The translations under genes and the position numbers were made by a program. The notes under the pieces are model-generated. The model was given only the letters and a program-made list of their open reading frames with translations, was not told the origin of the DNA and did not search any database. DNA of 43,525 nt. Source: a virus. Its lineage: Duplodnaviria > Caudoviricetes. The stretch spans positions 1 to 43,525 of the IMG/VR virus record IMGVR_UViG_3300032608_000646; one strand, given 5' to 3'. Shown in pieces: positions 1-43,525 of this stretch (position 1 is its first letter; each line of letters opens with the position of its first letter).

Positions 1-63
1 CCATTAAGGCGCTTAGGGATATTTCCAGGTGTTATCCATGTGTTTTTAAGGAGTGTGTAACCG

Positions 64-399
64 ATGAACGCTTTAATGAAATATTTAAAGATATTTAAAA
101 ATAAAATGCTTAAAACATTTTTAATAACTATTTTAATAATTCAATTTCTTGGCGTAGCATTTGCTGAAATCATAAATGTCACACCATCTATGCCTAAGGG
201 AACCCCTTCACCATTAAGCTGGCCGAATCTGCAAGAATCTGCTCCAGAGGTTACGCCCGAAGTAACTAATGATACTGAAAATTCCAACATAGAAATTAGT
301 ATCAATACTGAAGTACCATTATATGGTAACTTGTATATTGAAGTTTACTATAATGAGGAAGCGGAGGAGATCTTGCTCTCAAGGAGACTAAAATTTTAA
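64..399 (+). CDS. hypothetical exported/membrane-anchored protein
   Basis: Basic N-terminus, hydrophobic stretch and AFA|E signal-peptidase-like site, then a Pro/Glu-rich segment; start may be the later Met (MLKTFL). Confidence 0.5.
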   Translation: MNALMKYLKIFKNKMLKTFLITILIIQFLGVAFAEIINVTPSMPKGTPSPLSWPNLQESAPEVTPEVTNDTENSNIEISINTEVPLYGNLYIEVYYNEEAEEILLSRRLKF

Positions 400-404
400 A
401 ATTG

Positions 405-557
405 ATGCTGGCAGGTTTGATTTTTAATGGGATTCTTACAATTGAACAAGCAGAGCTCATACATAAAAGGCTGGGTGAAAGGTCTATGCCTGATACTGTC
501 AGGCAGTGCGTTGAAGAGATACAGTATGAAATAGATATTGTTCAGGATAAAATGTGA
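405..557 (+). CDS. small hypothetical protein (50 aa, not in ORF track)
   Basis: Read manually (MLAGLIFNG...QDKM); its TGA overlaps the next ATG. Confidence 0.4.
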   Translation: MLAGLIFNGILTIEQAELIHKRLGERSMPDTVRQCVEEIQYEIDIVQDKM

Positions 558-721
558 TGTCATTATTGAGAATAAAAAAGCCCAGAATTGACAGTCTTAT
601 ATTATTCGCGATTGCCTGCGCTTTAGGTATGGCAGGAGCGTTGCTTTTAGTGCGTACCCCACATAAGGCTATAGGGATAATATTAATGTGTTCTGGGTTA
701 GGGATACAGTGGTGGGATTAA
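557..721 (+). CDS. small two-TM membrane protein (54 aa, not in ORF track)
   Basis: MSLLRIKKPRIDSLILFAIACALGMAGALLLVRTPHKAIGIILMCSGLGIQWWD; TGATG coupling to the upstream ORF. Confidence 0.5.
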   Translation: MSLLRIKKPRIDSLILFAIACALGMAGALLLVRTPHKAIGIILMCSGLGIQWWD

Positions 722-724
722 ATT

Positions 725-925
725 ATGAATGATGGTGATATGATTATAGGGACAGCTTTAAATTGTACTATAACAGATAAAGTTGTATGCAAAAAATGTA
801 GAGACCGTTTCAAATGTATTACTAATAAAAAAGATAATCGCCATCAATATATAAATATTGCTATAGGTGGAAGTCTTTATAAAGTATTAAAACAAAAAGG
901 AGGGTCAAATGATGACAGTAAATGA
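725..925 (+). CDS. small protein with the recurrent three-Cys motif
   Basis: Contains CKKCRDRFKCIT; the motif recurs in five other ORFs. Confidence 0.6.
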   Translation: MNDGDMIIGTALNCTITDKVVCKKCRDRFKCITNKKDNRHQYINIAIGGSLYKVLKQKGGSNDDSK

Positions 926-1205
926 GGCAATGGTCTTACAGAAGACCATTAAGGAAAGACTGGCTGAATTAAGGAACCTTCGCAGTTCTGTAGCTACGGA
1001 AAAGACTACGACATACCCGTGGCATGAGAGCGAGAAGAAGATTGAGGAGATAAAAGTAAAGTACGACATTAAGGCCTTGGATAAAAAGGTTACCATGCTG
1101 GAGATATTTTTATACAAGTTGGACTCAGCTATAAAACAGTCTAACGCAAAGACTGAGATCGCTATAGTTGCGGATGTGGACAAATTACTGGCTCCATTAG
1201 AGTAA
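909..1205 (+). CDS. helical-hairpin protein, resembles DIP1984/DUF6847 family
   Basis: MTVNEAMVLQKTIKERLAEL...KLDSAIKQSNAKTEI matches my recollection of the family pattern (MxLxEAL...L..aIq..N); AAGGAGG RBS. Confidence 0.55.
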   Translation: MMTVNEAMVLQKTIKERLAELRNLRSSVATEKTTTYPWHESEKKIEEIKVKYDIKALDKKVTMLEIFLYKLDSAIKQSNAKTEIAIVADVDKLLAPLE

Positions 1206-1210
1206 AATCT

Positions 1211-1447
1211 ATTGGCGCAGGTGAGGCTAGCTGGGGGATAAGAAAAGGATATGCTTAGCATATCTCAGATAATGACTTCACAGTCATTAACATGGACGGG
1301 AAGTGTTGAGGCGGCATAAATCCTACATTTTCGGATAGAAATGAAATCCTGTTGTTGGTTGTTGGCCGTGTAAAAAACTTTCCAAAACCTCTTGTTGATT
1401 GTTGTTAATTGTTGTCACTCTTTTCTTTCACTAGTCCCACATCCGAT
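1211..1447 (+). ncRNA. putative structured non-coding RNA (~240 nt), family not recognised
   Basis: End-to-end pairing 1221-1230/1431-1440 and 1240-1247/1420-1427; perfect hairpins 1248-1264 and 1270-1289; nested stems 1298-1304/1377-1383, 1311-1315/1365-1369, 1326-1330/1339-1343; a non-coding gap in otherwise tightly packed genes. Confidence 0.6.
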
Positions 1448-1466
1448 TAAAGATTAAAGGAGTAAA

Positions 1467-1589
1467 ATGACTTTTCAGGAAGCGGTAAAAATTATCGAAA
1501 GGGATTTGAAGACAATTAAAAATCCTCGTATATTAGAGATAATATTAGATATATTGGGTTATACTATTAAGATACAGGAGGATTTGTGA
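1467..1589 (+). CDS. small hypothetical protein (40 aa)
   Basis: AAGGAG RBS; MTFQEAVKIIERDLKTIKNPRILEIILDILGYTIKIQEDL. Confidence 0.5.
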   Translation: MTFQEAVKIIERDLKTIKNPRILEIILDILGYTIKIQEDL

Positions 1590-1750
1590 ATGGTAGATGG
1601 GCAAAGAAGTTGCGAAAGTTTGTTTATGGGAAAGATGGATCCACTAAAGTGACAGAGTATAAAAAAATGTCGGAAGGGAATACTATAGCTGATAAGAAGC
1701 GTGGATTATATCAGTTGGCTAAAAAATCTTATTATGAAGGACGATTCTAA
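1586..1750 (+). CDS. small basic hypothetical protein (54 aa)
   Basis: GTG start with AGGAGG RBS, GTGA overlap; MNGRWAKKLRKFVYG...YQLAKKSYYEGRF. Confidence 0.55.
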   Translation: MNGRWAKKLRKFVYGKDGSTKVTEYKKMSEGNTIADKKRGLYQLAKKSYYEGRF

Positions 1751-1949
1751 GTGTAATGGCTGTATACACAGGATGAAGTGTATGACAGGACCAGATCAAT
1801 ATGTTTGTGTTAAAGATGATGTGAGCGGGAATTCAACGTCATCTTCTTCTAGTATGATTGGGTATTCATCTTCTTGGGCTTCTATAGACCAGGCAGTAAA
1901 ACCAAAGACATCAGTTACATACGAACCAATTAACCTTATAAATGACTAA
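1734..1949 (+). CDS. small protein with three-Cys motif and short Ser-rich tract
   Basis: CNGCIHRMKCMT, then NSTSSSSS; track start is 1701, ATG 1734 preferred to reduce overlap. Confidence 0.55.
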   Translation: MKDDSKCNGCIHRMKCMTGPDQYVCVKDDVSGNSTSSSSSMIGYSSSWASIDQAVKPKTSVTYEPINLIND

Positions 1950-2200
1950 TGGAAATATATAAAGCAAAATATGATACGCCATGCGGTAAGTGTAAAAAAC
2001 AGATAATAGTGAATAGAGTATTTTTTAAGGTTGATAATAGTATTTATTGTGTAAAATGTATTCAGGAATATATAGATGTAGAGTTAGTGAAACTTCAAAA
2101 TAAACTATTAGATTTTAAGAATATACAGGGTAAGGCTTATATGATGGAGAAAGACTATAATAAAAATATTATGCCTCAACCAGAGATTAAGGTGTCATGA
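1949..2200 (+). CDS. Zn-finger hypothetical protein
   Basis: AKYDTPCGKCKKQI...YCVKC (two CxxC) followed by a coiled coil. Confidence 0.6.
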   Translation: MEIYKAKYDTPCGKCKKQIIVNRVFFKVDNSIYCVKCIQEYIDVELVKLQNKLLDFKNIQGKAYMMEKDYNKNIMPQPEIKVS

Positions 2201-2655
2201 TGGCAGTTATAAGAATGAAGGAAAAAGTAAATGTAAGTAAGCACCTATGCAGATACTGTAGGCATAGGATGCAATGTCTTACAGAAACAAAGAAATATGC
2301 CCCTTGTGCATCTTTAGGTAAGTATAATACCATTGATGATGCTATGCAAAATGCTGAAGCAGGAGAAACTATTTATGTTGAGCCAGGTGTTTATCATCAC
2401 AAAACCATTAATTTTACTAAAGATAATATTACTATGTTTGCTGAAGAAGTGACCTTTAATTCTTGTGCTATTAATATGAATGAAACACATCTTATAGAAG
2501 GTAATAACACATCTTTTTTAAGTTGTGCTGTTAATGTTGAACCTTTGATAAATAAAAAATGTGTTATAGATACTTCAGGAAATACTGGTGTCATTAATTA
2601 TAATGGTAACCCAGGCAATATTATAGGATGCACCATTTCTGAAAGTGGGCGGTAA
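2197..2655 (+). CDS. three-Cys motif fused to a short pectin-lyase-like beta-helix fragment
   Basis: CRYCRHRMQCLT, then YNTIDDAMQNAEAGETIYVEPGVY, the typical N-cap of right-handed beta-helix proteins. Confidence 0.6.
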   Translation: MMAVIRMKEKVNVSKHLCRYCRHRMQCLTETKKYAPCASLGKYNTIDDAMQNAEAGETIYVEPGVYHHKTINFTKDNITMFAEEVTFNSCAINMNETHLIEGNNTSFLSCAVNVEPLINKKCVIDTSGNTGVINYNGNPGNIIGCTISESGR

Positions 2656-2848
2656 TGCTTTGGGGGAATATATACAGATGCCTGACTTCAAAGAAGAAAA
2701 TCAAATAATACCTGACTGGGATTATCAACTTAGTGAGATAAATGAGAAATTAGACAGGTTATTAAAATGTTTCGAACATAGTCATTGTAAGAGCTGTCCA
2801 GAAAAACTAAGATGTCTTACAAAAAAGAAGGAGAAGAAAAATGATTGA
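2645..2848 (+). CDS. small protein with C-terminal three-Cys motif
   Basis: CKSCPEKLRCLT; start uncertain. Confidence 0.55.
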   Translation: MGGNALGEYIQMPDFKEENQIIPDWDYQLSEINEKLDRLLKCFEHSHCKSCPEKLRCLTKKKEKKND

Positions 2849-3227
2849 TTGCAAAGGATGCCCAGATAAAATGAAGTGCGTTACAGGTGAGGTTAAACAG
2901 TGTAGGAGGGGCCTTATGCTTAAGCGTTGTTGTAGAGAATATCTTATGGTACGTCGTAAGCATCTATTTAAGACTATCTTAAAGATGCCTGAAGAGATGA
3001 TCAAGAACAATGAATTAATAATAGAGGAAATTTGCAGGGCTTGTGGTGAGAAACTAAATATCCGTTTAAAAATTAAAGCTGGTTTTGATTACGAGACTTT
3101 AAAATATGATAAAGTGGCTTGGCCAGCGCCTTATATTGGGGAGCATGGGATTGATACTACACAGCCGTGGTCTATTGACAATAGCACTGACAACATAGTT
3201 TATACAACTTCAGGAGGTACTTCATGA
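2841..3227 (+). CDS. Cys-rich protein with N-terminal three-Cys motif
   Basis: CKGCPDKMKCVT plus CC and CRAC; AAGGAG RBS. Confidence 0.6.
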   Translation: MIDCKGCPDKMKCVTGEVKQCRRGLMLKRCCREYLMVRRKHLFKTILKMPEEMIKNNELIIEEICRACGEKLNIRLKIKAGFDYETLKYDKVAWPAPYIGEHGIDTTQPWSIDNSTDNIVYTTSGGTS

Positions 3228-3778
3228 GTATAGTATTAAAGATATTATCCGCAGCAGTTTTTGGAATAGTGTGTGGCATCTTGGGCGCTTATGCCGGCGC
3301 GGATAAAACATCAAAGAGTTGGCGCAAGATCGGCATCCCACTTCTTATGGCTGTTTTTGCTGTAGGAATTTTGAAGAACTTGTGGGCTCTTTTCTGCCTT
3401 CTCTTTGCTTATCCTTATAGTGTAGGATATGGAATTCCAGATGGACTGCCTCCACTAGATCAGGGGAGTACTATAGGACATTATTGGTATTATAAACTTG
3501 GTATGAACCCTGATAAAGCTAATAAAGCTACACGGTGGACTATAGGAACTCTAAAATTATTAGGGGTAATGTGCTTACCTATTATTACTGGCAACTGGTT
3601 GTTAGCAGCTTTCTTATTCCCTGTTATGGTTATAAACACTGCCTTGTGGGGCGCTTATATTGAAGGTGAAGGTATGTTTACTTTACCTATTTTAGGAACT
3701 AAGTGTTTATGGGAAGAGTTTTATAGATATTGCGGTGATGGTTTTGTAGTTATGCTGTTAATATTATTTCATGGATAA
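3224..3778 (+). CDS. multi-pass membrane protein
   Basis: About five hydrophobic segments; GGAGG RBS; ATGA overlap. Confidence 0.7.
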   Translation: MSIVLKILSAAVFGIVCGILGAYAGADKTSKSWRKIGIPLLMAVFAVGILKNLWALFCLLFAYPYSVGYGIPDGLPPLDQGSTIGHYWYYKLGMNPDKANKATRWTIGTLKLLGVMCLPIITGNWLLAAFLFPVMVINTALWGAYIEGEGMFTLPILGTKCLWEEFYRYCGDGFVVMLLILFHG

Positions 3779-3941
3779 TTATAGTTGGTGCAAAAAATGT
3801 AAGATTTATTATAAGGCATTAGATAATAAATGCCCTATGTGTAATAAAGAAAGACTTATAGCCTTAAGAAGAAAACGATTGTATGATGAAGCATTAGAGA
3901 GGAGTTTAAATGCGAAAGTACATCGAGGGAATAAAAAATAA
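3771..3941 (+). CDS. small Zn-ribbon protein (56 aa, not in track)
   Basis: MDNYSWCKKCKIYYKALDNKCPMCNK... Confidence 0.55.
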   Translation: MDNYSWCKKCKIYYKALDNKCPMCNKERLIALRRKRLYDEALERSLNAKVHRGNKK

Positions 3942-4425
3942 GACATATTTAGAGCCTATGCTTAAAATGTATGACGATATAGAGCAGGCTATGCAAAATG
4001 CTCCCGCTTCTACGAAATTTCATCACAGAGATAAGGGCGGCCTTTTCAGACATACAAAAGAAGTCATGGAGATAGGATTACAACTTTATGATATTTTGTT
4101 AGCGGATATGAGGAAGCGAGCTATAACTAAAGATGATGTTATTATAGTTACCTTTATACATGATATTGAGAAGCTTGTAAAGTATCGCAGGATGAAGGAA
4201 CCCACAGCATATCAGACTTTTGAATATAATTATGATAAGGTTGATATAAATGACACAGCTTTTATAGTTCATTTTGTTACTAAATATGGGCTTGCGCTTA
4301 CAGAGAAGCATTTAAATTCCCTTACGTTCTCTCATGGCGGTTGGTCTCGCGATAGGGGCAAGATGATGCCCTTGGCTGTTTTATTACATGCTGCTGATTT
4401 ATTAAGTACTAATCTTTATGGATAA
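3910..4425 (+). CDS. HD-domain phosphohydrolase (YhaM/Cbf1-like HD domain, no OB fold)
   Basis: APASTKFHHRDKGGLFRH, IHDIEK, SHGG and LLHAAD motifs. Confidence 0.85.
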   Translation: MRKYIEGIKNKTYLEPMLKMYDDIEQAMQNAPASTKFHHRDKGGLFRHTKEVMEIGLQLYDILLADMRKRAITKDDVIIVTFIHDIEKLVKYRRMKEPTAYQTFEYNYDKVDINDTAFIVHFVTKYGLALTEKHLNSLTFSHGGWSRDRGKMMPLAVLLHAADLLSTNLYG

Positions 4426-4439
4426 AAAAAGGAGCTTAA

Positions 4440-4643
4440 ATGATTTATAGTCCCAGCCCTTATTATTATGTTGAAATTAGAAACAATATTGCTTTTGTTG
4501 TGGAAAAGAATACAGAAAGAACAATAGGTTATTGGAAGGATAAAAAATATTTTAGTTATGCGTTACATCCTGATATAACAGTCTCTATTGATGGAACACC
4601 TGTTAAAAAAGCTGATGGAATTGTTGCAGGAGGTCATAGATGA
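4440..4643 (+). CDS. hypothetical protein
   Basis: AAGGAG RBS; coupled to next gene. Confidence 0.5.
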   Translation: MIYSPSPYYYVEIRNNIAFVVEKNTERTIGYWKDKKYFSYALHPDITVSIDGTPVKKADGIVAGGHR

Positions 4644-5584
4644 TGAAAGTAGCAATAGGCGCACCAACTTATAATGACCATGAGAGAATAACTAACCTTA
4701 TTACATCTCTTTATATGTATACCGATCCAACTAAATTTCAAATGGTTATATTAGACGACGGGTCGCCTAAAAAGGAGCATGTGGAGAAGTTAAAAGAACT
4801 CTCTCTGGCTTGGAACATACCACTGATATTGAATGATAAGAATAGGGGCATCCCTTATTGCTGGAACCGTCTTACAGAATATTATGATACAGAATATATG
4901 ATTCTTTTTAATGACGATATACAAGTTAGGAACAAAGACTGGCTTGATGCTTTTTTGTATTTCATGGAAGAGAATAAATGTGGTTCGGTTGGTTTTCCGC
5001 TCCTTCACATTAATCCAAAGACTGGAAAACGTAATGAGACATGTGACCCGCCCAATGAAGATCTGCCACCTGGCCGCGTAGGATCACCAGTAGGATGTTC
5101 TTTCGGTTTTAAAAAAGATCATTGGAAACAAGTTAAACAGCCTGATGGTTCTACTGGTTTTTGGGAAAACTTGGTATCTTTTTATGAGGAGTTGGACTTT
5201 CATTTTGAATTAGCAAAGTTAGGACATGATTGTTATATGATGCCTTACCCTGCGCACGAACATTGGGGTTCGCAGACATTTGCTAATAATTCTGAATTAG
5301 CTGTAAGAAAATTTTCTGATTATTTGCCTAAAAAAGAATATATAGATATATTAAAAAGAGCCCCTAATCTTTCACTGGTGCTTGAAAATCATTTGGAAGT
5401 TGCCGATAGAGGTTATGCTTATAGAATGGATTATTCGAGAGTTATGTTTGCTAAAAAATGGGGATGTATAGATTATTATAATGTACCACAAGTTGAAACT
5501 CATCGCAGGCTCGTTGATCCGTTTCCTCATAGGCAGATTAAGTGGCTTGGCTTTGGTGGAGAACAAAAAGAACATGAGATATGA
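4640..5584 (+). CDS. glycosyltransferase family 2 (GT-A)
   Basis: IGAPTYN, ILDDGS, NRGIPYCWN, FNDD (DxD-like), FYEELDF, HWGSQTF. Confidence 0.9.
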   Translation: MMKVAIGAPTYNDHERITNLITSLYMYTDPTKFQMVILDDGSPKKEHVEKLKELSLAWNIPLILNDKNRGIPYCWNRLTEYYDTEYMILFNDDIQVRNKDWLDAFLYFMEENKCGSVGFPLLHINPKTGKRNETCDPPNEDLPPGRVGSPVGCSFGFKKDHWKQVKQPDGSTGFWENLVSFYEELDFHFELAKLGHDCYMMPYPAHEHWGSQTFANNSELAVRKFSDYLPKKEYIDILKRAPNLSLVLENHLEVADRGYAYRMDYSRVMFAKKWGCIDYYNVPQVETHRRLVDPFPHRQIKWLGFGGEQKEHEI

Positions 5585-5636
5585 TGGATAGCATAGTAGA
5601 AATCACTTCTATTTTAGCTAAATTATCTCTTATTGG

Positions 5637-6560
5637 ATGGGTGGTTTTAATATGGAAGTCATAGATCCTAAAAAATTTACCTCTCAAAAAGTGGTTAAAG
5701 AAAAAGAAGCACTTATATATGATGTAAAAATGACAGAGGATCTCGTAGTTGCTATATCACAATATAGAACTGTAGAATATACTTTGAAAGCCTTAGTGGT
5801 TTTAAAAGACGAGGGTATCCCTTTTACTTCTTTAGTTCTTTTTGATGGTTCTCGGAGTATAAATGTAGCTGGTACTTGTGTTATTTATCCGGAGGTACTT
5901 TTTGATTTTCATGAATTATATAATATAGCTAATTTATTTATAGATATCAGGCAGCCTATACATAGCTTACCTCATATTTGGAATCTTATGTTTGGAGCAG
6001 CAAAACTTACACGCGCAAAGTATATGTTCTGGCAAGGGTCTGACATGGAAATTAAGCCAGGCGCCCTTAAATCAATGATGGGCCTCATTGAGAAATATGA
6101 TATCGTGAATCCTATTAAAATAGATAATGATATGGAAAAATTTAAAAATTATACACCTATATATGATAAACCGCAGTTGATTGCAGGCATTAATGATTCA
6201 GCAGCGTTATTTAGATTAGATAAACTGCCATTCTTTCCGTTTGATTATGAGTATGCGCCTTATCAATTTGAAACTTCCGCGCTTGGCTATAAGCTCTGGC
6301 GAATGGGTTTAACTTCAGTATTAGATCCAAACGCTGTTATTTTTCATCATGTATCCAAAGATATTGAAAATTGCTCTAAAGAACGTGAGATAGGCTCTTC
6401 TACATGGGATAAAAAAAGAGACATTTTTTTAAAAAAAGACCCTGAAAAACCAGGGTGGGTTGATAATGAAAAGAAATTTTTTCTTGAAAAAAGTATAATG
6501 AATTCAGAAGTGGCGAATAAGATTGGTTTTCCAGTACACATATATGGAGATACGACATGA
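5637..6560 (+). CDS. divergent GT2-like glycosyltransferase
   Basis: LFDGS, SLPHIWN, WQGSD, FDYEYAPYQFE, AVIFHHVSK follow GT2 motif order. Confidence 0.65.
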   Translation: MGGFNMEVIDPKKFTSQKVVKEKEALIYDVKMTEDLVVAISQYRTVEYTLKALVVLKDEGIPFTSLVLFDGSRSINVAGTCVIYPEVLFDFHELYNIANLFIDIRQPIHSLPHIWNLMFGAAKLTRAKYMFWQGSDMEIKPGALKSMMGLIEKYDIVNPIKIDNDMEKFKNYTPIYDKPQLIAGINDSAALFRLDKLPFFPFDYEYAPYQFETSALGYKLWRMGLTSVLDPNAVIFHHVSKDIENCSKEREIGSSTWDKKRDIFLKKDPEKPGWVDNEKKFFLEKSIMNSEVANKIGFPVHIYGDTT

Positions 6561-7336
6561 TGGAGAACATTGTTTTTACAGATCTAGAGCAGGACTATAT
6601 CGATTTTTTTGGTGTATCACAGAAATATTTTATTGATAGAGTAAAGACACAAGGCGATTGGAATAATTTTAGAAGACGGTTTTTTCGCAACGCGAATACT
6701 GTCTCAAGAGAAGATCTATATAATTTATATAAACATGAGTATTATTCTAATAGATGCACGGCAGTTATAACTAAGACATGGTTCAGGGATCTTGAAAAGG
6801 AGAACAAAAATTTATTTGAGGCTGTTATCATTGGGAGAAAATTACATCCTTTTAATGCTGGAAAAAAAGCACTTGATTATGGGTGCCTGTGGGGTTTTTA
6901 TGGCACTCAATTGGCTACATGGGGATATGATGTTACATTAATGGATATACCGCATGGATTTTTTGAGTTTTTAGAATATCTGATAATAAAATATAAAGTG
7001 CCAAATATAAAATGTAAACCAATTACTGTGAATGAGGATAGCATTGAAGGTACGTATGATTATATTGTTTGTAGCGATGTATTAGAGCATTGCTATGATC
7101 CTGAACACGCTTTAAAACAATTGGTATCACATTTAAAAGATGATGGATATATGTTTTTAATGACTTGGTTTGATGACGGTAAAGGCGCCGATCCATCTCA
7201 TTTAAGAAGGAACACAGAAAAATATCAGGATTCGAAGTATGCTTTTGGATTATTTAATGAATGCGGATTAATTTCTACCACACCAGAGAAACCACATAAC
7301 GAACTACAGCATTTATTCAGAAAGAGGAGGATATGA
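6557..7336 (+). CDS. class I SAM-dependent methyltransferase
   Basis: ALDYGCLWG (motif I), YDYIVCSDVLEH, LKDDG. Confidence 0.9.
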   Translation: MMENIVFTDLEQDYIDFFGVSQKYFIDRVKTQGDWNNFRRRFFRNANTVSREDLYNLYKHEYYSNRCTAVITKTWFRDLEKENKNLFEAVIIGRKLHPFNAGKKALDYGCLWGFYGTQLATWGYDVTLMDIPHGFFEFLEYLIIKYKVPNIKCKPITVNEDSIEGTYDYIVCSDVLEHCYDPEHALKQLVSHLKDDGYMFLMTWFDDGKGADPSHLRRNTEKYQDSKYAFGLFNECGLISTTPEKPHNELQHLFRKRRI

Positions 7337-8340
7337 AAGTATTGTATTTAGTACATCCCGAGCAAGATTACGGAGAATATTATCTCTTTAATGGCCTATG
7401 TGAAATTCTCGGAGAGGAGAATGTAGTTACATATCCTTTTAAAAAGTCATACTATGGGTTGCCCCATGATGATTATATATTAGATGATGGTAAAAAAGGT
7501 TTTACCGCTCCAGGGGATAATATTGTAGGACGCAAGGTCAATAATTGGGATTTTATGGCTATCTGCGAACGGATAGAGGAGTTTGACTATATTATTCTTA
7601 CATCGGCGCGCACGTATGCGGTTAATGCTCTTGAGCAGCTCAAAGAGGTTTTTAATAAACTTTCAAAGCCATTGATATTTACAGAGCATGAGGATTCTAC
7701 TCATCTTAGAACAGACATTATAAAGCAATACGCTCCAGAGGTAGTTTTTAAAAGGGAACTCGTAAGAGGCATAGATTATACATATAAAGGTCAAAATATT
7801 TATTCCCTTCCATTTTCCTGTGCTATAAATAGCTTTCCAAGTTTTGATGATACTAAAAAAGAATATAGTGTCTTTGGTATATTTGGTAACACATGGCCAT
7901 TACGTAGAGATGTTGTTAAATTAGTTTTAAATATGAAAATGAAAAATTCTTATGTTGGTATGGATACAGGTAACTCAACAGATGGACATACGCTTTTAAA
8001 CTATAAAGACTTTCTTGAACACATAGCTCGATCAAAGATAGCCCTATCTGTCAGAGGCCATGGACGCGATACTTGTAGGCGCTGGGAGACAGCTGCTTAT
8101 GAAACATTAGTTATGATATGTGACCCAGGTATTATAATCCCTAATGATTTTGAAGATGGAAAGCATTGTGTATGGTTTAATAAAGACTTAAGTGATCTTG
8201 AAGAAAAGATATGTTATTATTTAGAGCATGATGATGAGCGTATTAAAATAGCTAAGGCAGGGAAAGAACATTTAATGAAGTATCACACTAATCAGGCGCG
8301 AGCAAAGTATTTTCTAGATATAGTGAAAGGAGAAACATGA
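7333..8340 (+). CDS. GT-B glycosyltransferase (CgeB/Glyco_trans_1_2-like)
   Basis: SKIALS, RRWETAA, FEDGKHCVWF, YYLEHDDERIKIAKAG...HT...RA C-terminal signature. Confidence 0.85.
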   Translation: MKVLYLVHPEQDYGEYYLFNGLCEILGEENVVTYPFKKSYYGLPHDDYILDDGKKGFTAPGDNIVGRKVNNWDFMAICERIEEFDYIILTSARTYAVNALEQLKEVFNKLSKPLIFTEHEDSTHLRTDIIKQYAPEVVFKRELVRGIDYTYKGQNIYSLPFSCAINSFPSFDDTKKEYSVFGIFGNTWPLRRDVVKLVLNMKMKNSYVGMDTGNSTDGHTLLNYKDFLEHIARSKIALSVRGHGRDTCRRWETAAYETLVMICDPGIIIPNDFEDGKHCVWFNKDLSDLEEKICYYLEHDDERIKIAKAGKEHLMKYHTNQARAKYFLDIVKGET

Positions 8341-9554
8341 TTATTGACGCATTGAAAGCTAAAATTAAAGACCATTTAGATATTAACAGTTTAAAAGATG
8401 ACAACACAATACTTGTTGTGACAGGCTATAGCGCTACTCAGTTTAGCTATTTTCAAGTAAAGGTTAAAGATTTTGATAATTTTGATTTTTCGAAAGTAGG
8501 GGAAGAATATTTAATGAAATATCATAAAAGTGAGATAGCGGACGCACTTCATTTTCCAATAAAAAATTCTGAAGTAAATGGTGTTGTCCTTTTTTTAGCA
8601 GTAAGCACTATTACTAATGGGCTGACAATAGTGATGCGAGAAGCTAGTCGAGTAGCAAGGGTTGGTGCGAGAATAGTTATTTGTGAAGAAGTAGCGCCTA
8701 GTGCACGCCTTCATTCAGAATTTACAATGCTTCATAATTTAACTACTAATAAATTATTATTTAATTATGACATGGTTCATTTTATGATGGTTGGGTTAGA
8801 TTCATTTAAATGGGAGCATTATGTTTTAACTAACCGTTCTATTGCTGAATATGCTGATTCTTCTGAAGAAGTTGGAAGATACTGCGACTTATTTTTAAAT
8901 AGATTAAGTGGAGCACTATTAAGGGGGATGCAGTTTAATGACAATAAAGGCAATTTATTTGTTAGCAGGAATATTCTTATAGCTTCGGCAAAATTTTTTA
9001 ATAGTGAAGGTTATCTTAACATGGGTTGGTGGGATGGTCCAGATAGATTTAGAAAAGTCAACAGAAATGTTATTTCTGCTATTCAGAGAGATGTTTTTTA
9101 TAAAATGGTTCTTTTTTTAGCGCCAGGAAAAGAAGGTTGGGATATGGGAGGCCCTGGATGTGAGGTAATGGGTGTAAGAGTTAAAGGCCTTAATATTGAA
9201 GGGGGTAGAGACTTAACAGCAGACGCGAGCAATACACCTTTTGAAGATAACTCTATTGATTTTATTATTAGCGCGCATGCTATTGAGCATATAAAAAATA
9301 CTCGAAAATTATTTCAGGAGTGGCAGAGGATCTTAAAGCCAGGAGGTATTATAGGATTTATTATGCCTAATGTACAATATTTTGTGCATAACCCAGCCGC
9401 AGGAACAGCTGATAAGGATTTAGCGCCTTCTGAGATGACTCCAGGCCAATGCCGTGAAATAATAGAGATGGAAGCTCCGAATTTAGAGATATTAATGTTT
9501 AATACTTTTCAAAATAATTTTGAGTTTGAGGGTTTGTTAAGGAAGAAATGTTAG
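8337..9554 (+). CDS. two-domain SAM methyltransferase (degenerate N-terminal + Methyltransf_11-like C-terminal domain)
   Basis: C-term DMGGPG, PFEDNSIDFIISAHAIEH, EWQRILKPGG; N-term ADALHFPIKNSEVNGV and EASRVARVGARIVI. Confidence 0.8.
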   Translation: MIIDALKAKIKDHLDINSLKDDNTILVVTGYSATQFSYFQVKVKDFDNFDFSKVGEEYLMKYHKSEIADALHFPIKNSEVNGVVLFLAVSTITNGLTIVMREASRVARVGARIVICEEVAPSARLHSEFTMLHNLTTNKLLFNYDMVHFMMVGLDSFKWEHYVLTNRSIAEYADSSEEVGRYCDLFLNRLSGALLRGMQFNDNKGNLFVSRNILIASAKFFNSEGYLNMGWWDGPDRFRKVNRNVISAIQRDVFYKMVLFLAPGKEGWDMGGPGCEVMGVRVKGLNIEGGRDLTADASNTPFEDNSIDFIISAHAIEHIKNTRKLFQEWQRILKPGGIIGFIMPNVQYFVHNPAAGTADKDLAPSEMTPGQCREIIEMEAPNLEILMFNTFQNNFEFEGLLRKKC

Positions 9555-9763
9555 ATAGGGACCAAATGTATGTTGATTTATTAAAGAAATCAATGGGTAA
9601 CAAGCCTATTATTAAGAGGTATTCACCTAGGCATAAAATTTGTGGGTATTGCCCCGATCGCTTAAAGTGTGTTACAAATAGTGTTAAAGGATGTTTAACT
9701 AGAAAAAAGGTTGATAAAGAGATGAATAATACTAAGCGATTCTTTAGAACATTATTCAAATAG
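9548..9763 (+). CDS. small basic protein with three-Cys motif
   Basis: CGYCPDRLKCVT. Confidence 0.6.
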   Translation: MLDRDQMYVDLLKKSMGNKPIIKRYSPRHKICGYCPDRLKCVTNSVKGCLTRKKVDKEMNNTKRFFRTLFK

Positions 9764-9777
9764 AAAGGAGGGCTAAT

Positions 9778-9936
9778 ATGAAGAAAGTCAAGGGACAGAT
9801 TGAATGGGAAAAGAAGCTTCGTAATGTGCAACATCCGCAGATTCATCTTCAAGATTGTATCAAAGAAAACAGGGATGTCATTGAAATACTGTTAAAGGAA
9901 ATAGCTAAACTAAAGCGTAGTTTAGAAATTAAATAA
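9778..9936 (+). CDS. small coiled-coil protein (52 aa, not in track)
   Basis: AGGAGG RBS; MKKVKGQIEW...LKEIAKLKRSLEIK. Confidence 0.55.
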   Translation: MKKVKGQIEWEKKLRNVQHPQIHLQDCIKENRDVIEILLKEIAKLKRSLEIK

Positions 9937-9947
9937 GGAGGTTTATA

Positions 9948-10160
9948 ATGCCTCAAGTATCTGGAGGGCCAAAAGGACTAAATTCTTTACTTGAATCAGC
10001 CTATAGTAGTTGTATGGCTACAAGTAAGGATAAAGAAAAATGTTCTAAAGTGGCATGGTCAGCAGCCAAAAATGCTGGCTGGCACAAAGGCAAAGATGGC
10101 AAGTGGCGTAAGAAAGATTTAGGTAAAACATTTGGATTTAAGCCTAGAGCTGAAGCTTAA
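9948..10160 (+). CDS. ChaB-like protein
   Basis: AY...SKVAWSAAKNAGWHKGKDGKW resembles the ChaB AW.AVK...K..dG.W signature; AAGGAGG RBS. Confidence 0.65.
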   Translation: MPQVSGGPKGLNSLLESAYSSCMATSKDKEKCSKVAWSAAKNAGWHKGKDGKWRKKDLGKTFGFKPRAEA

Positions 10161-10345
10161 TGTTTGTGTTTTGTAAATTCATAGACAGAGTATGCGCTTG
10201 CGCTACAATATCCGATGGAGATACATATTGTGGCATGTCAATAGGTACTAAACTTGATAACATGGTCTCTAATTTAAAAGAATGCCCGAGGTTGGTGAAT
10301 AAAGAACATGGAGAGAAAAAAAGAAAACATAAAGAACTTAAATGA
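10160..10345 (+). CDS. small Cys-rich protein
   Basis: Five Cys; TAATG coupling. Confidence 0.55.
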   Translation: MFVFCKFIDRVCACATISDGDTYCGMSIGTKLDNMVSNLKECPRLVNKEHGEKKRKHKELK

Positions 10346-10793
10346 AATGGCTAGGGAGCTTGATATCCATCCAGCTACATTAAGAGGGTGGGCGCGGATG
10401 AGGATGCTGCCTTTTTACAGGATTGGTAAAAAATATTTCTTTGATCCTGACGAAATAAAGGCAGCTTCACATTCTGGGAATTCTAATGCTCATAAGATAG
10501 ATAAGATTTCATCTGAGCATAATGGTATCGCTATTTCTAATGGTTATGTTCAGATTTATGTTGGTCAAGACTCATTGGCCAACAAAGCAGGTTACGTACC
10601 TTTGCATAGACTTATTATGCAAGCGAAGCTTAAAAAGGAATTGAATGGAGAAGAAGTAGTGCATCATAAGAATGGGGATACTTTAGATAATAGGGTTGCC
10701 AATTTGGAAGTTTTTAAATCTCTCGGTAAACATAACTCAGAGAAAAAATTCCAAAGAGAGGATAGGGTGAATGATAAACAAGTGGCAGTGTGA
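10308..10793 (+). CDS. excisionase-like HTH fused to HNH endonuclease
   Basis: EMARELDIHPATLRGW...LPFYRIGKKYFF; GYVPLHRLIM...VVHHKNGDTLDNRVANL. Confidence 0.85.
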   Translation: MERKKENIKNLNEMARELDIHPATLRGWARMRMLPFYRIGKKYFFDPDEIKAASHSGNSNAHKIDKISSEHNGIAISNGYVQIYVGQDSLANKAGYVPLHRLIMQAKLKKELNGEEVVHHKNGDTLDNRVANLEVFKSLGKHNSEKKFQREDRVNDKQVAV

Positions 10794-10911
10794 TCATAAG
10801 TATAAGATTATTAGTACCTGTAAATTAGATCATTTAAATGAGATACAGCGTAAAAATGTTTATAATGTGACGATAATATAAAGGTAGTGACAGAAAGGAG
10901 AACTAAAAGAG

Positions 10912-11193
10912 ATGAGCGAACGACCTTTTAAATGTCCTGTTTGTAAATCAGAGCAGGCGCAATTTATGAACAGGTTGAAAAGCGGCAGGAAGATTTTTAC
11001 TTCTTATATAATGGATATCTATAATCCTTTATATAATGAAAGAGTTCTTGTACAAGCTTGTTCGCAGTGTGGGACATTGAGAGCTACTAAATTAAATATT
11101 ATGGATTCTGACTCTGACCCAAAACAGAAGGCAGTTACAGCGAGTCTTCTTGGGACAGACGAGCCTGTTATAAAAAAGGAGAATGTAGAATGA
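10912..11193 (+). CDS. Zn-ribbon protein
   Basis: CPVC...CSQCG; AAGGAG RBS. Confidence 0.65.
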   Translation: MSERPFKCPVCKSEQAQFMNRLKSGRKIFTSYIMDIYNPLYNERVLVQACSQCGTLRATKLNIMDSDSDPKQKAVTASLLGTDEPVIKKENVE

Positions 11194-11363
11194 TAGAATA
11201 TATTACTATTAAAAAAGCGGCAGAAATAAAATGTTCTTTTAGAGGGACAACTAATTGCCTTACAGGAGAATGCATGCAGTGGTGTTATAAAAAAATGGAT
11301 CCTAAGTTGGGGTGTTGCTTAATTAGAGCAGCTTTAAAAAAATACATAGAGGAGATAAACTGA
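11190..11363 (+). CDS. small Cys-rich protein (57 aa, not in track)
   Basis: KCSF...NCLTGECMQW...GCC; coupled at both ends. Confidence 0.55.
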   Translation: MIEYITIKKAAEIKCSFRGTTNCLTGECMQWCYKKMDPKLGCCLIRAALKKYIEEIN

Positions 11364-11764
11364 TGAGTAAATTAAGGATCAGGCCAGTAAACGAAAGGAT
11401 TATCGTTAAGCCCAAAGCAATAGAAAATCAGACTAAAGGTGGCATCCTTATCCCTGGTACTGTAAGAGATAGGATAGACAAGGAAAAGCCCGAGGTAGGT
11501 TATATTATGGCTATTGATAAGACAAGCAAAGAACCAAAGTTTCTAGTCGGGCAAAAAATAGTTTTTAATAAATTTGCTACCACTGAGATAACTTGTCAGG
11601 GGCAAAAATATTTAATTATGTTGGAGTCCAGTGTATTAGGAATTTTTACTGAGATATCTGAAGATGAGCAAAAACAAATTGAAGACGACTTTAACGAAAA
11701 AGCTGATAATGAGGAAGTGAGGTTAAAGAAAGAGTTTTCTTCTACAGGAGTACCTGTTATATGA
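11363..11764 (+). CDS. groES: GroES/Cpn10 co-chaperonin with C-terminal extension
   Basis: IRPVNERIIVK, TKGGILIP mobile loop, KEKP, VGQKIVFNKF, YLIMLESSVLG. Confidence 0.9.
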   Translation: MSKLRIRPVNERIIVKPKAIENQTKGGILIPGTVRDRIDKEKPEVGYIMAIDKTSKEPKFLVGQKIVFNKFATTEITCQGQKYLIMLESSVLGIFTEISEDEQKQIEDDFNEKADNEEVRLKKEFSSTGVPVI

Positions 11765-11997
11765 GTGATGAGTACTTCGCGTTAGATGATAAGGGTAAGC
11801 CAATACATCTTTCGGATGAAGCGGTTTATCAGATTAAACTTGAATATGTATTAAAACATTTAGGTGATGAATCTGATATTCAAACTTGTGTAATTTGCGC
11901 AAAAGAATTTGTAGCAACTGTTCAACGGGAATATTTGCCCGTTTGTAGTTCTGTGGAGTGCAATTATGATTGGCTTAAAAGGTACGGATCTAAGTAA
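11761..11997 (+). CDS. Zn-finger hypothetical protein
   Basis: CVICAKEF...CSSVEC. Confidence 0.6.
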   Translation: MSDEYFALDDKGKPIHLSDEAVYQIKLEYVLKHLGDESDIQTCVICAKEFVATVQREYLPVCSSVECNYDWLKRYGSK

Positions 11998-12361
11998 ATT
12001 AGGAGTAGAGGGTTACTGGATTTGCAGGCGCCCTTATAAGAAGCCTTGCGAATGGCGCAATAGCTTAAACAGGTGTACCATCTTAAGCAGGGAAAAACCT
12101 TGCGTAGATGAAGAAAAGGAGGCTATAATGGCTGAGGAGCAGAAAGTAAGAGAAGACGCTATAAAAAAAGAAAGAGGAATTATAATTGAGGGACAGATAA
12201 AGCAAATTGGTGCTATTATCGAATCTGTTAATACTTTGATGAATGAATGTATTGATGGAGATGCGGTAGAGCATCTTGCTAATGTTGTAGCAAGATCACT
12301 TAAGGCTAAGATTGCTTTAAAACTTTATATTGATAAAAAAATAAAAGGGATATATATATGA
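11966..12361 (+). CDS. hypothetical protein (Cys-rich N-terminus, helical C-terminus)
   Basis: In-frame ATG at 12128 preceded by AAGGAGG may be the true or a second start. Confidence 0.55.
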   Translation: MIGLKGTDLSKLGVEGYWICRRPYKKPCEWRNSLNRCTILSREKPCVDEEKEAIMAEEQKVREDAIKKERGIIIEGQIKQIGAIIESVNTLMNECIDGDAVEHLANVVARSLKAKIALKLYIDKKIKGIYI

Positions 12362-12582
12362 ATTGTAATTATTGTGACCATTGGAAAGAAGACCCTGCAT
12401 TAAAAGGAAAGGCTTTTTCATGCAAGGCTGATTTAAAAGAAATAATGGATAGTTCTTGCTTGATGAAACATCTTCTAGTCATTATGGGGTCTCTTTTGAC
12501 TTTTATGCAGGCTGATAGCGCGGAAAGAGCTAGATTAAAAAAACAACTAGAAGACTTTATGGAGAAAAGCAAAAATGGATAG
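12358..12582 (+). CDS. hypothetical protein
   Basis: CNYC N-terminus; coupled ORF. Confidence 0.55.
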   Translation: MNCNYCDHWKEDPALKGKAFSCKADLKEIMDSSCLMKHLLVIMGSLLTFMQADSAERARLKKQLEDFMEKSKNG

Positions 12583-13468
12583 CGACGCAGGTATTAGTAA
12601 TAAAGAAGAAGAGTTCGACTTAGCTAAAGAATTTAATAACTTGCCAGTTGATAGGTTTCACAAAAAAGAACCACCTCCAAAAGAAGTACCTATTACAGAA
12701 CAAGAGTTGGCTGATGCGGAAGCCTCTGTTAAAAAAATTACGGGTTTATCAGAGACAGATCTCGAAAATCTTACCGCGGATGGCCCTAAAAAAAGTTATT
12801 TGTATGATATTTTTAGCGCTGATTTTGATAAATACAAATCTCTTTTTCATGTTAAACAGATTAGGGAGGACTACCTTAAAAAGGGTTATCCACCGGGTCC
12901 AACCCTTGATATATTTATCTTCATGAGTGCTGTGTCACGAAGATATCAGATTTTATATCAACGCAGACATAAGCAGCTTTCAGAAGCCAATGACACTAGG
13001 CCTGAAGATTTCAGGGTAATTAAAGAGATAGAAAATATTGCTGAGAAGATGGCGCGTTTACAAGTAGCGCTAGATGAACAGAGGGAGAAGCTTTACGCTG
13101 GCCTTGATATCCAGCATCTACATCAAAAGGAAATTGAAGAAAATTCCGCTTGGGTGCAAGCCCATATCGGTGAATTCTCATTCCGCTGTAAAAAATGCGA
13201 CGCTATTATTTCATCAGGGGGGATTCCAAGCTGGGGAATACAGTATGTTAAAAAAGGCGGGGAAGTTGGTTATCATATTTGGAATCCTCAAATGGCACAG
13301 GCTATTAAAAAAGGTTTGTTACAGCCATACCTGATGGCCTTTTTCTTAGATACTTCCATTGAAGGTTTATTATTTACTGCTGAGGAACGCAGTGAAAAAC
13401 TTCCTGAATTTGATATTAGAGCAGAGGAAGAAAAATTAAAAAAGTTATTGCTGGGGTTTGAAAAATGA
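12575..13468 (+). CDS. hypothetical protein, candidate terminase small subunit
   Basis: Immediately upstream of and ATGA-coupled to TerL, with a central coiled coil; positional inference only. Confidence 0.4.
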   Translation: MDSDAGISNKEEEFDLAKEFNNLPVDRFHKKEPPPKEVPITEQELADAEASVKKITGLSETDLENLTADGPKKSYLYDIFSADFDKYKSLFHVKQIREDYLKKGYPPGPTLDIFIFMSAVSRRYQILYQRRHKQLSEANDTRPEDFRVIKEIENIAEKMARLQVALDEQREKLYAGLDIQHLHQKEIEENSAWVQAHIGEFSFRCKKCDAIISSGGIPSWGIQYVKKGGEVGYHIWNPQMAQAIKKGLLQPYLMAFFLDTSIEGLLFTAEERSEKLPEFDIRAEEEKLKKLLLGFEK

Positions 13469-15060
13469 GAAAAACGACACCTCAAGAAAAAAGATTACTT
13501 AATCATTTCTTGATGAATGATCCTATAATGTTTCGTGATCGTTATATTGGAATCGCGACTGGTAAGTATTACAAGACTCGTTTATATCAGATTGCGCCTG
13601 CTCTCGTAGATGACTTAGTTTGCTTGGGAGGAAGGAGCGTCGGCAAATCCTACGACTTAGAATTTTCTATTACCCAAACGGCTTTGAATCACCCCAATGA
13701 TGAGTCATTATTAACTGCTTTTAGAAAGACTCACATTAAAGACAGGCTTGAGAATGTGATCTCTTATTTTCATAACGTCCCATATTTCAAGCTATTTTAT
13801 AAAGGTTCTGGCAGAACTGCGAAAGCATCTGTTTCCAGAACTCCTATTTATCAGATATCTTTAAGAAATGGCCATACTATTGTAGGGATATCTATTGGCG
13901 ATGACCCTAATGCTGTTATGATTCAAGGGCATCATCCTCAATGGCGATATGGGGAGGAATTTCAATTTTATCCCGCGCCCGCTTGGGTAAAATGGCAGTC
14001 AACAGTAGATCCTAAAGGAACTGTTGATAGGTATTATGGAACCGTCGATGGCCGAATCGGGTCACCATTTAGAAAACTTGATACTACTATCGATAAGTTT
14101 AAAGGAAAACGATTTCACTTACAAAGATTATTAGAACCACATTTTGACCAAGATACCAAAAGAATCTTGATAGAGTCACTTGGTGGTGAAACTTCTAATG
14201 AATATTTACAGCAATGTTTAGCGCGATGGGGGGAGCCGATTTGGGGAGTATGGGATGAAGCCGCGATTCAAAGAAACTTAGATAAAAAAGAAAATACTTT
14301 ATACCCTGGATTACCTGAAAACAATATAAAAGTAATAAATATTAGCGCTAAAGACTATAAGGACTTAACTGCTGTGCAGGCATTACATGATTTGCCTTCA
14401 TTACCAGAATCTGATTGTGAAGTTATTTTAGGAATAGACGCTGGTTATACTCAACCAACTGTTATTCTGCCATTTTTCAGGTATAACAATAAATGGCAAT
14501 TACATACTAGAGTTATGTTAATTAATAAGGTTATATCTGACGATCAAGCTGAAATAATAGATGCTGTCGCGGATTTTTACAATGCGACTCTTATAGGTAT
14601 AGATTGCACTTCCGCGGAAGGACGTGCGCCAGCTACTACTTTAACTAATCTTAAGAATACAAAATATACTGGTAAAAATTATGGAGAAAGAGTGGTGATG
14701 GTTAATTTTAATACTAAATTTACTATAGGTTATAAAGCTGATGGTGACGAAATAGAAGAAAAAATGAAAGGCGCTACTACAATTACTTTATATAAAATGT
14801 TTGAAAGGGAGTCTTTTAACCTTTATAATGATGAGGATCTATTAGTTGAGTTTAATCAAGAATCTAAGAAGAAATCAGCGAGCGGTGAAATAGTTATAGC
14901 TACTCCTGATACAATTCATATTCCCGACGCGTTTAGGTGTTTTGCGGGAGCTTATCTTGAAAAATATGGGCAGGTAGAAAGGCCAAAGAAAAAGAGGCGT
15001 TATGAGTGGACGTATCCGAGTCACGAAGACATCGGCATTGATTTATTCGGCCGGCGATAG
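13465..15060 (+). CDS. terL: terminase large subunit
   Basis: RLYQ adenine motif, Walker A GGRSVGKS, YGEE at Walker B position, RNase H-like nuclease ILGIDAG / IGIDCT / HIPDAFR. Confidence 0.85.
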   Translation: MRKTTPQEKRLLNHFLMNDPIMFRDRYIGIATGKYYKTRLYQIAPALVDDLVCLGGRSVGKSYDLEFSITQTALNHPNDESLLTAFRKTHIKDRLENVISYFHNVPYFKLFYKGSGRTAKASVSRTPIYQISLRNGHTIVGISIGDDPNAVMIQGHHPQWRYGEEFQFYPAPAWVKWQSTVDPKGTVDRYYGTVDGRIGSPFRKLDTTIDKFKGKRFHLQRLLEPHFDQDTKRILIESLGGETSNEYLQQCLARWGEPIWGVWDEAAIQRNLDKKENTLYPGLPENNIKVINISAKDYKDLTAVQALHDLPSLPESDCEVILGIDAGYTQPTVILPFFRYNNKWQLHTRVMLINKVISDDQAEIIDAVADFYNATLIGIDCTSAEGRAPATTLTNLKNTKYTGKNYGERVVMVNFNTKFTIGYKADGDEIEEKMKGATTITLYKMFERESFNLYNDEDLLVEFNQESKKKSASGEIVIATPDTIHIPDAFRCFAGAYLEKYGQVERPKKKRRYEWTYPSHEDIGIDLFGRR

Positions 15061-15262
15061 TGGTGCAGGTCAGATACAATTATCTAAAGGCGCTATTTTA
15101 CAAGCTTTAGTTACTTCATTTGGCATTAAAAATGGAGAGATATCAATCAAAGTGGCTGATGGGGTACCTGTTTCTATAAATGGGACAGTCGTATTTAGAA
15201 GAGGTAAAGACGAAATAGATATGGATGGATGTCATTTTGTATATGAAGAAAAAGAAGAATGA
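15002..15262 (+). CDS. small hypothetical protein, weakly YezD/DUF2292-like
   Basis: KNGEISIKVADGVPVSI beta-hairpin pattern; start uncertain. Confidence 0.4.
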   Translation: MSGRIRVTKTSALIYSAGDSGAGQIQLSKGAILQALVTSFGIKNGEISIKVADGVPVSINGTVVFRRGKDEIDMDGCHFVYEEKEE

Positions 15263-15293
15263 CGCAGTTTCAAGTACGAAAAGACAGTTTGCG

Positions 15294-15322
15294 TTGACAA
15301 AATATAATTTGTAATGTATACT
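15294..15322 (+). promoter_or_regulatory. sigma70-type promoter for the head/tail operon
   Basis: TTGACA (15294-15299), 17-nt spacer, TATACT (15317-15322). Confidence 0.8.
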
Positions 15323-15331
15323 ATATATTAA

Positions 15332-15405
15332 AGATAGGACTCTATTGATATTGATCGGCTCCCAGCCGAAGGTATCGAGTTTATCTGGTGCTATGATACT
15401 TCATA
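15332..15405 (+). promoter_or_regulatory. structured 5' leader
   Basis: AGATA/TATCT outer stem (15332-15386), inner TCGGCT-ccc-AGCCGA (15355-15369), small TATGA/TCATA hairpin (15392-15405). Confidence 0.5.
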
Positions 15406-15448
15406 AGCCAGGCATGATGTTTTCTGTCATAACCTGGTTTTTTTATTT
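15405..15448 (+). terminator. intrinsic terminator/attenuator just before the portal RBS
   Basis: AAGCCAGG...CCTGGTTT stem with inner ATGAT/GTCAT, followed by a T-tract, then GGAGG RBS. Confidence 0.6.
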
Positions 15449-15457
15449 GGAGGATTC

Positions 15458-17197
15458 ATGGCCACTCGTAAGAAGATTAAGAAGGAGATGTCCTCTAACA
15501 ACAATGGACATCGCCCTGAACTTTTCAAATCTATATCCCAACGAAAAATTTTATATGGCCCAATGACTCCTGAAGACGAGGCCGCGGAGTTTACAAAAAC
15601 CTCGCGTACAGATTATGGGCGCCCTATTGACCTTCGTATCCCAAGAGGCTATCATGCGCAAGTACAAAAGTCATGGCAAATATACGAAGCCGATAGGCTT
15701 TTTAGATATTTAATAGATCGCTGTATTGATTTTGGAGTCAACGGGTTTGAGTGGGAGCTTCCTTTTATTGATAAGCCTAGCGTATGGACTAAAATAAGTA
15801 CTTTGATGGGTGCGGAAAAAAGTGGTTTCAAAAAAATAATGAAGGAAAAAAAGGTTTGGGATACATGGGCATCGCAGATTAATCGTGATGCGGCTAATGT
15901 TATTCCTGGTATTGATGAAATAAATAAGTGGATAATGAAAAACCTGCTTCTTTGTGGTATGGCTCCTATGGAGTGGGAATGGGAGAAAGTAACAATTGAT
16001 AAAGTTGAATACACCTTACCTGTAAGATTTACTATGTATAATGCTTTGTCAACTTTATTGCGTAGAGAGAATACTGGTTTTATAAATGAGCAGGCGTTTG
16101 TAAAAATTAGTAATACTACAAAAATAATAACAGAGGGAAATAAAACTGTCAACCAGATTAATACTTTATTCACTGCTATGGTTAATGACAGTTCAAATTT
16201 TCATGAAATACCACTGCTCGGCAGGCCGAATAAGAAAAAAGGCACTCAGGGATTTGTACTAAAATATAACTGGTCTCCTGGAGATAACACTTGTTTAGTC
16301 CAGGGCGCTACTACACAGGTAGGACAGGGGTTATATCCTACGCCTCCTTTTGTAGGGCTGTATGAGCAAATGATTTTGAGAAGGCAGCTTAATGCGGCTG
16401 ATGTCTGCATAGCTGATGGTATTATAAATTATATCATTGACTGGGAAGTTGGAAATGATGCTAAAGACGCGGATGGAAATCTGGTAAATCAGCCACAGCC
16501 TGCAAAATATGATTCAGCAGGTCAGAAAATAGAAAAATCTACTTCAGAACAGATTCAAGAGATGATTACTCAGGATACACGCGCGAATGTAATGCAGCTG
16601 ATACATCCTTATTATTATAAACTGAAGATCATAACACCTCCAATTGATTCATTAATTAATCCTGGTAAGTATACTCAAACTATTGTTGAAACATTAATGG
16701 CCTTTGGAATATTCTTGTCTCCTACAGATAGACGAGTGGATTTTACGAATATCAATGTGGCTAATTTTGAACAGATGCTTGATAATATTAGAAGTTTTCA
16801 TATTCGAAGATTTTGGGAGTCCTTGTGCGTCGAAATTGTTAAAAGAAATGAGGGTAAGCTTAATGTGTTACCCAATATGATGTTCAATACATTAAATACG
16901 CAGACTGACAATTTTAGAGCTTCATTGTTGAATCTAGCTAAGATTGGAAAGGTTTCTGCTGAATCATTATTACAAGCTCACAAAATTGATAAAAATACAG
17001 AACTATTAAGAATAGCAAAAGAAATAGGGACAGGTGAAAAGGAATTAATGGATTCTAATGTACCAGTTAGTTTTAAACAAACTGTTTCAGAGGATGGGAA
17101 GCCTAATTCAGATGGGAAAGAGGAAGGGGCAGAACATAGTCGTTCTGCAAATGCTGAAGGTGGTAGGCCTAAAAAAACTGGAAAAGTAAAGACGTAG
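15458..17197 (+). CDS. portal protein (putative)
   Basis: 579 aa between TerL and protease; helical, low-complexity charged C-terminus ending GGRPK, a common portal ending. Confidence 0.7.
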   Translation: MATRKKIKKEMSSNNNGHRPELFKSISQRKILYGPMTPEDEAAEFTKTSRTDYGRPIDLRIPRGYHAQVQKSWQIYEADRLFRYLIDRCIDFGVNGFEWELPFIDKPSVWTKISTLMGAEKSGFKKIMKEKKVWDTWASQINRDAANVIPGIDEINKWIMKNLLLCGMAPMEWEWEKVTIDKVEYTLPVRFTMYNALSTLLRRENTGFINEQAFVKISNTTKIITEGNKTVNQINTLFTAMVNDSSNFHEIPLLGRPNKKKGTQGFVLKYNWSPGDNTCLVQGATTQVGQGLYPTPPFVGLYEQMILRRQLNAADVCIADGIINYIIDWEVGNDAKDADGNLVNQPQPAKYDSAGQKIEKSTSEQIQEMITQDTRANVMQLIHPYYYKLKIITPPIDSLINPGKYTQTIVETLMAFGIFLSPTDRRVDFTNINVANFEQMLDNIRSFHIRRFWESLCVEIVKRNEGKLNVLPNMMFNTLNTQTDNFRASLLNLAKIGKVSAESLLQAHKIDKNTELLRIAKEIGTGEKELMDSNVPVSFKQTVSEDGKPNSDGKEEGAEHSRSANAEGGRPKKTGKVKT

Positions 17198-17210
17198 GAG
17201 GTGAGGATTA

Positions 17211-18770
17211 ATGGCTTTAGCATTAAATGGAGCGGATCGGGAATATAATAAATTTCAACAAGATTATGTAACAGAACAGGGTACGATTGTTAAAGTAATA
17301 GAGCATGTCGATGCTTTAGCGCATGAAGGATATGTTTTTAGCGCCTCTCATGTATTTGCTAATGTTGCTAATGATGCTGCCGTAGATATGTTATTAGTTG
17401 TTAGTGGTAATAATAATGCTCATGTACATATCGATCTTGCTTGTGGCGGAGGCGCTGCGGTACAAGGAGATGTCTATGAGAGTCCGACTATTACAAATAA
17501 TGGTACATCAGTTACAGTTTATAATATGCAAAGGCGCAGTACTAATGTTGCGCAAACAGTTGCATACTATACACCGACTGTAGGTGCTACAGGATCTACA
17601 GATCTTGTGTCAAAAATAGCTGCTGATTGGCATTTAGTTCCATTGGGACATGGTGAATGGATTTTTGCTAGTGGGAGAATTTATTTAATACGTGCAACAA
17701 ATAGAAGTGGCGCTACTGCAGAAGTTTCATGCCAAATTAGTTGGAGTGAGCGTGCACAAACTTCTTCAAGTTCTAGTTCTTCTAGCTCTAGTTCATCAAG
17801 TTCTAGTTTATCTAGCTCTAGTTCATCAAGTTCAAGTTCTTCAAGCTCTAGTTCATCAAGCTCTAGCTCTTCAAGTTCGAGTTCTTCAAGTTCTAGCTTA
17901 TCAAGTTCTAGTTCTTCATCTAGTTCAAGTTCTAGTTCTTCAAGCTCTAGTTCTTCAAGCTCTAGCTCTTCAAGTTTGAGCTCTAGCTCAAGTTCTAGTT
18001 CTTCAAGTTCTAGTTCATCAAGTTCTAGTTCTTCAAGTTCTAGCTTATCAAGCTCTAGTTCTTCAAGCTCTAGTTCTTCAAGCTCAAGTTCAAGCTCTAG
18101 TTCAAGTTCTAGTTCGCTTACTCAGGAATGGTTTGGGGTTACTAGTGCTAATCTTGATTCAGACTGTGGAGATGATGGTGATAGCACAACTGTTGAAAAT
18201 GCACTTGATGGTACGAATGTGTGGAAACATTCAGTTAATGAGACGCATTGGATGATAATAGATCTTGGTTTAAGTCGTTGGGTAAGTAGCGTTCGTGGTA
18301 GAAGTGGAGGCGATTTAAGTTGGGATCCAACCGTTGTTAATATTTTTGTAAGTGACTCTAAGGTAGATTGGGGGGGTGCTGTAAAGACGGGTATCACTAC
18401 ATGGCAGGATACTACTGTTTGGCAAGAAATTGCACTTACTGCTCAAAAATTTGGTCGTTATGTAAAAGTAGAAATAACTACTACTGAGGACGCGCTAAAC
18501 AATTACTTAGAATTTGGCGGTCCAGCTACTGGATATTTCCCAATTTTTGATGTATATGTGCAAGGAAGTATGTCAAGTTCTAGTTCTAGCAGTTCTAGTT
18601 CTAGTTTAAGCTCTAGCTCTAGCTCTAGTTCTAGTAGCTCAAGTTCTAGTAGCTCAAGTTCAAGTTCTAGTTCAAGTTCTAGCTCTAGCTCTAGTAGTTT
18701 AAGTTCATCAAGTTCTAGCTCTAGTTCAAGTTCTAGTTCAAGTTCTAGTTCAAGTACTAGCGCAGGTTAA
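17211..18770 (+). CDS. poly-serine protein: beta-rich N-domain, poly-Ser, discoidin/F5-8C-like domain, poly-Ser
   Basis: GGAGGTGA RBS; NALDG..W....HWMIIDLG...GRYVKVEI discoidin pattern at 18117-18566. Confidence 0.75.
   Translation: MALALNGADREYNKFQQDYVTEQGTIVKVIEHVDALAHEGYVFSASHVFANVANDAAVDMLLVVSGNNNAHVHIDLACGGGAAVQGDVYESPTITNNGTSVTVYNMQRRSTNVAQTVAYYTPTVGATGSTDLVSKIAADWHLVPLGHGEWIFASGRIYLIRATNRSGATAEVSCQISWSERAQTSSSSSSSSSSSSSSSLSSSSSSSSSSSSSSSSSSSSSSSSSSSSSLSSSSSSSSSSSSSSSSSSSSSSSSSLSSSSSSSSSSSSSSSSSSSSSSLSSSSSSSSSSSSSSSSSSSSSSSLTQEWFGVTSANLDSDCGDDGDSTTVENALDGTNVWKHSVNETHWMIIDLGLSRWVSSVRGRSGGDLSWDPTVVNIFVSDSKVDWGGAVKTGITTWQDTTVWQEIALTAQKFGRYVKVEITTTEDALNNYLEFGGPATGYFPIFDVYVQGSMSSSSSSSSSSSLSSSSSSSSSSSSSSSSSSSSSSSSSSSSSSLSSSSSSSSSSSSSSSSSSTSAG
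17763..18116 (+). repeat. poly-serine coding tract (118 codons)
   Basis: Mixed TCT/TCA/AGT/AGC codons with occasional Leu. Confidence 0.95.
18567..18761 (+). repeat. poly-serine coding tract (~65 codons)
   Basis: Mixed Ser codons with occasional Leu. Confidence 0.95.
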
Positions 18771-18784
18771 GGAGGTGGATAGTT

Positions 18785-20098
18785 TTGAAAAAAGATAAAG
18801 AAGTTAAGGTAAAGGAGATAAATTTTACATATCCATTTTCTATAATTAAAGCGATTGAAATAGAAAAAACGGACAAAGAGGAAGGAAAGTGGATTGTTGA
18901 AGGTTACGCAGGAACTTCTGATTTAGATCTTCAGGGTGATGTTATAATTGAAGAAGCTTTTAAAAACTCTGAGAAAGATTTACTTGAGAATAGTACTGTT
19001 TTATATAATCATGATGTTGATAGACCGATAGGAAAGGTAGAAGAAGTAAAGGCTCAAAAAGAAGGTCTTTGGGTAAAGGTGTTAATATCTAAGACCGCCG
19101 CTGAGCTTTGGCAACAAATTAAGGAAGGGGTTGTGAATAAGTTTTCAATTCGTGGTCAAATAATAAAAAAAGTAGAAGAATACATCACAGAATTGAAAAG
19201 GATAGCTCATGTAATTAAAGAAATGTATTTAGTGGAATGTTCGTTGGTAACATTACCAGCAAACACTAAAGCAAAGACGCTTAATTGGTATGTTCAGAAA
19301 GCGTTAATTGAAAAGGAAAGTCTTAGCCACCCCGGCGTTAAGACAAAAAGTTTTAAAACAAAAGAGGAGGTGAAGGCGCAAATGGAGAAGTTTATACTTA
19401 CAGCGGAGAACCTTAATGCTATAAAGTCTTCAGTTGACACCCTGTTAGAAAGAGCGATTGATGAGGATACTAAGTCACTTCTCAATTCTATAAAGGAAAA
19501 AATGCAAGGTGAGAAGTTGGACGTTGAAAAGAAGTATACTCAGGAAGAAGCGGATGTATTGATAGCGGAAGCAAAAAAGTCAACTGACAACAAGAAGTAT
19601 TCTCAGGAAGAAGTCGACAAGCTGATCGAGGAAACAAAGAAAACAGCTATTGGTGATAAATTGTTTTCTCAGGAAGAAGTTGACAAGATGATCGAGGATG
19701 CGAAGAAGTCTGTTGATGGTAAGTTTACTCAAGAGGAAGTTGATGTAAAAATAGAAGACTCTAAGAAATCTATTATTACAGAAAAAGAAGGAGTAGAAAA
19801 GAAGCTTTCTGATCTTGAGACAAAGGTTAAAAAGATGGAGGCCGAAGCCAATGTTGCAAAGAAATGGGATGCAATGGCTGACAGCTATAAAGAAGAAGAC
19901 GCCGTTGCAATAAAGGCTATTCTTTTGAAGTCTGAAATGGGAGAAGTTGTAACTCTCGAAGAAACAACTACATTGATCGAAAAGAAGCTTGGTTCAAGGT
20001 TACGAGTATCTTCACCCGATATTAAATCGGGTGATACGTCTGAAACAAGAAAAGCGGAGTTAAGAAAACTGGGTGGAATTAGACCCAGGAAAACATAA
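18785..20098 (+). CDS. HK97-family prohead protease fused to scaffold domain
   Basis: VEGYAGTSDLDLQGD, VLYNHD..RPIG, FSIRG, LVECSLVTLPAN; C-terminal coiled coil with four (Y/F)(S/T)QEE repeats. Confidence 0.92.
   Translation: MKKDKEVKVKEINFTYPFSIIKAIEIEKTDKEEGKWIVEGYAGTSDLDLQGDVIIEEAFKNSEKDLLENSTVLYNHDVDRPIGKVEEVKAQKEGLWVKVLISKTAAELWQQIKEGVVNKFSIRGQIIKKVEEYITELKRIAHVIKEMYLVECSLVTLPANTKAKTLNWYVQKALIEKESLSHPGVKTKSFKTKEEVKAQMEKFILTAENLNAIKSSVDTLLERAIDEDTKSLLNSIKEKMQGEKLDVEKKYTQEEADVLIAEAKKSTDNKKYSQEEVDKLIEETKKTAIGDKLFSQEEVDKMIEDAKKSVDGKFTQEEVDVKIEDSKKSIITEKEGVEKKLSDLETKVKKMEAEANVAKKWDAMADSYKEEDAVAIKAILLKSEMGEVVTLEETTTLIEKKLGSRLRVSSPDIKSGDTSETRKAELRKLGGIRPRKT
19382..20098 (+). CDS. nested in-frame scaffold protein
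   Basis: GGAGGTGA at 19366-19373, 8 nt before an in-frame ATG that follows the protease domain. Confidence 0.6.
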   Translation: MEKFILTAENLNAIKSSVDTLLERAIDEDTKSLLNSIKEKMQGEKLDVEKKYTQEEADVLIAEAKKSTDNKKYSQEEVDKLIEETKKTAIGDKLFSQEEVDKMIEDAKKSVDGKFTQEEVDVKIEDSKKSIITEKEGVEKKLSDLETKVKKMEAEANVAKKWDAMADSYKEEDAVAIKAILLKSEMGEVVTLEETTTLIEKKLGSRLRVSSPDIKSGDTSETRKAELRKLGGIRPRKT

Positions 20099-20125
20099 CC
20101 ATAGCCACTAAGGAGGTGAGACCTA

Positions 20126-20503
20126 ATGGATGTTGTTGCTCTAGAGAATAGTTTTGGAGTGAAATTAGCAGCCGGTACATGTGTTGCGCCGGGAGTTCTG
20201 GTTCAGGTTAATTCAAGCGGTCAGGGTGTAATTGCCCAAGATTCATCTACTGCTCGTAAGCCGCATGGATTTTCGTTGACTTCTGGTTGCGGAACAAAAA
20301 CAACTGGATTGTCGCAATACGTTAGGTTGAACAGAACTGGTAGAGTTGTTGATATTGGTAGGACCTTGACCAAAGGTGGTAAGGTATACTGTATCGACGG
20401 TGGCTTATACGACACGACAGCCCCAGCTACTACAAACTACATTGTTGGTTTTGCGTTAGATGATGATGAAGTTTATGTAGACTTGGACGTTAGTGCGTTA
20501 TAA
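20126..20503 (+). CDS. head decoration/cement protein, copy 1
   Basis: Small Gly-rich beta protein between scaffold and MCP, ending IVGFALDDDEVYVD; strong RBS. Confidence 0.7.
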   Translation: MDVVALENSFGVKLAAGTCVAPGVLVQVNSSGQGVIAQDSSTARKPHGFSLTSGCGTKTTGLSQYVRLNRTGRVVDIGRTLTKGGKVYCIDGGLYDTTAPATTNYIVGFALDDDEVYVDLDVSAL

Positions 20504-20522
20504 GTTTGGAGGTGAGACCTAA

Positions 20523-20897
20523 ATGGATGTTGTAGCTTTAGAGAAAAGTTTTGGAGTTAAGCTATCATCGGGCGTGTGTGTTGCGCCTGGGGTCTTAGTT
20601 AATGTTAATTCTAGTGGACAGGGGATAATTGCAAATAATACTAACCCTTATAAGCCGCATGGATTTGCTTTAACTTCTGGTTGCGGAACAAAAACAACCG
20701 GGCTCTCTCAGTATGTTAGACTTAACAGAGAAGGTAGAGTGGTTGATATAGGAAGGACGTTAACAAAAGGTGGTAAGGTGTTTTGTATAGATGGTGGGTT
20801 GTATTCCACTTCTGCGCCTGGAACCACAGATTACATTGTAGGGTTTGCGCTAGATGATGACGAAGTGTTCGTTGACCTAGACGTGAGCGCACTATAA
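20523..20897 (+). CDS. head decoration/cement protein, copy 2
   Basis: About 83% identical to copy 1 by manual alignment (21 differences over 125 positions). Confidence 0.7.
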   Translation: MDVVALEKSFGVKLSSGVCVAPGVLVNVNSSGQGIIANNTNPYKPHGFALTSGCGTKTTGLSQYVRLNREGRVVDIGRTLTKGGKVFCIDGGLYSTSAPGTTDYIVGFALDDDEVFVDLDVSAL

Positions 20898-20914
20898 AGA
20901 GGAGGTGACTTTAG

Positions 20915-21943
20915 ATGCCTGTTAGTTCAAGAGGTTTTACTACCACAGACGGCATAGACCTTAATGAAATCCTCTATAATACAGTATTACCTATTGTAGA
21001 TTTGTATAATAATGAGGAAGTACTTGATTTAAGGGCTATGATGTGTATGGATGGAGATGAGAGTTACTTCAAGTTTGATGCTTCTGGCAGATGGAAATTC
21101 CAGATTCTTGCTGAAGCTGAAAAACCAATCTCAAGAAAGATAGAATACGGCAAGAGACAAAAAGATGTTACAAAGTATGGTTTAGACATTGACTATACGT
21201 TTGATTGGTTGATGAGTGAGCAGTCAAGTTCAACAGAGATTGCTTATAAGGCAGGTAAGGCTGTAACAAGGGACAGAGCTTTACAGACGTCTGTTATTTT
21301 AGACGCTGCTGTTACAAGCAGTACAGATGGTTGGTACAATGGCAGTTTTGCAACGCTTGAAAAGATGAACATACCACCTACTTTTGGTGGTAACACTTTT
21401 ACAGCTGCGCATACTCATTATGTTGGTGGAGGTTCATCTACACTAGCATTGAGTTATATTACTGCTGCGAAGAAACATTTAAAGGAACATGGTTATAAAG
21501 GTACTATGTGGGGCCTTTGTAATGCTAATATGTTCGAAAAGATCGAAAACCTGGCAGGATGGGCTGCGTTATCTTCAACAGCCTTTATAATTTCCAATAA
21601 AGTCGTAGATGGTGTAGCAGTTGATGGCTTTAGGGGAAGGCTGCTTGGTATTGATTGGAAAGAAACTGAATGGATGCCTGACAACTATTTCATGTTAGTA
21701 GGTTCAGGTGATGGACTACAAGACAAGCCTTTTAGGTTTATTCAAAAGAAAAATCCGAGAGCAAAGGGTTTGATTCTTACACCTGGTAGTTATAATGTAG
21801 AGTATCCGATCATTGATGCTACTTACTTACATTGGTTAGCTGCTCAGAGCTTAAATAGAGGTGCTGGTGTTGTTTATTACTTAGGGGCAAGTTGGTCAAA
21901 TCCAACTGCAATTACAACTAACGTTGTAGACGATGGCAGTTAA
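20915..21943 (+). CDS. major capsid protein (HK97 fold, putative)
   Basis: 342 aa, canonical position, GAGGAGGTGA RBS, GRLLGIDWKETEWMP motif typical of HK97-fold A-domains. Confidence 0.8.
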   Translation: MPVSSRGFTTTDGIDLNEILYNTVLPIVDLYNNEEVLDLRAMMCMDGDESYFKFDASGRWKFQILAEAEKPISRKIEYGKRQKDVTKYGLDIDYTFDWLMSEQSSSTEIAYKAGKAVTRDRALQTSVILDAAVTSSTDGWYNGSFATLEKMNIPPTFGGNTFTAAHTHYVGGGSSTLALSYITAAKKHLKEHGYKGTMWGLCNANMFEKIENLAGWAALSSTAFIISNKVVDGVAVDGFRGRLLGIDWKETEWMPDNYFMLVGSGDGLQDKPFRFIQKKNPRAKGLILTPGSYNVEYPIIDATYLHWLAAQSLNRGAGVVYYLGASWSNPTAITTNVVDDGS

Positions 21944-21960
21944 ATTCAATTGACAGAATC

Positions 21961-21987
21961 GAGGAGGGGCTAAATAAGCCCCTCCTC
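21961..21987 (+). terminator. strong hairpin after capsid gene (no U-tract)
   Basis: GAGGAGGGGCT-aaata-AGCCCCTCCTC, perfect 11 bp. Confidence 0.55.
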
Positions 21988-22000
21988 ACGATAGGAGGAT

Positions 22001-22396
22001 ATGATGGGTAGACCGAGTAAATTGAGTAAAAAAACAGAATACAGAGTAGTAAGAAGCTTTCCATATTTTGGTAAAGATGGTAAAGGTAAGAAAAGCGTTG
22101 TTATTGGTCCGGGGGAACCATTACCGAAATTAGAATCAGCTTTAATTGAGAACTTATTGAATGAAGGAAGAATATGCGCCGTTGATATGTACGGAGAGAA
22201 CATACCAAATAATAAATTAGAGGTTCTTTCAGCAGAAGAAGTAGAACGTCTTTTTGATGGCAAAGGTGCTCAAGCCGTTCTTTCTATTTTAGCAACTGCT
22301 AGTTTTGATGCTGATACATTAGGAAGAATGCTTTTGGCTGCTGAAAAATTCAGAATGCCTGATTTGGTTGTGCAAGCAATAGAAGCAAAAATGTAA
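22001..22396 (+). CDS. hypothetical protein after MCP
   Basis: AGGAGG RBS; position typical of small head-associated proteins. Confidence 0.6.
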   Translation: MMGRPSKLSKKTEYRVVRSFPYFGKDGKGKKSVVIGPGEPLPKLESALIENLLNEGRICAVDMYGENIPNNKLEVLSAEEVERLFDGKGAQAVLSILATASFDADTLGRMLLAAEKFRMPDLVVQAIEAKM

Positions 22397-22431
22397 CTTA
22401 ACTTTAGGATAGATAGAAAGGGGAGGGCGCA

Positions 22432-24669
22432 ATGGATAAGCAAAAACTGCTTATAGTATCAGATACTCCAACTCTAAGGACTGGACTTGGAAGAATTACC
22501 CGGGAAATAACATCAAGATGCACACAGTTTTATGATGTGGCAGTAGGCGGGTGGCATCATTTACCGCTATTAAGGCACTCTTATGATTATTATATATACC
22601 CGTTAGATAAAGTGCCCCGTGATCAAGGCAATCAGTTAGCGGCAGTGCTGCAAGACTTCAACCCAGACATTCTCTTAGCTATTGGAGATATCTGGGATTT
22701 TTTTTATGCTGAGTCAATTATTACGCAGTATAGAGATCAAGTTAAACCTTTAAAGGCATTTTTGTGGCTTACTGTTGATGGTGAATATTTAAATCCTGGT
22801 TGGGGTGACATATTGCGTACATTTGATGGGGTAGCTACTTTTTCACATTCAGGGTTGGAAGAAATAAAGAAGTATAAAATAAAGAATAATTATTCTGTTA
22901 TATATCCAGGCTTGGATAAGAATACATTTTTTCCATATCCTAAAGATTTTAAGTGGAAAAAAGAAAGCGTAATTGAAGTTGAAAAGACTTTTATGTGTTT
23001 AGTGGTTGGCCAGAATTCAGAGAGGAAGAACATGCCAGCTACTTTAGAAGCTTTTGCTGAATTTCAAAGAGATAAGTCAGATGTATTACTTTTTATGGTT
23101 ACAGACCCAAGAGAACCTTTTGGGCATGATCTTTGGACAATAGTTAAGAAATTAGAGATAGGATCAAAAGTTATGGTAGCTAAAAATGCGCATCCACGAA
23201 GCGGGATACCTGAGATTAAATTGAACCTCCTCTACAATATGGCAACTTGTATCGTTAATACCGCAGTGGGCGAAGGATGTGGACTACCTTTACTAGAAGC
23301 ACAGGCTGTTAATTGTGTGCCTATGTGTGTTAATTATGCTAGTTCCCCTGAAATAGTGCAAGACAGGGGAAGAGTTTTTGATATTGGTGCAATGATATAT
23401 GGTGAGTATGGAGTTAAACGCGCTATTGTATCGCAAAAAAGTGTTGTTAGTAATCTAAATGACTTATATAAATCCTGGAAGGGTGATAGAAGTTTAATCA
23501 AAGAATATAATAAAAAAGGAATTGCCTTTGCCAGTAATTTTAGCTGGGAAAAAACAGTAGAAGAACTTCATACATTTATGGAGGCTCCTAGTATTTCAGA
23601 TAATACTAGAGGTTGGGTCAAAGAAAAGATTAAATTGGAACATTTAAAATTAATGATGGTTGTTCCATCATGGGGCAAGAATTGCGGGATAGCGGAATAT
23701 TCAAAAGAACTTATGGCTGCTATTGAGTTTAATAAGAAAGAGACTATGGTATTTCCGAGTAATGACCCTACGGCAATTGTGGCAGCGGCTAAAGAAAATA
23801 AGTGTAATTGTGTATGCCTTCAGCATGAGTTTGTCTTTTTTCAAGATAGATTCGCGTTAGAGCAGCTTTTGATTACCTTGAAAAAAGAAAACATTAAATC
23901 AGTAGTTGAGTTGCATACCTATTCACCATTAGCAAATTACAATCAGATGGTATTAGAACACGCTGATGAAGTTATAGTTCATTGTGATAAATTTAAAGAA
24001 TCTATGACTAAAGGAAAAGAGGTAGAACACCTTCGCATACTGCCAATGGGTTGTAAACCTCCTGTTAGTTTTGACTTGGTAGAAATTAAAAAGGAACTTA
24101 AATTAGAAAACAAGTTTCCTATAGTTGGGTCATTTGGGTTTATGAGGGATCAAAAAGGCTATCATGATATTGCGAAAGCAATAAGAGAGTTAAGGGATAT
24201 TTATAAAGATATCTTCTTTCTTTTGGTAGCGCCTCGGCATGAATTTGGAAGCTCGGCCTATGAGGAAACTTTTTATAGATTTATTGAGGATTTGCAATTA
24301 CAAGATAGGGCTTTAATAATAAGAGAATATATGCCTGAAGAAAAGTTATTGAAAACATTAGCTTGCGCTGACATGTTTATTCTAAATTATAAGCCTTCTC
24401 CTGCTGGGGGAGGCAATTCAGCGGCTGTTAAAACTTTAATGCGTGCTCAACGTCCTATAGCAGTTTCAGATACATTATATTTTGCTGATTTGCCAGGCAC
24501 TGTAGTTTGTAAATTAAAAACTACTACTGTGGATAGCTTAAAAGGCGTTATTAAAGAATTAGTTGATAATAAGAAGAAAAGCGCTGAATATGTAAAGAAC
24601 GCTAATAAATATTTAAATAATAATTTATGGAATAATGTAGCGGCAAAACATATTGCTATTTATTCTTAA
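22432..24669 (+). CDS. tandem double GT-B (GT4-like) glycosyltransferase
   Basis: Module 1: SDTPTLRTGLG, VGQNSERKN, GEGCGLPLLEAQA, FSWE. Module 2: PSWGKNCGIAEYS, FGFMRDQKG, ADMFILNY, W.NVAAKH...Y. Confidence 0.9.
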   Translation: MDKQKLLIVSDTPTLRTGLGRITREITSRCTQFYDVAVGGWHHLPLLRHSYDYYIYPLDKVPRDQGNQLAAVLQDFNPDILLAIGDIWDFFYAESIITQYRDQVKPLKAFLWLTVDGEYLNPGWGDILRTFDGVATFSHSGLEEIKKYKIKNNYSVIYPGLDKNTFFPYPKDFKWKKESVIEVEKTFMCLVVGQNSERKNMPATLEAFAEFQRDKSDVLLFMVTDPREPFGHDLWTIVKKLEIGSKVMVAKNAHPRSGIPEIKLNLLYNMATCIVNTAVGEGCGLPLLEAQAVNCVPMCVNYASSPEIVQDRGRVFDIGAMIYGEYGVKRAIVSQKSVVSNLNDLYKSWKGDRSLIKEYNKKGIAFASNFSWEKTVEELHTFMEAPSISDNTRGWVKEKIKLEHLKLMMVVPSWGKNCGIAEYSKELMAAIEFNKKETMVFPSNDPTAIVAAAKENKCNCVCLQHEFVFFQDRFALEQLLITLKKENIKSVVELHTYSPLANYNQMVLEHADEVIVHCDKFKESMTKGKEVEHLRILPMGCKPPVSFDLVEIKKELKLENKFPIVGSFGFMRDQKGYHDIAKAIRELRDIYKDIFFLLVAPRHEFGSSAYEETFYRFIEDLQLQDRALIIREYMPEEKLLKTLACADMFILNYKPSPAGGGNSAAVKTLMRAQRPIAVSDTLYFADLPGTVVCKLKTTTVDSLKGVIKELVDNKKKSAEYVKNANKYLNNNLWNNVAAKHIAIYS

Positions 24670-24681
24670 AGGAGCATAGAA

Positions 24682-26763
24682 ATGAAGATTTTAATTACAG
24701 GCGCAAGCGGATTTATGGGGTCACATATAGCTGAAGCTTTTGTAAAATTAGATGAGCATAAAGTATATGGTGTAGATGATAATTCTGGAGGGAATCCTCA
24801 AAATGTACCAATAGGCTGCTTATTTACAGAATTAGATCTACGAGACAAAGAGAAGGTAGCTGCTTATATCAAGCAAGTACAGCCTGATGTATTATATCAT
24901 TTAGCCGCTAATGCGCGAGAATGTGCCTCTTTCTTTCAGCCAATAGATGTTACTGAAAGAAATTTATTAGCTTACATTAATGTATTAGAACCTTGTATTA
25001 AATATGGTATGAAAAAAGTTGTTCTTTTTTCTTGTCATGATAATAAAACCAGACTTGTTACTAAAAAAGGATTAAAATATTATTGGGAAATTAATAAAGA
25101 TGACATTGTTTTTTCTTTAAATAAAAAATGTGAAATTGAAGAATCTCAAATTAATGAAATTATTATTAATGAATATAAGGGTAAGTTAATTAATTTTAAA
25201 GGTAAAGCTAATTTAATGGTTACCCCTAATCATAGAATGTGTTATATAAAATCTCCCAAGTTAAATCCTAGATTAGAATACGAGATCGCTGAAAAAAGTT
25301 TTAAACGCTCTTATTTACAATGTCCACAAGGGAAATGGATAGGTAAGGAGGTGGCTATAAATTATGCTATAAATAAGAAGGATTTAGCTTATTTAGTAGG
25401 TTTATTTATAGCAGACGGTGTTGCGTCTTATGAAATAAGAAGACAGAAAAATAAAAGCGGATACAATAGAAAAGATTTTTTAAAAAAACGTGATACATTA
25501 GGTAGATTTTATAAAATTAAAAAAAGAGGCATAAATAATTTTTCTTATTGGGATATTTATTCTATTAGATTTTGTATTCCAGAAAGTGATAGATCAAGAA
25601 AAAAATTGATTGATATATTAGAAAGAAATAATTTGAATCCATGGTCGGATAGAAATGTTGTTGGTATTAGTTCTAAAAATTTAAAAGAATTATATAATAT
25701 TTTTTCTGAATGTGGTAAAAATGCACACGAAAAAAAAATTCCAACCAAGTGGCTTAATGGCGATAAAGAGCTACTAAAAAAAGTTTATGAAGGTTTAATG
25801 GATGGAGATGGTGATAAACGTAGAATGGTCTTAACTACAGTTTCGATGAAGTTGGTTGAAAACTGTATAGAATTGGCAATTAAAATAGGTAAAACTATTA
25901 GCTTTAAATACCATAAACGAGAGAAAGAATGTAAATTAAAAGATGGTAGGATTATTAAAGGTTCTGGTGCATATTATATTTGTTTTGGGAATAAAAATCA
26001 AGTAATTTGGAAAAAAAAGTATAATTTTAAAAAATTTCCATATAAAGGAAATGTATGGTGTTTAAATACTAATAATTCTAATTTTTTAGTAGAAAGAAGA
26101 GGACGTATTGCATTTTCAGGTAATTCAATGTCCAGGTACGGTGATCAAGAACCTCCATTTGATGAGGAATATCCAACAAAACCATTGGATATATATGCTT
26201 CTAATAAAGTAGCTATGGAAGAAATTACTAAACAATTGTCGGGAGCGCATGGTTTTGAATGGACAATTATTGTGCCAAGAAATGTATTTGGAGAAAAACA
26301 GTCTCTTAAAGATCGTTTTAGAAACTATATTGCTATAACCATGAATCATATTATGCGTAATGAAGATGTGATAATTTATGGTGATGGTGAACAAGTGAGA
26401 TCATTTTCATATATTAAAAATAGTTTACCATGTTATATAGACTGTTTAGATGATTGTGAGGGAGAGACTATTAATATAGGGGGTTTAGCCCCTAAGACTA
26501 TTAATGAAGTAGCAGAGCTTATTATTGTTCAGTTTTCAGGTTACAAAGGAAAAGTTGTGCATTTGCCGCCACGGCATGGAGAAGTTAAACTAGCTTATGC
26601 GACGTATAAAAAGTCACGTTTTAAACTTGGTTATAGAGAAAAATATAGTTTAGAAGATGGTATCGCTTTAATGGCTGCATGGGCAAAGAATCAAGGCCCG
26701 CAAGAATGGACAAAGGATACTCTATCATTAATTAATGAAAAAGTGCCTATGACTTGGAGGTGA
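24682..26763 (+). CDS. NAD-dependent NDP-sugar epimerase/dehydratase (extended SDR) containing an intein
   Basis: GASGFMG, YHLAA, spliced junction VLFS/SMSRYG, YASNK, PRNVFG, YGDGEQVRSFSYI; 329 aa after splicing. Confidence 0.92.
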   Translation: MKILITGASGFMGSHIAEAFVKLDEHKVYGVDDNSGGNPQNVPIGCLFTELDLRDKEKVAAYIKQVQPDVLYHLAANARECASFFQPIDVTERNLLAYINVLEPCIKYGMKKVVLFSCHDNKTRLVTKKGLKYYWEINKDDIVFSLNKKCEIEESQINEIIINEYKGKLINFKGKANLMVTPNHRMCYIKSPKLNPRLEYEIAEKSFKRSYLQCPQGKWIGKEVAINYAINKKDLAYLVGLFIADGVASYEIRRQKNKSGYNRKDFLKKRDTLGRFYKIKKRGINNFSYWDIYSIRFCIPESDRSRKKLIDILERNNLNPWSDRNVVGISSKNLKELYNIFSECGKNAHEKKIPTKWLNGDKELLKKVYEGLMDGDGDKRRMVLTTVSMKLVENCIELAIKIGKTISFKYHKREKECKLKDGRIIKGSGAYYICFGNKNQVIWKKKYNFKKFPYKGNVWCLNTNNSNFLVERRGRIAFSGNSMSRYGDQEPPFDEEYPTKPLDIYASNKVAMEEITKQLSGAHGFEWTIIVPRNVFGEKQSLKDRFRNYIAITMNHIMRNEDVIIYGDGEQVRSFSYIKNSLPCYIDCLDDCEGETINIGGLAPKTINEVAELIIVQFSGYKGKVVHLPPRHGEVKLAYATYKKSRFKLGYREKYSLEDGIALMAAWAKNQGPQEWTKDTLSLINEKVPMTWR
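25033..26124 (+). mobile_element. intein with LAGLIDADG homing endonuclease (364 aa)
   Basis: Begins CHDNKTRLVT; block B VTPNHRM; GLFIADG and GLMDGDG; ends VWCL...NFLVERRGRIAFSGN followed by Ser+1. Confidence 0.92.
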
Positions 26764-26768
26764 TTTAA

Positions 26769-27287
26769 ATGGCTAATGTATTAGAGATTGATTTAATACC
26801 AAGATTGGCGCGTGAAGTAGGTGATACAGATTCTAGTAACCTTTATTATACACCCGATCAATTATTTAGCGCCTTAAATGATGGTTTGGAAGATATGAAT
26901 GAAGAAATGTATCAACAATACAGCGTCACTGGTACTGGTAATACTGCTTATTATGTTCCTACACCTTCAGATATTGATAAAAGACTTTTGGTTCTTTATT
27001 CAGCCAGGGTTTTAGCGAGGGGTGAAATGGCATTAGCATCTAGAACAGGCATAGTACACACTAATCCTGCTGGCAGAACCGACTTAAGTAAGCGGCCTGA
27101 TTTCTTTGAGCGTCAAATTAAGCACTATGATAAGATGATTGCCAGATTGCGCCATCAACGTGGCCAGAGAACTGTTGATGATAAACTTGGTGATGATGGT
27201 GCTCAGGAGATTATGAATCCACCAACTTATCCAGATAATTCTACATGGCGTGTAGGGTTGCCATTCTCTACTACCACTACAACATAA
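26769..27287 (+). CDS. head-tail adaptor/connector (putative)
   Basis: LAREVGDTD...YYTPDQL N-terminal pattern of helical adaptors; position. Confidence 0.6.
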   Translation: MANVLEIDLIPRLAREVGDTDSSNLYYTPDQLFSALNDGLEDMNEEMYQQYSVTGTGNTAYYVPTPSDIDKRLLVLYSARVLARGEMALASRTGIVHTNPAGRTDLSKRPDFFERQIKHYDKMIARLRHQRGQRTVDDKLGDDGAQEIMNPPTYPDNSTWRVGLPFSTTTTT

Positions 27288-27298
27288 AGGAGGTTAAA

Positions 27299-27565
27299 AT
27301 GCCAAAATTGGTTGATTTAGGTCATAAACCTACAGCGATTGAAGGTAAGAAAGAAAAGTATTATCCGAATATATATCTATACGATAAAGTACCTGAAGAA
27401 TTGATGGATGTAGATTTAGGTAAAGTGGTAGAGTGCGTGATCTTGGCTAAAGTTACATCTAAGGGAATTGATGAACATGGCCATAAAAAAACAGAAAATA
27501 TGACTTTAGAAGTTCATAAGATAGGTTATATTGGTAAAGCAGGATTTGATAATAAAAAAAAATAG
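27299..27565 (+). CDS. small virion protein, possibly capsid-staple-like
   Basis: AAGGAGG RBS fixes start at 27299; YYPNIYL...G...AKVTS...MTLEV pattern. Confidence 0.45.
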   Translation: MPKLVDLGHKPTAIEGKKEKYYPNIYLYDKVPEELMDVDLGKVVECVILAKVTSKGIDEHGHKKTENMTLEVHKIGYIGKAGFDNKKK

Positions 27566-27574
27566 GGCTATAAA

Positions 27575-27973
27575 ATGGGCGGAAGCAATCCTGTACAATA
27601 TAATAGGTATCTTAGAAAAATCTTAAAGACTATACGAGATGATCTAAGATATGACAATGCAACTCTTTGGACAACTTCTGAAATAGGAGTTTCTGATGAT
27701 GATGTTTTTGCAGTGCCTACTTCTATAACTAGCGGATCCCGCATATTTTCTGGTGCTATTGCGTGGGGGCCCACTATTCGTTATCAAGATGAAGCAGGTG
27801 GGGCTGTTAAGCACAGTGACTGCACTATCATAGCAAGCAGCAGCGAAAAATCATTTATCGATGCTGAGAATATATATTTAGTGGCTGATGGAATACGCCT
27901 CAGACCTTTGAGGATTATAGAAGCTACTGATACTGAGGAAATCGTAATCCATTGCGAACGAATGAAAACCTAA
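27575..27973 (+). CDS. head closure/stopper protein (putative)
   Basis: 132-aa beta-rich protein ending EIVIHCER; position in neck module. Confidence 0.5.
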   Translation: MGGSNPVQYNRYLRKILKTIRDDLRYDNATLWTTSEIGVSDDDVFAVPTSITSGSRIFSGAIAWGPTIRYQDEAGGAVKHSDCTIIASSSEKSFIDAENIYLVADGIRLRPLRIIEATDTEEIVIHCERMKT

Positions 27974-27985
27974 AAGGGGGACGAG

Positions 27986-28393
27986 ATGTCAGAGATACCT
28001 AGAACTGAAAAAGTTGATATTTGGATGGAAGCAGTTCGTACAATAGTAGGATACCATAAAAGAACCTTATTGGACTTTATTGATACAATAGGGAAGAATG
28101 TGACTCAACAAGAAAAAGAACGCTTTGGCCGTATAAAAGGGCGGGTACATAATGACCTAAGCCAATGCGCTTTAAGCCTTGGAATTCTTATAGAGACTTA
28201 CAGAGTTGGCGGAAACATTGATTCTTTCAAGGGAAGTATGCTTGATAGTAGGCCTCATGAGAATAGACCTCATGATAACAGGCCTCATTATAGTAAACCA
28301 ACTATTAATAAAAAGCAGTCTCAGCCTGTTAACCCAGTACTATCAAAGGAAAAGGCTAATGCAATCACCAACAACAATAACGTGGACAAATAA
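27986..28393 (+). CDS. hypothetical protein
   Basis: Helical N-terminus and three RPHxx repeats near the C-terminus. Confidence 0.55.
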   Translation: MSEIPRTEKVDIWMEAVRTIVGYHKRTLLDFIDTIGKNVTQQEKERFGRIKGRVHNDLSQCALSLGILIETYRVGGNIDSFKGSMLDSRPHENRPHDNRPHYSKPTINKKQSQPVNPVLSKEKANAITNNNNVDK

Positions 28394-29060
28394 TGGTTTG
28401 AAGAAGATTAAGCGCTTGCAGGATGTCTTACGAATAGAGGGCGAGGTCTCGCTTAAAAAAAGTATCAATCTCTTTGTGCGTCCAAAAACAGCTAAATTAG
28501 CTCCGAGTTGGCGCAAAGAGGCAGAAGTTGTTAGTAAGGGGAAAATCATAAATGGATCAAAACCAGGACAAACGGTCGGTACTCCAGATGGAAGACGTTT
28601 TATGAAAGCGGCTGGATTATTATCTATTAAAGAAGCAATCATGACTGAAATATCTTTTACAATACAAAAATCAAAGAAGTCTGCGTTGGTTGGTTTTGGT
28701 AAAGCTTTTCGTATGAATAGAAAAATTGGATTTGCATGGCAGACTAGAGAAGGGGTAAGAACGACTCAAGATGCTCAAGCTGGTCCTTTTTGGTCAAGAG
28801 AGTATATTCAAGCATGGGAAAACCGAGCGCGTAGTTTTACAATAGAACCTAGAGACCGTTATAGAACAACAGCTTCTGGTCGTAAAATTCAAGCGCGTTT
28901 ATATCCTGAAAAAGGAGTCTGGGCCTTGGTTATGCAGAAAACAATCTCCGACAGAGCTGAAGGATATGGATTTTTTAAAAATGGTCTCTTAGGATCTACT
29001 GGTGCAATAAAAACATATATGAAAAAACATTTAGTTTCTAAACTAAGAGAGATTATGTAA
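28359..29060 (+). CDS. basic neck/tail-completion protein (putative)
   Basis: K/R-rich, between stopper and terminator; ATG 28359 preferred over track start 28206. Confidence 0.5.
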   Translation: MQSPTTITWTNNGLKKIKRLQDVLRIEGEVSLKKSINLFVRPKTAKLAPSWRKEAEVVSKGKIINGSKPGQTVGTPDGRRFMKAAGLLSIKEAIMTEISFTIQKSKKSALVGFGKAFRMNRKIGFAWQTREGVRTTQDAQAGPFWSREYIQAWENRARSFTIEPRDRYRTTASGRKIQARLYPEKGVWALVMQKTISDRAEGYGFFKNGLLGSTGAIKTYMKKHLVSKLREIM

Positions 29061-29596
29061 TGGCAGATTTACCGAAAGTTACAGCAAAGACAGAGCAAGT
29101 AAATATATTACAATCTATTTTTCATTTTTTAAAAACAGCTTCTTATATAAGATCTGGGGCATCTACTTATAACGATGCTACATTAGAAAATCAATATACT
29201 AATTTGGAAATTAAATTAGGTTTTCCTGAACCAACTGAAAAAATACATTTACCTATGTTGGCAATAGAAGAAGGTGACATAGAAAGAATAATGGATGAAA
29301 CGTATGGTAATACAACTCAAGAAATATTGTATTCATATACTATACATGGATTTGCTGGTGGAAAACAGAGTGACGGTTTAAATAGAAAATTAAAAAATGA
29401 GATACTGAATGATGTGAAACAGCTTTTTGAGGATAGTGAATATATATACTATCACAATTACCCGAATTTTAATACGGGTGCTGATTTAGCGGTCAGAGAC
29501 GTTCTAGGCACATTCCTTCCGATTACGGGGAATCTGGAAGCGGATAGGCATAGATTTCAGATAACGTTTGATCTGGCTTATATAAGGAACGATTGA
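29060..29596 (+). CDS. tail terminator protein (putative)
   Basis: LPMLAI, YTIHGFA, RFQITFDL pattern; immediately precedes the tube gene. Confidence 0.55.
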   Translation: MADLPKVTAKTEQVNILQSIFHFLKTASYIRSGASTYNDATLENQYTNLEIKLGFPEPTEKIHLPMLAIEEGDIERIMDETYGNTTQEILYSYTIHGFAGGKQSDGLNRKLKNEILNDVKQLFEDSEYIYYHNYPNFNTGADLAVRDVLGTFLPITGNLEADRHRFQITFDLAYIRND

Positions 29597-29641
29597 TAGG
29601 CTAAGAATTAAAACAAAAACTAAAAAGGGAGGTGAGGACGA

Positions 29642-30469
29642 ATGCCTGTATTAGCTAGTGAACTTGTTAAACGTAAGAAAGAGCAGGTGTTTGCAGAAGG
29701 CTACCTGATAGACGTTGCGTCGGAATTAACAGGAACTGTAGCGGCTTCCGAAGAAGTAGTACACGTTTATGGGCAGGATGATCCTATTCTGGATATTAAT
29801 GTTGATAACTCAACATTAACAGTAACTGTTTATGACAAAGAAGAGAACAACAGGTTACTTGAAGCACTCCAGAGAGTAGATCCTGATACAGCTACTACTT
29901 TCCAATACAAGTGGGATAATATTTATGAGACTACTATTTGGGCAAATAGGTTTAATCGTTCGAACACCGAGTATACCAGATCAGTTATTTACAAAAACTG
30001 GCTCCCAGTTCCTGGTATGCCGGCGGGCGATGCGGCAGCAAAAGGTACGCGAACGTTTGCTGGAAATGGTGAAATCCCAAGAGAGTACAATTATCCTATA
30101 ATTGGAGAGAAGCTTGCGTTGACAACAGGAGCAACGGGGTATGCTTGGACAGCAACATTGGCCAAGGCAACTCCAGTAGCTGTTCCAAATGTAGCAATTA
30201 AGCCTGGGAACACGGCAACAACTTTATATGCTATTAGAGTTATGGCTATTAACGAAGTGAGGGATGGTACTTCTTTAGCTGCTTTTGATCAGGAAGAACT
30301 TGCTATTGATGCTGCCATGGTTGATTCTAATGGTACTATAAGGATTACAGGTAATACTGACATGGATAAGCTTTCGTGGGCTACACATGTGTATGTTAAT
30401 TATTTGTACACTAATTCTGTGGGCACGTATCCTGAACTTAAGTCGAATGGTTTATTCGAAAATATATAA
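29642..30469 (+). CDS. major tail tube protein with C-terminal extra domain (putative)
   Basis: GGAGGTGA RBS, Thr/Ala-rich, precedes chaperone and TMP, followed by a strong hairpin. Confidence 0.7.
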   Translation: MPVLASELVKRKKEQVFAEGYLIDVASELTGTVAASEEVVHVYGQDDPILDINVDNSTLTVTVYDKEENNRLLEALQRVDPDTATTFQYKWDNIYETTIWANRFNRSNTEYTRSVIYKNWLPVPGMPAGDAAAKGTRTFAGNGEIPREYNYPIIGEKLALTTGATGYAWTATLAKATPVAVPNVAIKPGNTATTLYAIRVMAINEVRDGTSLAAFDQEELAIDAAMVDSNGTIRITGNTDMDKLSWATHVYVNYLYTNSVGTYPELKSNGLFENI

Positions 30470-30483
30470 TATAGATTGAGAGT

Positions 30484-30517
30484 TATGGGAGAGTGGGAAT
30501 TATCCCACTTTCCCATA
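30484..30517 (+). terminator. strong hairpin after tail tube gene (no U-tract)
   Basis: TATGGGAGAGTGGGA-atta-TCCCACTTTCCCATA, 15 bp with one G-U. Confidence 0.55.
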
Positions 30518-30531
30518 TTAAGGAGGACAGA

Positions 30532-31227
30532 ATGGGTGAAAAGAAACTAAGTATTTATGATCTTTATAAAAAAGAGAAGCTGATAAATGTTAAAGGTGAT
30601 GAGGGTGAGGTTTCTATATTATTAGTAAAAATGACAACTGGGGAACGCACTAAAGCACTTGAAGTTTTGAACAGTATCCAAAAAGAAGAAGAGACCAGGA
30701 TTAAAGCAGATAAAGTAGAGTCTGAGCGCATTTGGGCTATTTTAAATAAAGCTTCAAAAAATGAACTTATAGCAGGTATTTTAAATGTGGAGGAACTCGA
30801 ACAGCGCAATGAACTTGATAAGTTTATTATTCCGGACAGAGATACTTTAACAGAAGAAGAAATAAAGAAAAAAGAGGAAGATAATCTTAAGAAATGGATA
30901 GATGAGAGACGTAAATATATAGAAAAAGAGTATGATTTAAATAGTTTAAAAGAAGAGCTATTTGCTTTTAGAGTCAAATCTTTAGGAATGATTAAAGCTT
31001 TATATGAGTATGATCTTGAATGCCTTGTTTATATGTGTCGGCAAGTTGACACGAAAGAAACTATTTTTAAATCCAGGGGAGATGTGGGAAAGCTGAGTGA
31101 CAAACGACTTGTAGATTTTTTATTAGAAGAGTTAAAAAAATTCAGGAGATTTGAAACCGAGAAAGAAGTGCGTCAAGCGGCGCAGGATTCAAATTTTTTG
31201 GCGTCTGGCGAGTCGGGATCAAAGTAA
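30532..31227 (+). CDS. tail assembly chaperone (gpG-like)
   Basis: AAGGAGG RBS before ATG 30532; slippery site near the 3' end. Confidence 0.75.
   Translation: MGEKKLSIYDLYKKEKLINVKGDEGEVSILLVKMTTGERTKALEVLNSIQKEEETRIKADKVESERIWAILNKASKNELIAGILNVEELEQRNELDKFIIPDRDTLTEEEIKKKEEDNLKKWIDERRKYIEKEYDLNSLKEELFAFRVKSLGMIKALYEYDLECLVYMCRQVDTKETIFKSRGDVGKLSDKRLVDFLLEELKKFRRFETEKEVRQAAQDSNFLASGESGSK
31191..31200 (+). promoter_or_regulatory. -1 programmed ribosomal frameshift site
   Basis: A AAT TTT TTG contains overlapping X XXY YYZ heptamers; the -1 frame is open from here to 31505. Confidence 0.8.
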
Positions 31228-31505
31228 ATAGACTTCCTTACTATAATGATCTTGAACTCGCGGACTTACCAGCTGATTTTTTAAGTGTTATTCAATATAG
31301 AATATATTTAGACTATGTGGACGAGGTATTAGGGTATTATTCAAGCATACCTCAGCCATCTGGCTATATAATACATGAGCCCAGGGAATTTAATAAATGG
31401 GCAGAATGGGCACAACAGTATAAACCGAAACAAGATATGAGTATTATGCCATTAGGCATAGGAGAAACCGCAAGAACTTTTAATGAAATGATGGAGAAAA
31501 TATAA
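31200..31505 (+). CDS. gpT-like frameshift extension of tail chaperone
   Basis: -1 frame GVWRVGIKVNRLPYY... is continuous with track ORF 31317-31505; its stop overlaps the TMP ATG. Confidence 0.75.
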   Translation, partial: GVWRVGIKVNRLPYYNDLELADLPADFLSVIQYRIYLDYVDEVLGYYSSIPQPSGYIIHEPREFNKWAEWAQQYKPKQDMSIMPLGIGETARTFNEMMEKI

Positions 31506-34177
31506 TGGCTGCAGGTAAACAAGTTGATGTATTGGTTAATATAGGTGTAAATTTTGTTCAATCCGACCAAGCGATGAAAAAAGTACAGCAAGGTGCTCAA
31601 GCAGCACTTATTCCTATAAACAAAATAACTAAGGATACTGCTAGTTATCAAAAGAAAAGTATGATGACCATGATGCGTTGGGGCATGATGTGGTCATTGA
31701 TATATGGTCAAATCCGCCTTGTTATGAGTGCCATAACAGGAGTTATTTCCGAGATGGGCCAGCTTGATGATACCATGGGAAGAGTAATGACGGTTACTAG
31801 AACAGGTGGAAAAGACGTTACAATGGTAATGACAGAAATGAGAGATGCTGTTTTAAAGTTTGCTGCTACTTCGCGTCAAAGCATTACTGATGTAGCTAAA
31901 ACATTATATTTTCTTGGTTCAGCCGGTTTAGATATGGAGCAACAGTTGGTTGGCATGCAGCATGTTATTGATTTAACAACTGGAACTGTAGGGCAGTTAG
32001 ATCAAGCGGCTAAATTAGTCGCTGGTTCATTTAATGTTTTTGGGGATTCACTAGAAGGTGTTACAACTGATGCTGAAAAATTTAAGCAAATTGCTGATAC
32101 ATTAGCGTTTGTATATTCAGAACAGCAGGTAGAGCTAGATGAAATTGCTAACGCTTTTAAATTAGTAGGGTCTGCCGCAGGTTTAATGGATATTAATTAT
32201 CAAGATTTAGTTGCAACTCTAGGTTTCCTTAATACCGGGATGCTCAAAGGAACAAGAGCAGGAACTTCCTTAATGAACGCGTTTGTTAAAATTGCTCAAA
32301 ATGCAGATAAACTACGTACTAAATTTGGGATAGCCTTAGATCCGACAGAGCCACTTAATTATGTAAGAGTTATGACCTTATTACATGAAAAAGTACAGGA
32401 TAATGTCACAGAAGCCCAGACACTAAAACAATTAAATGAAGTTTTTGGATTACGTGGCGCTCGAATGGTAAATAACGTATTAAGTAGATGGGATGAATAT
32501 GGAATTTCCCTAGATAATGCAAGAAATAAATCAAAAGATTTTGCCTCGCTGATGGCTAAGCAGATGAATGAGACGTTGCCTGGGGCCATTACTGTGTTTA
32601 GCAATAAATTAAAATCGGGTGTTATTGATGGGTTAACTGCTATAACTGACACGCTTCGCGAAACTATAGTTGAAGTTAATCAATTTATAGAAGAAAATGA
32701 CACATTAATTGAACAAGTAAAACGTATTGCCAAAGAACGTGGAATAGAATTACGAACAGCTGAAGAAATTGAAAAAGCTTATAAGTCCCAAATAAAACCA
32801 TTAGATACTGTAGCTGGTTATTTTGAAAAAACAAAGGAATCAGGTATTTTAATTTTTAGTGCTCTTAAAAGTATTCTTGGTGTTACATCGCAAGTAGCTG
32901 AAGAAAGTAAAAAAAATGAGACATCGTTATTTAAAGCAACGAAGCATGCCGCTTTTGCATTAGCAAATGAAAAAGAACGCGTTAAGGCAGCAGCTATGCT
33001 TGGTATTTCAGTTGAAGAATTAAATGGATGGTTAAAAGAAGAGGAAGCAACGCAGAAGGCGATAACAGGAGAAATAAATAAGCAACTTGATGGAACGAAA
33101 GAGATTCTTGAACTTAATACGGAACAACAGCGTGCTCTTACTAAAATGCGCGGAGCTACTTTAGCAGCACAAAAAGGAGAATTTGGGGCTAGCGCAGAAG
33201 TAATAGCTACTCAGAAATTATTAAACTTTGAAAAAGAAATAGCAGGTCTTTCAGAAACTGAGGTTGAACGTGAAGCTGTATTGGCGGAATTTGCCAGGAT
33301 GCGTAATGCCTCTATAGAAGAAATTTATAACAATACTTTATTACGAACTCAGCTTGGTTCAGAATTAATGAGCTATGAAAAACTTCGCCTTGAAGTTTTA
33401 AAAGCATCTAATGAGGAGTTAGTAAAAACAGCTAAAATTCTTAAGACAGGTGTTCATGGAATGATAATGGACATCGTAGATGGCACATTAGATTGGCAAA
33501 AAGCTATTGCTGATGTAGGAAGAAAAATGGTTTCAATGGCAGCTGAGCAGTTTGTTCAAAAATGGTTCATAGAGCCTATATTTGACACAGCTGTATCGAC
33601 TTTTGAAAATGCGGAGTATGCTTTTAAAACTGATGTAGATATGTTTAATACAGCAGTAAATAGCTTTGGAACCTATCTTAATACATTTAATCAAGAATCA
33701 GTATTTGGTGGAAAAGGGCAGGCTTCTGATTTTTATTCTCCATTAGCTGATAGTGTCAAAAAGGGTACCCAAAAAGGTGTAGAAGAAGCTGCTAAAAAGC
33801 AATCTAAATATAAAAAGATTGGTGATGTAGGACTTGGTGGTTGGGTTGGTATGGGTGCGGCAGCTTATGGTGCTTATCAAGGAGGGTCTCCAGTAGGAGG
33901 CGCGATGTCAGGCGCTATGATGGGAGCGGCGTTTGGGCCACCAGGAATGATTATAGGTGCGGCTGCAGGGGCTATTTTAGGTGCATTAGGCTCTAAGGAT
34001 AAAAAGGACCAAGTCTCCGAACAAACTAAACAGATTACAAGTAAAATTAACATAACAAACAGACTATTAGAAGTTACCAATAGAAATCTTTCAGCATTAA
34101 AGGAAGAAATTCGCCCGTATCCGCTTCCCGAAAGTTACTATTTTTCGAGTGAGGCTGCGAGAGGATGGGTAAGATGA
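31505..34177 (+). CDS. tape measure protein (TP901-type core)
   Basis: DVAKTLYFLGSAG, GMLKGTRAGTSL, EVFGLRG motifs; C-terminal glycine-zipper hydrophobic segment. Confidence 0.92.
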   Translation: MAAGKQVDVLVNIGVNFVQSDQAMKKVQQGAQAALIPINKITKDTASYQKKSMMTMMRWGMMWSLIYGQIRLVMSAITGVISEMGQLDDTMGRVMTVTRTGGKDVTMVMTEMRDAVLKFAATSRQSITDVAKTLYFLGSAGLDMEQQLVGMQHVIDLTTGTVGQLDQAAKLVAGSFNVFGDSLEGVTTDAEKFKQIADTLAFVYSEQQVELDEIANAFKLVGSAAGLMDINYQDLVATLGFLNTGMLKGTRAGTSLMNAFVKIAQNADKLRTKFGIALDPTEPLNYVRVMTLLHEKVQDNVTEAQTLKQLNEVFGLRGARMVNNVLSRWDEYGISLDNARNKSKDFASLMAKQMNETLPGAITVFSNKLKSGVIDGLTAITDTLRETIVEVNQFIEENDTLIEQVKRIAKERGIELRTAEEIEKAYKSQIKPLDTVAGYFEKTKESGILIFSALKSILGVTSQVAEESKKNETSLFKATKHAAFALANEKERVKAAAMLGISVEELNGWLKEEEATQKAITGEINKQLDGTKEILELNTEQQRALTKMRGATLAAQKGEFGASAEVIATQKLLNFEKEIAGLSETEVEREAVLAEFARMRNASIEEIYNNTLLRTQLGSELMSYEKLRLEVLKASNEELVKTAKILKTGVHGMIMDIVDGTLDWQKAIADVGRKMVSMAAEQFVQKWFIEPIFDTAVSTFENAEYAFKTDVDMFNTAVNSFGTYLNTFNQESVFGGKGQASDFYSPLADSVKKGTQKGVEEAAKKQSKYKKIGDVGLGGWVGMGAAAYGAYQGGSPVGGAMSGAMMGAAFGPPGMIIGAAAGAILGALGSKDKKDQVSEQTKQITSKINITNRLLEVTNRNLSALKEEIRPYPLPESYYFSSEAARGWVR

Positions 34178-34611
34178 CTTGGGCAGTAGATTTACATACA
34201 GGGGCAAATACATGGATTTCGCAGGTTAAATTTCCAGATCCAGATTCTGCTGAACTCGGAGAGGATGTTATATCTACTTCTGAAGTACAGCGTTCGATTG
34301 ATGGTTCTCAAGTAGTGACTCAGCCGGAAAGAACATATAATCTTGAGCCGATAATGCTTAATTGGTCTTTGAGATATAGAGCAACTGGTTCCGGTATAAC
34401 TTTTAATACAGTATCCTTAAAAGAAAGAGTGGAGAACTATATAAAGTCAGGTTCTGGATTAAAACTAACTACGCATACTGGTAAGGATTTTGTTGGACAA
34501 TTTACTCGTATGAGTAATAGGTGGAGATTATCAGGTTCCACACAAAAATATGATGTATCTGCGGAGTTCCAGCAACTTGATGTTGAGATGTTAAGGGATC
34601 AGCAATGGTAA
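34165..34611 (+). CDS. distal tail protein (putative)
   Basis: Small beta-rich protein directly after TMP, RSIDGS motif; start may be ATG 34174. Confidence 0.55.
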   Translation: MGKMTWAVDLHTGANTWISQVKFPDPDSAELGEDVISTSEVQRSIDGSQVVTQPERTYNLEPIMLNWSLRYRATGSGITFNTVSLKERVENYIKSGSGLKLTTHTGKDFVGQFTRMSNRWRLSGSTQKYDVSAEFQQLDVEMLRDQQW

Positions 34612-34639
34612 TTTCGCAAGATATGTATAAGGGCCAAAC

Positions 34640-37600
34640 ATGGCAAATCAGACATATAATGCTGCGACACATACATATGGAGATACTAATCTTGAATATG
34701 ATGGTCTTTTAGAATCATCAAGTTCCTCATCATCTAGTTCCTCATCATCTAGTTCGTCATCATCATCAAGTTCGTCGTCATCATTATCCAGTTCATCTAG
34801 TTCTAGTTCAAGCTTTAGTTCGTCATCGTCAAGTTATTCTAGTTCATGTTCATCATCAAGTTCGTCATCATCATTATCCAGTTCTAGTTCTTCATCATCC
34901 AGTTCATCTAGTTCATCATCAAGTTCGTCATCATCATTGTCCAGTTCTTCAAGTTCTAGTTCCAGCTCATCTAGTTCTAGTTCATCATCATCATTTTCTA
35001 GTTCATCATCATCAAGTTCTAGCTCTAGTTCATCATCTTCATTGTCAAGCTCGTCATCGTCTAGTTCATCTAGTTCTAGCTCTAGTTCATCATCTTCATT
35101 GTCAAGTTCGTCAAGTTCATCAAGTTTGAGTTCCAGCTCATCATCTTCATTATCCAGCTCATCATCATCCAGTTCATCTAGTTCATCATCCAGCTCATCA
35201 TCATCCAGTTCATCTAGTTCATCATCAAGTTCGTCATCATCATTGTCTAGTTCTTCAAGCTCTAGTTCTTCTTCTAGTTCATCTAGTTCTTCAAGCTCTA
35301 GTTCTTCAAGTTCATCATTAGCGCCCGGGTGGATTGGGGTTAATAGCAGTATGCTTAATTCATCTTGTGGAGATGATGGAGGTGACACAACTGTTGAAAA
35401 TGCCCTTGATGGGACTAATGTTTGGAAACATACTGTAGATGAAGTTCATTTTGTAATTATAGATTTAGGAATCAGTCGCTATATCACACAAGTAAGGGGT
35501 AGAAGTGGAGGGGATTTAAGCAGAGATCCAACAAGTGTTTCTATTTGGGTTAGTGATGTTATAGGAGCTTGGGGTGATACGGTTAAAACAGGTATTACTA
35601 CATGGCAAGATACTATTGTATGGCAAGAAGTTGAACTTACTACTCCTAAAAATGGGCGCTATGTAAGAGTTTTAATTGAGGATACTGAATCACCGGATGA
35701 TTATTTAGAGTTTGGTGGTTTTACGGGAACTTTTTTTCCTATTTTTGATATATATGTTGCTGGAAGTTCATCAAGTTCAAGCTCATCATCATCAAGCTCA
35801 TCATCATCTATAAGTTCCAGTTCATCCAGTTCCAGTTCATCATCATCTAGTTCTCTTTCTAGTTCGTCGAGTTCGTCAAGCTCAAGTTCATCAAGCTATA
35901 GTTCATCAAGCTCTAGTTCATCAAGTTCTAGTTCTTTGAGTTCCAGCTCATCTAGCTCTAGTTCATTATCATCAAGCTCAAGTTCGAGTTCGTCATCATC
36001 AAGCTCAAGTTCATCATTATCCAGTTCATCTAGTTCAAGTTCAAGTTCATCATCATCAAGTTCATCTAGCTCAAGTTCATCATCATCTAGTTCATCTTTG
36101 TCAAGTTCATCAAGTTCATCATCATCTAGTTCTTCATCATCTAGTTCATCATCTTCGAGTTCGTTGAGTTCTAGTTCAAGTTCTAGTAGTTCTACTGATA
36201 CAACATGGATTTATAATGATACAAGAGGCACATATGGAGATGTTAATCTCGAATATGATGGGGGATTAGAATCTTCTAGTAGCTCGTTATCCTCTAGTTC
36301 TAGTTCTTCAAGCTTAAGTAGTTCATCTAGTTCTAGTTCATCTAGTTCTAGTTCATCTAGTTCATTGAGTTCTAGTTCTTCCAGCTCATCATCAAGTTCA
36401 TCTAGCTCTAGTTCATCTAGCTCTAGTTCATCAAGTTCTAGTTCTTCAAGTTCTAGTTTATCAAGTTCTAGTTCGTCTAGTTCCAGTTCATCGAGTTCTT
36501 TAAGTTCAAGTTCAAGTTCATCAAGTTCAAGTTCTAGTTCTTCAAGTTCCTTAAGTTCAAGTTCATCAAGTTCGAGTTCATCAAGTTCGAGTTCAAGTTC
36601 AAGTTCATTATCATCTGAAAGTTCTTCTAGTTCTAGTTCAAGTTCCAGTTCATTATCAAGTTCTAGTTCGAGTTCAAGTTCATCAAGTTCTAGTTCATCA
36701 AGTTCTAGTTCAAGTTCATTATCATCTAGCTCCAGTTCAAGCTCGTCATCATCTTTATCCAGTTCATCATCATCAAGCTCATCCAGTTCCAGTTCTAGTT
36801 CAAGTTCATCATCATCAAGCTCATCTAGTTCGAGTTCTAGTTCGTCATCATCAAGCTCATCTAGTTCGAGTTCTAGTTCGTCATCATCATTCTCTAGTTC
36901 AAGTTCATCATCATCATTATCTAGTTCGTCTAGTTCAAGCTCATCATTATCCAGTTCATCTAGTTCAAGTCTTTCTACATCTCGGTTTACTCCTGATGCT
37001 ATAGATGCTTTAGGTAAAAGAAATATACAGAAATACATTGAGGTATTCATAAATGATGAAAGGATATCAAGTAATAGAGTTTTATCATATGGATATTCTC
37101 AAAATAAAGATTTTGCGGCAGATCAACTTTCTCTTGTGTTAGATAATAGGGATGGTGCCTATTCGCCATCAAATAAGGATTGGTATAATGTTGAAGTGAA
37201 GTTTTTTGAGGGAATATTCGCAGGCGGCAGGCTCTCTAAGCAACAGAAATTCAGGGGAATCATAAGACAAATTGAAACAGCGCATAATGCTGGCGTGAAT
37301 GTAACTAACATAACAGCTTTTGATTATGTAGTAAGGTTACAGGAATTGGAGATAGAACAACTTTATGAGGCACAAAAAGTAAAAGTTAATCTTGAGACCC
37401 CTTCAGTTAATTTTATTTCGTTTAGTGCTTCTATAAATGGGTCACCTTCTACAACAAGCGTGGTTTATGATGGAGAAGCAAACGAAAGCGATCTTACTGC
37501 AGGGGATACTTTATATAATGTTACGGACAGTTATTCGACACGAACTGTTGTCTCTGTAAATACAGGTACAAAAACTATTACTACTACCGCGAAATCTGAT

Positions 37601-39958
37601 AGTTGGGCAAATAATGACACCATTGTTGATTCTACAAGGGTACAGGTATTAGATTTAGCAAATTCTAACATAGCTGATTTTCCTATACCTACTATAAAAA
37701 TACAAAATAGGGATGACTTATTAGAGGATCCTTTATGGGAAGGATTTGAAATGATGTATCAAAATGGACAAATCCTTCTTGGAAAGCCTATCAATTGGGC
37801 TGAATATCTTATAAGGTGTAGTTATTACTATTACCCTACATCTTCTTCAATGTATGTAGAAGACATTATACAGGATATTATTACTACAGTAGATGGTTAT
37901 GGTAACATACCATTTACAACAGGTACCAACCTATCAAGAAATTTTAGCAATATGGCGAATAAGACTATTGATACTTTAAAACCTAACTCAGATACTGAAA
38001 TCATTGATGGTACATCATACGCTGCTGGGCGTATTTGGTATTTAACTTACAATAATGTATGGAGTTTAAATCAGAATAGCTTTACAGTACAGGGAGGCAC
38101 TATTTCAAGCGTAGATAATAGATATGGCCGCATTTTCTTGGATGCGGCTATAGGAACTTCAAGTATAGTTACCTATGGTCAGGATTATACTTTTTGTACC
38201 TTACAGGCTACAGGGATTCAATTCACTAAAGTTGATCTTACATATGAACAGATCAATAATAGATTAGAAGCTGTTAATAAGTTAAGAGATTTAGTGGCGC
38301 CGAATTATGTCTTCCAGACTCGTGGCTCCAGAAGCATATGGGGAAGATACTTATATCAAAAAAATACAGCTGATTATCAAGCGAAAAATCTGCTTAATTT
38401 AAGCAAAGCTGAGGACATAGAAGTATATACAAGGGTAAGATTGTTTGGGCGTAATAATAATCCAGAAAATCTTATGATGAATCCTAATACTGAAATAGAG
38501 CAGGATACATCTGATTATTATGGGTCTCCTATTAATAGAGAATTAACATTTTCTGCTGAAGATAGCGGGTGGCGTGAGTACACTACAGGTTTGGGTGAGA
38601 ATGCTAAAATAGTACCCACTTATGAGGGGATTAATTCTTGGCCAATTGTTTATATTAATAATATACCAATAGATAATGAATCACATGAAATGCTGCTGCA
38701 ACAAGCGGCAATTAAAAGGCGCGAGACATACAAACAGGAATGTCATTCTTGGTGCCAGAAGTATAAACAAAGAAGTTATAGGCAGTATTGGATTTACTTT
38801 TCACATTCTGATATAGACCCTGCCAGCCCAATTACTTTATATGATGCTAATGGCACTGTATTAAAAACTCTTATTAGATATCATACAGAAGTTAATTATG
38901 GAGCAGGTTATTGGTATAGAAATGTTGGAGAAGGGACCGCTTCATGGGTAGAAAATGTTTCTACTGCGTCATATTTTGTTAAGTATTCTCAAGGGAAATT
39001 ACAAATTTTGTGGGATGAAGGTAAATTTAGACTGCATAACTCTCTTTTTAGTACGCAAAGACAAGATTTAGTAACAGCTTCTTTTACATATTCAGCAATT
39101 TATCAAGCCCCTGGTGGCTCAGATTTATTAATAGATGGGCGTCCAAGCACGCAGGTGCAGACCACTTTTAATGCAAAACCGTCTTCTGGGTTCACATGGG
39201 CTATTGTTGATTTTGGTTCAGTAAAAGAGATGGACGCCATAGATATTGTAGGAGGCTTCTATTATCCAGATTTAGATTCTCCCGCGAGAAAATTTAATAC
39301 AGTAGGATGGTTTACCATGGAGTACTCACCTGATGATGAAGATAGTTCTACTGATGCTACGTTTTATCCTTTATGCCCAGAAGCTATTAATTTTAAATTA
39401 GAGGGGGGAGAAAGTAAATCTTTTGAGAGGGACGATTTAGGGCAATCGTTTGAAGCCAGATATCTAAAGATTAAAATAGAAGATTTAGAACTGATACCTT
39501 ATGGGAGTGAACCGCTATATGTCGTAGCCTTTTCTGAGCTTGCCGCATATAATAATGTAGTATTTTCTACTGAAGCTCTTCTTGTGACTGATCCACTTGA
39601 TGATGATTCTAATCATCTTTATGATGCGGATGGTTTATTAGCTAAGCTAGGCGATAAAGTTTATAAAGAAACTACTATTAATGATACTTTAACATCTGAG
39701 GTATATCTTAAAAGAAAAGCAAAAGGATTATTAAGGGAGTTTACAAAAAATCATACTAAACTTACAGCACGTTGTGCTTATGGCCCACACTATGAAGTAG
39801 GGCAAACTTTACAGATAGTTGATAATAAAAATAGTATTAACGCTAATTATTTTGTAGAAGCGGTTAATAATAACAATGGCAGTATCAATTTAAGCCTTGC
39901 TAAATATCCACAATATACAGCTTTAGGTGGGCAAGACCCAGGAGTCGCAAACCAATGA
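34640..39958 (+). CDS. giant tail-tip/hub protein with N-terminal poly-Ser and discoidin-like modules
   Basis: From ~36983 hub-like motifs (DQLSLVLDNRDGAYSP, FRGII, TAFDY; C-terminal GPHYEVGQTLQI); discoidin-like domains at 35318-35764 and ~39120-39550. Confidence 0.75.
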   Translation: MANQTYNAATHTYGDTNLEYDGLLESSSSSSSSSSSSSSSSSSSSSSSLSSSSSSSSSFSSSSSSYSSSCSSSSSSSSLSSSSSSSSSSSSSSSSSSSSLSSSSSSSSSSSSSSSSSSFSSSSSSSSSSSSSSSLSSSSSSSSSSSSSSSSSSLSSSSSSSSLSSSSSSSLSSSSSSSSSSSSSSSSSSSSSSSSSSSSSSLSSSSSSSSSSSSSSSSSSSSSSSSLAPGWIGVNSSMLNSSCGDDGGDTTVENALDGTNVWKHTVDEVHFVIIDLGISRYITQVRGRSGGDLSRDPTSVSIWVSDVIGAWGDTVKTGITTWQDTIVWQEVELTTPKNGRYVRVLIEDTESPDDYLEFGGFTGTFFPIFDIYVAGSSSSSSSSSSSSSSSISSSSSSSSSSSSSSLSSSSSSSSSSSSSYSSSSSSSSSSSSLSSSSSSSSSLSSSSSSSSSSSSSSSSLSSSSSSSSSSSSSSSSSSSSSSSSSSLSSSSSSSSSSSSSSSSSSSSSLSSSSSSSSSTDTTWIYNDTRGTYGDVNLEYDGGLESSSSSLSSSSSSSSLSSSSSSSSSSSSSSSSLSSSSSSSSSSSSSSSSSSSSSSSSSSSSSSLSSSSSSSSSSSSSLSSSSSSSSSSSSSSSSLSSSSSSSSSSSSSSSSSSLSSESSSSSSSSSSSLSSSSSSSSSSSSSSSSSSSSSLSSSSSSSSSSSLSSSSSSSSSSSSSSSSSSSSSSSSSSSSSSSSSSSSSSSSSSSSFSSSSSSSSLSSSSSSSSSLSSSSSSSLSTSRFTPDAIDALGKRNIQKYIEVFINDERISSNRVLSYGYSQNKDFAADQLSLVLDNRDGAYSPSNKDWYNVEVKFFEGIFAGGRLSKQQKFRGIIRQIETAHNAGVNVTNITAFDYVVRLQELEIEQLYEAQKVKVNLETPSVNFISFSASINGSPSTTSVVYDGEANESDLTAGDTLYNVTDSYSTRTVVSVNTGTKTITTTAKSDSWANNDTIVDSTRVQVLDLANSNIADFPIPTIKIQNRDDLLEDPLWEGFEMMYQNGQILLGKPINWAEYLIRCSYYYYPTSSSMYVEDIIQDIITTVDGYGNIPFTTGTNLSRNFSNMANKTIDTLKPNSDTEIIDGTSYAAGRIWYLTYNNVWSLNQNSFTVQGGTISSVDNRYGRIFLDAAIGTSSIVTYGQDYTFCTLQATGIQFTKVDLTYEQINNRLEAVNKLRDLVAPNYVFQTRGSRSIWGRYLYQKNTADYQAKNLLNLSKAEDIEVYTRVRLFGRNNNPENLMMNPNTEIEQDTSDYYGSPINRELTFSAEDSGWREYTTGLGENAKIVPTYEGINSWPIVYINNIPIDNESHEMLLQQAAIKRRETYKQECHSWCQKYKQRSYRQYWIYFSHSDIDPASPITLYDANGTVLKTLIRYHTEVNYGAGYWYRNVGEGTASWVENVSTASYFVKYSQGKLQILWDEGKFRLHNSLFSTQRQDLVTASFTYSAIYQAPGGSDLLIDGRPSTQVQTTFNAKPSSGFTWAIVDFGSVKEMDAIDIVGGFYYPDLDSPARKFNTVGWFTMEYSPDDEDSSTDATFYPLCPEAINFKLEGGESKSFERDDLGQSFEARYLKIKIEDLELIPYGSEPLYVVAFSELAAYNNVVFSTEALLVTDPLDDDSNHLYDADGLLAKLGDKVYKETTINDTLTSEVYLKRKAKGLLREFTKNHTKLTARCAYGPHYEVGQTLQIVDNKNSINANYFVEAVNNNNGSINLSLAKYPQYTALGGQDPGVANQ
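34715..35317 (+). repeat. poly-serine coding tract (201 codons)
   Basis: All six Ser codons used; sparse L/F/Y/C. Confidence 0.95.
35765..36193 (+). repeat. poly-serine coding tract (143 codons)
   Basis: Mixed Ser codons; sparse L/I/Y. Confidence 0.95.
36272..36976 (+). repeat. poly-serine coding tract (~235 codons)
   Basis: Mixed Ser codons; sparse L/F/E. Confidence 0.95.
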
Positions 39959-40830
39959 TAGCTAAAGAATATTTTACTCAATGCTATAAAGATGACATAT
40001 ATCAAACAGTTAAATATTTAGACAGCAATTTTCTTGTTGATCTAGATTATTTTCATAAATTAACTGATGGGTTCCCTTTATCCATTGATGGCTACATTGA
40101 TTTTTCAATCAAGGAGTCAAATTCTAATATTAGATTTTTTTATGTTTTTTATGAGGATAAGGAACAAGAATGGATTAGAAATAATATTGAACGCATTACA
40201 GAGCGCGTCGCTCCATGGGCTAAAGACAGGGTCAAAGCGCTTGGAGATATTTTTGGAAAGGATTGCAAAATAGCTTTTGGCGGGAATATAACAAATCCTT
40301 ATTTTAAACTTTATATAGTCAGCGATAAGATTAAAGAGAACTTAGATAAAATAGCTACAATATTCCCATTTTATGTCGATAAAAACTTAGATTATACAAG
40401 CTTAAATATGATAGGATTTAATATCTTTCAAGATAGTGCCGCAATTAAGCTATATTTAATTTTTGAGCATCCGTCGCTTAATAAGATCCAAACATATTAT
40501 AAAGGCAATTTACCATTATGGGCATTAAAAGATTTAAGCACCTTAGAATCGTTTGTTACTATCTTGCCTAATGATGACTATAGGGCTGTTATCGTGTTAC
40601 CTACTTTATCTAATCCGAAGGTTAGAAACAGATTCTTGAAGGATGAAAAATTTAAACTTATTTTTAATAACGATAAAATATATCCAAGTTGGGTTGGTTT
40701 TAATTCTAAAGGATTAGTTGATATTGTATATTTTAAACCAAAGAGAGATTATCTTTTAGTTGGAGAAGAAAAAGATGTCTCCTTTAAAGATTCAGACTAT
40801 AAGGACTATCAAAATGCTCAAAGAGACTGA
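39955..40830 (+). CDS. putative ABBA-fold prenyltransferase, LynF/TruF/PatF-like
   Basis: 291 aa with five beta-hairpin-like units; DFSIK...RFFYVFYEDKEQEW, FKLYI...ENLDK, NMIGFNIF...IKLY, P.WAL..L, SWVG and VYFK are colinear with the PagF sequence as I recall it. Unverified. Confidence 0.55.
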   Translation: MIAKEYFTQCYKDDIYQTVKYLDSNFLVDLDYFHKLTDGFPLSIDGYIDFSIKESNSNIRFFYVFYEDKEQEWIRNNIERITERVAPWAKDRVKALGDIFGKDCKIAFGGNITNPYFKLYIVSDKIKENLDKIATIFPFYVDKNLDYTSLNMIGFNIFQDSAAIKLYLIFEHPSLNKIQTYYKGNLPLWALKDLSTLESFVTILPNDDYRAVIVLPTLSNPKVRNRFLKDEKFKLIFNNDKIYPSWVGFNSKGLVDIVYFKPKRDYLLVGEEKDVSFKDSDYKDYQNAQRD

Positions 40831-43093
40831 AGGTTTATATCCGTTAATATCTAAAATGGTAGAAGAGCGCATTAATAGCGCCTTTACTGGAAAAAAGCTA
40901 GGCAGCTTACAAAGCCTTACAGGGGTAGCTGTCCAGTCTAATAGAACTTTCAATGAAACAGTTAATGAAATGATAAAGCTATTTGCTAAAAAAGCCGACT
41001 TAGTTGAAGTATCAGCTAAATTGGACGACTTGGCGCAATCTCTAGCCTATATGGTTCCAGAAAAAATCGTAACGGGATTAGACGTAACAGCTGATTCTCC
41101 TCCATCTATGAATATTAACATTTCAGCTGGTTATGGTGGCGCTCGCGGGCGCCCCTGTAGATTAGATGATGCTAAACAAGTAAGAATACCTACTTCTGAT
41201 ATACCTGTTTATTATGTTCAATTGCAAAGTTATGGTCAAGTAAATATTACACCGAATGATGATCCAGAATCTCTTACATTAGCTAAAATAATAATACCTA
41301 AGCCAGGCACTACACTTGCTATACAGAACGATAAAGTTGAGACAGTTGACAGTTATGATGGTTATATTATTTCAGCAAAGGACATGTATTTTGGGGAAGA
41401 TCAAGAATTTGATGATGCTTCATTGGAGGTTATGCGCGATGCTATTGGTGATATTCTTGCTGATAATATCGTAGGCAATATCAGGTTAAGTGAAGATTTA
41501 AAAATTATAAATACCGCTGGTACTCTTGAGTTAAATAGTAATTCAGTCAAAATTACAGATGAAGATGGGAATAGATTAGCCGAATTTAATTCTAATGGCA
41601 CATATTTTTATAATACAGCTGGAACAGAAGTAGCGCGTTTTTCAAGTAATGAGGCACGCATAGGCAATATGAAGATAACACCCACTACCATGGAATCAGT
41701 GCCTTTTTCTTCTGGCCCATTTGGAACAGGTTTCAGGATACAAGATAGTGGAGACGCGGAATTTAATAATATTTATTTAAGAGGAAAATTAGGCGCCAGT
41801 GTTTTTGAATATAATACTATATCCGCGGTAGGTGGAAATGTTTTAATTTCTAAAGATGCTGATAAACTTGATGCGGATATGACTACAAGCGCTACTACAT
41901 TAACAACTACAGGAGATGTAGAGTTTGCTGTAGGGGACTTTTTAGAAATGAAAACAGGGGCCGTTGAGATTGAATACTTTGAAGTAACAGGTGTGACATC
42001 AGCTACAACTTATACAGTTACGAGAGACAAAGGAAGTACTGGCGCATTGGCGTGGAAAAAAGGAACTGCTATTGTAAACTTAGGAGCGAGCGGAGATGGT
42101 GGTATATATATGACTGCTTCAGAGTCAAACGCTCCTTATATATCTGTTTTTACACATGCGGGAGCACCTTGGAGTACTCTTACAACACGTGCTAGATTAG
42201 GAAATCTTAATGGTTATTTAGGTTATTCTACTGATTTATATGGTATAGCCATAGGCGAAACAGATGCTTATTTAAAATATGATCCTACTAATGGTATGGC
42301 CATTAAAGGTTCTATTACAGTCACAGGTGGAGATGCCTCTAAAACTTTTTATCAAGCAACTGAACCAAGTGGAGAAGGCGAAAAAGATGGTGATTTCTGG
42401 GTAGATACTGATGATGATGATAAATTATATGTTTATAATTCAGGTGCATGGGCAGCAGCAGGTGCTACTGGTGGCATCGAATCTTTTAGACAATCGGCTA
42501 TTCCTACAGCTTTAAACGCGGGTGATTTATGGATAGACACGGATGATGATAAATTATATAGAGCTACTAATGCTGGAGATGACCAGATAACAGCTGGTGA
42601 ATGGGAATTACAAAATGCCGCAATAGCTACAGGTTGGTCGCATGGTTCAGATGTTACAAAAATAGATGGAGGCGATGTATATACAGGTTCTATTACAGCT
42701 GCAAAAATAACTGTTACTAATTTGTCAGCTCTTTCAGCGGATCTCGGCACTATTACAGCAGGGCTTGTTACGGGTGCCACTATAAGGACTGCGGCATCTG
42801 GATCCAGAGTTGAGTTATATTCAGATGCCAGTACAGGCCTTATTGCTTATGATGATAGTGCTAATGAAATTTTTAAAGTGCTTATAGGAGGCGCTAATGT
42901 TGGAGATGTTGTTATAGGAGATTACTCTAATTCAAAAGGGCTTTTTTGGGATAAATCAGCAGGCAAATTTACTGTTAAAGGGACTATGAATATTGGTGCA
43001 GCGGGTAGTGTTTATCTTGATGGGGATAATCAAGTTATTAAAGTATATGACACTACTCCAAATTTACGCGTTGAGATAGGGTTATTATCATGA
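40760..43093 (+). CDS. tail fibre / central tail protein
   Basis: GFRIQDSGDAEFNNIYLRG, two GD(F/L)W.DTDDD.KLY repeats, ITAAKI..LSALSADLGTITAG, ends LRVEIGLL; start may be ATG 40775. Confidence 0.8.
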   Translation: MEKKKMSPLKIQTIRTIKMLKETEGLYPLISKMVEERINSAFTGKKLGSLQSLTGVAVQSNRTFNETVNEMIKLFAKKADLVEVSAKLDDLAQSLAYMVPEKIVTGLDVTADSPPSMNINISAGYGGARGRPCRLDDAKQVRIPTSDIPVYYVQLQSYGQVNITPNDDPESLTLAKIIIPKPGTTLAIQNDKVETVDSYDGYIISAKDMYFGEDQEFDDASLEVMRDAIGDILADNIVGNIRLSEDLKIINTAGTLELNSNSVKITDEDGNRLAEFNSNGTYFYNTAGTEVARFSSNEARIGNMKITPTTMESVPFSSGPFGTGFRIQDSGDAEFNNIYLRGKLGASVFEYNTISAVGGNVLISKDADKLDADMTTSATTLTTTGDVEFAVGDFLEMKTGAVEIEYFEVTGVTSATTYTVTRDKGSTGALAWKKGTAIVNLGASGDGGIYMTASESNAPYISVFTHAGAPWSTLTTRARLGNLNGYLGYSTDLYGIAIGETDAYLKYDPTNGMAIKGSITVTGGDASKTFYQATEPSGEGEKDGDFWVDTDDDDKLYVYNSGAWAAAGATGGIESFRQSAIPTALNAGDLWIDTDDDKLYRATNAGDDQITAGEWELQNAAIATGWSHGSDVTKIDGGDVYTGSITAAKITVTNLSALSADLGTITAGLVTGATIRTAASGSRVELYSDASTGLIAYDDSANEIFKVLIGGANVGDVVIGDYSNSKGLFWDKSAGKFTVKGTMNIGAAGSVYLDGDNQVIKVYDTTPNLRVEIGLLS

Positions 43094-43525
43094 GTGATTA
43101 TGGTATTAGATTAACCGATGGGTCAGATACTTCTATCTTAGTGCCTGATCACATGACTGTTGTTAGTGCGGGACGTTTAACATTACCAGTAGGACTTAAT
43201 GGTGATAATACTTATGGAACTGATATAGCTTTACCAACGTCAAATGTTCCCAAGGAAAACATTGGAGTATTAGTTATTCCGCAAGGTGTTAATTACAGTA
43301 CTAATTTTACTGGATGGATTTCAGGATCTACTCTTTTGTTTGATACACATTATGCTAATAGTGGAACTTCTTATTATACAAGAAATGATTCTACTGGAGT
43401 AATGACTGCTTTTACAGCTGGGGCAAAAACTGCTAACAATAAAAGTACTTGGAACTCTGTATTTGCGACTTATCCAGTAGCTTTTTGGGATCAAATGGGA
43501 GCGACAACTTTTAATAATGTACGAC
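43090..43525 (+). CDS. tail-associated protein, truncated by the window end
   Basis: ATGA-coupled; MSDYGIRLTDG... typical of genes following central tail fibres; open to the end. Confidence 0.65.
   Translation, partial: MSDYGIRLTDGSDTSILVPDHMTVVSAGRLTLPVGLNGDNTYGTDIALPTSNVPKENIGVLVIPQGVNYSTNFTGWISGSTLLFDTHYANSGTSYYTRNDSTGVMTAFTAGAKTANNKSTWNSVFATYPVAFWDQMGATTFNNVR

Follow-up and report, generated by a model that had tools for sequence, protein, structure and literature searches.

The stretch of DNA analysed here (hereafter the window) comprises 43,525 nucleotides, about 43.5 kb, and its CheckV completeness of 25% marks it as a genome fragment of a tailed phage, which was detected in freshwater and viral metagenomes. 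Genes for the prohead protease, the major capsid protein and the tape measure protein were identified through family matches, and putative terminase, portal and tail-tube genes were read from position and conservation. No prophage relative was found in two GTDB scans, no GenBank phage matched the hub, the F5/8 domain or the gene at 39955 described below, and a search of IMG/VR for sequence continuing the contig gave nothing. The features considered in this work are the following:

4640-5584, plus strand: GT2 glycosyltransferase, in a cassette at 4640..9554
5637-6560, plus strand: GT2-fold protein, same cassette
6557-7336, plus strand: methyltransferase, same cassette
7333-8340, plus strand: PF13524 glycosyltransferase-like protein, same cassette
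8337-9554, plus strand: methyltransferase, same cassette
17211..18770, plus strand: second poly-Ser gene, directly upstream of the prohead protease, with a phrog_5335 domain, a Ser tract (118 aa, 17763-18116), an F5/8 domain and another Ser tract (63 aa, 18573-18761)
22432-24669, plus strand: double GT4, in a block at 22432..26763, two genes after the major capsid gene
24682-26763, plus strand: nucleotide-sugar epimerase with an intein, same block, after the double GT4
31505..34177, plus strand: tail tape measure protein, from family matches
34165..34611, plus strand: 148-aa gene after the tape measure and before the hub, called distal-tail-like solely from its position, with no family match
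34613..36982, plus strand: insertion of ~2.37 kb relative to the related locus L014, with its own spacer and an ATG at 34640
34640..39958, plus strand: 1772-aa ORF, whose first 781 residues form a serine-rich arm that runs in frame into a predicted baseplate hub of 991 aa
34640..34714, plus strand: N-terminal Tyr-Asp-Gly motif (aa 1-25), like the one opening a 973-aa poly-Ser protein of phage G038
34715..35317, plus strand: poly-Ser tract 1 (aa 26-226, 201 aa, 189 Ser)
35318..35764, plus strand: F5/8 type C (discoidin/CBM32-like) domain, PF00754 match
35765..36193, plus strand: poly-Ser tract 2 (aa 376-518, 143 aa, 135 Ser)
36194..36271, plus strand: 26-aa spacer with a second Tyr-Asp-Gly motif
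36272..36982, plus strand: poly-Ser tract 3 (aa 545-781, 237 aa, 221 Ser)
36983..39958, plus strand: region predicted as a baseplate hub (Tal-like), which contains a CBM32/F5/8-like domain and shares 60-62% identity with stand-alone homologues of 990-992 aa
39955..40830, plus strand: 291-aa gene overlapping the hub stop, with no homologue in 432 loci

An earlier note on this DNA had described a tail hub protein at 34640..39958 preceded by poly-serine tracts of 201, 143 and about 235 codons. Frame and coordinates were confirmed, and the recomputed tracts measure 201, 143 and 237 codons, all in frame, with Ser at 545 of their 581 residues (93-94%). The lectin-like domain that had been placed at the tail tip was also recovered, since a profile search detected a PF00754 F5/8 domain (E 3.6e-10) between tracts 1 and 2; the match supports the F5/8 fold, and “lectin” should be read as a label for that fold. 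The two F5/8 domains score 40.5 and 35.7 bits against a Pfam gathering cut-off of 28.2. The domain of the hub ORF is 66% identical to its paralogue at 18123-18566 and shares 62-64% identity with copies that are flanked by poly-Ser in an unrelated group of phages.

The region downstream of the arm, a predicted member of the gp27/Tal/VgrG-like baseplate hubs, follows the tape measure gene and the 148-aa gene, an order that is the same in the related loci L014 and L020. It gave a weak phrog_52 match in a profile search, no PDB sequence match, and a model of low confidence (pLDDT 58, pTM 0.28), for which Foldseek returned 10 hits at E<=1e-3, all of them tail, baseplate or injection-system structures, with a TM by query of ~0.1 and partial matches to HFTV1, GTA, E217, JBD30 and T5 structures. 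The predicted hub identity, already proposed by the earlier note, is thus supported by position, by the weak phrog_52 match and by the Foldseek matches of a low-confidence model. Six homologues of 990-992 aa (61-62% identity) have their Met start exactly at the point where tract 3 ends. At this ancestral start the window has no ATG, GTG or TTG, the first being GTG 37136, 51 residues inside conserved sequence, so arm and hub are probably translated as one chain. Translation from a point after the tracts, which the earlier note had named as fatal to its reading, is indeed what public gene calls assume, as they begin the protein at GTG 37136, 832 residues in, but such a start would delete those 51 conserved residues. 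An ATA at 37049 is preceded by a Shine-Dalgarno-like word, and starts at either 37049 or 37136 would remove a helix and a strand at the N-terminus that close homologues share.

The tracts are also present in other assemblies. Logan contigs from eight runs of two studies tile the tracts of the hub ORF with no listed indel, where one of the eight runs is possibly the window's own source and some listed overlaps are shorter than 31 nt. Their pieces bridge the upstream gene to tract 1, tract 1 through the F5/8 domain to tract 2, and tract 3 to the hub, and the passage from tract 2 to tract 3 is bridged by pieces of two runs. The suspicion of an assembly artefact, also raised by the earlier note, is in this way countered piece by piece, but no single contig piece spans the whole tract region, the breaks coincide with internal repeats, and the exact tract length is not proven. 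At position 35898, four of four runs read C, which makes a Ser codon of Tyr420 in tract 2 and reflects either strain variation or a mistake in the window. These samples also contain numerous further Ser/Thr-rich repeat contigs that do not resemble this phage, indicating that tracts of this type are common in the community.

Hub loci were retrieved with an alignment query, a single-sequence hub query having given no viral locus. In all 62 fetched loci that include the hub N-terminus (50 of them distinct), a stop codon lies at most 15 codons upstream and there is no arm. In L014, a 60%-identical relative, nearly the same upstream gene-end DNA is directly followed by the hub ATG, whereas ~2.37 kb lie between the two in the window. 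Judged by the L014 junction and the 62 arm-less loci, the arm entered between the upstream stop codon and the hub as a lineage-specific insertion. Among 168 proteins of the hub search, a Ser-rich window occurs only in P0018, which is an F5/8 match, and 3 of 100 proteins with an aligned N-terminus have extensions of at least 190 aa, with 10-14% Ser. The search found no hub homologue of 1736-4955 aa, which is weak evidence. Three hub homologues (P0008, P0012 and P0011) carry intein-like insertions inside the hub.

The insert has a mosaic structure built from two modules, one with poly-Ser after a Tyr-Asp-Gly motif and the other with an F5/8 domain between two poly-Ser tracts. The first module occurs twice in the arm and also opens a stand-alone 973-aa protein of G038 (L415:14782-17700), which is nearly all Ser with a Phe every ~13-15 residues. 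The second is also found in the head-region gene 17211-18770 of the window and, at 61-64% identity, on P0018 as well as on capsid-adjacent genes in L205, L163 and L160. Both modules recur in an unrelated group of 64-kb phages. In all close copies except one the F5/8 domain is flanked by tracts, and the G038 orthologue of the capsid-adjacent gene has a serine tail without the F5/8 domain. Within the hub family, Ser-rich tracts are found on other neck or tail genes (L020, L028, L038, L045, L051, G002 and G011). From this recurrence on different structural genes we infer that recombination through near-identical serine-codon DNA moves the modules between them. In the G038 phage, a DUF2460 gene and a tail-tube-like gene also bear Ser tails. 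A neck-region gene of L020 (L020:1-1779) has a 544-aa Ser tract with a Thr every ~13 residues and another of L028 (L028:2-1549) has Ser-Pro-Ser-Glu repeats.

The codons of the tracts point to selection for serine at the protein level in the sense frame. All six Ser codons are used, and the five tracts of both poly-Ser genes together have 719 Ser codons, of which 262 are AGY; no AGR codon occurs. The 43 residues other than Ser are L33, F3, Y2, T2, C1, I1 and E1, and neither Pro, Gly, Ala, Asn, Arg nor a stop occurs in any of the five tracts, though many of these are one transition away. It is the mixture of TCN and AGY codons, together with the missing AGR codons and the missing residues, that argues for a constraint on serine, and the open antisense frames rich in Asp, Glu and Leu would follow as a by-product. 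Codon-neighbour counts over the five tracts give Leu 31/279, Phe 3/178 and Asn 0/262, and with the latter two values so low, C-to-T mutation bias alone does not account for Leu. No heptad periodicity of Leu or of the spacing of non-Ser residues was found in the tracts. The mixed codons, the unbroken frame and the mostly Leu interruptions with almost no Thr, Ala or Gly (here T2 and no Ala or Gly) had already been noticed in the earlier note.

That note had also seen no fixed DNA repeat unit, and none is fixed, but the DNA is not random: TRF detects degenerate arrays in it (periods 6-90, 62-88% match), and exact internal repeats reach 50 nt in tract 1 and 45 nt in tract 3, above the maxima of 26 and 23 nt in codon shuffles (10 shuffles per tract), whereas that of tract 2 (23 nt) does not exceed its shuffles. 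AGY-AGY codon pairs number 7 in the five tracts against ~91 expected, a 13-fold deficit. Selection and slippage both act on the tracts: this deficit and the exact duplications of 45-50 nt show slippage, by which the tracts would grow through the copying of short blocks; the earlier reading of selection on serine stands, and its opposition to slippage was too strong. The depletion of AGY-AGY pairs in most surveyed poly-Ser loci was not counted, as the search pattern itself required alternation.

The window encodes its own glycosyltransferases (GT2, GT2-fold, PF13524 and double GT4), plus an epimerase and two methyltransferases. The GT2, PF13524, double-GT4, methyltransferase and epimerase genes are common to four relatives (G001, G002, G005 and G008, the last a cassette-bearing relative with terminal repeats), and three of the four are without poly-Ser. 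Given these three relatives, the GT2/GT4 cassette of the window is, on gene content, not dedicated to the poly-Ser tracts and serves other acceptors too; poly-Ser occurs in 2/5 records with the cassette and 0/5 without it (p 0.44). The double GT4 was considered as a dedicated priming enzyme like GtfA/GtfB and rejected, being kept in three relatives without poly-Ser and matching chlorovirus B736L and BshA instead of GtfA. The intein in the epimerase gene (24682-26763) gives a weak PF14890 match and coincides with a low-GC stretch at 25-26 kb, relatives' epimerases having ~330 aa.

A broader association emerges across genomes. A single serine-codon pattern matches ~270 IMG/VR stretches, and from 126 pattern loci we selected, with apparent duplicates removed by eye, 49 that had a tract of at least 70 aa; they belong to 47 records (1.87 Mb), some of them related (G036, G038 and G053 are one phage). 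As controls we took the first 50 of 120 loci of an arbitrary 15-mer, 48 of which were searched (1.56 Mb). Any GT2, GT4 or GT9 was found in 21/47 poly-Ser records against 5/48 controls, which were unmatched for habitat and virus type (p 2e-4). By family, the counts are 8 against 2 for GT2, 7 against 1 for GT4 and, at a looser threshold (E 1e-3), 11 against 2 for GT9, whereas a PF13578 methyltransferase occurs in 18/47 against 2/48. The 26 of 47 poly-Ser records with no GT match include none that is 90% complete. Among the records at least 90% complete, 9/9 with poly-Ser have a GT (eight by Pfam, the ninth by our own GT9 profile), against 0/4 controls. Six of these nine lack GT2 and GT4, and the four of the six that were scanned each have a methyltransferase cluster near the poly-Ser gene and each encode a member of one phage GT9 family. 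The earlier suggestion that modification is plausible thus gains support from co-occurrence across genomes only.

The profile of this GT9 family, which has four invariant cysteines, matches TibC (E 7e-4, weak) and WaaF, and its gene adjoins poly-Ser genes in relatives. TibC heptosylates Ser and not Thr, according to an excerpt of PMC4358343. In the hub family, strong GT9 matches occur in G002 and G011, both with poly-Ser, and in L050, which ends inside the cassette. Records of this family without a strong GT9 have poly-Ser in 0/8 cases (p 0.022, post hoc), a value that becomes ~0.055, calculated by hand, when the window is counted as GT9-negative; the poly-Ser of G011 was located once its GT9 had prompted the fetching of the end of this record. 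Neither PF01075 nor our own profile detected a GT9 in the 43.5-kb window, the record being 25% complete, and the stretches fetched for five hub-family loci that have Ser-rich genes showed no GT9 either. In G038 and G057 (L415 and L426), the modification clusters close to poly-Ser genes contain LicD-family genes, and that of G038 also a CTP-transferase-like gene, suggesting possible phospho-decorations besides sugars.

We regard it as somewhat probable on balance that the 781-residue serine-rich module inserted in frame at the start of the predicted hub forms long arms displayed on the virion, whose serines are O-glycosylated by phage enzymes. The arm-hub chain would be made whole and would stay on the particle. 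Solved baseplate hubs are trimers, and a trimeric hub here would hold three copies of the arm. A priming transferase, most likely a TibC-like phage GT9 encoded in the unsequenced part of the genome, would load the serines, and the GT2/GT4 enzymes and methyltransferases would then extend and cap the glycans. The arms thus stiffened, up to ~200 nm long by arithmetic if fully extended, would shield the particle and carry their F5/8 domains outward for binding. Purified polyserine-42 self-assembles, as reported in an excerpt of PMC12926022, so masking of the arm serines could be useful. Over evolution, near-identical serine-codon DNA would allow recombination of the modules onto different structural genes, and block duplication would lengthen them. 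We hold more tentatively a wider version, in which phages trade poly-Ser cassettes across structural proteins to build a densely O-modified, mucin-like coat with lectin-fold beads, placed here on the hub (arms to ~200 nm) and coupled to an ABBA-fold enzyme that possibly prenylates it.

The strongest competitor, which we consider unlikely, is that the tracts carry no modification and act as spacers, or as stalks that associate with one another by the bundling of three arms on a trimeric hub, and so hold the F5/8 domain off the tail in the manner of the polyserine linkers (PSLs) of Saccharophagus and Teredinibacter. Such linkers join carbohydrate-binding modules to other domains (PMC2699552, in excerpt), the F5/8 domain is tract-flanked in nearly all close copies, the self-assembly of polyserine (PMC12926022, likewise in excerpt) would favour stalks, and the window is without a GT9. 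Known PSLs, however, average 39-44 residues against the 143-237 seen here, many phage tracts lie at a protein terminus, where they connect nothing, the spacing of non-Ser residues shows no heptad pattern, and the enrichment in glycosyltransferases would be left unexplained. We give little credence to a near-neutral expansion, where tolerated low-complexity DNA grew by slippage and spread by recombination, the serine itself being without function. It would account for the exact 45-50-nt duplications, the strong codon-pair bias and the patchy occurrence among relatives, but hardly for a frame held over 2.3 kb in an essential gene, for the use of both codon boxes with 0 AGR and a narrow set of interrupting residues, or for ~270 IMG/VR stretches with one pattern and an association with glycosyltransferases. 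Barely credible is an assembly artefact, or a by-product of the Asp/Glu/Leu-rich minus-strand ORFs at 34834-35388 and 36211-37050: both ORFs are open and no contig crosses the whole region, but poly-Ser necessarily leaves an antisense frame of Asp/Glu/Leu open, the AGY-only rule is a constraint on the sense strand's frame, and eight runs gave matching pieces with no listed indels.

Other alternatives concern the fate of the arm. That the fused chain is made and the arm then cleaved or shed, to act on its own as a serine protein, free or attached separately, and not as a tether at the tail tip, or that the hub is restarted internally, seems to us improbable. A like Tyr-Asp-Gly and poly-Ser protein stands alone in G038, all related hub loci are without an arm, and the ATA at 37049 has its Shine-Dalgarno-like word; no cleavage motif was identified, though, and a restart at 37049 or 37136 would drop the conserved helix and strand. 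Similarly improbable, in our opinion, is a prenylated arm, where the product of 39955-40830 would act on Ser, or on Tyr of the Tyr-Asp-Gly motifs, to give a lipid-like tail arm. Like the arm, this gene is without a homologue in the 432 loci, and it overlaps the stop codon of the hub. Searched with VIA, its single-sequence model (pLDDT 43.5) gave ABBA prenyltransferases as the top four and most of the top 24 matches, PagF, PatF and DciF among them, and cyanobactin F enzymes are known for Ser/Thr/Tyr O-prenylation. The best match (Z 7.0, rmsd 5.0 over 140 residues) nevertheless lies within the tool's stated background, there is no Pfam, NCBIfam or PDB-sequence match and nothing from Foldseek at E<=1e-3, nothing ties the gene to a substrate, and other poly-Ser phages lack it, so prenylation cannot be a general explanation. 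An ABBA-fold prenyltransferase at this position is therefore a possible lead only. At the same place, L020, L045, L051 and G011 have an unrelated gene of ~160 aa.

Among known systems, the closest in kind to glycosylated arms is, by analogy, the virion glycosylation of mycobacteriophages, where glycans have been reported on the major capsid proteins of Che8 and Rita (Freeman et al. 2023, via an excerpt of PMC11256854). The same excerpt of PMC11256854 describes a tailed phage with its own glycosyltransferases and a proposed glycan shield on structural proteins, as we propose here, but our proposed acceptors are dedicated serine tracts of 60-240 residues on the tail hub and a head-region protein. 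Fap1 serine-rich repeat proteins share a very long Ser stalk, a binding domain on it and clustered glycosyltransferases; they are secreted cell-wall adhesins (PMC5796085, in excerpt), whereas a near-homopolymeric Ser is fused here to a virion hub. No SecA2, SecY2 or Asp genes, nor GtfA/GtfB with DUF1975, were found among the 30 window proteins scanned. With the serine O-heptosyltransferases of the BAHT family (TibC/AAH; PDB 4RAP, 4RB4; PMC4358343, in excerpt) the likeness lies in the phage GT9 that matches TibC and sits beside poly-Ser in relatives, and the differences in that no such GT9 was found in the window, that the similarity is weak (E 7e-4), and that the acceptor here is not an autotransporter. 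The PSLs of Saccharophagus degradans and Teredinibacter turnerae, with at least ~80% Ser between folded domains that include carbohydrate-binding modules, belong to secreted enzymes and average 39-44 aa (PMC2699552, in excerpt), in contrast to the 143-237 aa with 93-94% Ser of this virion protein, and no catalytic carbohydrase domain was found in the arm-hub protein. As for the gp27/Tal/VgrG hubs, position after the tape measure and partial Foldseek matches of a low-confidence model speak for the likeness, and the serine-rich N-terminal arm is present here and in none of the related hub loci. The longest low-complexity region in 102 phage proteomes has 115 aa (PMC6821194, in excerpt). Phage-directed full-text literature, in a coverage that leaves out most subscription journals, yielded no paper on poly-serine virion arms.

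The contribution of this locus lies in a cleanly inserted arm on an essential hub, built from modules that are common to head and tail and to different phage groups, and in the partial dissociation of poly-Ser from the GT2/GT4 cassette. If the glycosylated-arm reading is true, widespread environmental phages would build glycosylated mucin-like appendages, and virion glycosylation would reach beyond the decoration of capsids to scaffolds made for the purpose. The tracts would also offer an assay substrate for a large uncharacterised family of phage GT9 enzymes and reveal a route for domain shuffling among virion proteins. Should prenyl groups be added by the coupled ABBA-fold enzyme, this would be a lipid-like virion modification that is undescribed. 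Arms of this kind can be hidden by gene callers, as happened here with the public call. Elsewhere in the window (20126-20897), cement-like genes are duplicated in tandem (77% DNA match, period 394), with one copy in the L083-L086 relatives.
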